DNA from: a virus
Virus record (IMG/VR): IMGVR_UViG_3300012984_000014
Coordinates: 1-64,000 of that record
Reading direction: 5' to 3' (one strand)
DNA: 64,000 bases
Shown here: positions 1 to 64,000 of the stretch, in pieces
Position numbering within the stretch: position 1 is the stretch's first letter
Layout of the letters: each line of letters starts with the position of its first letter
Notes under the pieces: generated by a model
What the model saw: the letters and a program-made list of their open reading frames with translations, nothing else
The model's database searches: none
What the model was told of the DNA's origin: nothing
Made by a program: the position numbers and the translations under genes

Positions 1-509
1 GTGCCACCCCGATGGGCGACACTGCTGCCGTCAGCCAAGGAGCTCCTCCCGGGCCCTTCGGCATCCCGATGGTCCAGGTTCCGCTCTGGCAGATGCTGCC
101 GCTGACCGTGGAACACATCGTGCTGACCGGTACAACCCCGACGGCCCTCAAGGGCGGCCCGATCCAGAACGTGGTGGTCACGGCCACTTCGCTCGGTGGC
201 ATCCCCACCACGCCGTTCATCGAGACCACGGACTATGTCGTGGACTACACCGCGGGCACCATCACCCGTAACGGCGCGGGCGCCATCGGCTCAGGCAACA
301 CCGTCAAGGTGACCTACCAGAGCAACCCGCAGCTGATCCTCACCCACATGAACAACTTCATCGTGGGCATCGGTCGCGACATCCGCATCGAGAAGGACCG
401 CGACATCTACAAGGGTGTGAACCAGTACGCCATCACCGCGAAGGTCGCGGTGCAGCTGGAAGAGCTGTCCGCGGTCGTCAAGGTCCGCAACATCGGCACT
501 GGCGTCTGA
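1..509 (+). CDS. Major capsid protein, C-terminal part (5' truncated by window), with an inserted beta-rich domain
   Basis: C-terminus LILTHMNNFIVGIGRDIRIEKDRDIYKGVNQYAITAKVAVQLEELSAVV resembles HK97-fold capsid C-termini. The preceding ETTDYVVDYTAGTITR...GNTVKVTY segment is an Ig-like insert. It lies at the start of the structural module. Confidence 0.75.
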   Translation, partial: ATPMGDTAAVSQGAPPGPFGIPMVQVPLWQMLPLTVEHIVLTGTTPTALKGGPIQNVVVTATSLGGIPTTPFIETTDYVVDYTAGTITRNGAGAIGSGNTVKVTYQSNPQLILTHMNNFIVGIGRDIRIEKDRDIYKGVNQYAITAKVAVQLEELSAVVKVRNIGTGV

Positions 510-528
510 TAGAGACGCGGTAAGGTTC

Positions 529-581
529 GGGACGTCCTAAGTGTTGGGCGTCCCGGCCCCTGCGGCTATCGCTAGGGGTCG
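529..581 (+). other. Two tandem GC-rich stem-loops after the capsid stop (529-554 and 554-581), possible mRNA stabiliser or attenuator
   Basis: GGGACGTCC/GGGCGTCCC and CGGCCCCT/AGGGGTCG each pair with one G-U. No U-tract follows. Confidence 0.3.
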
Positions 582-627
582 AGACACAAGAAGTCCGCCA
601 CTTAATTGGCTGAAGGAGGCACAAAAG

Positions 628-1107
628 ATGGCAAAAGCGAAGATTACTCTCAACGATGCAGGCCCGCTGACGTACACCGGAAACGGCTACACCTTGTCGC
701 GCGGCCAGTCCGTCGTCACCACGAAGGATGACGACATTCTGTATTTTTACAACCGCACTGGCTTCACGGTCGATTTGCTCGACGGCTCCGTGCTCCCTGG
801 TTCGGCCGTAGCTGCCGAAGAGGCCGAAGACGAAGCCCCCGCGAAGAAGCCCAAGACGGCAAAGCCCAAGAAGACGGCTCCGCCTCCTCCGCCCGCGGAC
901 GAGGATGAAGACGAGGGCGACGAAGACGAAGAAGAAGGCGACGAGGACGAAGAGGACGACGAGGAGCTGACCGGCGAACTGTCGGCGGAAGAGCTGTCCA
1001 AGCAGACCAAGGCGTCGCTCGCGCAACTGGCTGAAGAGAAGGGTCTGAAGGTCGAAGCGAACATGACCAAGGACAAGCTCATCGCCCTCATTCTCACTGC
1101 CAAGTAG
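628..1107 (+). CDS. Head-module protein with an acidic disordered linker and a C-terminal Rho-N/HeH-like domain
   Basis: GGAGG RBS precedes the ATG at 628. C-terminus LSKQTKASLAQLAEEKGLKVEANMTKDKLIALIL matches the Rho-N/HeH helical pattern. The centre is a D/E tract. Confidence 0.6.
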   Translation: MAKAKITLNDAGPLTYTGNGYTLSRGQSVVTTKDDDILYFYNRTGFTVDLLDGSVLPGSAVAAEEAEDEAPAKKPKTAKPKKTAPPPPPADEDEDEGDEDEEEGDEDEEDDEELTGELSAEELSKQTKASLAQLAEEKGLKVEANMTKDKLIALILTAK

Positions 1108-1129
1108 TCCCTGAACGGAGTTCAAAACC

Positions 1130-1465
1130 ATGCCGCTGGTTCAATACGTTGCCACCGCACTCGCTCTCCAGATCGAAGGCTTCCCTGCCGAATTGAAGGA
1201 GGGCGAGGTCGCGCGCCCGTTCGAGCGCTCGTGCGAAGGCTCGTTGCACCTGCGGCCTGGTTCGACTCTCGAACTGACGGCCGATGAGTACGCCCACATC
1301 AAGGCAAAGCGCCCCGATGTGTTTTCGTCGCTGCGCTGCATGATGACCGACGAGCAACTCACCGCGGCTTCTCAGCCGCCAGAGGCCGCTCCGAAGCCGG
1401 AAGGCGACGAGACGGCCGGCGGCGACGAAAGCCCACGGCCAGGGAAGTCGAAGCGCGGCGGCTGA
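1130..1465 (+). CDS. Hypothetical protein
   Basis: ATG ORF with GGAG upstream, co-oriented and filling the gap between neighbours. Confidence 0.55.
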   Translation: MPLVQYVATALALQIEGFPAELKEGEVARPFERSCEGSLHLRPGSTLELTADEYAHIKAKRPDVFSSLRCMMTDEQLTAASQPPEAAPKPEGDETAGGDESPRPGKSKRGG

Positions 1466-1491
1466 GGCGACTCGCGGCCTGAAAGGCCCGC

Positions 1492-1917
1492 GTGTTGAAG
1501 ATTCACACTTCGGACGGCCGCACTCAAGCGGTTGATCTGTCTGATGCCGTTCAAGCGCGTGAGTGGCTCGGGCGCCTTGCAAGGGAAGGCGCTCAGGGCT
1601 TTGTCACGGGCGTAACGCTGACAGAGAAGCACGCGGCATCAGGAAGGTGCCCCGCTTGCGGCGTACGGTGCTCTCACCCCCTCGGGGTGCAGTTCTCCAT
1701 TTCGCGTCCGCAAGACTTCGGTATTGTCAGCCTAGCAGCAGAGCGCGTGGAGCCTTCCGGGCGCGTGAAGGGCGGCGAGCGCGTTCTGCTCTTCGCTGAC
1801 GACGTGCGTCTGAGCGTGATGGCCCACGCCGAGCAACCGGCCGTGCGCGTCGTCTTGTCAAAGGTGGGCAAGCGTCGCTTCGACCCGAACACGAGGATCG
1901 GACATGAAGAAGGCTGA
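1492..1917 (+). CDS. Hypothetical protein with a CPACG zinc-ribbon motif
   Basis: GTG ORF with CPACGVRC. Overlaps the next gene. Confidence 0.5.
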   Translation: MLKIHTSDGRTQAVDLSDAVQAREWLGRLAREGAQGFVTGVTLTEKHAASGRCPACGVRCSHPLGVQFSISRPQDFGIVSLAAERVEPSGRVKGGERVLLFADDVRLSVMAHAEQPAVRVVLSKVGKRRFDPNTRIGHEEG

Positions 1918-2305
1918 ACTGATCTCGGTCCTAAAGTCGGCCTGTCGAGGTTGCGGAAAGCCATTGCTTCCGGCGAACGAGACGCTGGCAGATGGCTGCC
2001 CATGCAACTCTCCGCGCGGCATCAATCACGGAATCGTTCCGAGACACACGTGCACTTGCTCTGAATGCGACCCCGCAGGCACCGGCGGAGCTCGCGCGCC
2101 CGCGGGGAACTTCATTAGCGATCGGGCGCACCTCGAAGCGCTCGAAGGGGCCGGCGAAGCAGGATTCGCTCCGGTCGGCTGGTTGTACGAAAGCGTCATG
2201 AGCGGCCTGGTAGTCAAGGGCCTTGCAGAGAAACGCGGCGCTGCTTACGTCCTCAGCAAGGACGGCGCCGCGGAGCTGAGACTTCAGAGGAGCACAAAAC
2301 CATGA
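1904..2305 (+). CDS. Hypothetical Cys-rich protein, possibly with a C-terminal winged helix
   Basis: CRGC, CPC and CTCSEC motifs. ATGA overlap with the next gene. Confidence 0.55.
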   Translation: MKKAELISVLKSACRGCGKPLLPANETLADGCPCNSPRGINHGIVPRHTCTCSECDPAGTGGARAPAGNFISDRAHLEALEGAGEAGFAPVGWLYESVMSGLVVKGLAEKRGAAYVLSKDGAAELRLQRSTKP

Positions 2306-3384
2306 TCGACATCAAGAACATCGGTTGGGCCTCATACGACGTGTATGAAGGCCCATTTTATTTGGGGCAATCCAAGTTCAAATTGCCCGACAATCCAGCG
2401 CTTCCGGACAAGATTCTGGCGACCATCACGGCGACCGAAGGCGGAAGCTGGAACGCGGTCAACATGTATGATCGCTGCATCGTCACAGTCGGCCTGATCC
2501 AGTGGTGCGAGGGCGGGCAGTATTCCGTCAGCGACATGCTGGGAGTGGCGGCTGAACGCTCGGAATCGTTGATTGCGCCGCTCAGCAACGTCATGCGTGA
2601 GGCAGGCGTGGAGTTCAAGAAGAACGCCAAGGGCCGCTATCGATTCTTTTTCAGAGACGCGCGCGGCGAAGTCGACCGAACCGACGAGCAACAGCAACTT
2701 TTCCTGCGCGGCTCCGGTCGCAAGAACACTTGGACTGATAGCAACAAGGCCTGGGCCAAGTCATGGGCGGCCGCCCTGGCAGATGTGTACGCGGAGCCGA
2801 ACGCTATCCAAACGCAACGAGACTACACGGTGCCACGGCTGTACGGCTTCGCGCTCCCGACCGCGCTGGAGCTGTTCAAAGAGCCTGAGGCGAAGGGATC
2901 GCCCATCGGCCAAGCGTTCATTTGCGCTTACCTGAGTTTCGCCGCGAACAACCCCGCGCGCGCGGACGCGAGCCTGAAGGACGCGATCAAGACGTGGAAC
3001 ACGCAGAACGGTCCAGTTTGGAGCCCTCGATGGTTCAATCACGTCTTGGAGCGGCTGACGTTCGCCTCCGGAGTCACCATCTATCCGCATCGCTACGATT
3101 CCATCAGGCCTGTGCTGGAGAAGCTTTTCGGCATTGACATCCCCGATCGGAGCGACCAGCTGAAAGGGCTTCTTTCACCGATCGAGATTCAAGACATTCT
3201 TGTTCACGTCCTCAAGTACGACCTCGGCAAGAGCGGCGCCAACGGCGATGGCGTGGACGGTCAATGGGGCAAGAAGAGCACGGCCGCTCTGGCGGACTTC
3301 GAGCGGCGAAACAACCTGGACGGCGACGGGCTCCCGGACGCGAACACCAACGCTGCGCTCCTCAAAGTGAGGGACACAAGGTAA
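2302..3384 (+). CDS. Putative endolysin (lysozyme-like N-terminal domain plus C-terminal peptidoglycan-binding PG_binding_1 domain)
   Basis: C-terminal GVDGQWGKKSTAALADFERRNNLDGDGLPDANTNAAL fits PG_binding_1. N-terminal TEGGSWNAVNMYD...VGLIQW is a lysozyme-like E...D/GxxQ arrangement. Confidence 0.7.
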   Translation: MIDIKNIGWASYDVYEGPFYLGQSKFKLPDNPALPDKILATITATEGGSWNAVNMYDRCIVTVGLIQWCEGGQYSVSDMLGVAAERSESLIAPLSNVMREAGVEFKKNAKGRYRFFFRDARGEVDRTDEQQQLFLRGSGRKNTWTDSNKAWAKSWAAALADVYAEPNAIQTQRDYTVPRLYGFALPTALELFKEPEAKGSPIGQAFICAYLSFAANNPARADASLKDAIKTWNTQNGPVWSPRWFNHVLERLTFASGVTIYPHRYDSIRPVLEKLFGIDIPDRSDQLKGLLSPIEIQDILVHVLKYDLGKSGANGDGVDGQWGKKSTAALADFERRNNLDGDGLPDANTNAALLKVRDTR

Positions 3385-3394
3385 AAAGGGAGAC

Positions 3395-3889
3395 ATGGAT
3401 CAGCGCACCATCACCTATGACACCATTGTACACAAGGCGAACCTTGCGCTGGCCAAAGGCGAATCGCTCAGCCAGTTCACGCAGAAGCTTCGCGAGGCAG
3501 CCAACAAAGCCATCGCACTGAAGCTCAATCTGACCGCCAAAAATTGCTCGACGTACATGGTCGAAACGTTCGCGGATTCGGCCATTTTTGATGTGACCAA
3601 GCGTCCGTTGGTAGATGGCGGGCCATATTCCTATGCGTATTACGCAATCAAGTATTCGCGCAAAGATGATGGCTCTTTCGAATTCAGCGATGCCACGGAA
3701 GTGGAGCGCGTCACATCTTTCCAGCCAAAAGCGCCGATGAGCGTGACCAAAGCCAAGAAGGGCTTGCTGGACGACGAAGACGATCTGGAAGACGAAGAGG
3801 ACGAAGAACTGTCCAAGAAGCCGATGAAGAAGGACGCCCCTCCCGGCTGGACCTACACAACCAAGAGCCTTTGGGGCGGACTGCTCTGA
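3395..3889 (+). CDS. Hypothetical protein
   Basis: AGGGAG RBS, ATG start, acidic patch near the C-terminus. Confidence 0.6.
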   Translation: MDQRTITYDTIVHKANLALAKGESLSQFTQKLREAANKAIALKLNLTAKNCSTYMVETFADSAIFDVTKRPLVDGGPYSYAYYAIKYSRKDDGSFEFSDATEVERVTSFQPKAPMSVTKAKKGLLDDEDDLEDEEDEELSKKPMKKDAPPGWTYTTKSLWGGLL

Positions 3890-3910
3890 GCTCGAAAAAG
3901 AAGGATCGTC

Positions 3911-4606
3911 ATGTTCAAGTCGACCGCGCTGAAAAACGGCTACTCCAATCTGTACTTCCTCAACACCGGCCACGCCAACATCGGTGACGCCACGGGCTTG
4001 CGCCCGAGCACAGTGGCGGGCTCGATGTATCTCGGCCTTCACACGGCAGATCCGGGCGTGGGTGGAACCCAAGCCACCAACGAGATCACATACACCGGCT
4101 ATACGCGCGTGGCCGTCCCTCGTTCGGGCGCCGGCTTCAGCCAAGCTGGCGGCGTGGTTTCACTCGTTGGCAACGCGGACTTCCCGCAGGCGACAGCTGG
4201 CTCATTCCCGATCTTGGCCGCGTTCTGGTCGTTGGGTTCTGGATCTACCGGCGCCACAGAGTTGGAGTATAGCGGCCCGCTTTCTCCGAGCGGCGCGTTG
4301 TTCTTGCCGTTCACGGCCTTGGCAAGTGACACGCTCACCATGCCCGGTCACACGTTCGCTGTGAGCGACATGGCTACGTTCACGGCGCCTCCGGGGACGT
4401 CGCTGCCTGCCGGTATGGTCGATGGAACGGTGTACTTCATCAAGACCGTCACGGGCAATGACTTCACGCTCAGCGCGACGCTGGGCGGCGCAACGCTCGA
4501 CATCACGGCGGCCGGCGGTGGCCTCGGCATCGAGGTCTCTCCGATCACCATCAATTTGAACACCATCCCGCGCTTGGCGGCGGGAACGATTCTGCGCGAG
4601 GGTTGA
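3911..4606 (+). CDS. Virion structural protein (gp80-like tail-fibre-associated family) with an inserted beta domain
   Basis: YLGLHTADPG...NEITYTGYTRVAV motif typical of this structural family. Paralogous to 26580-26984. Confidence 0.6.
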   Translation: MFKSTALKNGYSNLYFLNTGHANIGDATGLRPSTVAGSMYLGLHTADPGVGGTQATNEITYTGYTRVAVPRSGAGFSQAGGVVSLVGNADFPQATAGSFPILAAFWSLGSGSTGATELEYSGPLSPSGALFLPFTALASDTLTMPGHTFAVSDMATFTAPPGTSLPAGMVDGTVYFIKTVTGNDFTLSATLGGATLDITAAGGGLGIEVSPITINLNTIPRLAAGTILREG

Positions 4607-4926
4607 TCATGATCCTGGAGCCTGACTTCCCGAAACGAACGCTTGCGACGGCGCGCGAAGTTCTGCGCGACATTCCAGAGTGCTTGGAAGCCGAGTACAA
4701 GTTTATCGTTTTCGCGGATAGGACTCCAGGAATCCTGCTGAAATTCTCCTTGCCGGAGACGCAGGCGAAACCGCTTCTGGCCATTTCACTTGCATCGCGC
4801 TCACGTTCCCGTCCGCTCGACGACGGGATCTTGATGGGCGGGGACAAACTCCGCCGACACATTCGCGAATCCACAGAGAACTATCTGCTAAAAAACGGGG
4901 TTAAACTCCCCGTTTTGTGCGATTGA
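4603..4926 (+). CDS. Hypothetical protein
   Basis: Coupled by a TTGA overlap (alternative ATG at 4609). Confidence 0.45.
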   Translation: MIMILEPDFPKRTLATAREVLRDIPECLEAEYKFIVFADRTPGILLKFSLPETQAKPLLAISLASRSRSRPLDDGILMGGDKLRRHIRESTENYLLKNGVKLPVLCD

Positions 4927-4938
4927 AAGGACGAAAAG

Positions 4939-5373
4939 ATGGCTTTTGAAGTTGGCGGCACGACACCCGCTGCCGCCTCCGCCGCGGCGTACGCAACGCT
5001 CAACACGGGCGCCAACCGTCGCGGGAAGATCCGCGAACTTGGCTGGACGACTACCGCTGCAACTGCAAGTTCAGTTGGATTGGGAATTCCGGCTAACACG
5101 CCCGTCGCCACCACCACCATCACCCCGTTGGCCCAAGACAGCCAAGATGCAACTGGCACGGTTCTTCTCGGGACTGCGTGGTCCACAGCGCCCACAGCGC
5201 CCACCACGTTTTTCCGCAAGCTTACCGTTGGCGCGGCAATCGGCGCTGGAATTGCCTGGCCGTGGCCATCGGACGCGCGCCTCACCATGCAGAAGTCAAC
5301 TTGGCTGACTTTGTGGAATTACGGCGCAGGCGCCGGCTCTGCTCTGGACGTCTATGTTCAACTGGAGGAGTAG
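4939..5373 (+). CDS. Putative virion structural protein (T/A/G-rich, beta-sandwich-like)
   Basis: AAGGA RBS. Composition and context are typical of virion proteins. Confidence 0.5.
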   Translation: MAFEVGGTTPAAASAAAYATLNTGANRRGKIRELGWTTTAATASSVGLGIPANTPVATTTITPLAQDSQDATGTVLLGTAWSTAPTAPTTFFRKLTVGAAIGAGIAWPWPSDARLTMQKSTWLTLWNYGAGAGSALDVYVQLEE

Positions 5374-5375
5374 CC

Positions 5376-5882
5376 ATGGAATTCCATTTTCGCTACAATG
5401 GTCCGAAGTCCGAGACCAAGGTCAAGAACTGCCCGCTATGCCATACGGCTGAGCGGGGTGTCTGTGTATTGATCGAGCCTCCAAGCGACGGACACCCAGG
5501 CCACGCACATGACGGCGGCCCCGTCGTTGGTTGCGCTCATTGTGACGCTGCCAAATCCGGCATGTGCCCTTGCCATTGCGGAATCGAGAAGGCTCTGGCT
5601 GCTCACGCGCCACAAGATACGGACCCTGGAAACAGCGATTGGAAGGAGATCACCGCGGACGATCGCGGAATCATCCGTCAAAGGGTTCAGCAGGAAGATT
5701 CGCCTGAGCGCCAAGAACGAATTGGCAAGGCCAACGTCTTGTACAACAAGGCTGCCGCCGCGGCGCGCTCCTATTGCGAGGAACTACCAGAGTGCCTCGT
5801 CGATGTCCAATTGCGTGGAGACGACCTGGAAAAAATCGGAACATTCCATATCGACATCAACGCACTCCCTCTTCAAGAATGA
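5376..5882 (+). CDS. Cys/His-rich hypothetical protein
   Basis: GGAGG upstream of the ATG at 5376. Contains CPLCH, HPGHAH, CAHC and CPCHC. Confidence 0.55.
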   Translation: MEFHFRYNGPKSETKVKNCPLCHTAERGVCVLIEPPSDGHPGHAHDGGPVVGCAHCDAAKSGMCPCHCGIEKALAAHAPQDTDPGNSDWKEITADDRGIIRQRVQQEDSPERQERIGKANVLYNKAAAAARSYCEELPECLVDVQLRGDDLEKIGTFHIDINALPLQE

Positions 5883-7280
5883 GTGTTCATGGGGCGCCAG
5901 CCGAATAGTGGACGCGGGGTAGCTCCCGGATCGGTGCGCGCTAAATCTTCCAAATTTCCGCTCGCGCTAAGTTCCGATGCGCGCTACTTGAAGACTGCGG
6001 ATGGAGCTCCGCTTCTTCTAAACATTGCGGCCGCCGCGTGGGATTACATCCAAGCAATTAGCTATTCGGATTTCACGGCATTCGCTGACGCGCAGAAGGC
6101 GCGCGGGTTCAACGCCCTGCACGTCTCCCTGATCAGCAATGATCAGCTGAGGTTCCCGAGCACCTCCGGCAACCATTTTGCCGCGCCCAATTGGAACAAT
6201 GGCGCGACCGTGGCGCCGTTCACAAGCGCAGGCAATTTCTCAACGCCCAATCCGATCTATTTCGCGCATGCGAAGAGCTGTATACAGTATCTGCTGTCGA
6301 TCGGCATGCTCGCAATCGTCCAGGTTGCGTACCTCGGTTATGACGCAGTTTCTGGCATTACAAATGAGGGGTGGGGGCAGCTCATGTTGGCCGACAGCGA
6401 CGCCAATATGACAACCTATGGCCAATATGTGGGCGGACTACTGAACGACTGTCCAAACGTCATCTACGGCATGGGCGGCGATGCACGCCCCACGGTGGCG
6501 TCGACTCTCGAGAGTCGACTCAAGCACGTGGTCGATGGCGTTATTTTCATCGATCCCGGGAAGTTCTGGATTGCTCATTGGGACGGCGACACAGGCGGCG
6601 GAAACGGCGGTGATATGGCGTTTGACCAGACAACATTCGCCAGCTATTCGCAGTTGCTATGGAGCCACTATGGCTACAATCCAGGCGCGCTCGTATACAC
6701 CCGAATTCGAACGGCGTACGGCCATTCGCCGGTACGGCCGGCATTGCTAATTGACGAATCATACGAGGACGATCCGGCGCAAAGCACCACGCTTGAACTG
6801 CGCACCAAGCAACTCAGTGGCTTTTGCGAGGGCAGCGCATCACTCTGCTACGCACGCGGCGGAACGACGCCTGCGGGGTGGGTGTTCGCCGCTAACGTCG
6901 CCGGCACCACCGGAACCACCGAACACGGTTACATCTATGCATTGCTATCGTCGTTGCCATGGTCGACGATGGTGCCTGATACAAGCAACACCTTCGTTAC
7001 CGCTGGGCGTGGAACCTACTCGTCTTCAAATTACGTCACCGTTCGCGCTTCGAATTCTTGCCTCATCGCACATTTTCAGAGCGCTGCTGCGGCCACGATT
7101 ACCGTCGACATGACAAAATTTGTCAAGGCCATGCGCGCCCGTTGGTTTGACCCGACTGCACCGACTGCGAGCGCCTACACTCTGATCTCCTCTTCGCTTG
7201 CGAACACGGGAACGCAGAACTTCACACAACCTGCTGCACGAGGGGACGGCACTAGTGATGTCGTTTTGGTGTTGGACTAA
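5883..7280 (+). CDS. DUF4038 / GH140 apiosidase-like glycoside hydrolase with a C-terminal putative collagen-binding beta domain
   Basis: RYLKTADGAPL...AWD...KARGFNALHV, NPIYFAHA, VIYGMGGD and LLIDESYED match the DUF4038 TIM-barrel pattern. ITVDMTKF...RARWFDPT matches the associated C-terminal domain. Start is GTG 5883 or ATG 5889. Confidence 0.7.
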   Translation: MFMGRQPNSGRGVAPGSVRAKSSKFPLALSSDARYLKTADGAPLLLNIAAAAWDYIQAISYSDFTAFADAQKARGFNALHVSLISNDQLRFPSTSGNHFAAPNWNNGATVAPFTSAGNFSTPNPIYFAHAKSCIQYLLSIGMLAIVQVAYLGYDAVSGITNEGWGQLMLADSDANMTTYGQYVGGLLNDCPNVIYGMGGDARPTVASTLESRLKHVVDGVIFIDPGKFWIAHWDGDTGGGNGGDMAFDQTTFASYSQLLWSHYGYNPGALVYTRIRTAYGHSPVRPALLIDESYEDDPAQSTTLELRTKQLSGFCEGSASLCYARGGTTPAGWVFAANVAGTTGTTEHGYIYALLSSLPWSTMVPDTSNTFVTAGRGTYSSSNYVTVRASNSCLIAHFQSAAAATITVDMTKFVKAMRARWFDPTAPTASAYTLISSSLANTGTQNFTQPAARGDGTSDVVLVLD

Positions 7281-9373
7281 TGGCGATCTCCGTACTCCAA
7301 GCTAGAGGCGCAGATGACGGGTCAACCGGAGCGGGCACGAATGGAACGACGCAGGCCGTCACACTACTTTCGAGTGTAACAGCGGCGTCCATACTTTGGT
7401 TCGTCGCATCAGCGGATACATCGTCCGGCGCCATTACGAGTGCGGCCGATAACGTAAATGGTTCATACGGAGGGATCCTAGATGCTGTTGTCGCGGATGG
7501 AAACGGACAGGGTCTAGGCGCGTTTAGGAAAGAAAACGCAAGCTCTGGATCAACGACCGCGACTGTAACAATTGGCGCGCCGGGTGCGGTTTACAAAACG
7601 GTCGCCTTGTTTGAAATCGCAGGTGCTGCGACTTCCCCGGCACTCGATGTTCATGCGCCTGCGAATCCACAAACCAATCCAGGAACTGGGGTTGGCGCGA
7701 TTGTGTCGGGAACGCTGAACGTCACAGCGACTGGATTGATTGTTGCGGTTTCGATCAATAGCAACGGAGGTGCCGCCCCAACCGCGCCCGCTGGCTGGAC
7801 TGACCACGGAACCTTCTGGAACATCTCGGGCACGCTTTGCGGTCGGATGATCTCTAAGCGGGTGACTGCAACTGGGAATCAGACCGCTTCATTCACTGCA
7901 GACCCAACCCAAGGCGCAGCAACCTACAATACGATTGCTGCTGTATTCAAAGAGGCAGGTGGCGGAGGCGGCGGCGCCAGCGGCGGGACTCGCCGTCCGC
8001 GTTCACAGGAAGCAGCCCCTGAACAACGCAATTCCACAAGAATTGTTGGGTATACTAATGACCCTGGGCTGATCGAAGCATTCATCCTTTCGCCTGGGTA
8101 CTTCCCTGATGAAGCGGAGCAAAGACCACGTAGATCAAGAATCTTCTCTGGCGCAACTTCGATAACAACGATAGCAACCGGCTTTCCGGCCTCCATGGGA
8201 ATGGGCCTGCCCAGTACATTGGGGGCCGCATTCGAGCCCAGGGTTGCTATTTCATTGGGTCTGGGCGCGCCCTCGGACGTCGGCGGGGCCATTGCTCCAG
8301 GGAACGCTTCGTGCGCGGGCCTAGGCGCTCCGTCTGCAATCGGCGGCGCCGTCAACCCATCATTCCCGGCGAGCGCCGGCTTGGGCGCGCCAACCTCTCT
8401 TTCGGCGGCCATCGCGCCGGCATTCCCTGCCAGCATAGGCTTGTCTTGTTCAAGCGCTCTGGGCAACGGTGTTGCCGTCGGTTCGCCTGCTGCCCTTGGC
8501 ATGTCTGCGTGCAGCGCAGGAGCAGTCTGCATCGCTCCAGGTTCGCCTTCGACTCTGGGCTTGGGCTCGCCTTCTGAAATTGGCGGCGGAATCAATTCCG
8601 GATTCCCTGCCGCAGACGGGCTAGGGGCCGCCACGGCACTTGGGGCCGCGATCAACGGCTCGTTCATCGTTGGCCAGGGCGCAACTGTGGGACTTGGCGT
8701 GGCGGTCTCAAGCGGCTACGGGATTGCGCTGGGCACTCCGGCCGCTATCGGAATCGCTTCTGTTTCGGCGCCGGCCGTTACTTTCAACACGGGATTCCCT
8801 TCCGCGCTTGGCATCAGCGCGCCGTTGAATCTCGGGTCAGGAGTCAACCCCGGTAGCCCGGCAAGTTCGGGGTTGGGAGCCGCGGCCACCCTTGGCTCTG
8901 CGATCAACGGCGCTTTCACCAATGGCTATGCAGCGGGCCTGGGGCTAGGAGCTCCTGCCGCCCTTGGGTACGGGGTCGCCCAGGGCTTCCCTGCTTCGCT
9001 CGGAATCGCAACGGCGAGCGATTCTGCCGTTGCGTACGAGATTGGCCGGCCGGCCACATTGGGCTTGGACGCACCCACGGCCGTCGCAGGGACGGTTTCG
9101 ACCGGACTGGCCACCAGCGCTGGATTTGGAGCGCCTGCAGCAGTTGGAGCCGCAATCGCGCCCAGCTTCTCGACCGGCTACGGCTCGACGCTCGGCATTG
9201 GCATCGCGACCGGACGCGGCGGCGTGATCACGGTCGGCCGCGCGGCGGCAATAGGAACCAGCTCCGCATTCGCCACGGGGTTCATCGTGAACCCGGGCGG
9301 CCTGGTGACAAGCATCACAATAGACCCAAGCTCGCTGCCAGCGAGGGCTACTATTAGGATCATACTGCCATGA
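7280..9373 (+). CDS. Virion structural protein with about 18 Gly/Ala/Pro-rich 20-aa repeats
   Basis: N-terminal beta-rich domain, then repeats of consensus xGFPASLGLGAPSALGxAIx from about 8177 to 9292. Coupled to its neighbours. Confidence 0.6.
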   Translation: MAISVLQARGADDGSTGAGTNGTTQAVTLLSSVTAASILWFVASADTSSGAITSAADNVNGSYGGILDAVVADGNGQGLGAFRKENASSGSTTATVTIGAPGAVYKTVALFEIAGAATSPALDVHAPANPQTNPGTGVGAIVSGTLNVTATGLIVAVSINSNGGAAPTAPAGWTDHGTFWNISGTLCGRMISKRVTATGNQTASFTADPTQGAATYNTIAAVFKEAGGGGGGASGGTRRPRSQEAAPEQRNSTRIVGYTNDPGLIEAFILSPGYFPDEAEQRPRRSRIFSGATSITTIATGFPASMGMGLPSTLGAAFEPRVAISLGLGAPSDVGGAIAPGNASCAGLGAPSAIGGAVNPSFPASAGLGAPTSLSAAIAPAFPASIGLSCSSALGNGVAVGSPAALGMSACSAGAVCIAPGSPSTLGLGSPSEIGGGINSGFPAADGLGAATALGAAINGSFIVGQGATVGLGVAVSSGYGIALGTPAAIGIASVSAPAVTFNTGFPSALGISAPLNLGSGVNPGSPASSGLGAAATLGSAINGAFTNGYAAGLGLGAPAALGYGVAQGFPASLGIATASDSAVAYEIGRPATLGLDAPTAVAGTVSTGLATSAGFGAPAAVGAAIAPSFSTGYGSTLGIGIATGRGGVITVGRAAAIGTSSAFATGFIVNPGGLVTSITIDPSSLPARATIRIILP

Positions 9374-10452
9374 GCCAGATGTATGTCATCAAGGGCCACA
9401 TCACCTCTTACCAAGTGGTTGTGGCTAGGAACGGCTTGGCCGTCGACTTGTCCAGCGCCACGTTGAAGTACGAGGCCAGGAAGGACTCGCCGACAGGCGA
9501 CGTGATCGTGATCACGAAGACGATCGGCAATGGCATCGTCATCACCGACGCAGTGAACGGCCGCGCCACCTTGTCTCTGACGGCGGACGACACAGCGGCG
9601 CTCTCTGTCGAGCAGGCTCTGCTGTACTACAACCTGATTTTGAACGCGGGCGGCCCGGGCGAAGAGATCGTTGACTCGGGAACGCTGAATGTCCGAGTGG
9701 ACACCACGCCAATCCTGTACATCAGCGTGGATGACGTCCGCGCGCTGGGGTTGACGGACACAGTGGCCTTTCCGGATGCGCTCGTGTTGGCCACCATCAA
9801 GGTCTGGCAAGCATTCATCGAGCGCGCGTGCCGACAGTGGTTTTATCCACTGGAACTAGAGATGTTCTTGGACGGGACGGATTCTGACGCCATCCACTTC
9901 GGCGTTCCTGTGATCTCCGTTTCGGAGGTTCGGTTGAACGGCGACGCCGTGCCGTTAAATCCAACATATTACAGAGTTTACAACTCGCTGACTTCGCCGG
10001 CGGATCGAAACAACCCAAGAATAAAGCTGATTGAGCAGCGCGCGAGCAACTACGACATTTTCACAGCGCCACTTCGCGATGGAAAGCTGCGTTTCCGTTT
10101 CGGTCGCCAGAACCAGTACATCAAGGGCGTCTTCGGCTACGTTGAACCGGACGGCTCTTGCCCGTATCTGATCCAACGCGCGCTGGCCAAGCTCGTCGTT
10201 GAAAAGCTCACCAAACCACTCTACGTCGCCCCCGGAGTGCTCCCGCCAACGGCCCCTCCGCTGATGGCAGGAATCATCTTGGAAGAGTGGACCGACGGCC
10301 ACAAGATCAAGTATGCGCACAGCGGTGGTGATTTGAAGCCCCGCGCGCCCGGGATGGCGGGCATCACTGACGATCCTGAAATCCTTGGTATTCTTAGGCT
10401 GTACAAGGCTCCGATCGGTGTTGCAACGCCGAATAACCCCAGCGGACGCTGA
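9370..10452 (+). CDS. Head-tail adaptor/connector (gp6/gp15-like) fused to an N-terminal BppU-like Ig domain
   Basis: YISVDDVRALG...QAFIERACRQWF is typical of connector N-termini. The first ~110 aa (LSSATLKYEARK...GRATLSLTADDTAAL) resemble BppU N-terminal domains. Confidence 0.6.
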   Translation: MSQMYVIKGHITSYQVVVARNGLAVDLSSATLKYEARKDSPTGDVIVITKTIGNGIVITDAVNGRATLSLTADDTAALSVEQALLYYNLILNAGGPGEEIVDSGTLNVRVDTTPILYISVDDVRALGLTDTVAFPDALVLATIKVWQAFIERACRQWFYPLELEMFLDGTDSDAIHFGVPVISVSEVRLNGDAVPLNPTYYRVYNSLTSPADRNNPRIKLIEQRASNYDIFTAPLRDGKLRFRFGRQNQYIKGVFGYVEPDGSCPYLIQRALAKLVVEKLTKPLYVAPGVLPPTAPPLMAGIILEEWTDGHKIKYAHSGGDLKPRAPGMAGITDDPEILGILRLYKAPIGVATPNNPSGR

Positions 10453-10877
10453 TGCAAGCGCGCCTCCTCCATCCTGTGCTCATCGAGGTCGAGAAGATCA
10501 AGCGGACAGTTGCGCCGATGGACCCAGACTACGCAGAGCCAGTCCAGCAAGCCGCGCGCGGGCCGCGCATTTCCGTTCCCGGACAAGTCCAGTGGGGCAT
10601 GGACGAGCGGCTCCGGGCGACACTCATCGGCGCCGAGCAAGAGTCAGAAGGCTATGTCTTGTTTCGGCGAGTAGACCTGCGCGCGGTCGGCCTGAACGAG
10701 ATTGCCCAAAATGATCGCTTTGTCGCGTTCGGAACGGGCCCCAACCGGGTTGAAGTCGACCTGTACGTGATCGGCCTCCGCTACAACATCCACTACCAAG
10801 ACATGGGCGGAGCGACGATGGTCAAAGCCTTCTTCAAGGATCGCTTCCCGTCTAAGCAAAGCCGAGGCGGAAAGTGA
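10452..10877 (+). CDS. Putative head-closure / head-tail joining protein
   Basis: Position directly after the adaptor, size of 141 aa and beta-rich pattern. Confidence 0.5.
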   Translation: MQARLLHPVLIEVEKIKRTVAPMDPDYAEPVQQAARGPRISVPGQVQWGMDERLRATLIGAEQESEGYVLFRRVDLRAVGLNEIAQNDRFVAFGTGPNRVEVDLYVIGLRYNIHYQDMGGATMVKAFFKDRFPSKQSRGGK

Positions 10878-11717
10878 GTGGTCAGCAAGACTGAATACGT
10901 CGTGACCGGGTTGGCCGAGTGGCAGAATGTCACCGATGCCAACGCTTTTTCGCGTCGTCTTCAGAAGAACATCCGCCGGGCCACGGGCTTGAACGCGCTC
11001 GCTGCCGCGAAGAAGATGCGGCAGGTAATACAGGCCGGCGGCTTGAAAGCGAACGCGCCGCTGACGGTGGCGTTGAAGGGCTCGTCGAAGCCGCTCGTTG
11101 AAGGCGGAGACCTGTTTCAATCGATCACGGTCCAGCAGATCAACGAGGACGAGATGTTTGTGGGCGTCCTCCGGACCGAGGGCGACTTCAACTTGGTCGA
11201 GATCCTTCACGAAGGTGCCACAATACCGGTGACGCCGGCCATGCGTTGGATGTTCCTGATGCTGGCCAAGGTGAGCGACGGCCTGATGGATCCTAGCAAG
11301 TTGGAGGGTCGCGCGGCGGAGCTGTACTCCAAATTCCAGGGTTGGAAGCCGTTGGCGGCTTCAACGACGGCCATCGTCATTCCAGAGCGACCTTTCGTCA
11401 GAATCACCTTCGAAGCGCCCGACCTCATTGCTTTGTGCAAGGCGAATTGGTCGGCGGCGTGCCAAGCAGCGCTCAATCCAAAGAAGCGCGGCGAGCCCGA
11501 AAGCAAGTTGGTAAAGTCCGCCAAAAAGAAGGCATCGCGCGCCAAAAAGCTTGGCTCCAAATACGGCAAGAAGGCTGTGAAAGTGGCCAAGCGCTACGGA
11601 AAGAAGGGCGCGAAACTCGGAAAGCGCGTTGGCAAGCGCGCCACGAAGCTGGGGAAGAGTCTCCGCAAACGCGCAGCCAAGGCGCTCCGAGGCAAGCCGA
11701 AGGGTAAAAAGAAGTAA
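10878..11717 (+). CDS. Neck / virion morphogenesis protein (Mu gpG / HK97 gp10-like) with a highly basic C-terminal tail
   Basis: KPLVEGGDLFQSIT, LHEGATI and IVIPERPF motifs of the virion morphogenesis family. The last ~75 aa are K/R-rich. Confidence 0.65.
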   Translation: MVSKTEYVVTGLAEWQNVTDANAFSRRLQKNIRRATGLNALAAAKKMRQVIQAGGLKANAPLTVALKGSSKPLVEGGDLFQSITVQQINEDEMFVGVLRTEGDFNLVEILHEGATIPVTPAMRWMFLMLAKVSDGLMDPSKLEGRAAELYSKFQGWKPLAASTTAIVIPERPFVRITFEAPDLIALCKANWSAACQAALNPKKRGEPESKLVKSAKKKASRAKKLGSKYGKKAVKVAKRYGKKGAKLGKRVGKRATKLGKSLRKRAAKALRGKPKGKKK

Positions 11718-12946
11718 TGCGCCTCAAGAAGCTGGTAAAGCGTTTCGATTTCAGCAATGACGAGCGCCGCAACGTGACTCTCGGTCCGGGAGTCCGTCTC
11801 GCGTACGAACGTCAGCAGCTCGAATTGGTCGCCACCAACAACGTCTATTCGACGGCGCCGGACCTCTACGCAAAGACGCGCCTCACAACTCCCAAGACCT
11901 GCAAGGGGTGGATCCTCTTCGAGTGCGAAGCGAAGATGAAGAAGAACGGCGCGGGCGCCGTTGTCACATCGCTCGGATTCCGTCTGAGCAACGATGGGTC
12001 GAATCAACTTTGGTGGGACGGCTCGGCTTGGTCTCCGGCGTCTCCTGGGCAGTGGAATACGGAGTCTGAAGTTTGCGATCACATCGCCAGCTTCTCTGGG
12101 CAGTCGATTCAAGTCGTCATCAACCTGAAAACGACAGACGGCGCGTACACGCCCGAGGTCGGCGCGGTGAAGATTCTTTGGAATTCAGACATCGAATTCC
12201 AACAAGAGTACGTCGCGCGCTCGATGATTCCTGCGATGCGCGAAGAGATCCTGCCAATCTCCGAATACGCCGTGGACATCGCTGTCAACACGGCAGATCT
12301 CGACCTGGGAGCGATTGAGACTCCATACGACATCGTTTATGTGGATTCCGTCTACAACGTGACGGATGATCCATCGAAACAGACGGATCTGCTTTCCGGC
12401 TACAACGCGACGTCAAAAGTCGTTACGTTTTCTCCGGTGGCAGGCGGGAAGCGCGTCCTGGTTCGATTCGTCTACAAGCCCTCGATCGTCATCATCCAGA
12501 GCCAAGATTTCAAAGAGATCTCGAAAATACCAGCAATTTGCATAGAATCCATCTTTCTGGAGAAGTCGCGCCAAGTCGACCCCGGAGAGTCCGTTGTGAA
12601 TCGGGCAACTGGATTAGGTTGGCAGCTCAAAGAGGGCTTCCAAGAAGACATCAGTTTCACGATTCGATACGTGGCGGACAAGGTGGCGGACTTGGACGCG
12701 CTTGGCGACCAGGTGAAGAAGTTTTTCCAGGATCGCTTGCTCCATTGCCGTGGCCAGGACGAATATGCAAGGATGTACACCATTGAGGAGTACAGCCACC
12801 AACCGAGCGCGCTTCAGTCGGAGCTTCACTCCGCGCGGCTTAGGGCTAGGATCTTGGACGCAGTATTCTACCTCAGAGACGCGGTGCCCGTCCAGGCCAC
12901 TCAGAGGTTCTTGGTGACTGGCGGAAACGTGGAATTTAAGGTCTAA
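11717..12946 (+). CDS. Putative tail terminator/completion protein with an extra N-terminal domain
   Basis: Lies between the neck and the sheath. The C-terminal IPAICIE...ISFTIRYVA...LGDQVKKFF pattern fits the terminator role. Confidence 0.4.
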   Translation: MRLKKLVKRFDFSNDERRNVTLGPGVRLAYERQQLELVATNNVYSTAPDLYAKTRLTTPKTCKGWILFECEAKMKKNGAGAVVTSLGFRLSNDGSNQLWWDGSAWSPASPGQWNTESEVCDHIASFSGQSIQVVINLKTTDGAYTPEVGAVKILWNSDIEFQQEYVARSMIPAMREEILPISEYAVDIAVNTADLDLGAIETPYDIVYVDSVYNVTDDPSKQTDLLSGYNATSKVVTFSPVAGGKRVLVRFVYKPSIVIIQSQDFKEISKIPAICIESIFLEKSRQVDPGESVVNRATGLGWQLKEGFQEDISFTIRYVADKVADLDALGDQVKKFFQDRLLHCRGQDEYARMYTIEEYSHQPSALQSELHSARLRARILDAVFYLRDAVPVQATQRFLVTGGNVEFKV

Positions 12947-12963
12947 GCAGGAGATAAAACCCG

Positions 12964-15261
12964 ATGGTACGCAGATTTGGACCGACCCGCGCCGCTGGCG
13001 TTCGTATCGAAGAGCAAGACGGTGACAAAACCATCACCCCGGGCGCGCTCGGTTGGGCCGGAATGGCCGGTATCGCCGAAAAGGGGCCGCCCAACAAAAT
13101 GGTCCTCTGCTCGACCAAGACCGAATACATCAAGTGGTTCGGCAACATCACGACCGATGGTCTGATGACGGACTGCGCATATGACTTCTTCGACCTCGCG
13201 AACGGCGCTGGCGGGCTCGCCGTCGTGCGCGTGACCGATGGCAACGAGCTTCAGGCCTCGTACACCGTGTTCAATCGCCGGACCGGCTCCGCTCAGGGAC
13301 CCGTTGGCGTGATCAAGGCGCTCAACGGCGGCCGCTGGGGCGGCAAAGAGAAGCGCCACGCGGGCACGATGCTGAACATCGGTTCGCTGACCAACACCAC
13401 GCTCCAAGTGGAGGCGGCTTTCTCTTCGACGTTCAAGACGGACGAATTGAAGGGCGGCTACATCGCGCTGTCGAACGTCGCCAACAAGCTCTATCCGATC
13501 GTGGGCAACACGAGCGCGGGCTTGATCACGGTCGCCTCCGACCAGACGATGCTCACGGACTACAATGTCCTTGGCGGTTCCGTCTTCGGCTACCAAGTGA
13601 CGTTGGAGAACGACGGCAAGGCCATCTCCATCCAACTGGGCGACGGCGACGAGCAGCCGGACACCGAGTTCAGCTTGGAGGTCTTCCTGGACGGCGCTTC
13701 GGCGAAGCGTTGGGGCAACCTGTCGACGGACCCCGCGGCCGCGCGCTACTGGGTAAACGTCATCAACAACGACACGGACAACAGCTACATCTCCGTGACG
13801 GACCTCTGGACGGGCTCGCAAACGGCGAGCGTCCGCCCGGCCAACTACTACGGCTTGGTGGCGTCCGCAACGGCGCTCGTCCTGACGGCGACGATCCACA
13901 ACTTCCTGATCAACTCGCCGACCGGCGGCAACCCGACGTTCACGCTCGGGACCACGACGGACGTGATGGAAGACCAGACCATCACGGTCACGATGTCGAG
14001 CCCGACCGCGGGCACGGCCGTCTCCGATCGCTTCGGAACGCTCGGGGCCGTGACCCTTGGCACTCCGTTCGTGTCGCCGAACAAGTTCACCCCGGGCTTC
14101 ACCATTACGGCCGGCGCCACGCCGCTCGTGGCAGCGAACACCCTAGTGATCACGTACAAGCCGTTCAAGCCAAACAAGCTCGCGGGCGGTTTCCTGTACC
14201 CGGATCGCGTGAACTTCAAGCGCGACAAGTTCCGCATCGTGGCGAACGACCGGAGCACCATCACTGTCGCGGCGGGAACCGACCTGACCACGATGGCGAC
14301 GGGCGGCGACGAGTTCATGGTGACGGCGCCGATCGAGATGCGCGGAGGTCGCGGTGGTCACGCGTCGCTCGTGGACGCCAACTACCAGGCCGTGTGGGAG
14401 CCCAGCACCTCGCCCTTTAACGACACCGAAGGGCAGAACCTCGGGCTCATCAAGTTCGCCACGCCCGGCATCAACTCGACCGTCGTTCAGAAGGCCGGCG
14501 TTGCGTACGCGGAAGCGAAGAACCACCAGTACAGGTCCGAGTTCCCCGTCAACATCCTGACGGACAACGCGGCGCTGTCGTACGTGAATGACACGTTGGG
14601 TCGCTCCGACTACCAAACGCTGTTCTTCCCGAGCTATGGCGACGTGCCGCACCCGGACCCCGCGGCTGCCCGCGAAGGGAAGCGAAAGACCATCCCGACG
14701 ACGGGCATGCAGCTCGGTCGCGAGGCTCGGATCGTTTCCGACTTCGACGGCTATCACAAGGCGCAAGCCGGCGTGGACGCGGTTCTGCCGCGTCTGCTCA
14801 CGATTCCGACGCTGGACAAGAAGCTCAACGAGGAGCTGCTCAACCCGGTCGGCATCAACGTGATCAAGAAGTCCCGCGGCAACTACGTTCTGTGGGGTGA
14901 TCGCAACGTCCACATCGACCCGCAATGGAAGTTCAAGCACCAGCGCGAGCAGATGAGCTACTACGAACACGTGTTGCAGGAGAACTTCGATTTCATCATA
15001 TTCTCCATCAACGACAAGACCTCTGACCGCGAGGCAGAAACGTCTTTGAACGCATTCTTTCTCCCGGAATTCGCCAAGCGCGCGCTCCGCGGGACGGACT
15101 TCAAAGACGCTTGTGTCATCAAGGTTGACGAGGAAGTCAACACGGACGCAACGCGCGCGAACGGCGACAAGATCGCTGTGGTCTCCCTGCAACTCGCGGA
15201 CACCACGGAACGTTTCATCATCCGCATCGGCAAGCAGGGCATCTTCGAGTCCGTGGCGTAA
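12964..15261 (+). CDS. Contractile tail sheath protein
   Basis: N-terminal AAGVRIEE...GMAGIAEKGP and C-terminal LNPVGINVI...YVLWGDRN...FIIFSINDK...FIIRIG are classical sheath motifs. Confidence 0.92.
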   Translation: MVRRFGPTRAAGVRIEEQDGDKTITPGALGWAGMAGIAEKGPPNKMVLCSTKTEYIKWFGNITTDGLMTDCAYDFFDLANGAGGLAVVRVTDGNELQASYTVFNRRTGSAQGPVGVIKALNGGRWGGKEKRHAGTMLNIGSLTNTTLQVEAAFSSTFKTDELKGGYIALSNVANKLYPIVGNTSAGLITVASDQTMLTDYNVLGGSVFGYQVTLENDGKAISIQLGDGDEQPDTEFSLEVFLDGASAKRWGNLSTDPAAARYWVNVINNDTDNSYISVTDLWTGSQTASVRPANYYGLVASATALVLTATIHNFLINSPTGGNPTFTLGTTTDVMEDQTITVTMSSPTAGTAVSDRFGTLGAVTLGTPFVSPNKFTPGFTITAGATPLVAANTLVITYKPFKPNKLAGGFLYPDRVNFKRDKFRIVANDRSTITVAAGTDLTTMATGGDEFMVTAPIEMRGGRGGHASLVDANYQAVWEPSTSPFNDTEGQNLGLIKFATPGINSTVVQKAGVAYAEAKNHQYRSEFPVNILTDNAALSYVNDTLGRSDYQTLFFPSYGDVPHPDPAAAREGKRKTIPTTGMQLGREARIVSDFDGYHKAQAGVDAVLPRLLTIPTLDKKLNEELLNPVGINVIKKSRGNYVLWGDRNVHIDPQWKFKHQREQMSYYEHVLQENFDFIIFSINDKTSDREAETSLNAFFLPEFAKRALRGTDFKDACVIKVDEEVNTDATRANGDKIAVVSLQLADTTERFIIRIGKQGIFESVA

Positions 15262-15303
15262 GCTACGGGGAACCTCGAACAGTTTTCCATTTAGGAGTCC
15301 ATC

Positions 15304-15789
15304 ATGGGTCAGACCATTCTGAAGAAATACTTGGGCGAAGCTGGCGCGGGCGCGGACGGCTCTCACGACCCAGGACCGGGCACGAAGAAAACCAAGCTGT
15401 ACGACGTCTTGGCGGCACTCTGCTTGGGCAAGCCGTTGATCAACGCGCACCTCCCGACCGTCGCCACCGGCATCCTCGCACGCGCCGTCATCACTGGCCC
15501 GGACACGCTGCGCGAGCTGGCGTTGCGCCTCGATGTCTGCGGCTCCGCGGGCAACACCATCGTCCAGGTGCGCGTCAACACGACCGTGATCGCGTCCATC
15601 ACCATCGACAACGCCGCGGCCGACCCCAGCCAGGTGAAGCTTTCGCTGCCCAGCACGGCCCTTGGAACGGACACCAAGGGTTTCGACGTCAAAGACGGCG
15701 ACATTGTCGACTTGAACGTGTCGGCGGCGCCGACCGGCGGCACTGGCTTGACCGCCACGCTCCGCTCGTCTCCCATCGACATCGAGTGA
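15304..15789 (+). CDS. Hypothetical (probable virion) protein between sheath and tube
   Basis: AGGAG RBS, beta-rich composition. Confidence 0.55.
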   Translation: MGQTILKKYLGEAGAGADGSHDPGPGTKKTKLYDVLAALCLGKPLINAHLPTVATGILARAVITGPDTLRELALRLDVCGSAGNTIVQVRVNTTVIASITIDNAAADPSQVKLSLPSTALGTDTKGFDVKDGDIVDLNVSAAPTGGTGLTATLRSSPIDIE

Positions 15790-15838
15790 TCGGCCGTTCG
15801 GACGCGCGGAAACCCAATCCCCAAAGAGAGAGACGTTC

Positions 15839-16276
15839 ATGAAGGGCATCATCAAGCCGGACCACATGCCGGTGAACAAGTTCAGCCTGAAGGTGGTTGG
15901 GTTACTCGACCTGACGACAATCACCGTCAGTGGCATCGAAGACGAGCTGCAGACCGTCGACCTTCCCGACCGGACCAAGGCGTCTGGCGGGAATCGGCTT
16001 GCCGGCGACTTCGAAGTGGCCATCCCAATGCACCACTCGTTGGAAATGGCAGCGATGGAGATCTGGTTCCGCGAGGGCCAGGACCCCATCACGCCCACGT
16101 ACAAGAAGCCGTGCACTCTGACGATGGATTCCTTGTCCGGCAATGCGTCCAAGAACTACAGCTTGCTCGGCGTGTTCGTGACCAAGCGCGCCTTGCCGGA
16201 TCTTGACAAAGAGAACGACGGCGAGATGGCGATGGCCACCTGGACGTTGTCTTACGACGACATTCTGCCGCTCTGA
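15839..16276 (+). CDS. Tail tube protein (T4 gp19 / eCIS tube-like)
   Basis: NKFSLKV...VSGIEDELQTV, WF...YKKPCTL and LPDLDKENDGEMAMATWTLSYD match the gp19 family. Confidence 0.85.
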   Translation: MKGIIKPDHMPVNKFSLKVVGLLDLTTITVSGIEDELQTVDLPDRTKASGGNRLAGDFEVAIPMHHSLEMAAMEIWFREGQDPITPTYKKPCTLTMDSLSGNASKNYSLLGVFVTKRALPDLDKENDGEMAMATWTLSYDDILPL

Positions 16277-16420
16277 AACCGCTTTCGTCGCGGCCACTGT
16301 TCCCTCGGCTGGGGTTCAAGTGAGGTGGCCGGCCGGGCCCCTCGGACGCTGGCCGCGACGGATTACAAAACCACCTAGGTGGACCTAACAAGCCCTTTTT
16401 GGGCGATTGGAGGCGACCCG

Positions 16421-17305
16421 ATGACGACGACAGGCAAGAAAGTTGCTGCTGGCAAACCAGCAGCCGTTCCCGAAACCGAAGTGGCCGCGGTCGAAGAGAC
16501 CCCGAAGCGCTTCTCTCTCACGATGGCCGAACGCGGCCCCGTTCTCCCGGTCGGCGTCAAGCTGCCCTCGGGAGACCTCGCGCGCGACATTGTCGCGCGC
16601 CCTTGGAAGACCAAGGACGAGCGCGCGCTGGGCAAGCTGAAGAAGCCGAACATGAGCATGGCCGGCTACGTCGGCACGCTCATCGGCTACATGTTCAGCC
16701 GACTCGGAACGAACGAGTGGCAACCCGACTCTCCGCCCATGCCCGAACGTCTGGTGATGATCAACCAGATGTACATGGCTGATGTCTTCTACGCCTACAT
16801 GTGGCTTCGCCGGGAAGTGATCGGCAACGAGCTTCACATGAACGTGGAGTGCCCAAGTTGCAAGAAGGGCTTCCGCTTCGAGGGCGACTTGGGCTCAACC
16901 ATGGTCCAGTGCGTCCACGATGTGAACGGGCTGGATCAGACGTACACGCTCAAGGATCCCATCAGCGTTCGCAAGAAGAACGTGACTGTGTTTCGTATGC
17001 GTCCGCCGCGCTGGGGCGCTCTCAACATCAAGGATGGCGAAGCGCTGAACGAGGCGACGGCGAAGATTGCCACCATTCGCAGCTCCATCGTCGGCTTGAA
17101 CGACGATCCGAACGAGGTGACGCTCACTGACGACGAGTTGGACGAGCTGTCCAAGAAGGATCTCGAAGGCATCTCGGCCCTCCTCAACAACGACTACCTG
17201 GGACCCCGGATGGTCGTGGAAGGCGACTGCCCGCGCTGTGAAGCTCCATTCAAGCAGATGATCGACTGGAGTTATGGAGGTTTTTTTACGAGTTCTTCCG
17301 TGTAA
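16421..17305 (+). CDS. Tail assembly chaperone (G)
   Basis: GGAGG RBS before the ATG at 16421. Lies between tube and tape measure. Two similar domains, each with a CPxC knuckle. Ends just after a slippery site. Confidence 0.75.
   Translation: MTTTGKKVAAGKPAAVPETEVAAVEETPKRFSLTMAERGPVLPVGVKLPSGDLARDIVARPWKTKDERALGKLKKPNMSMAGYVGTLIGYMFSRLGTNEWQPDSPPMPERLVMINQMYMADVFYAYMWLRREVIGNELHMNVECPSCKKGFRFEGDLGSTMVQCVHDVNGLDQTYTLKDPISVRKKNVTVFRMRPPRWGALNIKDGEALNEATAKIATIRSSIVGLNDDPNEVTLTDDELDELSKKDLEGISALLNNDYLGPRMVVEGDCPRCEAPFKQMIDWSYGGFFTSSSV
17281..17287 (+). other. Programmed -1 ribosomal frameshift site (T TTT TTT) producing the G-T chaperone fusion
   Basis: Codons read GGT TTT TTT ACG. The -1 frame reads TAC GAG TTC TTC CGT GTA ATA AAG TTG with no stop and joins ORF 17311-17511 in frame. 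Confidence 0.8.
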
Positions 17306-17511
17306 TAAAGTTGGAGGACCTGCGTGAGCAGGTCTTCGCTCTGACTTATGGCATGGAAGGAATTGGCTATGACGCCATCAGCGAGATGGAGCCAGACGAG
17401 CGCGAGTGGTACGTCACTCGTCTGAACAAGCAGCTGAAGTACGAAAACGAGGAGATCAAGAAGGCTGGAGCGAAGAATAAGGGGCGTGGTCGGTCGCGCG
17501 GCAAAAGGTAA
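17287..17511 (+). CDS. Tail assembly chaperone T segment (expressed via the -1 frameshift)
   Basis: EQVFALTYGMEGIGYDAISEMEPDEREWYVTRLNKQ resembles gpT/gpE'-type segments. The frame is open from the slippery site. Confidence 0.7.
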   Translation, partial: YEFFRVIKLEDLREQVFALTYGMEGIGYDAISEMEPDEREWYVTRLNKQLKYENEEIKKAGAKNKGRGRSRGKR

Positions 17512-17517
17512 ACCAAG

Positions 17518-19968
17518 ATGAGCCTGGAAAACATCGGAATCGGCGGCGTCCTCAGCTTCAACGGAAGCCAAGCCGTTGCCGGAATGGGCTCAGCAACGGC
17601 GGCTACCGCCAAACTCGCAGACAAACAGACCACGCTTTCCATCGCCGCATCAAAGGTCGGCGGTGCTTTCAGTGCGATCGGAGGCTTCGCCGCCAAGGCA
17701 AGCCTCGCGCTCGCTCCGATCACGGGTGCCTTCGCTTTCGCCGAGCACTACGCGATGAAGTTCGAGAAGGCCATGAGCGGTGTCAAGGCCGTGGCCGGCG
17801 CGACTTCCGGAGAGATGGCCCAGCTCACGTTGGCGGCCAAGAAGTTCGGCGCCAAGTCGACGTTCGACCCCGTTGAAGTGGCAGGCGGCATGGAAGAGCT
17901 CGCGCGCGCTGGCTTCGACGCAAAGGAAACGCTATCTGCCATTCCAGGCGTCCTCGCAGCGGCCGCTGCCGAAGGCATGCCGTTGGCACAGGCGACAGAG
18001 ATTGTCTCCCAAACACTCCGAGGTATGGGGCTGGCAGCGGACCAGTCAACGCGGGTGGCAGACGTGCTCGCGTTGGCGTCGGCGAAGACGAACGCCAGCA
18101 TCAGCTCGTTGGGCGAGGCAATGAAGTATGCCGCTGCCCAATCGAAGATCATGGGCGTTGACTTGGAGACCACGGTCGGCATGCTCGGCCTCGCGGCAGA
18201 TGCGGGCTTGAGCGGATCCATCGGCGGCTCCTCGTTTGCGGCGATGCTTACCAAGCTCGCCAAGCCGAGCAAAGAGGCGAACCGCTGGCTCAAGGCCAAC
18301 AACATCGAGATGACCAAGACGGCCACCGGCGGCCTGGACATCGTCGATGTGATCAAGCAGATCAACACCAAGATCGAAGCCCAAACCGATGTGATGAAGA
18401 AGGGCGCGATCATGGCCGAGGTCTTTGGCGACCGCGGCAAGAAGGCGTTCGGCGCCATCGCCTCCGGAATCCAATCCGGGAAGATCGACACAATCGTTGC
18501 CGACCTCCGGAACGCCGCGGGCGCGGCCCAGAAGATGGCCGACACGCGCTTGGAAGGCGTGTTGGGAACGATCAAGCAGATCACGAACGCCGGCAAGGCG
18601 CTGGCGATCGAATTCTTTGGCGGGTTGATCACGGCGGCCGGGCCGACTCTGAAGGCGGTCGGCGAGGCGTTCGGAAACATCGTCAATATCGTTCAAGACC
18701 TGCAGGCCGGCGTGAAGATGAATCGCGCCGAACTTGAAGACAAGTACGGCCCCGGCGTCGTGGCTGTCGCCTATGGAATCGTGGACGCCATCAAGGAGAT
18801 CTCCAACACTATCGGTGTGGTCCGCGCAGCTTTCATGGACTTCTTCGAAAGGATCGCAGGTGGCGCATCATCGGAGATGATTCAATCGCTCGTGAAGATC
18901 GGCGTGGAATTGCTGGCTGTTACCGCGCTCCTAAGTCCATTCTTGGTGGCTGTTGCCGCTATTGCCACTGCCATTGGAGCAATCCTTCCTGTGGCTGGCG
19001 CCGTTGTCGAAGGAGTCGGAGCGGCTTTCTCCGCGCTGGCGTCTGGTCCAGTTTTGGCATTCGGCGTAACGATCGGCCTTTTGTTCCTCGCCATGCGGAA
19101 CGAAGGCGAGTCGGTCGGCTCAGTCTTCGAACGTATGTGGACGATGGTGACCGACCTCGGACACTGGTTCATGGACGAGGCGTTGATGCCCATGGTGAAC
19201 ATCTTCCTGAGCGAAGTGAAGCCAGCGATCGTCAACATTCAGAAGACGTTCAGCGCGTTCATCGCCGAAGCCGGAGCCGAGTTCAAGTCTTGGTTCGGCG
19301 GCATCTACCGCGCGATGCAAGCGCTGGCTCCGCTCTTCAGCGCCATCTTCAAGATCTTGGGCGTAATCGTCGCGTCCTTCGTGGACGTCGCCGTGACGAT
19401 GTTCGGCTGGATTCTTCAGGCGGTCACCCCGGTGCTACATGTGGTCAAGGAGGTCGGGCTCTGGATCCTCAACGTCTTGCTCAAGGCGTTGCAGAAGGCC
19501 ATCAGCTTCGCCCTGCAGGCCAGCCACGCGCTGGGCATCGACACGAGCGGCCCGATCTGGCAGGACCTCGCGACGTTCGCGAGCAACAAGATTGACATCT
19601 CCTCGCCCGAGGGGCAGGCCCAGAACCAATCGGCGATCCAGAGCGCGGGAAAGAAGCCCACCGTGGCCGAGCGAGAACATGGCGACAGCGGAGCCGACGT
19701 ATTTGCCAAGGAGGCGGCGCAGAACGTCGCGATGCAGAAGGCGGCAGGCGCGTCCAAGCCAAACGTTGACGTCACGGTCGACGTCCAAGACAAGCGTTCG
19801 CTCGAAGTGAAGAACTGCATGACAGTCGATGGCCGGGAGCTCGCCGTGGCCCAGGGCCGTCACAAACAGGAGATCAACGAGCGCGCGGGCTTCCGGGCAA
19901 CGCCGTACCAGCGCCGACAAATCGCAGAGCAAGGCGCCGCTCCGGTCGGCGGAGTTGGAGGTTCCTGA
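17518..19968 (+). CDS. Tail tape measure protein (TP901 family)
   Basis: FEKAMSGVKAVAGAT, EVAGGMEELARAG, ADVLALASAKTNASISSLGEAMKY and GGSSFAAML match the TP901 core. Confidence 0.92.
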   Translation: MSLENIGIGGVLSFNGSQAVAGMGSATAATAKLADKQTTLSIAASKVGGAFSAIGGFAAKASLALAPITGAFAFAEHYAMKFEKAMSGVKAVAGATSGEMAQLTLAAKKFGAKSTFDPVEVAGGMEELARAGFDAKETLSAIPGVLAAAAAEGMPLAQATEIVSQTLRGMGLAADQSTRVADVLALASAKTNASISSLGEAMKYAAAQSKIMGVDLETTVGMLGLAADAGLSGSIGGSSFAAMLTKLAKPSKEANRWLKANNIEMTKTATGGLDIVDVIKQINTKIEAQTDVMKKGAIMAEVFGDRGKKAFGAIASGIQSGKIDTIVADLRNAAGAAQKMADTRLEGVLGTIKQITNAGKALAIEFFGGLITAAGPTLKAVGEAFGNIVNIVQDLQAGVKMNRAELEDKYGPGVVAVAYGIVDAIKEISNTIGVVRAAFMDFFERIAGGASSEMIQSLVKIGVELLAVTALLSPFLVAVAAIATAIGAILPVAGAVVEGVGAAFSALASGPVLAFGVTIGLLFLAMRNEGESVGSVFERMWTMVTDLGHWFMDEALMPMVNIFLSEVKPAIVNIQKTFSAFIAEAGAEFKSWFGGIYRAMQALAPLFSAIFKILGVIVASFVDVAVTMFGWILQAVTPVLHVVKEVGLWILNVLLKALQKAISFALQASHALGIDTSGPIWQDLATFASNKIDISSPEGQAQNQSAIQSAGKKPTVAEREHGDSGADVFAKEAAQNVAMQKAAGASKPNVDVTVDVQDKRSLEVKNCMTVDGRELAVAQGRHKQEINERAGFRATPYQRRQIAEQGAAPVGGVGGS

Positions 19969-20795
19969 TGGGCATCGGAAATGCACTGATCGGCGTTGGC
20001 GGGACCCTGCTGAGCAAGATGCTCAGCCTGAAGTCTTGGACGCTGAAGAACACCGAGGATGGCACCACACTGAAGGGGCAGTTCCCGGCAGAGGACGTCA
20101 CCCGGAGCGTGGGCGGGAATTGGTCCGAGATCCAGGCCCTGAACCGCAGCAACGCCTTCCTCCAATTCCTGAACGGGAAGTCCCAGACGCTCTCTGTTCA
20201 ATCGCGCTTCTTCAAGCGCGACATGTTCGACGACTCGCCGGTGGACAAGGTGGAGAAGCTGATCGAGTGGACGCAATCCACCATCCGCTTCCGGCGCCCG
20301 CCGATGCTAACGTTCATCCTCGGGGACGGCCTCGGCCTCCAGATGGACTGCGTTTGCACAGGCGTTACGGGCATCAAATATGGGATGCCCAACTCGCTCG
20401 GCGGCATTCGAGAAGTCCAGTTCACAATGGAGTTTCTGCGCGTCAGCGGGCGCCAGACGGCGTTCTCCAGCGAGCAGGAAGTCACAGACACGCGGTACGC
20501 GCACGCCAAGGATGGCGACTACTACGAATTGCTGTGCCAAGAGGAGTACGGCGACCCGATGATCGGCGTGATCATCCGTCAGCGGAATCCAACCAAGCCG
20601 CTGCTGTCTGCCGGCGACATCATCGCGCTCCCCGCGCTCGAAGGCGTCCGCGGCTCAGTGCCATCGCAGCAATCCATCCCGCTCAAGGGCGCATACGGCC
20701 GAAAGGACACGATTCAGAAGCAACTTCGGTTGCAGTTCTTCAACAAGCGCTCCACGAACTACACGACGTTCAACTACAAGACCGCGGTGCGCTGA
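19968..20795 (+). CDS. Tube initiator / LysM-like (gpX) baseplate protein
   Basis: Tube-like N-terminus (RPPMLTFILG...VQFTMEFL) and LysM-like C-terminus AKDGDYYELLCQEEYGDP...IRQRNP...LSAGDIIALP. Confidence 0.75.
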   Translation: MGIGNALIGVGGTLLSKMLSLKSWTLKNTEDGTTLKGQFPAEDVTRSVGGNWSEIQALNRSNAFLQFLNGKSQTLSVQSRFFKRDMFDDSPVDKVEKLIEWTQSTIRFRRPPMLTFILGDGLGLQMDCVCTGVTGIKYGMPNSLGGIREVQFTMEFLRVSGRQTAFSSEQEVTDTRYAHAKDGDYYELLCQEEYGDPMIGVIIRQRNPTKPLLSAGDIIALPALEGVRGSVPSQQSIPLKGAYGRKDTIQKQLRLQFFNKRSTNYTTFNYKTAVR

Positions 20796-22186
20796 TGGTC
20801 CAAGTCCTCGACACCCGTTCCGGAGCCACGACCGACAAAGGGATCGCGCCCATCTCGCGCTTCCCGGACACGATGGCGCCCGACTTCTCCATCAAATTGG
20901 ACAACAATCGCTTGGACGAGAGCGTCCGTGAGATGATCCAATCTGTGGAATACGAGTCTTGCGACGGCATGGCGGACGTCATGAAGCTGACGATCGCCGA
21001 CACGATGGACAAGAGCGCGCGCCTGCCAATCCGCGACTCGAAGTTGTTCATGCCCGGGCGCGTGATCTCGCTCTTCATCGGCTACGGAACACAGCTTCGA
21101 CACATTGGCTCGGCGGAGATCCGCCGAATTCGGCCCATCTTCCCGAGCGGCGCGGCGCCGTCGATGGAAGTCATTGCCTACACGGCAGATGCAAAGATGG
21201 CGGACACCGGCCCCGAGCCGCTCAAAGAGACCAAGGTCCTGAAGAAGGGCGGAATCAGGAAGAAGAACAGCAAGGCGGGACGCCGTTGGAAGGACGCGCG
21301 GTACAGCGACGCGGTGGCCGATCGGGCCGACGCCTACGGCTTCAAGTTGGACATCGATGAGGCGCCGTATGGCGGCGACTTCATCCAAAAAGCCAACATG
21401 ACCGACTACGATTTCATCAAGGGCCTGTCCAATCTGACTGGCTTCGTATTCTGGGTGGACGGCGACTCGAACGGCGAGTGGACCCTGCATTTCAAGGATC
21501 CCGCGCGCCTCCGGCAAGCCGACCTCCAGGACAAGACGTACACATTCAAGTACGCGGACGACGACTTCAGCACGTTGCTTTCGTTCGAGCCCGAACTGGC
21601 GATCCAGTCGGCGATCACCAAGCTCCTCGTCCAGACCAAGGACCCCATCAGCGGGAAGATCCTGGAGGCGAAGATTGAGGAGGAGCCCGACCAGGGACCA
21701 GAAACCGGCATTGATCCCGGGAACCTGAAGCATGATGGCGACATCGTGGACAAGAGCCTGGATCAGCGCTCCGCGCTCGACCTAAAGGGCAATGGGATGA
21801 CCGGACAGCTGACGACGGCCAGCGACATCAAGCTGTTCGTCGATGACTTCAGCTTCGACATCCGAGCCAACCGACGTTTCCGAAACGAAGCCGAATTGGC
21901 TGGTTGGGCGGCGCAATGGTTCCGTCGCAATCGTGAGAACTTCCTTCTGGCGCGCGGCTCGATAATTGGCATCGAGTCGATGCGGGCACGACAGATTCAC
22001 AACATGTCCGGCCTGGGAATCGCTTGGGACGGACCCTATTATTTCACGCGCGTTCGCCACATTCTGAACGCCACGCAGGGCTATGTCATCGACTTCAACG
22101 GGCGGAAGCTCGTTCCGGACCTGCCGCCAGTCAGCTCCGATCAAGACCTCCAGATTGAAACCCTACTTCTAGGACAGACGTTTTGA
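20795..22186 (+). CDS. Baseplate hub protein (late control D / gp27 / VgrG N-terminal-like)
   Basis: ATG at 20795 overlaps the previous TGA. IQSVEYESCDGMADVMKLTI, QKANMTDYDFIKGLSNLTGFVFWVD and GPYYFTRVRH match hub proteins. Confidence 0.8.
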   Translation: MVQVLDTRSGATTDKGIAPISRFPDTMAPDFSIKLDNNRLDESVREMIQSVEYESCDGMADVMKLTIADTMDKSARLPIRDSKLFMPGRVISLFIGYGTQLRHIGSAEIRRIRPIFPSGAAPSMEVIAYTADAKMADTGPEPLKETKVLKKGGIRKKNSKAGRRWKDARYSDAVADRADAYGFKLDIDEAPYGGDFIQKANMTDYDFIKGLSNLTGFVFWVDGDSNGEWTLHFKDPARLRQADLQDKTYTFKYADDDFSTLLSFEPELAIQSAITKLLVQTKDPISGKILEAKIEEEPDQGPETGIDPGNLKHDGDIVDKSLDQRSALDLKGNGMTGQLTTASDIKLFVDDFSFDIRANRRFRNEAELAGWAAQWFRRNRENFLLARGSIIGIESMRARQIHNMSGLGIAWDGPYYFTRVRHILNATQGYVIDFNGRKLVPDLPPVSSDQDLQIETLLLGQTF

Positions 22187-23037
22187 TCATCAGCGGTACA
22201 TATCCGGCTACAGTCACCGCCATTGACGACCCCGAGCAACGCGGGCGAATTCGTGTTGCTTGCGCAGCACTCATGGGAGACGAAGAGACCGAGATGCCAC
22301 ACTGGGTTGATCCGGTGTACGAATGGGGGTGGTTCATTGTTCCCGACCCTGGCGAAATCGTGGATATCGAGGTGGCAGAGGGAGCGGAGGACGACGAACA
22401 CCGCGGACAAATCTCAATCCAGAATTTGAATCCTCGTTGGAAGGGCCGCTATTGGGGCGGCGAAAACACGGAGAACGCCAGGAAGGTTCCGGACGACTTC
22501 AAGACGAACTACGGCAAACGCCGGGGCTTCGCCACGCCCGGCGGCCACGTGATGATGTTCGACGACACGGAGGGCCAGAAGAAGTTCAGCATCACGAAGG
22601 CCGGGGCGGATGGTGAATTCACGTACATGGCTGCCGACGAAGACGGCAGCTGGATCATGGCGAACAAAAACGGCTCGCTGCTGTACATGAACGCCAAGGC
22701 CAAGGAGGTGTCTTGGATTGACGAGCACGGCAACACCATCTCATCCGCGTCGACTGGTATCAAGCTGATCGACAAGTCGGGCGGCATCATCGAGATGAAG
22801 GACAGCGCGATCCAGATTCTCAGCGCGGGCGCCGTGACCGTCTCGTGCAAGAACGCTGTTCTGGACGCGGGCAAGGTCGAGTTGGCTCAACCGGCCATCG
22901 ACGCGATCATCAAGGGCACGACGTTCATGCCCTACTTTCTCGCCCACATCCATCCGACCGGAATGGGCCCGAGCGGGCCGCCCGTTCCCACCGGCGCGGA
23001 GGCGACGCTGCTCAGCCTCAAGGTATTCGTCGGATGA
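22183..23037 (+). CDS. Baseplate central spike (gp5/gpV OB-fold, beta-helix, HxH tip)
   Basis: YPATVTAIDDPEQRGRIRV OB-fold start, FIVPDPGEIV, TPGGHVMMFDD and C-terminal HIHPTGMGPSGPP metal-binding tip. Confidence 0.85.
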   Translation: MIISGTYPATVTAIDDPEQRGRIRVACAALMGDEETEMPHWVDPVYEWGWFIVPDPGEIVDIEVAEGAEDDEHRGQISIQNLNPRWKGRYWGGENTENARKVPDDFKTNYGKRRGFATPGGHVMMFDDTEGQKKFSITKAGADGEFTYMAADEDGSWIMANKNGSLLYMNAKAKEVSWIDEHGNTISSASTGIKLIDKSGGIIEMKDSAIQILSAGAVTVSCKNAVLDAGKVELAQPAIDAIIKGTTFMPYFLAHIHPTGMGPSGPPVPTGAEATLLSLKVFVG

Positions 23038-23147
23038 AGATCATGATCAAGGGCGCGGCCATCGTCGGCATCGGCTTTTGTCTTGCTGTGACGGTCGCTT
23101 GCGAGTTGGCCGGGGCATACGAGCGGCGCGCGCGGAGGCGTCGATGA
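23034..23147 (+). CDS. Possible 37-aa membrane peptide (hydrophobic N-terminus, Arg-rich C-terminus)
   Basis: MKIMIKGAAIVGIGFCLAVTVACELAGAYERRARRRR. Overlaps the spike stop and abuts the next ATG. Confidence 0.3.
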   Translation: MKIMIKGAAIVGIGFCLAVTVACELAGAYERRARRRR

Positions 23148-23489
23148 ATGTCCAAGTGCAAGTTCCCAACGCTGCCCACGCTCGCGCTCCCCATCCCATT
23201 CCCGCCCGCGCTTCCGCAGCTTCCGGCACTGCCCACGTTGCCGGCCCTGCCGAATCTGCCGGGCATACCTCTGCCAACGCTGCCCACGCTCGCGCTCCCC
23301 ATCCCATTCCCGCCCGCGCTTCCGCAGCTTCCGGCACTGCCCACGTTGCCGAGCCTCCCCAAGCTACCGATTGGAATCACGCTGCCAACGCTGCCCACGC
23401 TCGCGCTGCCGATCCCATTCCCGCCAGCTCTCCCCCAACTGCCGACGCTGCCCACGCTTCCCGGGCTGCCTCCGTGCGCTATTGACTGA
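23148..23489 (+). CDS. Pro/Leu-rich repeat mini-protein bounded by Cys motifs
   Basis: Three copies of PTLPTLALPIPFPPALPQLP. GGAGG upstream. Its stop overlaps the next start. Confidence 0.6.
   Translation: MSKCKFPTLPTLALPIPFPPALPQLPALPTLPALPNLPGIPLPTLPTLALPIPFPPALPQLPALPTLPSLPKLPIGITLPTLPTLALPIPFPPALPQLPTLPTLPGLPPCAID
23166..23460 (+). repeat. Three near-identical in-frame tandem repeats (periods 108 and 111 nt)
   Basis: CCAACGCTGCCCACGCTCGCGCT starts at 23166, 23274 and 23385. Confidence 0.9.
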
Positions 23490-23992
23490 TGGCCCTTGTA
23501 AGCTCCGTTTTGGCCTCGGGCCTGCTGGCAATGGTTCCGACGCCTGTGGAAGCGACGGCAATCACGAACTTCACCAACGCCTGGGCCACGTACTTCGCGG
23601 GCGCGAGCGTCACCGGCGTGCCCGTCGGGAGCTTGGCAGCGGCGAAGTCGGCGATGCAGGGCGCGCTCGTCGGTATGAGCTTGGCGAACGCGGGCGCGGC
23701 GAAGATTCAGGCGGGAATCACGGCCTTCTGGGGCGTCATCGTCACGAGCGGGCCGACCCTCTGGGTGCTCACCCCGAGCGTGATCACGGTGGTGACTCCG
23801 CCTCCGACGCTCGGAGGTATTGCGGCCGCACTTACAGCCGTCTTTGCGTCGAACGCTGCTGATCCAACCAAAACCCTCGCGCAAGCAACAAACGCCATCG
23901 CTATCGTCCTGCACAACAACGGCGGCCTCGGAGGCATAGCCACAGTCCAACCACCTCCCGTTGCCCCTTCCGTCCCCACACCTATTCTCTAA
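23489..23992 (+). CDS. Hypothetical Ala/Thr-rich baseplate-region protein
   Basis: Coupled ORF between the spike and gp25. Confidence 0.55.
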   Translation: MALVSSVLASGLLAMVPTPVEATAITNFTNAWATYFAGASVTGVPVGSLAAAKSAMQGALVGMSLANAGAAKIQAGITAFWGVIVTSGPTLWVLTPSVITVVTPPPTLGGIAAALTAVFASNAADPTKTLAQATNAIAIVLHNNGGLGGIATVQPPPVAPSVPTPIL

Positions 23993-23995
23993 TCC

Positions 23996-24412
23996 ATGGC
24001 AAGCGGCATTTCAACCCCCGTGGGAGCAAATCCAGGCGGGGGTATGCGGATAGCATCCGGGTCCGAGCAGGACACGAACGTGCTGATGCTCGCGCTCGCC
24101 TCGGACGACAACGAGAACGGTTTCCAGCAAGGCCAGGGGCTGGGAATTGAGATGATCTTCGACATCAACGACCCCGCGGCGCGCGCGGACATCCTAGCGA
24201 GCCTCCGGCGTGTCTTCGGGCGCTTCGAACGCCTAAAGCGCTTCAAGCTTCTGGAAAACACGATTCGTTGGCAGGACGGAGATCCTGGCGAGGCCATCTT
24301 GGTTTGTAAATACATCGCTTTGGAAACGGACAAGGTGGAAGAATTCGCCAAGTCCTACTACTCGTCTGAATCCGGCGCCAGCAACACCACGAACAAAAAC
24401 GGAACCAGGTAA
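23996..24412 (+). CDS. Baseplate wedge subunit (gp25/gpW-like)
   Basis: GLGIEMIFDINDPAAR...LRRVFGRFE and position immediately before baseplate J. Confidence 0.7.
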   Translation: MASGISTPVGANPGGGMRIASGSEQDTNVLMLALASDDNENGFQQGQGLGIEMIFDINDPAARADILASLRRVFGRFERLKRFKLLENTIRWQDGDPGEAILVCKYIALETDKVEEFAKSYYSSESGASNTTNKNGTR

Positions 24413-24415
24413 GCA

Positions 24416-26569
24416 ATGGCCAGCGAAGTTACAGAGGTTCCCAGCTTCGAGTTCAGCGCATTCTACTACCCGCAATTGCTGGAGGCGCTGCTGATCTACA
24501 AGCGGATTAACGTCCCCGAGTTGACGGATGAATCCGACGAAGAAGTGAGCATCCAACTTCTGCGCGCCATCGCGCTCGTTGGCCATCTGAACAACGTCAC
24601 CATCGACATCATCGCCAACGAATCGACGTTGCCCACAGCCCAACTTCCGGAGACTGTCCGCAACATGCTTCGGCTAATCGACTACGAGTTGAAGCCGGCC
24701 ACGCCAGCATCCACGGACATTGTGTATCGCTTGGCGCGAACGTTCACGACTTCATTTCAACTCGTGCCGGCCGAAGGCCAGGTGGCGACGCGCCGCGATG
24801 GCGCAGAACCCATCATCTACTTCGAAGCACTTGAAGGCGTCCTGATCGATCGGACGGATCAACTTGGCGCGTGTTTCCTGGAGACGGTCCCCAACGTCAC
24901 ATACACAGACCGGACCGCGGCCGCGAACGCAGGAACTGCGTTAAGCTACAACATCCCCGTCGGGGGCGCCATCTACTTCGGCCACACGTCCGTGATGTGG
25001 GACAAGATCAATATCGCCATCACGGCTCCGGCGCCCTTCACAATTGGCGTTTGGGAGTTCTATGATGGCGACACAAGCGACACACGTCCAGATGGCGTTG
25101 TGCTCGGCTTGGGCGATTTGACGTTTGATCTGACGACACTCTTGGGCACGAGCAACCGTGCCGGGGCGACCGTCCGGATCCGCTTCAACACGTCCACCAC
25201 CTTCGAGGATGTCGTTAGCTACTGGGACGGATCCACGAACGTTGCAACGACGTCTCTGCTCGGCCAGTCCAGCCCGTCCGTGATTCCGTCCGACTACACC
25301 GTTGGAACGAACTGGCAGGAGCTAGACGGAATCACGGATGGAACGGCGCTCCTGGACCAGACGGGCGATCTGGCATTCCTGCTGCCGCAGACGCTCGAAC
25401 GCAACTGGCAGAAGACGACCGTCAACGGCTTCACCGGCTTCTTCATCCGGTTCCGCCTCATCGCCGGGGTCGGGAGCGGGCCGACCATCGGCCGCGTCCG
25501 CATCGACACGGGCAAGCAGTACGCCATCGCGCGCGCGACGCAAGGGCGGACCGTCTCGTCAGAGACGCTCGGAAGCTCGAACGGAACGCAGAACCAGCGC
25601 TTCAACACCGCTCAAAACGGCTTCATTCTCGGCAGCCAGGAGGTCCGCGTTGACGGCGTTGCCTGGACGCTCGTCACCGACTTCTTGAGCAGCGGCCCTG
25701 GTGACAAGCACTACCGAATCGAGCTGGGAGAGAAGGACGTGGCCACCATTGTCTTCGGCGACGGCGTGACGGGCTTCATCCCGAGCATCGGCCAGGGAAA
25801 CCTCGTCATCGACTACCGCTGGGGCGCGAGCGACAACGGGAATGTCGGCGCGCAGACGCTCGTTGTGGACAAGCAAGGCCTCACGTATGTGGAGGCGCTC
25901 TACAACCCACGGACGGCGACTGGTTGGACGGAGGCGGAGGCGAACAGCCCTGCCTCGCTCGCCAAGGCCAAGGTGGCGGGTCCGGCATCGCTCCGGATCA
26001 AGGAAGTAGCCCTGAGCCCGGATGACCTTGTGACGTTGACACAGAGCTTCGTCGACTCGAACGGCTCCGCCCCATTCGGCCGAGCGTTCACGATCGAGGA
26101 GTCATTTGGTCCCAAGACGGTCGAATTGGTATGCGTCGGGCGCGGCGGGGCGCTCGCGTCCAACACGCAGCTCACGGAGCTTTCCACCTACTTTAATGGG
26201 GACAAGTATGCGATCCCGCCTAAAGCCAAACATTTCGTGGCCAATCAGCAGGTGGTGGCGACGAATTTTACCCCGCACCCGATCGACATCGCAGCTACGG
26301 TCTTTGCCCCGGATTCCATCGTGGCCGCGCAGATCCAGAACCGGCTAGCCTCCGTGCTCCAACCCGAGGCACTGAACGAGGACGGCGTGACCTACACGTG
26401 GGAGTTTGGCGCGGACGTTCCTGTGTCGCGCATCATACATGAGATCTTCCGGACGGATCCCGGAATCACGAAGGTGAATTTGGTCTCTCCGGCGGTCGAT
26501 GTAGCAATGGGCGCGCGCGCGCTTCCGACTGCCGGAACGTTCTCCATAACTATGGTTTCTACCAACTAA
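24416..26569 (+). CDS. Baseplate J-like wedge protein (T4 gp6 / Afp11-like)
   Basis: ANESTLPTAQLPETVRNMLRLIDYELKPATPA, LGSSNGTQNQRF, IVFGDGVTGFIP, YRWGASDNGNVGA and ALSPDDL. Confidence 0.88.
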   Translation: MASEVTEVPSFEFSAFYYPQLLEALLIYKRINVPELTDESDEEVSIQLLRAIALVGHLNNVTIDIIANESTLPTAQLPETVRNMLRLIDYELKPATPASTDIVYRLARTFTTSFQLVPAEGQVATRRDGAEPIIYFEALEGVLIDRTDQLGACFLETVPNVTYTDRTAAANAGTALSYNIPVGGAIYFGHTSVMWDKINIAITAPAPFTIGVWEFYDGDTSDTRPDGVVLGLGDLTFDLTTLLGTSNRAGATVRIRFNTSTTFEDVVSYWDGSTNVATTSLLGQSSPSVIPSDYTVGTNWQELDGITDGTALLDQTGDLAFLLPQTLERNWQKTTVNGFTGFFIRFRLIAGVGSGPTIGRVRIDTGKQYAIARATQGRTVSSETLGSSNGTQNQRFNTAQNGFILGSQEVRVDGVAWTLVTDFLSSGPGDKHYRIELGEKDVATIVFGDGVTGFIPSIGQGNLVIDYRWGASDNGNVGAQTLVVDKQGLTYVEALYNPRTATGWTEAEANSPASLAKAKVAGPASLRIKEVALSPDDLVTLTQSFVDSNGSAPFGRAFTIEESFGPKTVELVCVGRGGALASNTQLTELSTYFNGDKYAIPPKAKHFVANQQVVATNFTPHPIDIAATVFAPDSIVAAQIQNRLASVLQPEALNEDGVTYTWEFGADVPVSRIIHEIFRTDPGITKVNLVSPAVDVAMGARALPTAGTFSITMVSTN

Positions 26570-26579
26570 GGCCCCAAAA

Positions 26580-26984
26580 ATGCTTGTAGATGCAATTGCG
26601 AACGCGACTCTGAATGCCTACTTGGGCGCCACCACCATCCTGCCCGCCACAGTCTACATCGGCTTGATGACGTCCTCGCCGAATCCAGACGGCACAGGCG
26701 TGGTCGAGCCGGTCGGAAACAACTATGCGCGCGTGGGGGTGCCGAACAACCCAACCAACTGGCCCGCCGCGTCCGCTCGCATTAAGACTCACGCCTTTGA
26801 TATCACATTCAACGCGGCGACCGGAGTGGGCTGGGGGACCGTGACCCACGTGGGAATCTTCGATGCTCTAAGCGGCGGCAACGTCCGCTTGTACGATGCG
26901 CTGGCCACCCCGCGCTTGATCGCAAACACCGACATCTACAGATTCCTAGCAGGCGGCGCGAACGCACTCAAAGTCAGCTTCTAA
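26580..26984 (+). CDS. Virion structural protein (gp80-like family)
   Basis: YIGLMTSSP...EPVGNNYARVGV...THVGIFDALSGGN. Paralogue of 3911-4606. Confidence 0.65.
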   Translation: MLVDAIANATLNAYLGATTILPATVYIGLMTSSPNPDGTGVVEPVGNNYARVGVPNNPTNWPAASARIKTHAFDITFNAATGVGWGTVTHVGIFDALSGGNVRLYDALATPRLIANTDIYRFLAGGANALKVSF

Positions 26985-26986
26985 AC

Positions 26987-29089
26987 ATGGCGATCTATAA
27001 CGACGGCGCGAACATCAGCAACGGAACCAATGCCATCACTGGCATCGGCTCCGAACGGATGAGCAGCCCTGCGAACATCACGCAGAATGCGACCCTCACG
27101 GCGAATCTGATTCGCACCGTCAACATCAAGAACGTCCGCGCCGTCAGCTCCACACGCATTCGCGTCGAGTTCACACAACCCATCAGCAACAACGCGGCAC
27201 TCGGCGACCCGAGCAGCTTCCTGCTGACTGCTCTGTCTGGCGCGGCCGTATCGATCATCAGCCGAGTCGACACCCCGGACGGCGCGACTGCGACCGCAGT
27301 CGTGGACTTGATCGTGTCCGAGATGACGCAGGGCGTCAGCAACTACCAATTGCAGGCGTTCGGCCTCTTCGCTCCGGACGACTCGCCTATTTCCAATGGG
27401 CCATTCACCTTCAACGGCCTAGGCGTTCCGCCGAAAGTGCTGGTGGCGTTCGCTCCCGACGCGAACAGCGTCACGGTTCAGTTCACAGAGAAGGTCCTGG
27501 ACATCGGTTCGCTCCGCGTCACCAGCGCCTACGTCTTCAACGATGGCCTCACCGTCACAGGCATCCTGAGCGTAGATGCCAGCAGCGTGACGCTCAAGAC
27601 CTCGAACCAGATACCGGGCCACCTGTACACGCTGACGATGAGCGGGGCATGGTTCGACAACTCTCTGAACCAGCTCGTCAACCCGGCCGTTTCGTCGATG
27701 CTCGGCTACACGCCGGCCGTGACCAAGAGCGCGCTCTTATCGCTCAAAATGTACAACTTCCTGATCGAAGGCCTGCGCGACAGCGATCAAAACGAGGGCA
27801 ACCAGTTCCTCGAACGCTTCCTGATGGGGCCGCAAGCCATATGGGCCGCGACCATGCAGACCATCTTCGACCTCCCGAACCTCTGGGACATCTCGACCAT
27901 CCCGGACGATCTGCTTCAGTACCTCAAGCGGATCGTTGGTTGGACACACGACCTCGACAACATCACGGACGGTCTGGACCCGGCGACGCTCCGCCGGCTA
28001 ATCGCTGCGTCGGCGCGCTTCTGGAAGGAGCGCGGGCCCGAAGAGACGATCAGCAACATCCTCGCGCTCACGACGGCCGCGCGCGTGTACGTATTGAACT
28101 GGTTCGACCTTCGCTTCATTCTCGATCAGACCATCCTCGGCGAGGAGCACCTCGGAACTGACCCGTGGGTGCTCTCGACGCCGGGCGAAGGCGACCCCGA
28201 CAGCCAGACCTACAACATCAGGATCGTGGACGACGGGAGCCTGAACCACGTGCTCGTCCGGAACCTCGCCAAGTTGACGCGCCCCTCCGGCGAGCGAATC
28301 CAGATCAATTATCTAGGATTCCTGGACCGTTTCGAGTCGGACGGCGACGAGACTCAATGGGCATTCCAAACAAATCCATTCTTTTTGCACTCCGTCGTCG
28401 ATGGGGCGTTGAAGTTCACGTCGCCCGCCAGCACCTCGCAACGCGCGCTCGTGAACGTCCCCAACAACCAAGACTGGACGCGCCAGGTAATATCTTGGAC
28501 TTTCCGCACGAGCATGTGCAACCCGCAGCTGCTATTCTACGTGGTGGGCGACACCTCGAATCCAGCGGCAGTACAAGATTACTATTACGTTTCCATCAAC
28601 ACCGAGAGTCACACCACAGACCCCAACAAAATACGCTTGATCAAGCGCGTCGCGGGTATCGACACGACGTTGGTGACCGTGAACACGTTGACGGCATACG
28701 GTGAGCCGTTCCGGATCAACGTCGTCTACACGATGCGCGTGGTGGTCACTCCGGTGCTCGAAGGTAGCACAGTCAACTCCATTTCTGTCCTCTGGGACGG
28801 CGAGCCGATCATCAACTACATTTCGGATTCGACTTTCACCCAGGGCTCGATTGGATTGAACCTCGTGACGGGCATCTTCGCCGCAACCGATTTCCAGCTA
28901 AACGAGCTGGAGATGTTCTTCCTCCCGCGCGCGATAGACATGATCGATCTCGGAAATGTAGTGACATCAATCGTCCCGCAGCCTGTCATACCCCCGACAG
29001 CGCCGATCGGTCTTCCACTCGGGGCGCTCGTGAATGGGGGCGGCATGCAATTAGTAAATAACTCTGGCCAAGGTTTGGTGCGCGGATGA
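26987..29089 (+). CDS. Baseplate/tail protein I-like domain flanked by Ig-like and lectin-like domains
   Basis: Central FLERFL...LPNLWDISTIPDDLLQYLKRIVGW...RRLIAASARFWKERG matches P2 gpI-like domains. Two N-terminal Ig-like repeats (AVSSTRIRVEFT, APDANSVTVQFT). Confidence 0.7.
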   Translation: MAIYNDGANISNGTNAITGIGSERMSSPANITQNATLTANLIRTVNIKNVRAVSSTRIRVEFTQPISNNAALGDPSSFLLTALSGAAVSIISRVDTPDGATATAVVDLIVSEMTQGVSNYQLQAFGLFAPDDSPISNGPFTFNGLGVPPKVLVAFAPDANSVTVQFTEKVLDIGSLRVTSAYVFNDGLTVTGILSVDASSVTLKTSNQIPGHLYTLTMSGAWFDNSLNQLVNPAVSSMLGYTPAVTKSALLSLKMYNFLIEGLRDSDQNEGNQFLERFLMGPQAIWAATMQTIFDLPNLWDISTIPDDLLQYLKRIVGWTHDLDNITDGLDPATLRRLIAASARFWKERGPEETISNILALTTAARVYVLNWFDLRFILDQTILGEEHLGTDPWVLSTPGEGDPDSQTYNIRIVDDGSLNHVLVRNLAKLTRPSGERIQINYLGFLDRFESDGDETQWAFQTNPFFLHSVVDGALKFTSPASTSQRALVNVPNNQDWTRQVISWTFRTSMCNPQLLFYVVGDTSNPAAVQDYYYVSINTESHTTDPNKIRLIKRVAGIDTTLVTVNTLTAYGEPFRINVVYTMRVVVTPVLEGSTVNSISVLWDGEPIINYISDSTFTQGSIGLNLVTGIFAATDFQLNELEMFFLPRAIDMIDLGNVVTSIVPQPVIPPTAPIGLPLGALVNGGGMQLVNNSGQGLVRG

Positions 29090-29922
29090 GCAACGTACAT
29101 TCGGAACAAGGGCAAGCGGACGGCATCCACATCGTTTCCGCTTTCACGTACGCCAACGACGCTGCGCGCTTGGCCGATGTTCGAATTGCTGCGGACGTGG
29201 GGAAGATCGCTGTCCAAACGGACCCGGATCAGCCTTCATATTGGGTATTGGACGCCGCGCCCAATTCGTGGCGTCGCATCATGATCTCGCCATATAATGA
29301 CACAGGATCTGCCATGGATCGTGGTTTGATTGCCTACCAGGCGAGCGCCGATGCCAATCCCGCTCGCTTGATGGGAAAGAAGTCGCGCGGAACATTCGCT
29401 CTTCCATCCGACATGAGCGCGGGCGACCTAATCGCAGAGTTCATCGCCAACGGCCGCTTGTCCGGAGCGTTCTCTGACCGGAGTTATCTTCGCACGTCGA
29501 ACTTTGATGTGAATGGAAATGCCAAGTTTTCTCTTGGGCTGTATGATTCCGTGGCGTTGCGCGAGATCACGAACACCTTGGCGACTCGGATTCAAACGGC
29601 AAACGCGAACCCCACCACAGGCCTGACGATTACGATGGCCAACAACAACAGCATCCTCTCGTATGCAGCGCGTTGGCGCGGAATCGACACCGCGAACAAA
29701 ATGGTATTTATGGAGCAGATCGGCGCTTATCGTCGTGTTGCCGCAGGCGCTCCTGTAGTTTTTGGAACGCCTAACGACGTCTTCCCGATCACCAAAGACG
29801 ACGCGGCAGTCGGCACACCAGGAATCGTTGTCTCTGGAAACAATCTCCTGATTCAAGTGACTGGAAAGGCCCTTACCAACTACACATGGGATCTGGAATT
29901 CACCTGGCGCGAGATGTTCTGA
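29086..29922 (+). CDS. Putative tail fibre component
   Basis: Coupled ORF in the fibre region, beta-rich. Confidence 0.5.
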   Translation: MSNVHSEQGQADGIHIVSAFTYANDAARLADVRIAADVGKIAVQTDPDQPSYWVLDAAPNSWRRIMISPYNDTGSAMDRGLIAYQASADANPARLMGKKSRGTFALPSDMSAGDLIAEFIANGRLSGAFSDRSYLRTSNFDVNGNAKFSLGLYDSVALREITNTLATRIQTANANPTTGLTITMANNNSILSYAARWRGIDTANKMVFMEQIGAYRRVAAGAPVVFGTPNDVFPITKDDAAVGTPGIVVSGNNLLIQVTGKALTNYTWDLEFTWREMF

Positions 29923-31046
29923 TGCTTGAAGTTCAGCCCTATCATATCGGTCGCGCGCGCATCGTCTACTCCTTCGATCGGAAGTTGTATGACCGCGCAA
30001 CACGCGCGAGACGTTGCCAGCCATTGGGCCTAGGTGGATGTTTCGGTGGCGCGGCGCACGCCGCGCTAGTCTCGGGATTCAACGGACAGATTGCCAGCCT
30101 ATTCCCAGGCGCCGCGCAGGTGTTGCAGTCCGATCTTGGACTGACGTACGGCAGCCAGCCAAAAGCAACCGGAACGACGCCCCCGGTGACGACATTGAGC
30201 GGCTCGTTGAGCGCCACGCCCGTGCCGATTTGGTTCAAGTGCACGACGGCCGGCGCAATCGGCAGCGGCGCCCTATTCTCCGCGTACGTTGACGGCGTGG
30301 GAACAACGCCCTTCGCGACCGGGATATCCCCGCTCGCAGGCTCACCCGTGGCTCTTTCCGGTCCATGCAGCGGCCTTTCGATCGCCTGGGCCGCGGGTTC
30401 GGCGGCGCTGGATAACATTTGGAAGGCCACAGGCTCAGGCCTTGCAGACCAGACCGTCAACGGTAAGAACGCGGCACAAGCCACAGCCGCGAAGCAGCCG
30501 ATCGTGACGATAGGAATCAACGGCCGGGTCGGGCTCCTGTTCGACGGCGTGGACGACACGTTGGACGCGGCGAGCTTGACGCTGCCAGCGCCAGGCACGA
30601 CTCCGACGTTTCATTGGGCTGTTTGGCGCAAAGTATCGGAGCCGGGCGGTTCGTCTGTCCACTTTGGCGACATGGGACTGATCGCCCACGCGCTCTTTTG
30701 TCCGTCCGGTGGCACCAGCTTCCAGACTTGGAACGGTATCTACGGCCCCCTGTCCAGCCTCACGATGGGCCAGTGGATGCGCACCGAGGCGATTTTTACG
30801 AACAGCACGAGCGACTATCTAAAGTCTGGTTCACTATCGGCGGTAACCGGGGTGAACGCGCTGAACTCTGCGTCGCCTGGTGGCTATCAGATCGGCAACA
30901 GCAACAACAGCGTGGGGAGATACTCCAACATGGAGCTGCTCGCCCACGTGATCACGCCGTACCTGCCGAGCCCGACCCAGCTCAGCGCTGCATCTGCAAA
31001 GATCAACTTGTCTACGGGCTACGGGCCCGGAGCGATTGCCGTTTGA
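29922..31046 (+). CDS. Putative tail fibre/receptor-binding protein with a LamG/concanavalin-like domain
   Basis: ATG at 29922 overlaps the previous stop. GLADQTVNGKNAAQATAAKQP...INGRVGLLFDGVDDTL is typical of phage LamG-like domains. Confidence 0.6.
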   Translation: MLEVQPYHIGRARIVYSFDRKLYDRATRARRCQPLGLGGCFGGAAHAALVSGFNGQIASLFPGAAQVLQSDLGLTYGSQPKATGTTPPVTTLSGSLSATPVPIWFKCTTAGAIGSGALFSAYVDGVGTTPFATGISPLAGSPVALSGPCSGLSIAWAAGSAALDNIWKATGSGLADQTVNGKNAAQATAAKQPIVTIGINGRVGLLFDGVDDTLDAASLTLPAPGTTPTFHWAVWRKVSEPGGSSVHFGDMGLIAHALFCPSGGTSFQTWNGIYGPLSSLTMGQWMRTEAIFTNSTSDYLKSGSLSAVTGVNALNSASPGGYQIGNSNNSVGRYSNMELLAHVITPYLPSPTQLSAASAKINLSTGYGPGAIAV

Positions 31047-31061
31047 AATTGGAGTTTCAAA

Positions 31062-34000
31062 ATGCCCACTGGATCTAAGACCCTTCTCATGAACGCCAAG
31101 CAGTTGCTTGGTTTCCAAGACCTCGGGCTGCGTGGCTTCACGGCGCTCCGCAACTCGCACATCGAAGCGACCCAAGCGCGCTGGGACGTCGATGGCGTGT
31201 TCAACACCAAGTTGTCGATGGCTGGGAGCGCCCCGAACGCGCTTCTGATCTTGGGTTCCTCGAAGGCGACAGACGGGCTCGGGCACGTTCTGAACATCCA
31301 GTCCGCGTACCTGCAATCAGCCCTCTTCGAAAACTCGGTGTCCATCAACTACTACGTTGGCCTGATGTATGCAGAGATTCCGGCGGGCATCCGGATCAAC
31401 CCGCTGACGGGCAAGCCGCAGTTCGATTCGTACGTGGAAGAGGTCGGTTTCCAAGCCGCGCCGAACAGCGTGGTGGACAACGGCAACGGCACGATGACGA
31501 TGGTCATCGACTCCGTGACCGAGGTCGGCGTGTCCAACGCCGGGCGTGTCGTCCGCGTTTGGAAGGTGGCGCCAGCGGACGGCGGAACCACGCTCAGCAT
31601 TGCACTCGAAGAGGTCACGAGTGTCTTCACCGGCGGCCAGAACAAGATCACGACCGCGGCAAAGTTTGGCCAGACGACCATCAGCACGGTCGCGGCGGAC
31701 TATCTCGTCACCGTCATGGGCCCGCGTATCTCGCGCAATACTGACCTTAGCGCCGTTCCGGGCGTTGTGTTCATCGGCACTGTCGTGGGCAACGGTGCAA
31801 CGCCTTCGACTTTTAGCAATGCCAATCAGACGCTGCTGAAAACGTTCCAGGATGCGACACAAGTCGCGTACGCGCCCACAGGTTGGCTCAGCCCGGGCGC
31901 CACTACGGTTCAGCTCGCGCTTGATACCATCGTGTCGGGATTGGGAGATACGGTCTCCACAGGGACCTCCGGCGCATCCAAAGTTGGTGTCTACTCGGCC
32001 GGGTATTCGACCGTTGCCACGGGTGGGATTGGGAACGCCGCTGATTCTACATACACCGCGGCGGCGACTATTGCCGACATACTTATTGGAATAAACACGA
32101 TGGCTCGCCGTCGCCAATCATTCCAGACCAAGAATGATACGAACGGCACGAGTCAGCCGGCCGACGACGCGGCGAGCGTTGATCTGGCAAATCAGATCGC
32201 GACATCCAGACCGCAATGGCTTCGCGCGCTCGCCAATTCGGGGACAACGCCTTACACAATCTCCAGCGACGTCCCTGCTGGCCCTGGACAGGGCAGCTAT
32301 TTCATGGGCGAGTTCAACGACCCGACCCAAGCAAATTCGCATCTTCGGAAGACGGCGATCAAAATAACAGGTTCCAACCGTGCCATCAGCCTTGGAAAGT
32401 GGCAACGAGTATGGATCGACGCAGCAGCCGGATTCGCGGCTAGGTTTGGAGGGACAGGAAACATCCAAGCAGGCATCTTGGAAGACTTTGGCGCAAATGG
32501 CGGCGCGATATGGATGGAGCCTACCATTTCTCCAACAGCGGTCGATGCGCCAACAAATTGGAGGAACGGTGTAATAAAGCCCAAGGCGAGCGAATCGAAG
32601 TGGGGCGGATCCTCGATCGTTTATGGCAACACCAACAGCGGTTGGGTTTGGCACGTCATGGAAAAGTTGCTGGTGTACGGCAACGACACGACGCAATCGG
32701 GAGGAGCTCGAAACGGAGCGATCCAATTCAGTTTCCGTATGGACGCGCCACTCGCCGCAGCATCTGTTTCCCTTCAAGGTAGACCTTTGGTTTACCGCGA
32801 TTGCGTCTTTGTTTGCCAAGACACTGGAAGCCAAGGGCTAATTCTGGTCGAAGGCACACAACAAGTAACATTTGATAATTGCAAATTCTTTGACATTGCC
32901 GGTCGAACTATCGACAACCCGTTGTTCTTCGTCAACGCTAGCGGCGCGCAAGTACGCCTGAAAAATTGCACGTTCTTCTCGCCGGAAGGACGTTGCCTGG
33001 CAACAAATCAGTCTTCCGGAATTCACATTGACGATTGCACATTTGTCGCTGGAATCGGCGGCTCTTCAACATTGACGGCGCCGCAAGTGCTGGCGATCAA
33101 CGGCGGAGATACTCCGCAACCGTCGACCATCCGTGACTCGCGAATATACCTCGGGACGGCAGTTTTCCGGGCAAATGCGACGGCTACAACCACGCCTCTA
33201 GTTGCCTTCTATGGGACCACGGTGACGGTGCAGAATCTCAGTGTAAAGGTAGATTCTTCGGCCACTGATCTGGGATGGGCAAAGATTCTGGACGTGTTGG
33301 TTAATTCCCAAACTGGGCAAGGATCCTTGGGAGTATTCGAGAACATCACGCTGGATTGCAACTCTGTAAAGGCGAACGCAACGAGCAGCAACAACGTCGT
33401 TTCATTGAGCGCCTCCGCCACTCCCGACTCCAGCAGGCTCGAAGTGAATCACTTGCTGATTCGAAACACACAGATCAACGTATCTGCTGGGAATTCCAAT
33501 GCTTGGGTGTCCGTCGGAAACGGCGTTGTCGGAACAGACTGGCTAGTCGTTGCGTCCACGACACTTCCGACGAACAAGATCGGGTCTCTGATCAAGATCT
33601 CAGGGAACGCCAATACTCTCAGAGACATCAAGATCGGGCGCGCCCGATACGCGATGTCCAACAACAACGGCGCGATCCTAGTAATCGGCGACAATAACAA
33701 GATTTCAGGCATTTCAGGCGACGAAACATTCAACGCTACGGCAGGAAGCGGAGGGGCAACTCAGTACCTCCTGTCCATCGTAGGTAATCACAATGCTCTG
33801 CTTGAGGTCGACGTGACGATGGGAGCTGATTCTAACGCAATCGCCAACTTCGTTGGCAGAGACAATTCGCTCTGCCTGTCAACGTTGTTGGCCACCGCGG
33901 CATCCGGGCTCGTTCCGGTCAGCTTTTCTTCCGGCCGTCGTTGCAGATTCGTCAACAACACGTTGCATTGGAACGGGACGACAAATGTTGGCGTAAACAT

Positions 34001-34127
34001 GACTACTCTCGACTCAATCATCGACGACGTTACCATTTATCGTTCGGCCGGTGCGTCCGCGGGTTGGAGCAATGCCGCTTCAGGCAGCGTCACTGGCACT
34101 TGCGCAATTTTGTCGACTACCCTCTGA
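31062..34127 (+). CDS. Tail fibre / tailspike with a right-handed beta-helix (pectate-lyase-like) C-terminus
   Basis: Repeated VTFDNCKFF, VRLKNCTFF, IHIDDCTFV and STIRDSRIY strands. 1021 aa, last large structural gene. Confidence 0.7.
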   Translation: MPTGSKTLLMNAKQLLGFQDLGLRGFTALRNSHIEATQARWDVDGVFNTKLSMAGSAPNALLILGSSKATDGLGHVLNIQSAYLQSALFENSVSINYYVGLMYAEIPAGIRINPLTGKPQFDSYVEEVGFQAAPNSVVDNGNGTMTMVIDSVTEVGVSNAGRVVRVWKVAPADGGTTLSIALEEVTSVFTGGQNKITTAAKFGQTTISTVAADYLVTVMGPRISRNTDLSAVPGVVFIGTVVGNGATPSTFSNANQTLLKTFQDATQVAYAPTGWLSPGATTVQLALDTIVSGLGDTVSTGTSGASKVGVYSAGYSTVATGGIGNAADSTYTAAATIADILIGINTMARRRQSFQTKNDTNGTSQPADDAASVDLANQIATSRPQWLRALANSGTTPYTISSDVPAGPGQGSYFMGEFNDPTQANSHLRKTAIKITGSNRAISLGKWQRVWIDAAAGFAARFGGTGNIQAGILEDFGANGGAIWMEPTISPTAVDAPTNWRNGVIKPKASESKWGGSSIVYGNTNSGWVWHVMEKLLVYGNDTTQSGGARNGAIQFSFRMDAPLAAASVSLQGRPLVYRDCVFVCQDTGSQGLILVEGTQQVTFDNCKFFDIAGRTIDNPLFFVNASGAQVRLKNCTFFSPEGRCLATNQSSGIHIDDCTFVAGIGGSSTLTAPQVLAINGGDTPQPSTIRDSRIYLGTAVFRANATATTTPLVAFYGTTVTVQNLSVKVDSSATDLGWAKILDVLVNSQTGQGSLGVFENITLDCNSVKANATSSNNVVSLSASATPDSSRLEVNHLLIRNTQINVSAGNSNAWVSVGNGVVGTDWLVVASTTLPTNKIGSLIKISGNANTLRDIKIGRARYAMSNNNGAILVIGDNNKISGISGDETFNATAGSGGATQYLLSIVGNHNALLEVDVTMGADSNAIANFVGRDNSLCLSTLLATAASGLVPVSFSSGRRCRFVNNTLHWNGTTNVGVNMTTLDSIIDDVTIYRSAGASAGWSNAASGSVTGTCAILSTTL

Positions 34128-34144
34128 AAGGTATGATTTTGAAC

Positions 34145-34519
34145 ATGGAAAAACTAGTAGCACTCATCGGCATTGGAGTAGGTGCAAGCATCTGCTTTCT
34201 GATCGCTAGTCTATCGGCGTGCAGCCTCTTCAAGACCAACGAACCGCTATATCCATCTGTGGTGAAGTGCCTCCCGCCGACGCAAGAAGCGGAAGACGTC
34301 GTGAAGGGCATCCTGCTTTCGGGGCTCGATGGCTACAAGCAAGCCTTGGACGACGCGGCGCTGAAGTACGGCCCAGGCGTCGTGCTGTGTATCGTCAACA
34401 GCCTCGTGTCCGAATGGGGCAACCCAGGATCGCCTGCACGCGAGAGCAAACGAGCGCAGGCTGCCAAGCTACGTGGCAGCGAGTTCCTGGCAGAGCACCC
34501 CGCGAAGGTCGAACATTGA
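34145..34519 (+). CDS. Putative lipoprotein
   Basis: Hydrophobic N-terminus ending in the lipobox-like LSAC. Alternative start at 34133. Confidence 0.55.
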   Translation: MEKLVALIGIGVGASICFLIASLSACSLFKTNEPLYPSVVKCLPPTQEAEDVVKGILLSGLDGYKQALDDAALKYGPGVVLCIVNSLVSEWGNPGSPARESKRAQAAKLRGSEFLAEHPAKVEH

Positions 34520-34833
34520 TCAGGACGCTCGCTGTTCTGGTTCTGTCAGCGGCGACGATGTGCACCCCGGCTTCCACGAAGTCGGGGACGCCTCCGCCTC
34601 CTGACGTCTTCGTTCCGCCCGTCACAACCTCGGACGCAGGCCGCGCCGACGCCGGCCCGCCCGGGCTCTGCCCCGACGCGCGTCAGCATCTCGTCGAGAT
34701 GGGATGCCCGCCCGCGGAGAGCTACTTTGGTGAGTGGGAGACGACTTGCGCGGGGAAGTCGGACGGCCAAGAGATCGCCAAATGCATCTTGGCGAAGAAT
34801 GTTTGCAACGAAGCTCACGCTTGCGAGGAATGA
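34516..34833 (+). CDS. Secreted Cys-rich small protein
   Basis: TTG at 34516 overlaps the previous TGA. Signal-like MIRTLAVLVLSAATMC, Pro-rich DAG linker, six further Cys. Confidence 0.5.
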   Translation: MIRTLAVLVLSAATMCTPASTKSGTPPPPDVFVPPVTTSDAGRADAGPPGLCPDARQHLVEMGCPPAESYFGEWETTCAGKSDGQEIAKCILAKNVCNEAHACEE

Positions 34834-35549
34834 AAATGGTCACCATCGTTGTCAAGAACCAGTCTACAGTCGTCACTGACGCTCAAGTCCGCGCCATCCT
34901 CCCGGCGCTGCAGGAGCAACTCGATCAACACCTCTGCCCTTCTTGGGACGTTGGGCCGTTCCACCTTCAATTCCGGGCGAAGGGCGATCTGATCAAGAAG
35001 GGCGAACGCCAGTTCATCTTCATGGATCACACCGGAGACGCGAGCGCGCTGGGCTATCATGACATCACCGTCAACGGCGATGCCATCAGCTACATCGGCG
35101 TCAAGGAGACGATGGACGACGGCGGCGAGTGGACCGTTACGGCTTCGCACGAGTTGTGCGAGATGTGCGTGAACGACCATTTGGACGACACGGAATATGA
35201 CGAACACGGCAACCGTATGTACATCAAGGAAGTCTGCGACGCCGTGGAGGCGGACAGCCTTGGATACAGGATTCACGGCGTTCTCGTTTCTGACTTCGTG
35301 CTTCCCGGCTGGTTCCAGCCCGAGGTCAAGCACACCGCCAAGCTGAGCTTCTGCGGCCACGTCTCGAAGCCGTACGAGCTGGCCGCGGGTGGCTACATCA
35401 GCTACATCGACCTGGCGCGCCCCGCGAAGGGCTGGCAGCAGATCTTCGCCAAGGAGAACGACCCCGTGAAACGCGCGGGTACGGCGCGCGGCAAGATGCG
35501 GGAGCGTGTCGCGCTGCATCACACGAAACGCAAGTCAGTATCTCACTGA
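34830..35549 (+). CDS. Zincin-like putative metallopeptidase (HExxE)
   Basis: ALGYHD, WTVTASHELCEM, EVCDAVEA and VSDFVLPGWF motifs. ATG at 34830 or 34836. Confidence 0.5.
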   Translation: MKMVTIVVKNQSTVVTDAQVRAILPALQEQLDQHLCPSWDVGPFHLQFRAKGDLIKKGERQFIFMDHTGDASALGYHDITVNGDAISYIGVKETMDDGGEWTVTASHELCEMCVNDHLDDTEYDEHGNRMYIKEVCDAVEADSLGYRIHGVLVSDFVLPGWFQPEVKHTAKLSFCGHVSKPYELAAGGYISYIDLARPAKGWQQIFAKENDPVKRAGTARGKMRERVALHHTKRKSVSH

Positions 35550-35572
35550 TTCAGCGCGTAAAGCCCTGGCGC

Positions 35573-35581
35573 TGGTAGAAT
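35573..35581 (+). promoter_or_regulatory. Candidate extended -10 promoter (TGnTAGAAT) for a leaderless helicase mRNA
   Basis: TGGTAGAAT ends 7 nt before the GTG at 35589. No Shine-Dalgarno is present. It sits at the structural/replication boundary. Confidence 0.3.
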
Positions 35582-35588
35582 AGCGCTC

Positions 35589-37109
35589 GTGCTGCAACTT
35601 ACGCTGACCAACCGCAAACTGTACGTGGCCGGGGCCGACTCGGCCACGATTCGCGCGTTGGAAGAAGCGACAAGTTACACGGTGGCTGGTCACTACTTCT
35701 CGCCTGCGTTCAAGAACAAGCGCTGGGACGGGAAGGAGCACCTGCTCACACTTTCGCGTCACGCCGGCTACTACGTTCCGGCCGGACTGTATTGCGACGT
35801 CATCGCTGTGTTGCTTGGGCGCGGCGTCAAGTACAAGCTCGTGGACGAGACAGAGGTGCGCCACATTCCAACTCCGCTGGAGTGGAATGAGGCCATAGTT
35901 CTCCGAGAATACCAAGAGCGCGCGGTCAAGACGATTTTGAACGCTCGCTTCCACCCCGGAGTCGGGCTCCTGAAGATGCCGATCCGCTCGGGGAAGACGA
36001 AGACAGCGGCGCGCCTAATTGCCACCGTAGGGCTCCCGACTCTGTTCCTGGTGCCGAGCCAGATGCTGCTGCGTCAGACGTTCGAGGCGCTCACCGAGGC
36101 ACTGCCGTCAACGCACATCGGCATGATTGGTGACGGCGAGAACGAAGTTGGCTTCATCACCATCGCCACACTCCAATCGCTCGACCGCCTCCGGAACGGT
36201 GTTGTGCCGCGCCGGAAGCCGCGGAGGGGCGAGACCAAGGAGGAGGCCAAAGAGGCGGAGGCGGAGCGCCGCGCGAAGTCGAAGGTGATGAAGCGCCGCT
36301 ACAAGGAGCTGTGCGAGGCGTTCGACCTCGTGATCTGTGACGAGGCCCACCACATCCGTGGCCAGGGCGACTGGTACAAGATCATGTACGAGATGGACGC
36401 GCGGTACAAGGTCGGCCTTTCGGCGACGGCCTACCCGGAGAATCAGGACGAGGCGGAGCGCGGGATCATCTGGATGAAAGCGACGTGCGGTCCAATACGC
36501 ATTGACATCCCAACGTCGGAGCTGGTGGAAGCCGGCTTCCTGATGCGCCAGAACGTCTACATGGTCCGGATCACGAAGCCGAACCTGATGGGCCAGAGGT
36601 GGAGCAATACGCTCCGAGAACGCGCGATCACTCAGAACACGAAGCGAAACAAGGTCATCGCGCGTCTGGCCAAGAAGTTCATCGGCGAGGGTTTGAAGGT
36701 ATTGATTGTGGCCAATCGGTTCGATCACATCGCGTGTCTGGAGGAGGCGCTGGATGCGGATGGCGTCGACTACCGGATCGTCACCGGTCGTGACAATGCC
36801 GATTCGCGCCAGGAGAAGGTCGAGGGCTTCGTCAAGGGCGAGTACGGTGCGCTCATCGGGACGGTCTTGGGCGAGGGGGTAGACATCCCATCGGTCGATG
36901 TCGTGATCAATGCCGAGGGCGGGAAGGACGACAAGGCAACCGTCCAGCGCCAGAGGAATCTCACCATCAGCGCTGGGAAGACCAGAGCGATTCTTGTGGA
37001 CTTCTTGGATGAAACGAACGAGTATTTCAAGAAGCATTCGCATGCTCGCCTCGAAGCCTACCGTGCTGAGTCGTCCTTCAAGGTACGGATCGCCGGCTCG
37101 GAGCGCTGA
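35589..37109 (+). CDS. Superfamily 2 DEAH-box helicase (UvsW/XPB-like)
   Basis: LREYQERAV, MPIRSGKTK (Walker A), ICDEAHH, GLSATAY, LGEGVDIPSVD and QRQR. Confidence 0.9.
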   Translation: MLQLTLTNRKLYVAGADSATIRALEEATSYTVAGHYFSPAFKNKRWDGKEHLLTLSRHAGYYVPAGLYCDVIAVLLGRGVKYKLVDETEVRHIPTPLEWNEAIVLREYQERAVKTILNARFHPGVGLLKMPIRSGKTKTAARLIATVGLPTLFLVPSQMLLRQTFEALTEALPSTHIGMIGDGENEVGFITIATLQSLDRLRNGVVPRRKPRRGETKEEAKEAEAERRAKSKVMKRRYKELCEAFDLVICDEAHHIRGQGDWYKIMYEMDARYKVGLSATAYPENQDEAERGIIWMKATCGPIRIDIPTSELVEAGFLMRQNVYMVRITKPNLMGQRWSNTLRERAITQNTKRNKVIARLAKKFIGEGLKVLIVANRFDHIACLEEALDADGVDYRIVTGRDNADSRQEKVEGFVKGEYGALIGTVLGEGVDIPSVDVVINAEGGKDDKATVQRQRNLTISAGKTRAILVDFLDETNEYFKKHSHARLEAYRAESSFKVRIAGSER

Positions 37110-37206
37110 GCGGCCCACGGGCCTAATTTGAGGTGTGCGGGGGACGAGGTAGGGAAAGCGGGGCGGGAATCCCCTTTGGATGATTATCGGGTCGGCCGTT
37201 AGGCCT

Positions 37207-37423
37207 GAAGCGGAAAACCGCTTAGTATGTGGATGCAGAGACGAAAAGTCCCGAGGCGAAAATGCCCGACCGCGGCGAAAAGTCTCGCCGAGCGCGCGGA
37301 TAAGCGCTAGGTTTCGTCGTTTCGAAACCCGACCGCCTCGCAACCGACGAGGCCCAAGCAGCCCGCCGTCCCCAAAGGATCGCGGGCTGTCCTTTTTACA
37401 GAGGCATGGAAGCGGAAAACCGC
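37207..37423. other. Dense array of at least 9 short stem-loops bounded by a 15-bp direct repeat: structured ncRNA or origin-associated element
   Basis: GAAGCGGAAAACCGC at 37207-37221 and 37409-37423. Stems at 37208-223, 37240-250, 37255-266, 37273-290, 37291-308, 37310-329, 37335-353 and 37359-389. Confidence 0.55.
37359..37397 (+). terminator. Possible intrinsic terminator
   Basis: 8-bp stem CAGCCCGC/GCGGGCTG followed by TCCTTTTT. Confidence 0.35.
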
Positions 37424-37445
37424 CTGGGAAAGATGGAGAGACACG

Positions 37446-37796
37446 ATGAACCTCGGCATGGGCAAACGACGATTCACCAAAAGCAAGGCGCACCCCGACG
37501 AGTTCCCTGGTCATGGGAACGTGGACCTGAACACCGCCTTCGAGGAGCTGAGCGCCTCCGCCTTCGCACTCTGGCTGCGCATCTCCGGCGAGCGTGAGGC
37601 GTTGGTAGAAGGACGGCGCGCCCTCGCCAAGCTCACCGGCTACAGCCAGCGCCGGATCGGCGAGCTTTTGCAGGAGCTAGAGCGCAAGGGTTATGTCGGT
37701 TTCGTCCCGGAGACTGGTCCAAGGCCCGATGGGATCGTGATCCACCGCCGCTGTGTCATCAGCCACCGCGCGGGCGTCGTCCGTCTCAGCGCTTAG
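37446..37796 (+). CDS. Helix-turn-helix DNA-binding protein (initiator N-terminal-like)
   Basis: LSASAFALWLRI...LAKLTGYSQRRIGELLQELERKGYV is a winged HTH pattern. Confidence 0.7.
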   Translation: MNLGMGKRRFTKSKAHPDEFPGHGNVDLNTAFEELSASAFALWLRISGEREALVEGRRALAKLTGYSQRRIGELLQELERKGYVGFVPETGPRPDGIVIHRRCVISHRAGVVRLSA

Positions 37797-37902
37797 AGCA
37801 TGACCAACCCTACTTTCCTTTGCATCGAATACTGATCAAAATCAGCATTCCAACGCACTTACCCAACCCAATTACCTTCTAACGATAGGAAGTCCAACAA
37901 AT

Positions 37903-39030
37903 ATGGCATCATCATCCGCCGCTAAGCAACCAACTTTCTACATCAACCCCGACTTCCGACGGAAGTTCATAGATGAGGAAAACTACATAGGCGGATGGGA
38001 GGAGTGCCAGGACGACAAGCCCAATAATCGTTGGAAGAAGGGGGAAGGGGAGGGGAACCTTATAGGAGGGGAGGGGAAGGGGGATGGCTCTCCAAGTAGG
38101 GGATCTATGATTAGGGAATCGTCCGAGCGAAGCGAGGACCAGGATGCCGAGCCGTCAAGAATTCGACTCGCCAAACCGGACAATTCCACTCAGGATGCTG
38201 CGCATCCTGCGCCGACGCGGCGGGTTGATATGTCGGCTATGCGAGCCGGGCGAGAGCAGATCAAAAAGCGAACTGCCAAAACGAACGCTGAGCATCGCAA
38301 ATTCGCCAAGGATCGTGTAGCAAAGAAGCCGATTGATTGGAGTCGGTTGGATCAAGTCGGGCGCCCGGTGGTCAGCTTCGACCCATTCCACGAAGACAGA
38401 CCGCGCGCCTTGCGAATCCTGGGAAGGGACGCCAGAGACCGTACACGCCAAGAGATCGTTCGCAAGTACGGCGTGGAATTCAGCCGTATTTATGTCAGGT
38501 ATCGTCGCGACGCCGAACGCAGGAAGACAGGAATCACGGCCCCGGACTACATGGTGCGCCACGAACGCGAGCAGAAAGCTTGCGAAGAAGCCGCGATCCA
38601 GTGTGTTCTCCGGGGAGTTACGCCACGCCAAGTCCTCGAATACTGGGACGCCAACATCAAGAACTACACAAACAATAATTTGACCATTCCCCCTTTGAAC
38701 TTTTTGAAGAGCGCGTCCGCGATTGATCGTGTGGCCTGCAGCGCGCTCGGGACCGTTGGGCGCATCGAGCGGACCAAGGCGGCTCCGGAAACCGTCAAGA
38801 TTAAGCCTGAAAACAGGAACACATTCAGCGGCGTTGGCGGCTTGGACATTAGACTCCGGCCGACCCTCGAAGCCGCCGGATTTGCGACCCAAGCCTACAA
38901 TGATCGTTACCTTCTGTCCATACAACACAATGCCTTGGCTGTTGCCGCGGGGAAATCCATATTTATGGCTGAAGGCCGCGTGCGAAACATGGTCAAGCAC
39001 GCCGCGAAATCGCTTTATAGTGGTAATTAA
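37903..39030 (+). CDS. Putative replication initiator / helicase-loader partner
   Basis: Directly upstream of dnaC and dnaB. Contains a KGEGEG...GGEGKG linker of the kind seen in phage initiators. Confidence 0.45.
   Translation: MASSSAAKQPTFYINPDFRRKFIDEENYIGGWEECQDDKPNNRWKKGEGEGNLIGGEGKGDGSPSRGSMIRESSERSEDQDAEPSRIRLAKPDNSTQDAAHPAPTRRVDMSAMRAGREQIKKRTAKTNAEHRKFAKDRVAKKPIDWSRLDQVGRPVVSFDPFHEDRPRALRILGRDARDRTRQEIVRKYGVEFSRIYVRYRRDAERRKTGITAPDYMVRHEREQKACEEAAIQCVLRGVTPRQVLEYWDANIKNYTNNNLTIPPLNFLKSASAIDRVACSALGTVGRIERTKAAPETVKIKPENRNTFSGVGGLDIRLRPTLEAAGFATQAYNDRYLLSIQHNALAVAAGKSIFMAEGRVRNMVKHAAKSLYSGN
38040..38083 (+). repeat. Homopurine mirror repeat with six G-runs
   Basis: G5-AA-G4-A-G4-AACCTTATAGGA-G4-A-G4-AA-G5. 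Confidence 0.85.
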
Positions 39031-39051
39031 GCCAATCCACTTCAAGTTACC

Positions 39052-39726
39052 ATGAGAACATTGGACGAATTGGAGCGATTCCAGCTCCAGATCAGCACGG
39101 AGCCAAAGGCACAAGAGCTGTTGGACTACTACAGCTCGTGCTACGAGGCTTGCATACCCAAGCTTTTCTGGGACGTCCAACGAACGGACGTGAGCCACAA
39201 CAAGGGCGCGTTCGACAAAGTCGTGGCGAAGTATTGCGCGAAGCGCAAGAAGGCGATGCGTCACGGGTACGGGTTGTTGTTCACCGGCGACAACGGTGTT
39301 GGCAAAACGATGTTCATCAGCTACATACTGACGCAAATGATCAAGCGCGGATGCAGCGTCTACTACACAACGCTTCCGCAGTTGGACATCGACATCAAGC
39401 GTGGGTTCAACGACCGCGAGATGGACAAACGCCTCACGCAGTACCTCGGAAGCGACTTCATTGCCGTGGATGAGCTTGGCAAGGAGCACTACAAGTCCGA
39501 GAGTTACCTGAACACGCGCTTCGAGCTTCTGCTCAAGACGCGGCACGACGACGGCGACCCGACGTTGCTGGCTTCAAATGTGGATTACGCGGCGCTTTGT
39601 GGAATCTATGGCGCTTCAATCCAATCCATGTGGGACGGACGCTATGTGGCTGTCGCCATGGAATCTGGCGACTTTCGCAAGACTCTCCAAGCGCGAGCCA
39701 AAAAAGACTTGGGGATCAAGATCTGA
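39052..39726 (+). CDS. DnaC/IstB-like AAA+ helicase loader
   Basis: GLLFTGDNGVGKT Walker A, IAVDELGKE Walker B, TLLASN. Confidence 0.85.
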   Translation: MRTLDELERFQLQISTEPKAQELLDYYSSCYEACIPKLFWDVQRTDVSHNKGAFDKVVAKYCAKRKKAMRHGYGLLFTGDNGVGKTMFISYILTQMIKRGCSVYYTTLPQLDIDIKRGFNDREMDKRLTQYLGSDFIAVDELGKEHYKSESYLNTRFELLLKTRHDDGDPTLLASNVDYAALCGIYGASIQSMWDGRYVAVAMESGDFRKTLQARAKKDLGIKI

Positions 39727-41129
39727 TGTTCGACGTCGAATTTGAACACGACATCGTTTGCTGCTCGCTCAAGGATGACCAGTTCATCAAGCGCGCGATC
39801 CGAATCTGCGACGTCCACCACTTCGGTTCCAAGGAGCTCTCTTGGATTTGGAAGGTGATCAGCGAAACCTGGAACGCCTTCAATGAGCGCCCGACGCCTC
39901 GGCTCATCACTGCCCGCGCCAAGGATGACTTTCCGGACGATGAGAAACGCAAGCCGTATCTCCAGCTGGCCCTCAAGCTGTTCAAGTCCAAGCCGACCGC
40001 TCCGAAGTCCGCCCTGGAAGAGTTGGGCAAGTTCGTTCGCCAAGTCAATCTTCAGCTCGCGCTCGAAGAGTCCGCCAAGCACCTGGAAAAGGGCAAGTTG
40101 GACGAGGCCGAGGCCGCACTGTACAAGTCCTCACGCATCGTCGTGGAGCGCAACTACACCCACATCGATTGGTGGAAGGACTTCGAGACGCGCCAGGCGG
40201 CCCGCAAGCACGAGCGCGAGCACCCCGAGGAGCACACGGTCATCCCCACCGGCTTGAAGACGCTCGACCGCGCGTTGGGTGGCGGATCTCGCAAGGGCGA
40301 GGTCGGGCTGATCATGGGAACGACTGGACGCGGCAAGTCGGTCCTGCTCTCCGGGATGTGCCACGCATCGATCGCGCGCGGGTTCAACGCCGTGTACTTC
40401 GCGTTGGAAATGCCCGCCAATCAGGTCGCCACGCGCGCGGACGCTCGTTGGTCCGGCATGAAGTACGACCAGTTCAAGAGCTTCGACTTCAAGCCAACCG
40501 AATTGCGAGAGCTCGAAGCGCGGCGGAAGCGCGGCGAGAAGCGACTGGCTGGAAAGTATCACATCCTGTCGATGCCAGTGAAGTCGGCTGACATCCGAAC
40601 GGTCAAGGCCGCACTCTCGGACCTTCGAGAGGAATTCGGGTTTGTGCCGTCGCTGGTAGCGGTGGACTCCGGCGACCACATGAAGAGCGTTGACCGGACG
40701 CTCGATCAGTACCGCCTCCAGCAGGCGGAGGTGTACTGGAGCCTCAAGCAGCTCGCAGAAGAAGAAGGCTATGTGCTTTGGTCGACGGTCCACGCCGGTC
40801 GTGAATGGGCAACGCAGATCGCGACCTCGGAGGCCACATCTGAGAGCTACGACAAGGCCCGCATTGCCGACCTGATCCTGTCCATCAACGACCCCAACGC
40901 CAAGCCGGGACGCCGTAAAAAGGCGATCGTTGCTGCGGACGACGACGACGAGGACGAGCCCGAGGAGGTCAAGACGGCTGACGCGGCCGAATCAGCGGCG
41001 CGGAAGCTTGAGCTGTATCTGGCCAAGTACCGTGATGGCGTGTCCAAGCTCAAAATCGAGTTGGACGCAGACTTCTCCAGGATGTTGTTGAAAGAGGTCT
41101 CCGAGACCACCGATGAGGCCGCAGAATGA
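39726..41129 (+). CDS. dnaB: Replicative DNA helicase, DnaB family
   Basis: IPTGLKTLDRALGGG, MGTTGRGKS, YFALEM, VAVDSGDHM, SESYDKARIAD and AKYRDG. ATG overlaps the previous TGA. Confidence 0.88.
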   Translation: MFDVEFEHDIVCCSLKDDQFIKRAIRICDVHHFGSKELSWIWKVISETWNAFNERPTPRLITARAKDDFPDDEKRKPYLQLALKLFKSKPTAPKSALEELGKFVRQVNLQLALEESAKHLEKGKLDEAEAALYKSSRIVVERNYTHIDWWKDFETRQAARKHEREHPEEHTVIPTGLKTLDRALGGGSRKGEVGLIMGTTGRGKSVLLSGMCHASIARGFNAVYFALEMPANQVATRADARWSGMKYDQFKSFDFKPTELRELEARRKRGEKRLAGKYHILSMPVKSADIRTVKAALSDLREEFGFVPSLVAVDSGDHMKSVDRTLDQYRLQQAEVYWSLKQLAEEEGYVLWSTVHAGREWATQIATSEATSESYDKARIADLILSINDPNAKPGRRKKAIVAADDDDEDEPEEVKTADAAESAARKLELYLAKYRDGVSKLKIELDADFSRMLLKEVSETTDEAAE

Positions 41130-41356
41130 AGCATGAATGGGTGCAAGATTCAAGGGTTCCGGAGCCGACTACAAAGCATGAAGGCTGGAAGCCTGCAGAG
41201 AAGTGCGCAAAATGTGGCGTTTCTCGCTCGTACGTGGCTTGTTTCTTTCCGAATAATCCAGACGAAGGATGCGAAGGCAATTCGTTTGGTTGCAACCCGT
41301 TCGTAATAATGTTGATTTTGTTGTCGATAGGCGCATTGATAAAGGTGTTCAAGTGA
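41126..41356 (+). CDS. Small hypothetical protein (Cys motifs, C-terminal hydrophobic helix)
   Basis: ATGA overlaps at both ends. CAKC plus further Cys. Confidence 0.45.
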   Translation: MKHEWVQDSRVPEPTTKHEGWKPAEKCAKCGVSRSYVACFFPNNPDEGCEGNSFGCNPFVIMLILLSIGALIKVFK

Positions 41357-42099
41357 GCACTGTGGCGTCCATCATCGAAGATCTGAAGCTGCACGACCGC
41401 CTCCGAATCGCCTTGGAGCGTCGGGAGCACGAGAACGTGATCGTCATGCAGGCGGACGCGCTGACAGCGCTCCGCGCGCTCCCGAGCGAGTCCATTGATC
41501 TGTTCAACTTTGACCTCCCGTACGAATCGCTGGAGAAGCATCGCGCGGTCGGCTCGACGACGCGCTTGAGCCACTCCACCAAGTCCAGCAACGATTGGTT
41601 CGGCGTGTTCCCCAACGCGCTGTTCCCCGAGATGCTGAAGGAGATGTTCCGCGCGCTCAAGCCGAATCGCCACCTATACGCCTGGTGCGATGACGAAACC
41701 AGCGACATTCTGAAGGCGGACCTAACGGCCGCGGGATTCAAGGTGTGGAAGCGACTCGTCTGGGACAAGCAGATGATCGGCATGGGGTACCACTACCGCG
41801 CGCGCTACGAGTTCATTTTGTTCGCAGAGAAGGGCAAGCGCCGCGTCGCTGACCTCGGCGTGCCTGATGTTCTGAGCTTCAAACGGATCAAGAACAAGGA
41901 TGCCTATCCAGCGGAGAAACCCGTGGAGATCAACGAGATCTTGACGCGCCAAAGCTCACTCTCCGGAGAGGTCGTGTGCGATCCATTCTGCGGAAGCGGC
42001 TCGGCCGGGAAGGCGGCGCAGAATCTCGGCCGTCGTTTCGTCGGCTTCGACGTCTCGCCCGAGGCTGTCCGCCGAACACGAGAGCGGCTTGGCCTCTGA
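41353..42099 (+). CDS. DNA amino-methyltransferase (N6-adenine/N4-cytosine, beta class)
   Basis: Catalytic motif IV variant DLPY, IVWDK-like LVWDK, YPAEKP, and SAM motif I VCDPFCGSGS in beta order. GTG start overlaps the previous stop. Confidence 0.85.
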   Translation: MSTVASIIEDLKLHDRLRIALERREHENVIVMQADALTALRALPSESIDLFNFDLPYESLEKHRAVGSTTRLSHSTKSSNDWFGVFPNALFPEMLKEMFRALKPNRHLYAWCDDETSDILKADLTAAGFKVWKRLVWDKQMIGMGYHYRARYEFILFAEKGKRRVADLGVPDVLSFKRIKNKDAYPAEKPVEINEILTRQSSLSGEVVCDPFCGSGSAGKAAQNLGRRFVGFDVSPEAVRRTRERLGL

Positions 42100-43165
42100 G
42101 TTCGACATCTCGGACTACCTGGAAGGCGCGCTGAAAAGGCCGAAACCATCGGCCAACAACGAGCTGACCGCGGAGTGCCCTAGCTGCGAGAAGTGGGGCA
42201 AGTTCTACGTTAACCGCGAGTCGGGCCGCTACGTGTGCTTCAGCTGCGAGTTCCGTGGCAAGTCCATTGTCGGGCTCGTGGCGCAACTCGAAGGCCTGGA
42301 CTGGAGCGAGGCTCGGAGCTTCGTGTTCAAGCGCGCGGTCAAGTTCCGTCGGCGCGAGTCGCTTCTCAGCCTGAGCGATCGCATCCGCCTCATTCGGCCG
42401 GGTGCGGAGGTCGAAGAAGATGCGCCGACCGGACCGGTTGACTTCCCGGTGCCCAAGGGCGTCACGCCGGTTTGGAGCGAGAAGGGTGAATGGCGTCTGC
42501 CGCCCTACCTGAAGGACCGTGGCATCAAGAGTCGAACGGCCAAGGCTTGGGGCATGGGATACGTGATGGGGCGCCTCTGGCTGGACTTCCCGGGCCGTGA
42601 CAAGCCGTTCTGCTTGGCCCAACGCCTCGTGATTCCCATCAAGTGCCCGGCCGGACGCTCTTGGACGGCGCGCGACATGGACGCGGGCGGCATCCCGAAA
42701 TACCTGAATCCGCCATCCGCAGATCATCGCAGGCTGCTCATCGGCTGGAACGTGGCACGCCTGACAGGCGACCTGGTGATTTGCGAGGGTCCTCTGGACG
42801 CCGTTCGCCTCTGGCAGCACGACATCACCGCTGTGGCGCTAGGTGGCAAGGAATTGCACGACGAGCAGTTGGCCATGCTAACCGATTTGAGCCCGGAGAC
42901 GGCGGTCACGGTCATGCTGGACCCGGAGGAGCAGATTGCCCCGCTAAACGTGGCGCAACGGCTGTCTCTTCACTTCAAGTCCATTTATATGGCCAAACTT
43001 CCGTTAGGGGTTGACCCCGGATCGTCAACGCGCGAAGAGGCGCACGCCGCGGTTGACAGCGCCAAGAAGTGGTCTGGAGGACGGGCGCCGTTGCTCAGCG
43101 CTTTGCTAGAGCGCTCGCGGGCCTCCATAGATTCCAGGCATTCAAAAAAAGTTCATAAGAGCTGA
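42089..43165 (+). CDS. DNA primase (zinc ribbon plus TOPRIM)
   Basis: CPSC...CFSC zinc ribbon, PKYLNP, VICEGPLDA and VALGG. Confidence 0.85.
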   Translation: MASEFDISDYLEGALKRPKPSANNELTAECPSCEKWGKFYVNRESGRYVCFSCEFRGKSIVGLVAQLEGLDWSEARSFVFKRAVKFRRRESLLSLSDRIRLIRPGAEVEEDAPTGPVDFPVPKGVTPVWSEKGEWRLPPYLKDRGIKSRTAKAWGMGYVMGRLWLDFPGRDKPFCLAQRLVIPIKCPAGRSWTARDMDAGGIPKYLNPPSADHRRLLIGWNVARLTGDLVICEGPLDAVRLWQHDITAVALGGKELHDEQLAMLTDLSPETAVTVMLDPEEQIAPLNVAQRLSLHFKSIYMAKLPLGVDPGSSTREEAHAAVDSAKKWSGGRAPLLSALLERSRASIDSRHSKKVHKS

Positions 43166-43239
43166 AAAAAAGTCTCGCCTTGTAAGCAAGGTCGCGCTAG
43201 TAATCCCTTCAAGTGAAGGCCGTGACCAAAGGAACCAAA

Positions 43240-44406
43240 ATGGGAAGCAGCACCGAAGAGTTCGACAGCAGCGGGCGCAAGAAGGTCAAGTGCGAGATCT
43301 GCGACAAGTTCTACCACCGCGTGGACGTGCACGCGAAAAAGATCCATAAGATTGAAGCTTCGGCGTATGCCAAGAAGTTCCCGCTTGCCGAGTTGATGAG
43401 CGAGTCGGCGCGCGAAAAGCAAGCAGAAGAGGAGGCGGCGGCGTTGGCTCCGCCTCTGCCCACGCCCGGAGTCGGCCCGGGGTCGTCTGCTGATATTTCC
43501 AAGCCGCTGCGCTTCGGCGCTGCTTCACTGTTCGAGCGCACGGGGCTCGAAGCCGAAGACATCATCAAGGTTCCGATGCACGATGAAAATTGGGTGATCG
43601 GCGCCAGTGAGCAAGCGAACCTCGAAGCGCTCGCCCTCGGCATCGAGATGAACGAGAACGTGTTGATCGTCGGCCCTCCCGGCGTAGGCAAGTCCACCCT
43701 CGCTCGCGAGCTGGCAAGCGTCTGCAATCAGCCGGTCACGCGTCTGAGCTTCACCGGCGAAGTCCGTGTGGGCGACTTGATGGGAGGCTCCCGGATCATC
43801 GTCGACCCGACGAGTGGCCAGGCCATCACCAAATACATTGACGGCCCGTTGCCAATCGCCGCTGAAAAAGGGCATTGGATCATCATGGAGGAGTTCGACA
43901 GCGCGCCGAGCCAAGTCACGTTCGCCATGCACTCGATGCTGGAACGCCCACGCCAACTCCGCTTGATGGAGTCGGATCGCGAGGTCGAATTCAACCAGCA
44001 CTTCCGCGTCCTCGCCACGGCGAACACCTTGGGCTATGGCGACGAGTCGGGCCTGTACGCGGGCACCGCGCCGATGAACGAGGCGCTCTTGGATCGCTTT
44101 GGGATTGTAATCCGTGTGGATTATCCCAAAAAGGAAGATGAAGTCAACATCCTGACGGAGAGGACTGGCATCAAGAAGGAGTGGGCAGAAATGTTGGTGG
44201 ACGTGGCCACGAAGGTCCGCGACGCGCAACGCCAAGAGTCGACGATGACTAGCCTCAGCCCGCGTCGCCTCATCATGTGGGCGGCGATGACGGTGAAGAT
44301 GAAGCACCCGCGCGCCGCTGCGCGCATCACAATTCTGAACAAGCTCCCGCCCCAAGATCATGTCTTTGTCGAAGGCATCATCCAACGTCTGTTTGGTGGA
44401 AAATGA
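43240..44406 (+). CDS. MoxR/CbbQ/CobS-like AAA+ ATPase with an N-terminal C2H2-like zinc finger
   Basis: GPPGVGKS, IIMEEFD, ATANTLG, NEALLDRF and SPRRL. N-terminal CEIC...H...H. Confidence 0.88.
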   Translation: MGSSTEEFDSSGRKKVKCEICDKFYHRVDVHAKKIHKIEASAYAKKFPLAELMSESAREKQAEEEAAALAPPLPTPGVGPGSSADISKPLRFGAASLFERTGLEAEDIIKVPMHDENWVIGASEQANLEALALGIEMNENVLIVGPPGVGKSTLARELASVCNQPVTRLSFTGEVRVGDLMGGSRIIVDPTSGQAITKYIDGPLPIAAEKGHWIIMEEFDSAPSQVTFAMHSMLERPRQLRLMESDREVEFNQHFRVLATANTLGYGDESGLYAGTAPMNEALLDRFGIVIRVDYPKKEDEVNILTERTGIKKEWAEMLVDVATKVRDAQRQESTMTSLSPRRLIMWAAMTVKMKHPRAAARITILNKLPPQDHVFVEGIIQRLFGGK

Positions 44407-46415
44407 GCAGCGCGGCCAAAACCAAGGTTGGAGGCGTTGACCCTTCCCTGCTGGGGTTGGTCGGGCCGTTCACCAAGATCGCCCGCGCGATGTCGTCGCA
44501 ATGGAACGTGACGATCATCCCGAGCGGATTCTCTTGCAAGACGGACGGGAAAACCATCTACATCCCGTTCACATCGGACTTCCTCCCGGAAAGCCAACGC
44601 CAGCAGTTGCACGGGATGCTGGATCACGAAGTCTGTCACGTGGTGGAAGAGCAGGAACACACATCCGCGGGCCGCGCCACCCCGATGGACATCCTGAAGG
44701 GCGAGAAGAACAAGACCATTCGGATGCTCACCAACTGCGTCGAAGACGTCCGGATTGAGATCAAGTGGAGCCGGGTCTATCCCGGGGTGGCCGAGAACTT
44801 GAATGCCATCAATCTGGAGTCTGCTCGCGCTTGGGAAAAGAAGCCGGAGGCGCGGCCGAACTTCTGGGATCGTTTAGGGTGTGCTTTCATTCTGAAGGCG
44901 CGCGGAATCGAACCGACTTGGGTTGGAAAAGAAACGTTGGAAGCTTTGGACAAAGTGTCCGAAGAATTGGAGGAATCACGCAATATTCGTTGGGCACAAG
45001 ATAGCTACGACATCGCGGAACGGATCTACAAGAAGCTGAAGGCGGACGCCGAAGAAACGCTGGAACGCGACAAGAAGGCCAAGGAAGAGAAGGGGAAGGG
45101 CAAGAAAAAGAAGAAGGTCAAGGTCAAGGTCGTTGAAGACGACGAGCCAGCCCCCGAGGGCGACGCGGAAGAAGGCGACGAAGCCGGAGAGCTCGAAGAC
45201 GGCGACACAGTTCGCAAGGGCAAGGCCGGATCGTCTGGCGACGATGGAACTGAGATCGAAACGGACGACGACACGGGCGGCCCGGAGTCGGACGAGGACG
45301 AAGAGGAGAAGAGCGCTGGCGGCGAAGCGGAAGCCGATGAAGAGGGCGAGGACGAAGAAAAGGCCGACAGCAAAGGCGGTTCTCCGGATGAAGATTCAGA
45401 GCCGACCGAGGAAGAAGTTGCGCGCGCCAAGGAGGTCGTCGAAGGCGAGTCGTCTACGGACGACCTGATGGACGAAGTGAAGTCGGACGTCGAGAAGGCC
45501 GCGCGCTCGGACGCGCGAACCCATCGCCGCTACGTGCCCGACTTCGATATGAAGAAGCTGGACAAGTGGATCAAGCCGTCGCCAACGTTCGACGCAGACG
45601 TCAACTACAAGAACGCGCGCGCGGAGGTCCAGTCGCAGATCGGCGCCATCCGTTCCAAGCAGCTCGCCTACATACAGACCATTACTCGAAAGCGCCTGGT
45701 GCCGAACCAAGACGCCGGCCGTTTGGACACCCAGCGCCTCGCGTCGGTTCGTACGGGCGCCACCGACGTCTTCAACTTCATCAAGAAGGGCCGAAACCTG
45801 GACACCTCGTTCGAGGTTCTTCTGGACCTCTCCGGCTCGATGGGTTCTGGAGACGCCCCGGGCCGCGCTGCCTATTACGCCAAGCGCACCGCCATTGCCC
45901 TGGCAGAGCCTTGGGAATCGCTTCGGATCCCGTTCGAGATCATCGGGTTCACCAACAATCACATGCGCGGTTCGTTCCGATCCGGAGACCCGGATGCCGT
46001 CCGAAGGTGTCCCTTTGACTTCTACATTTTCAAGGGCTGGAATGAGCGCATGGCAGCGTGTCGGACGCGCTTTTCAGCGATCCGAGGCTATGACGACAAC
46101 GCAGACGGCGAGGCTGTCCACGCCGCTGCTTGCCGCCTCGCGGTCCGCCCCGAGAAGCGACGGATCTTGGTGGTTGTCTCCGACGGCCTCCCGTGCCATT
46201 CTGGCATCAGCCGTTCCGCTCTCGATGATCACCTCAGGGAGACCGTCCGCCAGATCACCCGTGCTGGCATTGAGGTCATCGGCGTCGGCGCCGGAACGGA
46301 CGCACCCGCGCAATTCTACAACAAGTCAACCGGCGCCAGCAACATGATCATCAAGGATCTGAACAAACTCGCCACGACGCTTTTCAAAACTCTTCGAGAC
46401 AGGATGCTGAAATGA
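44403..46415 (+). CDS. CobT-like VWA-domain protein with an N-terminal HExxH domain and acidic linker
   Basis: HEVCH...NCVEDVRIE, acidic linker, MIDAS LLDLSGSMG, NADGEA and VVSDGLP. Confidence 0.85.
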   Translation: MSSAAKTKVGGVDPSLLGLVGPFTKIARAMSSQWNVTIIPSGFSCKTDGKTIYIPFTSDFLPESQRQQLHGMLDHEVCHVVEEQEHTSAGRATPMDILKGEKNKTIRMLTNCVEDVRIEIKWSRVYPGVAENLNAINLESARAWEKKPEARPNFWDRLGCAFILKARGIEPTWVGKETLEALDKVSEELEESRNIRWAQDSYDIAERIYKKLKADAEETLERDKKAKEEKGKGKKKKKVKVKVVEDDEPAPEGDAEEGDEAGELEDGDTVRKGKAGSSGDDGTEIETDDDTGGPESDEDEEEKSAGGEAEADEEGEDEEKADSKGGSPDEDSEPTEEEVARAKEVVEGESSTDDLMDEVKSDVEKAARSDARTHRRYVPDFDMKKLDKWIKPSPTFDADVNYKNARAEVQSQIGAIRSKQLAYIQTITRKRLVPNQDAGRLDTQRLASVRTGATDVFNFIKKGRNLDTSFEVLLDLSGSMGSGDAPGRAAYYAKRTAIALAEPWESLRIPFEIIGFTNNHMRGSFRSGDPDAVRRCPFDFYIFKGWNERMAACRTRFSAIRGYDDNADGEAVHAAACRLAVRPEKRRILVVVSDGLPCHSGISRSALDDHLRETVRQITRAGIEVIGVGAGTDAPAQFYNKSTGASNMIIKDLNKLATTLFKTLRDRMLK

Positions 46416-47473
46416 TCCAGGGCCAGGTGGACCACGAATTGTACGAAGACATCGAGCGTGAGCTGATGCCCATCATCCGCTCCGCGGCGCGGCGCTTCGC
46501 GCCCGGCCTCGGAATCAGCACTGAGGATGCCGTCCAAGAGGGGCGCCTGGCGCTGATGCTCGCTCTGAAGGGATATGACTACAACGCCAGCAAGGGCGGG
46601 ATTTACAACTTTGCCCGCAAGACCATCCGGAACGCGATGTGCGGTCTGCTCTACTCGGCCACGACGCAGAGCCGATGCCCGCGCGTGGTGATGGAAGAGA
46701 ACGGCGAGCTGGTTGTTGTGAAGATGTGGCCGGCTCTGACGGACGTTCCCGAGGTCCATCCGGACAGGGATGCCAAGACGCCTGAAGAACTGGCGATCGA
46801 AAGCGAGTTCACGGACAAAATCCGTGTACTTCGTATGCGCTTGGTCAATCGCCTAAATCCTTTTCAGCTGAAAGTCTTGAGTTGCATTTCCAGAAACAAC
46901 GTTCTTTTTGAGACATTCTTGCGCAATCGAGACGAGCCCGAGGCGACGCACGCTCTCATCGGCGAGTGGCTTGGAATGGGAATGGACGAAGACGGCGAAG
47001 CCAAATTGGCCTCGGGCAATCGCCACACCAAAAAGAATGCCGTTGATTGGGCCGTCCACAGAATCAAGCAGCACTTCACGGTTCTGATGGAGGCCGAATT
47101 CAGCGACATCGTGGAGGAGGCCATACAAGCCGGGAAGTGGCCCATGTTTTACGTTTCGACGAAGCAAAACGACAAGTCCTTCATTCAGGGCATCATCGAG
47201 AAGCGCTCGCTGGACGCGCGCCCGATCTCCTCCCCTGAAATCAAGGCCCGTACCGGCAAGGACGGGACGCGAGCCGTCCGGCACATCGAAACGTATTCGT
47301 GGGGCTCGGTCATCATGCTAAGTTTTGGCGAAAATGCAGCAACCGTAGTTGCCGAAGGACGATTCAACGCCATCAGCGGCGAGGTCCTTCAGCCGTCGGG
47401 CTCCTGGAAGTCCATTCTGGACGTTGTTCCCTGGTACGTCAAAGCGTCGCACTTTATCAACGAAAAGGGCTGA
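46412..47473 (+). CDS. Phage sigma-70-like transcription factor with a C-terminal extension
   Basis: Region 2 EDAVQEGRLALMLALKGYD...YNFARKTIRNAM and region 4-like TPEE...LNPFQLKVL. Confidence 0.7.
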   Translation: MIQGQVDHELYEDIERELMPIIRSAARRFAPGLGISTEDAVQEGRLALMLALKGYDYNASKGGIYNFARKTIRNAMCGLLYSATTQSRCPRVVMEENGELVVVKMWPALTDVPEVHPDRDAKTPEELAIESEFTDKIRVLRMRLVNRLNPFQLKVLSCISRNNVLFETFLRNRDEPEATHALIGEWLGMGMDEDGEAKLASGNRHTKKNAVDWAVHRIKQHFTVLMEAEFSDIVEEAIQAGKWPMFYVSTKQNDKSFIQGIIEKRSLDARPISSPEIKARTGKDGTRAVRHIETYSWGSVIMLSFGENAATVVAEGRFNAISGEVLQPSGSWKSILDVVPWYVKASHFINEKG

Positions 47474-47474
47474 A

Positions 47475-48344
47475 ATGGCTGACAAGAGGATGCCGCGGTG
47501 CCTCGGCTCATTCGAGGAAGACGACCCGCAATGCGATGGCGATCCTGTAGGAAAGACAGAAGCCGAGCGCGCGCCATGCGCATATCGCGATAGGTGCGCC
47601 GGCTTCGTGAAGCTGATGCAGATCACCAAGCGGCCGCGGGATTACTTCATCAGGACGATGGAAGTGATCGGGCAAGGCAAGTCCAAGCCGGTCGCTTACA
47701 CATTCGCAAATCATGAAGGGTTCGAGGAGCAGGTGAACGAGCAGATTCTGCTGTATGGAATCCACGGCGGACGAGCGCGCAACGAAAAGCCGTTGAAGCC
47801 TCGAATGGTGGTGAAAAAGACGCCGAAGGTAACGGGGCTCAGGAAGCCACCTAGGCCCACCAAGGCGTTTGCTCGGGCCGGGGCCAAGGCTCGGGCCAAG
47901 CAAACTCGGGACGGCCGCGAGAAGTCAAAAGAGGTGGGACAGTGGTACATCAAGCGCGTGGCGACTCGTTTGGCACGGAAGGTGGCTGCGTTCGAGGAGT
48001 CCGCGCGCCCTGGCGAGTTGTTCCTTGTGGACCGGCTCGAATCCTCCAACTACTGTGCCTTGTACTGCAAGGGGAAGACGCGGCGGATCGCGATCACGAG
48101 TTACCTGTACAAGCCGAACAGGGGGCTGATCGAGGTCCGCCTGGCAGTGGCGTTTGCGGACTACATGACAGCGTGCTCACGCTCGGAGCGTGATGGGCTC
48201 GCCCCGGTCGACCACACAGGCAAAGACGGGGCTTTCAAGGTGCGAATCATGAACGTTGACTCGCACAACGCGAGCGTGATAGCAGAGACGCTTTCCAAGG
48301 TGGACAAGCGCGGCGGCTTCGCGTTCCCAGAGGCAAGAACATGA
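47475..48344 (+). CDS. Hypothetical protein (N-terminal Cys cluster, basic centre)
   Basis: ATG at 47475 after the sigma stop. CLG...C...CAYRDRC. Confidence 0.55.
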   Translation: MADKRMPRCLGSFEEDDPQCDGDPVGKTEAERAPCAYRDRCAGFVKLMQITKRPRDYFIRTMEVIGQGKSKPVAYTFANHEGFEEQVNEQILLYGIHGGRARNEKPLKPRMVVKKTPKVTGLRKPPRPTKAFARAGAKARAKQTRDGREKSKEVGQWYIKRVATRLARKVAAFEESARPGELFLVDRLESSNYCALYCKGKTRRIAITSYLYKPNRGLIEVRLAVAFADYMTACSRSERDGLAPVDHTGKDGAFKVRIMNVDSHNASVIAETLSKVDKRGGFAFPEART

Positions 48345-49330
48345 AGAAGAAAATGGTGATCGTCGGCGGAGGTATCTCGGGCTTGATCGCGTCCTGGGTG
48401 TACACGCAGGTGCCCGGGCTCGACGTCGTGGTGCTGGAGCCGGGGAAGCCGGGCGGAGACTTCGCGGCCGGCGGGCTCAAGTACATCCACAAGACGGACC
48501 CGATGGAGGAGCTGCTTCAAGACCTCCGAATCACTTACACAGACTACAGCGTTCAGGGCGGCATCCTGCTCCACGGCGCCGTGGAGCCTTTCCCGGCAGT
48601 CCTCAAAGGGATGGACAAGGGGCGCGCGCTACGGATTCAGCACGATCACTACCGCAAGACACGCCAGATCGAGCCCGACGCCTTTGCCGCGCGCTCGATG
48701 AACGACCCTGAAAGCTCGGGCCCGCGGAAGGCGCTCCGCTGCGATATGGAAAGGATGCTCAAGGACTTGATCGGGCTCGCGCCGATCGCAAAGGATGGCT
48801 GCGCGCGCATCGATCCTCACCGTGTAATCGGGACGTCGGGCAATCAATACCTGTTCGACTACCTGCTGCTGACCATCCCGATCTGGGTGATCAAGACCAT
48901 GGTCTGGTTCCCGCTCCCGGACACGATGGCCATCAAGCTGAACCTCGTGATGGTCGACCCGCCGGAGAAGGTCGACGCCTTTGCCCAGTGGGATTACGTC
49001 TACACGCCATACACACCCGAGAACATGATCCATCGGATCAGCCCGCGCGACGGCGGCTACACGTGCGAGTTCAACGGCGCCTGGGAGGAGGGCGACGGAA
49101 CCGGGGACAAACTCACCTCTGAGCTCAACTTCCTGTTCCCGGGCGGCTGGGCGCTCGCGCGGACGCTGAAGGGCCTCAACGGACACCTGCTGCCGATGAC
49201 CACCAAGCCCGTCTGGCCCGACAACATCCGCCCGCTCGGGCGCTTTGCGCAGTGGGATCCGCGGATGACCTCCGACGTCGTGCTCAGTACGTGTCTGGAA
49301 CAGGCAAAAGCATGGAATCTGACTACCTAG
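48341..49330 (+). CDS. FAD-dependent oxidoreductase
   Basis: IVGGGISGL...VVVLE dinucleotide-binding motif, LLLTIP and C-terminal LGRFAQW. Confidence 0.85.
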   Translation: MKKKMVIVGGGISGLIASWVYTQVPGLDVVVLEPGKPGGDFAAGGLKYIHKTDPMEELLQDLRITYTDYSVQGGILLHGAVEPFPAVLKGMDKGRALRIQHDHYRKTRQIEPDAFAARSMNDPESSGPRKALRCDMERMLKDLIGLAPIAKDGCARIDPHRVIGTSGNQYLFDYLLLTIPIWVIKTMVWFPLPDTMAIKLNLVMVDPPEKVDAFAQWDYVYTPYTPENMIHRISPRDGGYTCEFNGAWEEGDGTGDKLTSELNFLFPGGWALARTLKGLNGHLLPMTTKPVWPDNIRPLGRFAQWDPRMTSDVVLSTCLEQAKAWNLTT

Positions 49331-50217
49331 TCAGGATGTGGGCTGCCCAAGAGCAGCAGCAGCGTGAACTAGGGCTCGACCCCGCGGAACTGAGCGACGT
49401 CGAACGGCGACGCCTAGGTGATGATCTCGCGCTCCTCCTGCACGAGGAGGCGTCAGAGCTGGGGCGCCTTTCCGGAGGCTACAAGCGGCACATCCTGCGT
49501 GCGTCGAAGGTGGACCGTCACGCGGTCGCGTTCGAGTGCGCGGACGTGCTGAAGACGATGCTGGCCCAGGCGCAACTCCACGGCGTGACGCTAGGCGAGT
49601 TGGTCGACGCCTTCACGCAGAAGACCGAGGCCGTGCGCCAGAAGGCGCTCGCCGAACACCTGGAGCTGAGCGAGTCCTGCCGCGTCCTGTGCGTGGACGT
49701 GGACGACGTGATCTGCGACCTCGAACCTTGGCGCGACGAGTTGAAGAAGCTCGGGCCCGTCGAAGCAGCGGCCGCGCTCCGCCTCGAAGCGTCGGAGGAC
49801 ATGAAGAACGCCTTTTACTCGGGCGGACGCTTCCGCGAGATGGCGGCCGTTCCCGGAGCTGCCGAAGGACTCGCGCGCGTCTCCGCGGCCGGGGTCAAGA
49901 TCGTCCTCATCACGGCGCGCCCCCAGTGGCAGTACAAGCGCCTCCATTCTGACACGGTCTACTGGCTAAACCGCGAGGGAATGACGTACGACCTCCTGCT
50001 GTTCAGCCGGAACAAGGTGGAGGCCGTCTATGACCACGTGCGCCCGGCGTGGCCCATCGCTTTCGTGGAAGACCACCCGGTCAATGCCGATGCAATCGCT
50101 GAAGCTGGCATTCAAGTCCTTCTGTACGATCAACCACACAATCGTCACGTTTCAGCGAAGTCAGGGATCACCCGGGTAGCTAGCTGGACCGATATCACAA
50201 CGAAGTTGGGAGTGTAA
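49312..50217 (+). CDS. All-alpha (dimeric dUTPase/MazG-like) NTP pyrophosphatase fused to a HAD 5'(3')-deoxyribonucleotidase
   Basis: LHEEASEL...FECADVL...LVDAFTQK for the MazG-like part. VDVDDVI (DxD), ITARP, FVEDHPVN and DQPHN for the NT5C-like HAD part. Start is 49312 or 49336. Confidence 0.78.
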   Translation: MESDYLVRMWAAQEQQQRELGLDPAELSDVERRRLGDDLALLLHEEASELGRLSGGYKRHILRASKVDRHAVAFECADVLKTMLAQAQLHGVTLGELVDAFTQKTEAVRQKALAEHLELSESCRVLCVDVDDVICDLEPWRDELKKLGPVEAAAALRLEASEDMKNAFYSGGRFREMAAVPGAAEGLARVSAAGVKIVLITARPQWQYKRLHSDTVYWLNREGMTYDLLLFSRNKVEAVYDHVRPAWPIAFVEDHPVNADAIAEAGIQVLLYDQPHNRHVSAKSGITRVASWTDITTKLGV

Positions 50218-50223
50218 TCTGAA

Positions 50224-51582
50224 ATGAACAACGCAGACAGCAGCTACGATTACGAGCAATACAACAAGCGCCTGATGGGCAACATCGTCCGGATGCCTCT
50301 GGTGGTCGGCAGTGCCAAGGGTTGCCATTTGGAGGTTCGTCTAGGAGGCGGTCCGGAAGTCGAACCCATCTTGGACTTCTGGGGCGATGAGGGCGTGGCC
50401 TCGCTCGGCTACAACTCGGACGAGTTCCGGATGGCCATGGCCGAATTCCTGAACGCTGAGATGCCGCAACGCCTCCCCGACGTCTACCCGCACGAACTGC
50501 GTTGGCAGGCGGCAGAGATCATCTGCTCGCGTACGGGCATGGATCGCCTGTTCTACTCCAACAGCGGCACGGAGGCGAACGAGGCCGCCATCAAGCTCGC
50601 GCGCAAATACTGGTGGGACAAGGAAGCTGCCGAGGGAACCCCGGGCTTTGGCGACGCCTTCCCTCAGTTCAAGAACTGCGCGCGCCGACACAAGATATAC
50701 ACCATTGAAGGCAACTTCCACGGCCGCACGGGCTACTCGCTCGCCGCGAGCGACTACCGCGTCAGCCCGTACCACCGCACCGGCTACGGCGTCAGCGCAC
50801 CGGGTTTCGGCGTGATCACGGAAGACCTCCGTGAAGTCGCCTTCGACGGCCAGGAAATGACGGGCATCGAGGAGCCCGACTGGACCAAGGTCGCTGCCGT
50901 GATGCTCGCACCCGTCCTCGGGAACAATCTGGTCAAGACCTATCCGCAGAGCTTCTGGGAACGGCTCGACCGTCTCCGGAAGCAGCACGGCGTCCTGCTC
51001 GTGTACGACGATGTACAGGCGGGCAACGGGCGAGCCGGCCACTACGCTACGTGGCAGAAGTGCGGCGTCAAGCCGGACATCATGTCACTCTCCAAGGGCA
51101 TTGCGATGGGGCTCCCGATGAGCGTCACGCTGGCCTCGGAGGAGGTCGCCAAAAGCTTCGCAACGCCAGGCGTCCACTTCAACACGTTCGGCGGGACGCT
51201 CTTGTGCTGCCACTTGGCGATCAAGCTCTACAAGTGGTTGGACGAGCACCTGCACGAAGTCCGCGAGCGCGGCGACTTCATCCGGGAGCAGTTCGGCGCG
51301 CGCTCCTGGATAAAGCACTTCGACGGCTCCGGGATGCTGAACGCCTTCCAGCCGGACTTCAAGGAGTTTGGCTATGACGGCTATCAATTCATCGCGCGCT
51401 CGCGGGAGAACGGGCTGGCTCTCGTGACTCACCGCCAGCATGGGATGATCCGCTTCACGCCTCCGCTGAACGTCACGCAGAGCGACCTACAGGAGGCGTT
51501 CAACATCCTCGACAGGACCCACAAACAGCTCGCGGCGGAAGCCGTCGCGGACGCCGAAAAACTCGGAATGGGGGCGGTTTGA
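50224..51582 (+). CDS. Class III PLP-dependent aminotransferase (ArgD/OAT-like)
   Basis: NSGTEANEAAIKLAR, GNFHGRT, DDVQAGNGRAG, PDIMSLSKG (PLP lysine), TFGG and IRFTPPL. Confidence 0.92.
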   Translation: MNNADSSYDYEQYNKRLMGNIVRMPLVVGSAKGCHLEVRLGGGPEVEPILDFWGDEGVASLGYNSDEFRMAMAEFLNAEMPQRLPDVYPHELRWQAAEIICSRTGMDRLFYSNSGTEANEAAIKLARKYWWDKEAAEGTPGFGDAFPQFKNCARRHKIYTIEGNFHGRTGYSLAASDYRVSPYHRTGYGVSAPGFGVITEDLREVAFDGQEMTGIEEPDWTKVAAVMLAPVLGNNLVKTYPQSFWERLDRLRKQHGVLLVYDDVQAGNGRAGHYATWQKCGVKPDIMSLSKGIAMGLPMSVTLASEEVAKSFATPGVHFNTFGGTLLCCHLAIKLYKWLDEHLHEVRERGDFIREQFGARSWIKHFDGSGMLNAFQPDFKEFGYDGYQFIARSRENGLALVTHRQHGMIRFTPPLNVTQSDLQEAFNILDRTHKQLAAEAVADAEKLGMGAV

Positions 51583-52577
51583 ACACGCCCAAGGTCACGC
51601 TCCTTTCGCACACGGGGCTCCCGCTGGAAACGGTGATGAGCCTCTGGAACGCCTCGAAGGATGAGCTGCCGCTGCTCACCCCAGAGGAGATCAAGGCGAC
51701 GGTCGACCCGGATGACGTCCGCAAGCTGTTCCGCGAGGTCATCGCGCAACACATCCCCGTCGGCGAGTCGGTGGACTTCGTGTTCATGATCGAGGGCGTC
51801 AGCGTCTCGTGGCGCGAGCAGGCCGTGCGTCATCGCATCGGCGTCAAGCCCTCGCCCGAGCGCCTGGGGATCGACATCGGCATGATCGACGTGAAGGACT
51901 TACCGAACCTAGCCGACAGCGTTTATTGGTCTCAGTCGATGCGAATCCAGAACATGGGCAAGTTCGCCGATTTGGACAACTATCGGACGCCGGAGACGAT
52001 CGTGCAGCACGCCGATTCCGAAAAGTTGAAGGCCATATATGACGAGACGATGTGGCTTATCCAGGAAGGCTACAACAAGTTGGTCGCGGCCGGGATCCCG
52101 ATGGAGGACGCACGCGAGCTGATCCCGCTCGGGGCCACGCACCGCATCTCGTGGAAGCTGAACATCAGCTCGCTCCAACACATCGTGTCGAAGCGCGGCT
52201 GCTGGATCCTACAGCTCGGAATCTGGGGCCCGGTCATCGAGGGGATGATCCGAGAATTGACCGAAAAGGTGGATCCAATCTTCGGTGAGTTGGTCACACC
52301 TCCGTGCCTGAAGGGCGACGAGTTCAAGGGCTGCGTCTACATGGAGGAGAACCGTCGGCGCTACACCGGCGACGACAAGCTGCCTCCGTGCCCGCTCCAC
52401 GTCGTCCACCACCACATGGACCAGTCGACGCCGGCAGCGGACCGTCAGTTGGTCGCGTCTTGCGGCATCGACCTCGGGGTGCCGATGCAATCCGAGATGC
52501 GCAAGCGCGCTGAAGATTACCGCAGTTTTTGGGGTCGTGACCCGTACTCGGGCAAACGGCTGCGCGTGCTCCGATGA
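51579..52577 (+). CDS. thyX: Flavin-dependent thymidylate synthase homologue with an insertion in the ThyX motif
   Basis: HIPVGE...FVFMIEGVS...REQAVRHR...SQSMR and EDARELIPLG...LNISSLQHIVSKR. Confidence 0.82.
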   Translation: MNTPKVTLLSHTGLPLETVMSLWNASKDELPLLTPEEIKATVDPDDVRKLFREVIAQHIPVGESVDFVFMIEGVSVSWREQAVRHRIGVKPSPERLGIDIGMIDVKDLPNLADSVYWSQSMRIQNMGKFADLDNYRTPETIVQHADSEKLKAIYDETMWLIQEGYNKLVAAGIPMEDARELIPLGATHRISWKLNISSLQHIVSKRGCWILQLGIWGPVIEGMIRELTEKVDPIFGELVTPPCLKGDEFKGCVYMEENRRRYTGDDKLPPCPLHVVHHHMDQSTPAADRQLVASCGIDLGVPMQSEMRKRAEDYRSFWGRDPYSGKRLRVLR

Positions 52578-52795
52578 CGCCAGTGCTGCTTTGCGAGTAC
52601 ATCGTGGCCGGCGCGCTCGGGCTCGCCGGAGCCGTCTTCATTCTGGCTTGCCTCGCGGCGCTCATCAAGTGGCTCTTCATCAAGCCGGATCCTGACGACG
52701 ATGGCGACGAGGACGACGACGGCGAGGAGCGGCCCGCCGACTTCAAGGCGACGTCGAAGGCAGCGGCCATGGCAGCATCGAAGGACACCAATTGA
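52574..52795 (+). CDS. Small membrane protein with an acidic tail
   Basis: One hydrophobic helix. ATGA/TTGA coupling on both sides. Confidence 0.5.
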   Translation: MTPVLLCEYIVAGALGLAGAVFILACLAALIKWLFIKPDPDDDGDEDDDGEERPADFKATSKAAAMAASKDTN

Positions 52796-53373
52796 TCATC
52801 GTCCTCGAAGGCGTCAACGGAACGGGCAAGAGCACGTACGCGGAGAAGCTCTCCAAGGGCCTCAACGCGCCCGTGCTCCGCCCGTTCCGGCAGGGTCCCG
52901 ATCACCACTTCACCGGCACCACGAGCATCGAGCGCGAGCTGAAGGCGCTCGCCGTCCCGTACAACACGCACGTGGACGACATCTACACGGCGGACATCCT
53001 CGCGCGGCTGCTCAAGTTCAACAAGCACATCCCGGTCATCCTGGACCGCTCGGTGGGCAGCGCGATAGCGCACGGGGAACGCCCGCTAAGGGACGCCGGG
53101 CGCCTGCTTGGGCTCTGGCAACAGCTGCTAGGTCCGGACACGCACGTGGTGTACGTTTGGCTCACGGCGCCGTGGTCTGTAGCCAACCCTCGGTTGGCTC
53201 TCGATCGGCGCGGGCGCTTCACCGAGGAAGAGCACAAGCGGCTTCACGGGCTGTTTCGCTACGTGTTCGAGATGGTGCGATACACCAAGTTGGAGATCGA
53301 CACCGCGAACGTCGATGCGAACGATGGCGTGAAGCAGATCGTCGAGTTGATGGGAATTGTCCAAACTCGATGA
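52792..53373 (+). CDS. Thymidylate-kinase-like dNMP kinase
   Basis: IVLEGVNGTGKST P-loop and ILDRSVGSAIAH (DR motif). Confidence 0.85.
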   Translation: MIIVLEGVNGTGKSTYAEKLSKGLNAPVLRPFRQGPDHHFTGTTSIERELKALAVPYNTHVDDIYTADILARLLKFNKHIPVILDRSVGSAIAHGERPLRDAGRLLGLWQQLLGPDTHVVYVWLTAPWSVANPRLALDRRGRFTEEEHKRLHGLFRYVFEMVRYTKLEIDTANVDANDGVKQIVELMGIVQTR

Positions 53374-53680
53374 ACTCAGAGCGAAACTCCGAACCGGCGA
53401 ATTGGAAGCCGAGTTGGAGGCAAGGCGCGAGCAGTCCAACAGGATTTACAAGATAAATCCATCGGGATCGGATGCGCTGATCAAGTTCGGGCGCCACCGC
53501 GGTCTTACCCTCCTCCAGATCAAGCAGAAAGAACCGGGCTATCTGGACTTCATTCGCAACTCGGACTTCCCCGAGGAGCTGAAGGACGTCGTGCGGTACA
53601 TACAGACGATCACCGCGGCCAAGGAGATCTCCCTGGCGGCCGACTCGTTGACCGACTGGCTCAAAGGCGACAAGAAATGA
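53357..53680 (+). CDS. Small protein with an ExoX C-terminal-like (FGKHKG) domain
   Basis: IKFGRHRGLTLLQIKQKEPGYLDFI. Confidence 0.55.
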   Translation: MSKLDELRAKLRTGELEAELEARREQSNRIYKINPSGSDALIKFGRHRGLTLLQIKQKEPGYLDFIRNSDFPEELKDVVRYIQTITAAKEISLAADSLTDWLKGDKK

Positions 53681-56600
53681 CCGATACAACCGACGACTTC
53701 GTGCACCTCCACACGCACAGCGACATGAGCCAGCTGGACGGGTGCGGGAAGATCAGCGAGTACGTCAAGACAGCGAAACTCCGCGGGCATAAGGCGCTCG
53801 CCTTCACGGACCACGGCACGATGCGCGGCGTGATGACGCACTACGAGCAGTGCAAGGAGGTAGGCATCAAGCCCATCTTCGGCACCGAGTTCTACGTGTC
53901 GAAGAACATGTTCAGGAAGGGCCTGACGGCGGAGGAGAAAGCCGAGCTGACCAAAGGCGCGAAGAAGGCGGACCACAAGGAGATCCTCCGCGCGTATGAG
54001 GACCACGAGGGCATCCGCGACCGTTGGCACATCACGTGCTGGGCGCAGACGAACGAGGGCCTGAAGAACCTGTACAAGCTCTCCAGCATGAGCTTCATTG
54101 ATGGGTTCTACTACAAGCCGCGCATCGACCTCGCGACCCTGATCAAGCACGGTGCGGGCATCCACGTCGCCTCTGGTTGCCTGTCGAGTCCGATCAACGA
54201 CTCGTGGAACGAGGGTCGGAAGCGGGACGCGCTGAACTACGCCGATCAGCTTCAGGAGGCGTTCGGCGAGCGTTTCTGGTTGGAGGTTCAGCCACACGCC
54301 ATCGATATTCAGTGCGAAGCAAACCGCCTGATGATGAAGCTCCACGATCGCTACGGCGGCAAGTCGCGCTACCTCGCGACGCAGGACGCCCACTATGTGG
54401 ATCAGGCGGACGCGGAGCACCACGAAGTGCTGCTGTGCATCGGGACGGGCTCGAACCTGAGCGACCCGAAGCGCTTCAAGTTTGACGGCGATGAGTTCCA
54501 CTTCCGGACGCGAAAGGAGATGTGGAACGCCTTCAAGCGCCACCACGACTTCTTGCCCGGTCGCTGCGTTAAAGAGGCATTAAATTCCACCATAGAACTA
54601 GCTGAATCTTGCACAGCGAAGATGGAGGTGGACTATCACAAGGTGTTGCTTCCAGACCCCGGCATCCCGGCAAAATATGCCGGTGACCCCTTTGCCTATC
54701 TGAAGGACGAGTGCGTGATGGGATGGGCTTGGCGGGACATCCCGACGCGCGCCCGGGCGTACGCAAAGCGCGAAGGAATCACGCCTGTGGACGCCATCGA
54801 GCTGTACCGCGCGCGCCTGAAGATGGAGTTGAAGGCGCTGAAGGTGCAGCGGTTCGTCCCATACTTCTTGATCATCCGTGACATCTACCGCTTCGCCCGG
54901 GAAGCCTCCATCATGGTCGGCCCAGGTCGTGGCTCCGTCGGTGGATCACTGATCGCCTACTTGTTGGGAATCGCGGCGACGGACCCGATTGAGCACGGCC
55001 TGATCTTCGAGCGCTTCATCAGCCCAACTCGTATCGACATGCCCGACGTGGACATGGACTTCGAGGACCGGCGACGCGGCGAGATCATCCAGTACATCAG
55101 GACCAAGTATGGCGACGACAAGGTGTGCCAGATAGCCACCATCGGCAAACTCTCCGGCAAGGAGTGCATCCGGTCCGTCTCGCGCGTCCTGGAGATCCCC
55201 CTGAACGAGGTCAATCAGGTCACGAACAGCATCATTGAACGGTCGTCCGGCGACGAACGCGCCAGCCAGACGATCGCCGACAGCTTCCGTGACTTCGAGA
55301 TCTGCCGCGCCTTCAACAAGAAGTATCCCGAGGTGCTCCGTCACGCCCAAAAGCTCGAAGGCATGGCCAAGAACCTCGGAATCCACGCCGCTGGTGTCGT
55401 CGCCAGCCCTATCCCGCTCGTGGAGGCGATACCGCTGGAGGTCCGCAAGCACGCAGGCGGCGACATCGTCGTATCAGCATTCGACATGTATGGCGTGGCG
55501 GCCGCGGGGCTCGTAAAAATGGACGTGCTCGGCCTCCGAACGCTTTCTGTCGTCAAGGAGGCTTTGGAAGCCATCGAGGCTCGGCACGGCATACACATTG
55601 ACCCCGAGCGACTGGATCTGAACGACCCTAAGGTGCTCGCTGGCTTCACGGCGCACGACTACGGCGGCGTGTTTCAGTACGACACCCCGAGCGCGGACAA
55701 GGTTTGCATCGGCGTCAACTTCACGAGCTTTGAAGACGTCGCCGCGATGACGGCGCTCAACCGGCCGGGCACGAGCCGCTCCGGCCTCGCAACCAAGTAC
55801 GTGGAGCGCAAGAAGAACCCAAAATTGGTGGAAAAGATCGACTTCCACCCTGCCGTCTCCGCTATCACAAAGGACACACTGGGAATCATCGTCTACCAGG
55901 AGCACGTTCTGCGCATCTTCACCGACATCGCGGGTTTCGCTCCGGCGACTGCAGACAAGCTGCGCAAGACCATTGCCAAGAAGATCGGCGACGAGACGCT
56001 GGGAAAGGAGCGCGAGAACTTCGTGGAGGGCGCGATGAAGACCACGCCCGGGATGACGGAGGCGGTCGCCAACAAAATCATGGACGCGATCACGTTCTTC
56101 GGGTCGTACGGTTTCAATAAGAGCCACGCAACGGCCTACGGGATGATCGCCTATTGGTGCATGTGGATCAAGGTCTACTACCCTGTGGAGTTTTACTGGG
56201 CGCTTCTCAAGAACGAGCCCGAGCGAATCCGAATCCAACAGATTGCCAAGGACGCGAAGAAACACGGCATTGTGCTGTCTCCACCCCACGTTTCCTCGTC
56301 GTCTACCAACTTCAGCATCGACGGCGCGCTGGCCATTCGTGGCTCGCTCGTGGACATAAAGGGCGTGGGAGAGAAGGCCGCGCAAGCCATCATGGAGGCG
56401 CAGCCTTTCAAAGACATCATGGACTTCATCGCGCGCGTCGACCGTCGGCGCTGCAATCGCGGGGCTGTCGTGGCGCTCGCGAAAGCCGGCGCGCTCGACG
56501 GCCTGATGCCGAACATCAAGTGGTTCATCGAGAATGCAGACACGGTTTGGGACAAGCTCACATCGAAGCGGAAGCGGGACACAGGCGCGGCCGCGCTCGC

Positions 56601-57528
56601 GCTTCTGGAGGAGTCGAAGCTGACGGAGGACTACAACGAGGAGGACAAGCTGCTGGTAAGTTCGAAGGTTTCGCCGCTCGCATTCGGGCGTCACCCAATC
56701 GACGCCTATGCCTCTTTCATGGAGTCAGACATGAAGGTGGAGCTGGCGGAGATGGGCGCCGACGACTACTTCAAGGAGTACAACAACCGCGGCCACTTCA
56801 TCGCGGGCGTGATCGTGGAGGTCAAGTACAACCAGATCGGCGACTTCCACACCGGTCCCATGCCGACCGAGCTGGAGCGCAAGCAGCAGTTCTGGGGCGC
56901 GCGCTACGCGAACGTCAACATTGAGGAGCGCTCCGGTAAGCAGAACCGGGTGAAGTTCGATCACGACATCTTCGACGCGAACCGCCACATCATTGACAAG
57001 GGCGTCGGAACAGCAGTGATGGCCCATGTGACGGCGAGCGAATTCACGCAGACCCTCCGGGCCCAGTTCGCTATCGATGTGGATGACTTCCGGAAGCGTG
57101 CGCGCGCCTTCGAGCCGCTGACCATGTGGGAGACGATCGTCAAGGGTAAGCACCCCGCGAAGTTCTACCCGTGGCGTGACATCAAGCTCCGGAAGGCGCG
57201 CCTGCGCAATACTCTCTTCTGGGATCGGGACGCCGGCCCGTTCTGCGGTGTGGTCACGAATGTTCGCCTGAAGTACGACAAGAAGGGCAATTGCATGGCC
57301 TACTTCGGGTTGATCGGCGGTGACCTCCGATACACAGACGTGATGTGCTTCGCGTCGTTGTGGGACGAGATCAGGCGTGTCGTGAAGGTCGGCCGGCTGA
57401 TCAAGATCGATCTGGTGCGGAAAAAGGACGACTTCCGTGGCGGAAAAAGCGCCATGTTCGAAGGCGGCCGCGTGACGCATTTGAAGCGCGCACCATCATA
57501 TTCAGCCGCGCTCGGCACGTCTGAGTAA
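53677..57528 (+). CDS. dnaE: DNA polymerase III alpha subunit (family C) with a PHP domain
   Basis: HLHTHSDMSQLDG, TDHG, YYKPRID, TQDAHY, GPGRGS, PDVDMDF, HAAGVV, MDVLGL and YGFNKSHA. No intein evident. Confidence 0.95.
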   Translation: MTDTTDDFVHLHTHSDMSQLDGCGKISEYVKTAKLRGHKALAFTDHGTMRGVMTHYEQCKEVGIKPIFGTEFYVSKNMFRKGLTAEEKAELTKGAKKADHKEILRAYEDHEGIRDRWHITCWAQTNEGLKNLYKLSSMSFIDGFYYKPRIDLATLIKHGAGIHVASGCLSSPINDSWNEGRKRDALNYADQLQEAFGERFWLEVQPHAIDIQCEANRLMMKLHDRYGGKSRYLATQDAHYVDQADAEHHEVLLCIGTGSNLSDPKRFKFDGDEFHFRTRKEMWNAFKRHHDFLPGRCVKEALNSTIELAESCTAKMEVDYHKVLLPDPGIPAKYAGDPFAYLKDECVMGWAWRDIPTRARAYAKREGITPVDAIELYRARLKMELKALKVQRFVPYFLIIRDIYRFAREASIMVGPGRGSVGGSLIAYLLGIAATDPIEHGLIFERFISPTRIDMPDVDMDFEDRRRGEIIQYIRTKYGDDKVCQIATIGKLSGKECIRSVSRVLEIPLNEVNQVTNSIIERSSGDERASQTIADSFRDFEICRAFNKKYPEVLRHAQKLEGMAKNLGIHAAGVVASPIPLVEAIPLEVRKHAGGDIVVSAFDMYGVAAAGLVKMDVLGLRTLSVVKEALEAIEARHGIHIDPERLDLNDPKVLAGFTAHDYGGVFQYDTPSADKVCIGVNFTSFEDVAAMTALNRPGTSRSGLATKYVERKKNPKLVEKIDFHPAVSAITKDTLGIIVYQEHVLRIFTDIAGFAPATADKLRKTIAKKIGDETLGKERENFVEGAMKTTPGMTEAVANKIMDAITFFGSYGFNKSHATAYGMIAYWCMWIKVYYPVEFYWALLKNEPERIRIQQIAKDAKKHGIVLSPPHVSSSSTNFSIDGALAIRGSLVDIKGVGEKAAQAIMEAQPFKDIMDFIARVDRRRCNRGAVVALAKAGALDGLMPNIKWFIENADTVWDKLTSKRKRDTGAAALALLEESKLTEDYNEEDKLLVSSKVSPLAFGRHPIDAYASFMESDMKVELAEMGADDYFKEYNNRGHFIAGVIVEVKYNQIGDFHTGPMPTELERKQQFWGARYANVNIEERSGKQNRVKFDHDIFDANRHIIDKGVGTAVMAHVTASEFTQTLRAQFAIDVDDFRKRARAFEPLTMWETIVKGKHPAKFYPWRDIKLRKARLRNTLFWDRDAGPFCGVVTNVRLKYDKKGNCMAYFGLIGGDLRYTDVMCFASLWDEIRRVVKVGRLIKIDLVRKKDDFRGGKSAMFEGGRVTHLKRAPSYSAALGTSE

Positions 57529-57561
57529 AGAGAAGTCACCCCAATCAGGAGTCAATAGAAC

Positions 57562-58002
57562 ATGAGCGGAATCCAAGATGTGGCACGCGAGGCCGGGCTG
57601 AAGTCCGAGATCGTGGCCAACCTATTTGAAGCCATCCTGGCAGCAGTCTCGCGCGGCGAGAAGGTCCGGATCAAGGGCATCGGAACCTTCGAGCGCAAGC
57701 TGTACAAGGGGCGAACGCTCGTGACTCCTGCCGTGAACGACGGCGACCCGATCAAGTACCCCGACAGCTACGTGTTGAAGTTCCACCAGAGCCAACTGGC
57801 CAAGCGTCGCATCAATATCGTGGCCAAGAAGCAGCAAGCGTCGGAGGAGCCGAAGCCTTCCAAGAAGGAGAAGAAGGCAGCTGCGACCGCCGAATCTTCA
57901 AAGCCGGCGAAGAAGAACAAGACCACTCCGCCACCCGCGGCGGAGACCCCGAAGAAGAAAAACAAGCCAAAGCGGGTGCCCGAGCCCGGCGAAGAGGAGT
58001 GA
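57562..58002 (+). CDS. HU/IHF-like DNA-binding protein with a Lys/Pro-rich tail
   Basis: LFEAILAAVSRGEKVRIKGIGTFE...GRTLVTP...VLKF. Confidence 0.82.
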   Translation: MSGIQDVAREAGLKSEIVANLFEAILAAVSRGEKVRIKGIGTFERKLYKGRTLVTPAVNDGDPIKYPDSYVLKFHQSQLAKRRINIVAKKQQASEEPKPSKKEKKAAATAESSKPAKKNKTTPPPAAETPKKKNKPKRVPEPGEEE

Positions 58003-58003
58003 A

Positions 58004-58606
58004 ATGCCTAAAGTGGACTTTTCAAAGAGGACGATCACGGTTCAAGGCACTGAGGTCGTTTTCGACACGCAGACGCACTTCCCGGTTCTGCCCGACCTGA
58101 GCGCGGAGATGGGCGGGATCGCGTCCGCGATGGCTTGGTGGGCGTCGGTATGGGCGGCCGCATCAGCGGAGCAAATCGACGCCGATAGCTTCTATCGCCA
58201 TTGGCGCGCGAAGAAGGCGGAAGAGTTCCGCGGCGCCGATCCGAAGCTCTCCGACGAGAAGCTGAAGGCCAAAATCGAGGCTCATCCGGAATTCCCCAAG
58301 ATGAAGAAGGCCCTGGCGCTCGCTGAAGAGAATGTGGTCTTGGCCAAGGGTTGTTTCGTTTCCCTGGAGAAAAAGGGGAACATGCTTCAATCTCTCGGGG
58401 CCAACATCCGTAGCGAGTTGAGCAAGACTGGTCTTAGCACGCCATCGGAGCCAAAATCAGCGCCGCGCCGCTCGGTTCGTGAAGAAGCCGAGGACGAAAC
58501 CGAACAACCGTGGGCGGAGCCCGACCCTAGCAAGGTCGCTGCCGGCGAAGAAAAGATGAAGAACACGTTCAAGGGTAAGGGCGGAGCTGCCCGTTTCAAG
58601 GAGTGA
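58004..58606 (+). CDS. UvsY-like recombination mediator
   Basis: Helical pattern LKAKIEAHPEF...LEKKGNMLQSLGANIRSE. Adjacent to SSB and RecA. Confidence 0.5.
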   Translation: MPKVDFSKRTITVQGTEVVFDTQTHFPVLPDLSAEMGGIASAMAWWASVWAAASAEQIDADSFYRHWRAKKAEEFRGADPKLSDEKLKAKIEAHPEFPKMKKALALAEENVVLAKGCFVSLEKKGNMLQSLGANIRSELSKTGLSTPSEPKSAPRRSVREEAEDETEQPWAEPDPSKVAAGEEKMKNTFKGKGGAARFKE

Positions 58607-58609
58607 ATC

Positions 58610-59941
<1,332 letters not shown>

Positions 59942-59945
59942 GAAG

Positions 59946-61049
59946 ATGGCGGCGGCAAAAAAGCCCGCCCCGAAGACTGCCGGACTCGCCAAGAAAGCGG
60001 CTCCGGCAGTTCCTTCTTCGGATGGGCGCATCGTGAAACCAAACATCCGTGAGCTGCTAGAGGGCATGCGGAAGTCCATCGGCGAGGAGAACGTGCTGCT
60101 GCTCGGCGGTGGCGCGGAGGCGCTCAAGATCAAGGGCGTGATCTCCACTCGTGCGCCCGAGGTGGACGAGGCCATTGGACGTGGCGGGATACCTCTTGGA
60201 AGGATCTCGATCATACACGGCGGCGAGGGCTCCGGGAAGACGACTCTGTGCTTGCAAACCGTTGCCGAGTGCCAATATCAGGGCGGAGCCGGCGCGTATT
60301 ACGACACAGAACACAAGTTGGATCCGGACTACGCCCAAGCGCTCGGAGTGGATAGCGACAACCTGATCATCGTGCGTCCGGAGACGTTGGAAGGGTTCTT
60401 TGACTCTTCGCATTCGTTCATGGATCTGGTGATTGCACAGCGAAAGGAGACGGGCATCTGGGCGCCATGCATCATGGTCCTGGATTCCATCAATTCAACG
60501 ATGGCCAAGTGCGTGGTCGAAGGCGACGCGGGCGATCAGCAATACGCGCCGGAGGCGCGCATCTGGTCCAAGCAACTCTCCGACCTGAACCGGCGGATCT
60601 CGCAAGAGTCCGTCGCGCTCGTCCTAATCAGTCAGGTCCGCAAGAAGATCGGCATTCAGTTCGGCGACCCGGACGAGATTGCCGGCGGACAAGGTCCGAG
60701 GTTCTACGCCTCCCTGATCATGAAGGTGACCAGGACGGGCTCGGAGGTAGTCGACGGCGAGAAGACGGCCAACAAGACGCAGGTGGAGTGCAAGAAGAAC
60801 CAGATCAGCCCTCCGTTCAAGAAGGCCCAAGTGCTGATCAAGTATGGAAAGGGCGTGGACTTCGCGCGCTCTCTTCTGAAAGTCGCCACCACGGCCGGCA
60901 TCGTCGTGAAGACTGGGAACACGTACACGCTCGACGGCGAGAACATTGGCGTTGGCGAGGGTGCAGCGACCAAGTGGTTGCGAAAAAACACAGAGGCGCG
61001 CGCGCGCCTCAACAAGCAATGGCGTGAGTCGAAGGGCTGGCCGGTATGA
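59946..61049 (+). CDS. recA: RecA recombinase (UvsX-like)
   Basis: GIPLGRISIIHGGEGSGKTT, DTEHKLDPDYAQALGVD, VLDSI, QVRKKIGIQFGDP and KNQISPPFK. Confidence 0.95.
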   Translation: MAAAKKPAPKTAGLAKKAAPAVPSSDGRIVKPNIRELLEGMRKSIGEENVLLLGGGAEALKIKGVISTRAPEVDEAIGRGGIPLGRISIIHGGEGSGKTTLCLQTVAECQYQGGAGAYYDTEHKLDPDYAQALGVDSDNLIIVRPETLEGFFDSSHSFMDLVIAQRKETGIWAPCIMVLDSINSTMAKCVVEGDAGDQQYAPEARIWSKQLSDLNRRISQESVALVLISQVRKKIGIQFGDPDEIAGGQGPRFYASLIMKVTRTGSEVVDGEKTANKTQVECKKNQISPPFKKAQVLIKYGKGVDFARSLLKVATTAGIVVKTGNTYTLDGENIGVGEGAATKWLRKNTEARARLNKQWRESKGWPV

Positions 61050-61246
61050 AGGCCAAGCATTGGTACGCGCCTGCTGGCGATGCTTGGCGTAATGATGCAG
61101 GTGTCCTCGTGAGTGATCACGGAGGCAATCAGTGGCTAAGAGTACACAGTTTCCAGTTGGAAAGGGAGGCCACGCTTGGTGATGTAAGGAAGGCTGCGGC
61201 TGCTCTTGGATTCGAGTTGGTAAAAGTAGGGAAGAAACAGGCATGA
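61046..61246 (+). CDS. Small hypothetical protein
   Basis: ATGA overlaps at both ends. Confidence 0.4.
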   Translation: MKAKHWYAPAGDAWRNDAGVLVSDHGGNQWLRVHSFQLEREATLGDVRKAAAALGFELVKVGKKQA

Positions 61247-62376
61247 AGACGTTTCGCGGGACGATGATCAGTGATATTCATATGAGTAATCGGCTCATGG
61301 GCGCGCGCCCCGGACCGAACGGCGTGACGGACCGACTCCAGGACCAAATCGGCCTCTGGAAGAGGGTCCAAGAGTCGGCCCGCGAACACGGCTCCAAGGA
61401 CATCTTCATCCTTGGGGACCTATTTGACAAGTCGCTCGTGGACGCTATCACGCTGACGGCGACCGTCCGCGCGTTAGCAGAAGCGAGCGACATCACGCAC
61501 TGGATCCTCCCCGGGAATCACGACGCTGTGAACACCCGGGGAGGGCGCTTCACGGTCGAAGCCTTCGGCGAGATGGGCAACGACCGGATCCGCTACATGA
61601 AGACCGGCGAGCGCTACGGCTTCGGCGCGGGAGACTGGTGTGGATTCTGGCCATTGGAGTATGGCGACCAGGATCGATCGCGGGAGGCGTTGGAAGAGAT
61701 AAAGTTCAAGGCCAAATCCAAGAAGGAGCCTTGGGGGCAAGAGAACCTGCTGCTTCACCACAGTATCGTCGGTTGCAAGTTCGCCGATTGGGTTTGTGAC
61801 GACGGATTGGAAGCTGCCGAGGTATGCGATGGATTCGATTGGGTATACAGCGGCCACTTTCATGACACCCAGGAATTCGGCCACCGTGGAATGTATCTCG
61901 GAGCTCCGATGCACCATCGCTTCGAGGATGCGGGGCGTCCGGCAGGTTTCTGGAACATGACTTGGGACAGCAAGGGCGGCTGCTTGAAGGACTTCATGGA
62001 CGGTGCTTGCCCGCGGTTCCACGAAACAGAAGGCATTCTGGAAGATGTTCCGACCGGAGCCAATCTGGGCGACTACATCCGGCTCAACGTGACAGCGACG
62101 ACGGCCGGTTGGGAGGACGTCAAGGCGGACGTTCGGGCGCGTGTCGAGGCTTGGAATAAGGCCGGCTACCGCGCGAGCTTCAAGCACAAGCCGGTCTACC
62201 ACCATTCACGTCGCATCTCGGCGACGGAAGCGAAGAAGACAGGCGGGATGAGCGTGGAAGCGATGATGTCGGCATACGTGGAGTCGCCAGACGTCGACAC
62301 GACCGGGCTGGACCTCGCGCGGCTCCGTCGGATCGGGCGCGAAGCGCTCGAAGCCGCGAAAGCGAAGGTGCTGTGA
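61243..62376 (+). CDS. sbcD: SbcD/Mre11 (T4 gp47-like) nuclease
   Basis: SDIH, GDLFD, PGNHD, LHH and SGHFH phosphoesterase motifs. Confidence 0.9.
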   Translation: MKTFRGTMISDIHMSNRLMGARPGPNGVTDRLQDQIGLWKRVQESAREHGSKDIFILGDLFDKSLVDAITLTATVRALAEASDITHWILPGNHDAVNTRGGRFTVEAFGEMGNDRIRYMKTGERYGFGAGDWCGFWPLEYGDQDRSREALEEIKFKAKSKKEPWGQENLLLHHSIVGCKFADWVCDDGLEAAEVCDGFDWVYSGHFHDTQEFGHRGMYLGAPMHHRFEDAGRPAGFWNMTWDSKGGCLKDFMDGACPRFHETEGILEDVPTGANLGDYIRLNVTATTAGWEDVKADVRARVEAWNKAGYRASFKHKPVYHHSRRISATEAKKTGGMSVEAMMSAYVESPDVDTTGLDLARLRRIGREALEAAKAKVL

Positions 62377-64000
62377 TGGGGCTCATCAGCATTGAGGCCG
62401 AGGACTTCTGCAGCTATCAGACGCTGAAGCTCAAGCTTCGAAAACGTGGCCTCGTTTGGATCGGCGGCGAGAACGAAGACACAGCGGCCGCCGCGTCGAA
62501 CGGTTCCGGGAAGACCACGCTGTTCAAGGCTGTAAGTTGGGGAACGTACGGCAAGACCGTGGACGAGCGCGACGGCGATCAAGTGATCCGCTTCGGCCAG
62601 AAGTGCGCCAAAGTGACCTGTCGCTACACGGACGGTTACGTGTCTCTTCGCGAGCGTCGCAAGGGCAGCCCGAAGCTGTTTCTATGGAAGGGCGAGGAGG
62701 AGATCAAGGGCTCGAAGGAGGAGCTTCAGGCTCGCATCGACGCGCTGATGGGACAGGACTGGCAGACGTTCAGGAACGTCTCGCTGTATGGCCAGCGGGA
62801 CAACAAGCGCTTCATCCACCCCGAGACGAGCGACAAGGAGCGCAAGGACGTCCTCCACCGCATACTCCGGACGGGCATCTATTCGGTGGCGCACAAATGG
62901 GTCCAGGAGGAGGCGCTGAAGCTCAAGCGGGCCGCGGACGCGCTGCAGGTCGAAGTCGACAAGGCGATGGCGCGCCTGGAAGAGTACGACCTGGAAGACC
63001 TGGAGCGTCAGCGCGACGAATGGGAAGAGTCACGGAAGCGCCGCGTCAACGCGCAGAAGACGACCGCGCGCGGCTTCGTCGATGCTGCCAAGGAAACGCT
63101 CAAGGAGGCAGGCGACCTCCCGGCGTTGGAGACTCGGCTGGCAGGATTGCTCGCCAAGCAGCCTGCTGTCAAAGCGTTGCAGGGCGAGCTGGAGGCGCTA
63201 GAGACGGCCGATGAGGAGATCGGCGACCGCCTCGCGGCCGCTCACACCAAGTCCGTAGCAGCGGCGGCGAGCCTCCAAGCCCTGGAGAAGCAGCGCGCCA
63301 AGCTCGAAACCGAGGACGGCACCTGCCCGCTCTGCTCGGGCGACATGACGGCGGGCTCCGCGGCGGAGCACGTGGCCGAGCTGGACGCACAGCTTGAAAA
63401 GGACCGGAAGGCCCTGAAGAAGCTTCAGGCCGCGGAGTCGATGATCGCGACCGAATCGAGGGCGCACGGCGACGCGATGACCACCAAGCGCGCCGCGCTG
63501 AAGCGCCTCCGCGCGGATTTGGAAGACCTCTCCGATGCCCAGGCGGCCGTCAACGACGCCAAGCGCGCGTCCGAGCGCGCTGCCGAACAGAAGGCCCAGG
63601 CGCGCGCCGCGCTCGACCTGGCAAAGGAGATCGCGGCCGAAGTCAATCCGCTCACGGAGCAGATGGAGCGCGCGCGGGAGCGCTCCAAGAAGGCGATCGA
63701 GGCGCGCGACGCGGCCAAGCTGTCGCTCGGAGTCACGGCGGAGGAGCGGGCGCACTACGAGTTCTGGACCAAGGGCTTCAGCCCCTCGGGCTGCCCGTCG
63801 TTCTCGCTTGACGCCGTGATGCCGTCGCTCACCGAGCGCACCAACTACTACCTCGAAACGCTCGCCGACGGGGACATCACGATGAACTTCAGCACCCAGC
63901 GCGAGCTGAAGAGCGCCAAGGGCGAATTCCGCGACGAGATTGGAATGGAATGGGAGATAGAGGGCGTTCCCGGACACGAGCCGAGCGGAGGCCAGTGGAA
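62376..64000 (+). CDS. sbcC: SbcC/Rad50 (T4 gp46-like) ATPase, 3' truncated by the window (absent from the ORF track)
   Basis: ATG at 62376 reads MGLISIEAEDFCSY...SNGSGKTTLFKAVSW. Coiled coil, CPLC zinc hook near 63325, and the SGGQ signature in frame at the window end. Confidence 0.9.
   Translation, partial: MGLISIEAEDFCSYQTLKLKLRKRGLVWIGGENEDTAAAASNGSGKTTLFKAVSWGTYGKTVDERDGDQVIRFGQKCAKVTCRYTDGYVSLRERRKGSPKLFLWKGEEEIKGSKEELQARIDALMGQDWQTFRNVSLYGQRDNKRFIHPETSDKERKDVLHRILRTGIYSVAHKWVQEEALKLKRAADALQVEVDKAMARLEEYDLEDLERQRDEWEESRKRRVNAQKTTARGFVDAAKETLKEAGDLPALETRLAGLLAKQPAVKALQGELEALETADEEIGDRLAAAHTKSVAAAASLQALEKQRAKLETEDGTCPLCSGDMTAGSAAEHVAELDAQLEKDRKALKKLQAAESMIATESRAHGDAMTTKRAALKRLRADLEDLSDAQAAVNDAKRASERAAEQKAQARAALDLAKEIAAEVNPLTEQMERARERSKKAIEARDAAKLSLGVTAEERAHYEFWTKGFSPSGCPSFSLDAVMPSLTERTNYYLETLADGDITMNFSTQRELKSAKGEFRDEIGMEWEIEGVPGHEPSGGQW

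Follow-up and report, generated by a model that had tools for sequence, protein, structure and literature searches.

Gene organization of the locus

The window analyzed here covers the leading 64 kb of an IMG/VR virus record of 116,461 bp (CheckV completeness, 100%). The locus belongs to a group of soil phages that are uncultured and have genomes of roughly 100 kb. Between positions 48,341 and 57,528, eight overlapping genes are arranged on the plus strand, with that for DnaE at the end (Table 1). From 5′ to 3′, they are joined by a 19-nt overlap, a 6-nt gap, and overlaps of 4, 4, 4, 17, and 4 nt, and the coordinates agree with an earlier note on this DNA, which described eight consecutive genes linked by overlaps or a 6-nt gap and terminated by the polymerase. 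Overlaps of 4 nt also extend upstream of the block, through an unknown gene, a sigma-like gene, and CobT; tight packing is general in this genome and not peculiar to the eight genes. No promoter or terminator delimiting the block was found, and the counts of such sites equal the shuffled expectation. The genome also encodes dCTP deaminase and UDG. A scan of about 100 ORFs from this genome revealed no ThyA-type hydroxymethylase, 5-hmdU DNA kinase, or aGPT-Pplase, which extends the earlier remark that a 5-hmU kinase and an aGPT-type transferase are not visible in the window; neither a decarboxylase nor any other polyamine gene was found.

Table 1. Genes of the block and the basis of their assignment
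Gene product	Position	Strand	Basis or remark
FADox, flavoprotein, 329 aa	48341..49330	+	Pfam, structure comparison
MazG/dUTPase-like + NT5C fusion	49312..50217	+	ATG read at 49312; longest ORF from 49252
AT3, class-III PLP aminotransferase	50224..51582	+	Aminotran_3, E 1.3e-54
ThyXL, ThyX family, 332 aa	51579..52577	+	Thy1, 74 bits (cut-off 24.8)
Small ORF, 73 aa	52574..52795	+	No family match
TMK-like P-loop deoxynucleotide kinase	52792..53373	+	Pfam below cut-off, PHROGs
Small ORF, 107 aa	53357..53680	+	Weak ExoX-like_C match
DnaE	53677..57528	+	Pfam; PHROG 405, E 4e-294

Domain composition of the encoded proteins

Pfam matches of FADox (Thi4, NAD_binding_8, or DAO) cover its N-terminal Rossmann part only. 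The AF2 model has a pLDDT of 92, and the fold aligns with UDP-galactopyranose mutase (UGM) over 323 residues (VIA; Z 26.7, rmsd 3.1), followed by PPO (Z about 23) and L-amino-acid oxidase (Z about 20). FADox is thus predicted to be an FAD-binding protein with an amine-oxidase/UDP-galactopyranose-mutase/protoporphyrinogen-oxidase type of fold. Its profile recovers 173 clusters at E<1e-30, and in the ESM Atlas the closest clusters consist of hypothetical proteins from viruses; the family is virus-only. In the second protein, Pfam detects NT5C (E 1.4e-11) and, weakly, PRA-PH/MazG. Seventeen orthologues preserve EE..E and E..D..K as well as the HAD motifs (DxD, TARP, K, ED), and the N-terminal domain of the homologue in the phage contig L043 matches dUTPase_2, so that the protein appears to be an all-alpha NTP pyrophosphatase (MazG/dimeric-dUTPase-like) fused to an NT5C-type HAD 5′-deoxynucleotidase. 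The enzyme classes listed in the earlier note stand as given, except that a dUTPase does not occur as a gene of its own; the NTPase is the N-terminal domain of this fusion.

The best solved relative of AT3 is an acetylornithine aminotransferase (2eh6), and the substrates of its nearest characterized relatives are ornithine, acetylornithine, putrescine, and diaminobutyrate. K291, D262, the GNFHGRT motif, and R410 are conserved and the PLP residues are retained; at the substrate-recognition motif, APVLGNN replaces EPIQGE throughout the clade. Class-III transaminases interconvert terminal aldehydes and primary amines. Judged from its sequence, AT3 represents a phage-specific subfamily of these enzymes.

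ThyXL is the sole thymidylate-synthase-type gene product, with no second Thy1 and no ThyA in the genome, and its fold matches are exclusively ThyX chains (Z about 11.9). All mappable residues linked to dUMP, folate, and catalysis are kept: Q81, R84, H85, R86, S120, R122, E176, R179, and R206 align with Q75, R78, H79, R80, S88, R90, E144, R147, and R174 of the T. maritima enzyme, respectively. ThyXL resembles canonical ThyX (T. maritima, M. tuberculosis, PBCV-1) and PolB, which methylates UMP/dUMP, in its fold (Z about 11–12) and in its nucleotide-binding arginines, serine, and glutamate, whereas overall identity is about 18–20% and a PDB ThyX is matched at E 1e-4 by profile only. Unlike these enzymes, ThyXL carries an insert in the substrate loop between RHR and SxR, which splits the ThyX signature motif (residues 87–117, about 31 residues, pLDDT <50; 25–35 residues across the subfamily), and a C-terminal extension of about 120 residues with four invariant cysteines (C208, C243, C252, C271). 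ThyXL was found neither in 185,579 prokaryote species genomes nor in any cultured phage or cellular genome. The variant ThyX of the earlier note is borne out, as a distinct, virus-restricted subfamily.

The kinase scores 23 bits with Thymidylate_kin, under the Pfam cut-off of 27, and matches thymidylate kinase in PHROGs (E 5e-12). Its P-loop (EGxNGxGKS/T) and an LDRSxPSAxAYG motif are intact in 18 orthologues, and the L038 orthologue also matches dNK (deoxynucleoside kinases). The 73-aa ORF has no match in Pfam, PHROGs, NCBIfam, or PADLOC and was undetected by tblastn in related loci. The 107-aa ORF occurs at 36–43% identity in many related loci, always directly before DnaE, and is probably a polymerase accessory protein outside the nucleotide pathway. 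DnaE comprises PHP, Pol III alpha, fingers, and HhH domains and is only about 32% identical to its best cultured relatives.

Distribution of the module in viral genomes

Synteny of the five enzymes (FADox, the MazG-NT5C fusion, AT3, ThyXL, and the kinase) extends to about 30 viral contigs. Across them, identity drops to 28% for FADox and 33–40% for DnaE, and AT3, ThyXL, and the kinase do not always follow one another in the same order. The same set recurs over deep divergence, and the grouping is more than chance. The AT3 subfamily sits on a ThyXL-bearing contig in all 24 viral contigs that carry it, and FADox lies immediately 5′ of the NT5C fusion in each locus with both genes, G002 and L043 among them. 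In a complete genome, G002, a FADox-like gene and the fusion are at one site and ThyXL and AT3 at another, and all four are retained. A complete relative, G001, retains FADox alone: a genome-wide search found no MazG-NT5C, AT3, ThyXL, or other ThyX, and the interval from FADox to DnaE holds no kinase gene. FADox of G001 departs from the other aligned orthologues at seven positions where these are invariant, including the GGLKYIH motif. Much of the co-occurrence falls within one DnaE-bearing clade and could reflect descent shared with the replication module.

Partial sets also exist. PolA-type phages have ThyXL without AT3 or FADox, and a PolA phage, L043, carries a FADox-like ORF followed by MazG-NT5C beside a shorter ThyX, with no aminotransferase. 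No ThyA was found in five records having AT3-less ThyXL or four-cysteine ThyX, two of which are incomplete; in these phage types, ThyXL or the four-cysteine ThyX is the only thymidylate synthase found. The association of four-cysteine ThyX, FADox-like protein, and HAD fusion is more widespread than AT3.

A remote version is encoded in one replication block of Pseudomonas phage PB1. Its gp68 is a distant FADox homologue (hhalign probability 89%, E 2e-6, 261 aligned columns), gp61 a long ThyX (305 aa) with the same four cysteines, gp59 a HAD-containing fusion whose HAD match has only 19% probability, and gp57 a DnaE-like polymerase (32% identity). Unlike the module here, the PB1 block has no aminotransferase and no TMK-like kinase, gp61 has RTR for RHR and lacks the insert, and the HAD domain of gp59 is N-terminal; the similarity is remote. 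All four proteins have homologues in Pbunaviruses F8 and 14-1, the virion DNA of which contains hypermodified thymidine; only about one-quarter of T is modified, in TG context only (PMC12191111).

Comparison with known systems

The Bacillus phages SPO1, SP8, and phi-e (hmdU) and PBS2 (dU) replace thymine before replication. Their logic is alike, with a thymidylate-synthase homologue acting on dUMP, degradation of dTTP/dTMP, a phage dNMP kinase, and a phage polymerase, but they use ThyA-family hydroxymethylases in place of the ThyX-family enzyme and have no aminotransferase or amine-oxidase-type flavoprotein. Thymidine is hypermodified after replication in M6, ViI, PaMx11, SP10, PhiW-14, and SH-Ab 15599 (PMC5889632, PMC8989533, PMC13458397). 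There, the modified thymines bear amines on their C5 side chains, as in 5-aminomethyl-dU and like the product proposed below, and PLP enzymes and an FAD-dependent enzyme perform tailoring steps (PMC8989533). However, these systems act on DNA, they employ decarboxylases as PLP enzymes and an MnmC/DAO-like flavoenzyme, and they need a ThyA-type dUMP hydroxymethylase, 5-hmdU DNA kinase, and aGPT-Pplase. Phage SP-15, with hypermodified thymine, carries ThyX-family gp9 and gp130 in a different gene context, and one Thy1-family protein of this phage was hypothesized to be a hydroxymethyluridylate synthase (PMC5977210).

Outside phages, a flavin enzyme and an aminotransferase convert a nucleoside alcohol to an amine in pacidamycin synthesis (Pac11/Pac5; PMC10643210), and an oxidoreductase and an aminotransferase act in that of pseudouridimycin (PumI/PumG, with the PumH kinase and PumJ; PMC7955054). 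In both, a uridine-type 5′-OH becomes an aldehyde and then a 5′-amine. The likeness to the present module is one of enzyme classes, and the pseudouridimycin pathway shares with it a kinase and a nucleotide-level base-modifying enzyme. Both, however, belong to bacterial secondary metabolism, and their products are not DNA precursors.

Possible functions of the module

We tentatively propose, at somewhat less than even prospects, that the block makes, before replication, a dU/dT derivative bearing an amine on either its C5 side chain or the 5′ carbon of the sugar. The MazG/dUTPase-like domain would convert dUTP to dUMP, and ThyXL, with reduced flavin and a one-carbon donor, would place a carbon onto C5 of dUMP. 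FADox would oxidize an alcohol or amine on the C5-modified nucleotide or its nucleoside, AT3 would install the amino group, and the TMK-like kinase would phosphorylate the product for incorporation by DnaE. The NT5C domain may clear competing canonical dTMP/dUMP or provide the nucleoside for oxidation; since L043 and PB1 carry fusion-type genes without an aminotransferase, the fusion is not the specific destroyer of a canonical dNTP that the earlier note had envisaged. The likeliest product would be a C5-aminomethyl-type dU nucleotide (hydroxymethyl to formyl to aminomethyl), and a 5′-amino-5′-deoxy nucleoside would be the second possibility.

This reading, a form of which was put forward in the earlier note, gains from the enzyme classes, the retention of the five-enzyme synteny through divergence and reordering and of four enzymes in the split arrangement of G002, the confinement of AT3 to ThyXL-bearing contigs with its remodeled recognition motif, the insert and cysteine tail of the virus-restricted ThyXL, and the altered FADox residues of the partnerless G001. 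The pacidamycin and pseudouridimycin precedents, flavin and PLP tailoring in thymidine hypermodification, and the distant PB1 version beside the hypermodified thymidine of F8 and 14-1 also count for it. It is weakened by ThyXL without AT3 or FADox in PolA-type phages, by the AT3-less sets of L043 and PB1, by FADox alone in G001, by co-occurrence within one clade, by the generality of gene overlaps, and by the partial modification in TG context in Pbunaviruses, which needs a DNA-level enzyme.

As the only thymidylate synthase with its catalytic residues kept, ThyXL may simply make dTMP, and an ordinary dTTP supply for canonical DNA is possible, though we doubt it rather more than we believe it. 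The dUTPase-like domain would provide dUMP, ThyXL dTMP, and the TMK-like kinase dTDP for DnaE. The flavoprotein would be an auxiliary of ThyXL, such as a reductase linked to NAD(P)H that delivers electrons via the four-cysteine tail, and AT3 would have a supporting metabolic role or an unrelated one. The UGM-type structures 5vwt and 5vwu are among the fold matches of FADox, and eukaryotic UGM-type flavoproteins bind NAD(P)H; dCTP deaminase and UDG are encoded as in ordinary dTTP pathways, and both the AT3-less phage types and the co-occurrence of four-cysteine ThyX, FADox-like protein, and HAD fusion beyond the range of AT3 fit this supply. It leaves no role, however, for an aminotransferase tied to ThyXL and remodeled at its substrate site, a 5′-deoxynucleotidase fused to a dUMP-producing domain would be counterproductive, FADox persists in G001 without any ThyX, and we know of no precedent for a dedicated ThyX reductase. 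That the genes are neighbors merely through compact, block-inherited replication modules is very unlikely: overlaps running into unrelated upstream genes, site counts at shuffled expectation, and the predominance of one clade would suit it, while joint retention through reordering and the two-pair split, the strict tie of AT3 to ThyXL, and the loss of the block as a unit in G001 with simultaneous change of conserved FADox residues speak against it.

Two further routes to an amine are improbable as well. FADox as an amine/polyamine oxidase and AT3 as an omega-transaminase might make or trim a di-/polyamine or amino acid, such as putrescine or 1,3-diaminopropane, to be joined to a thymine precursor by capture of the exocyclic-methylene intermediate of ThyXL or by an unrecognized DNA-level enzyme. 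This agrees with the amine-oxidase-family fold and the substrates of the relatives of AT3, and polyamine-modified thymines exist, one of which uses host 1,3-diaminopropane made with a class-III diaminobutyrate transaminase (PMC13458397); flavin and folate chemistry of the MnmEG type captures amines on an exocyclic methylene (PMC8989533, discussion). Nevertheless, no 5-hmdU DNA kinase or aGPT-Pplase was found among the roughly 100 ORFs scanned, nor was any decarboxylase or other polyamine gene, and the partner of FADox is the nucleotidase fusion, not AT3. Within the proposed module itself, tailoring at the sugar is scarcely probable: dUTP would pass through dUMP and dTMP (ThyXL) to thymidine (NT5C), its 5′-aldehyde (FADox), and 5′-amino-5′-deoxythymidine (AT3), which would serve as a nucleoside analogue in free form or be used once the kinase had phosphorylated it. 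The pacidamycin precedent cited in the earlier note supports this route too, the enzyme set matching documented 5′-aminonucleoside pathways (PMC7955054, PMC10643210). The constant position of FADox directly 5′ of the fusion is as expected if one enzyme supplies the substrate of the other. A uridine nucleotide sugar is the ligand of the solved folds nearest to FADox, and the L038 kinase also matches deoxynucleoside kinases. On the other hand, PB1- and L043-type modules lack an aminotransferase, and a location directly before DnaE suggests a polymerase substrate. We know of no phage that makes a 5′-amino nucleoside, of no evident biological role for one, and of no natural 5′-N-linked DNA.

Tentatively, the best explanation of the block is a dedicated, virus-only module for tailoring a pyrimidine deoxynucleotide, which would feed the phage's own DnaE.

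Gene block and genomic setting

The window covers the first 64 kb of IMG/VR record G000 (116,461 bp; complete by CheckV). The earlier note had claimed eight consecutive genes ending in a DnaE polymerase, and eight genes were indeed found there on the + strand, each overlapping the next by 4-19 nt except at a single gap of 6 nt. Its enzyme list also proved correct by Pfam, PHROGs, and NCBIfam, and the observation as a whole, gene block and enzyme classes alike, is confirmed; a separate dUTPase, which had been mentioned beside ThyX and the kinase, is absent. The overlapping packing is present in the block but does not set it apart as an operon: the chain runs on upstream into the CobT-like gene, the sigma-like gene, and one unknown gene, and overlaps alone therefore define no operon. 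A consensus scan of the block for promoters and terminators gave no signal above shuffled expectation. No cultured phage is close: megablast with the 9.2-kb block as query gave no match, and cultured DnaE proteins reach ~32% identity at best.

The block lies among replication and repair genes. Upstream are a DnaB-like helicase, an N6/N4 DNA methyltransferase, a primase, and a CobS/CobT-like pair, and downstream are HU, RecA, Mre11/Rad50-like proteins, a flap endonuclease, a UDG-superfamily protein, a GIY-YIG endonuclease, and dCTP deaminase. The methyltransferase gene indicates that the phage also relies on methylation. The CobS/CobT-like pair is kept in nearly all related contigs, including otherwise very divergent ones. 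The dCTP deaminase was rejected as a member of a conserved module because it is missing from five related genomes, and it is thus an accessory of G000 only. When the 63 ORFs at 64-109 kb of G000 were scanned together, one match to YAcAr (a YspA/cpYpsA-related SLOG family, E 6e-23) and one to a response-regulator receiver domain were obtained. Neither of two long ORFs that overlap on opposite strands of the window has a family match.

Coordinates and composition of the gene block, its surroundings, and related loci
Feature	Position	Description
Gene block	window 48341-57528 (+)	eight genes
FADox (flavoprotein)		329 aa; only match is the N-terminal FAD/NAD Rossmann part
MazG-NT5C (fusion protein)		MazG/PRA-PH-like helical domain and NT5C-type HAD 5′-deoxynucleotidase
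AT3		class-III aminotransferase; E 1.3e-54
ThyXL		332 aa; Thy1/ThyX; 74 bits
Small ORFs in block		73 aa and 107 aa
Kinase		TMK-like
DnaE		polymerase, last gene of block
Overlapping ORFs	window 37903-39546	375 aa, 37903-39030 (+); 463 aa, 38155-39546 (-)
N6/N4 DNA methyltransferase	window 41269-42099	between helicase and primase genes
CobS/CobT-like pair	window 43213-46415	AAA+ ATPase (AAA_5 and CbbQ_C) and VWA protein; directly upstream of sigma-like gene
Sigma-70-region-2-like gene	window 46412-47473	
UDG-superfamily protein, GIY-YIG/NUMOD3 homing-type endonuclease, dCTP deaminase	G000 68529-70198 (L002:8630-10299)	in a row, outside the window
Terminase and portal genes	G000 109-113 kb	
PB1 gp59-gp68	L108:12795-17173	
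G001 locus	L072:8001-12888	FADox directly before DnaE
ThyXL with radical-SAM/SPASM protein	L025:319-5487; L033:3069-8392	PolA-type phages
YfbR-type HD 5′-deoxynucleotidase	L034:8165-8917; L040:8836-9468	just upstream of ThyXL; other PolA-type phages

Flavoprotein and divergent ThyX

By its predicted structure (pLDDT 92), FADox is a minimal member of the amine-oxidase/UDP-galactopyranose mutase (UGM)/protoporphyrinogen oxidase (PPO) flavoprotein superfamily that lies outside every named family. Its best fold matches are eukaryotic UGMs (Z 26.7, 323 of 329 residues aligned), only ~3 Z above the PPOs (~23), which are followed by L-amino-acid oxidases (~20). Profile searches matched N-terminal Rossmann families only, neither GLF nor Amino_oxidase, and a UGM-like fold with no GLF family match means that FADox has a similar scaffold and is not a member of the UGM family. 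For the same reason, and because no glycosylation genes were found among the ORFs scanned, a true UGM was rejected. The family comprises 173 clusters at E<1e-30 and appears to be viral.

ThyXL passes the Thy1 profile (PF02511, 74 bits vs a cut-off of 24.8) but stays below the NCBIfam thyX equivalog level, scoring 59.7 where 87.9 is required. Its AF2 model (pLDDT 78) has the ThyX fold and matches only ThyX and PolB chains (Z 10-11.9, rmsd ~4.2, ~197 residues aligned). The ThyX signature RHRx7-8S...SxR is not contiguous in ThyXL, its RHR (84-86) and SQSMR (118-122) elements being set ~31 residues apart by an insert of 25-35 residues, which is disordered in the model, is found in all ThyXL members, and is missing from shorter phage ThyX proteins. 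Equivalents of Thermotoga maritima Q75, R78, H79, R80, S88, R90, E144, R147, and R174 are kept; E176, R179, and R206 of ThyXL were placed by HMMER alignment to 1kq4/8rep, and Q81, R84, R86, S120, and R122 by the family alignment. RHR, the SQSMR element, and four cysteines (C208, C243, C252, and C271) are invariant in an alignment of 20 members. The description of this protein as a variant ThyX is borne out.

The ThyXL family has 376 matches, mostly of 314-365 aa and many on 90-116-kb contigs. It was found in none of 185,579 prokaryotic species (one genome each) and in no cultured phage, where the best matches are ordinary ThyX proteins, 25-28% identical. ThyXL is the sole thymidylate-synthase-type gene of G000: neither a second Thy1 nor a ThyA (PF00303) was found in the whole 116-kb record, while control genomes were matched.

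Aminotransferase, fusion protein, and kinase

AT3 passes PF00202 and keeps a GNFHGRT motif, and its PLP lysine (K291), PLP-N1 aspartate (D262), and carboxylate-binding arginine (R410) are invariant or nearly so in 21 sequences. It does not reach the ArgD/OAT equivalog level (best NCBIfam score 192 vs 410), and the EPIQGE motif with its Glu switch is replaced throughout the clade by APVLGNN. A host-derived ArgD was rejected because AT3 forms a phage-only subfamily with this altered motif. A complex prediction of ThyXL with AT3 scored 0.00, which speaks neither for nor against binding.

The fusion protein passes NT5C (PF06941, HAD; E 1.4e-11, 45 bits vs a cut-off of 24.8) and retains the acidic motifs of MazG type as well as the catalytic residues of a HAD enzyme (D124-x-D126, K230, and E248-D249); in cultured phages, tblastn recovered only HAD-domain nucleotidases of actinophages. 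The kinase scores 23.1 bits against Thymidylate_kin (PF02223), below the cut-off of 27, and has an invariant P-loop and D85-R86, the third residue of the DR(Y/F/H) motif being Ser. No solved relative was found by phmmer against PDB sequences, and weak P-loop matches to the kinase were all that PADLOC gave.

Co-occurrence in related phages

IMG/VR was scanned with ThyXL, FADox, and AT3 alignments, and the loci obtained were then searched by tblastn and HMM; a single AT3 protein as query found nothing in viral contigs, whereas the alignment-based scan did. Recurrence of the five enzymes across phage genomes had been proposed as a check, and the set recurs in ~30 contigs, which carry FADox, MazG-NT5C, ThyXL, and AT3 together and also, if they extend far enough, the kinase and DnaE. 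Identities are as low as 28% (FADox) and 33-40% (DnaE), and gene order varies, AT3 standing before or after ThyXL and the kinase also shifting. ThyXL is present in all 24 phage contigs that bear this AT3 subfamily. In G002, a complete and terminally repeated genome, the set is split between two sites, one holding ThyXL with AT3 and the other MazG-NT5C, immediately preceded by a FADox-like ORF of very high divergence.

The exceptions are of three kinds. G001, a complete 104-kb genome, has FADox but lacks ThyXL, AT3, MazG-NT5C, and ThyA altogether; its FADox is altered at seven positions, the GGLKYIH motif among them, that do not vary across the other orthologues in the alignment, and this phage offers a natural negative control for any test of DNA modification. 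In PolA-type phages, ThyXL occurs without AT3 or FADox and has as its neighbor either a radical-SAM/SPASM protein or a YfbR-type HD 5′-deoxynucleotidase, the latter occupying the place of the NT5C fusion as a nucleotidase with no homology to it. One of them (L025) has a second Thy1-family gene of 302 aa with the same four cysteines, so that arguably at least one of its two ThyX-family genes is not a plain thymidylate synthase. In the third kind, seen in L043, a shorter four-cysteine ThyX is accompanied by a dUTPase_2-NT5C fusion and a flavoprotein-like ORF (Rossmann/GRLA), and AT3 is absent. Together, co-occurrence and exceptions single out two pairs as the tightest: ThyXL and AT3, and FADox and the nucleotidase fusion. 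AT3 and the kinase are additions confined to the DnaE clade, on top of a more widespread core made up of the flavoprotein, the four-cysteine ThyX, and the HAD fusion.

Relation to known modification systems

To our knowledge, every known route to modified thymine in phage DNA begins with a ThyA-type hydroxymethylase. Most such routes finish on the polymer, by a DNA kinase and aGPT-Pplase. In G000, the ThyA-family hydroxymethylase that the known thymidine hypermodification system needs is missing. The absence of 5-hmdU DNA kinase and aGPT-Pplase remarked on in the earlier note extends to the ~100 non-structural ORFs scanned (a set outside the 1-37 kb structural block and without ORFs shorter than 75 aa), none of which matched such a Pfam family or a glycosyltransferase or radical-SAM enzyme. 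The known system does use PLP and flavin enzymes as tailoring steps, but it tailors on DNA and with enzyme families other than those of the module (PMC8989533; PMC13458397). SPO1-type pre-replicative replacement brings together a synthase homologue, a dNTP/dNMP-degrading enzyme, a dNMP kinase, and a dedicated polymerase, and at the domain level the module appears to hold all four. A Thy1-family protein of phage SP-15 has been hypothesised to be a hydroxymethyluridylate synthase (Kropinski et al., PMC5977210). The module is a variant of the known phage pyrimidine-nucleotide or thymidine-modification systems; no counterpart is described in the literature searched, and it does not appear in papers on glycosylated 5-hydroxycytosine (PMC13326640) or UDG-fused polymerases (PMC13697223).

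Among cultured phages, Pseudomonas phage PB1, a Pbunavirus, encodes distant counterparts. Its gp68, which carries a hypothetical-protein annotation, is homologous to FADox over the full length, though distantly (hhalign probability 89%, E 2e-6); gp61, a ThyX of 305 aa, shares the four cysteines of ThyXL and has RTR replacing RHR; gp59, annotated as polynucleotide kinase, has a HAD domain and a helical C-terminal domain; and gp57 is a DnaE-like polymerase (32% identity). Virion DNA of the Pbunavirus phages F8 and 14-1 holds a hypermodified thymidine, detected by LC-MS, which replaces ~1/4 of T in a TG context and has no biosynthetic genes assigned (Yee et al., PMC12191111). The homology is suggestive, though not proof, of a tie between the module core and this hypermodification. 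A mark tied to sequence context needs a step at the DNA level.

Possible functions of the module

The earlier interpretation stands in part. A dedicated tailoring module is the best reading, which we hold tentatively. At least one other route fits besides the proposed one to aminomethyl-dU. Two chemically distinct routes, A and B, could employ all five enzymes. In route A, that of the earlier note, the MazG domain would yield dUMP, and ThyXL would put a carbon on C5 and release a hydroxymethyl or otherwise unreduced product; FADox would oxidise this product, AT3 would aminate the aldehyde, and the kinase and DnaE would use the result, dTMP being removed by the NT5C domain. In route B, ThyXL would make dTMP, NT5C would take off the phosphate, FADox would oxidise the 5′-OH, and AT3 would supply a 5′-amine. 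Such logic is documented for pacidamycin, with flavin dehydrogenase Pac11 and aminotransferase Pac5 (PMC10643210), and for pseudouridimycin, with PumI and PumG together with kinase PumH (PMC7955054), although the likeness of the module to these 5′-aminonucleoside pathways lies in enzyme classes alone. Route B would explain why FADox constantly adjoins the nucleotidase; it has, however, no known biological purpose in a phage.

Ordinary dTTP supply (dUTP to dUMP, dTMP, and dTDP, ThyXL perhaps being reduced by FADox) ranks close behind a dedicated module, as a possible but more doubtful account. The intact active site of ThyXL and its position as sole synthase speak for it; it leaves no role for the strictly linked, remodelled aminotransferase or for the fused nucleotidase. 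Reductive pyrimidine catabolism was rejected, no DPD, dihydropyrimidinase, or ureidopropionase being present among the scanned ORFs. The tailoring reading can be taken further, to a first base- or nucleotide-replacement route built on ThyX. Here a thymidine analogue bearing an amine would be produced in the nucleotide pool by ThyXL, a flavoprotein of UGM/amine-oxidase fold, and a class-III transaminase, and would be placed in DNA by the TMK-like kinase and DnaE; the core genes (flavoprotein, four-cysteine ThyX, and HAD fusion) would also be the machinery that is missing for the Pbunavirus hypermodification. We consider this full proposal rather unlikely. Its likeliest product would be of the 5-aminomethyl-dU type, and a more exotic one would be a 5′-amino-5′-deoxy nucleotide, giving N-P links in the backbone.

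Even if the module is ordinary, it establishes a ThyX subfamily restricted to viruses, with a four-cysteine tail of metal type and an accompanying flavoprotein. If the proposal is true, a ThyX-based, transaminase-containing route at the nucleotide pool would represent new biosynthetic logic; the ThyX fold would gain a new activity, and there would be a further source of amine-functionalised nucleotides. The module supplies concrete candidate genes for the Pbunavirus modification, and it flags an entire clade of uncultured soil phages with genomes of ~100 kb, and perhaps the Pbunavirus therapy phages too, as candidates for DNA resistant to restriction enzymes and CRISPR.
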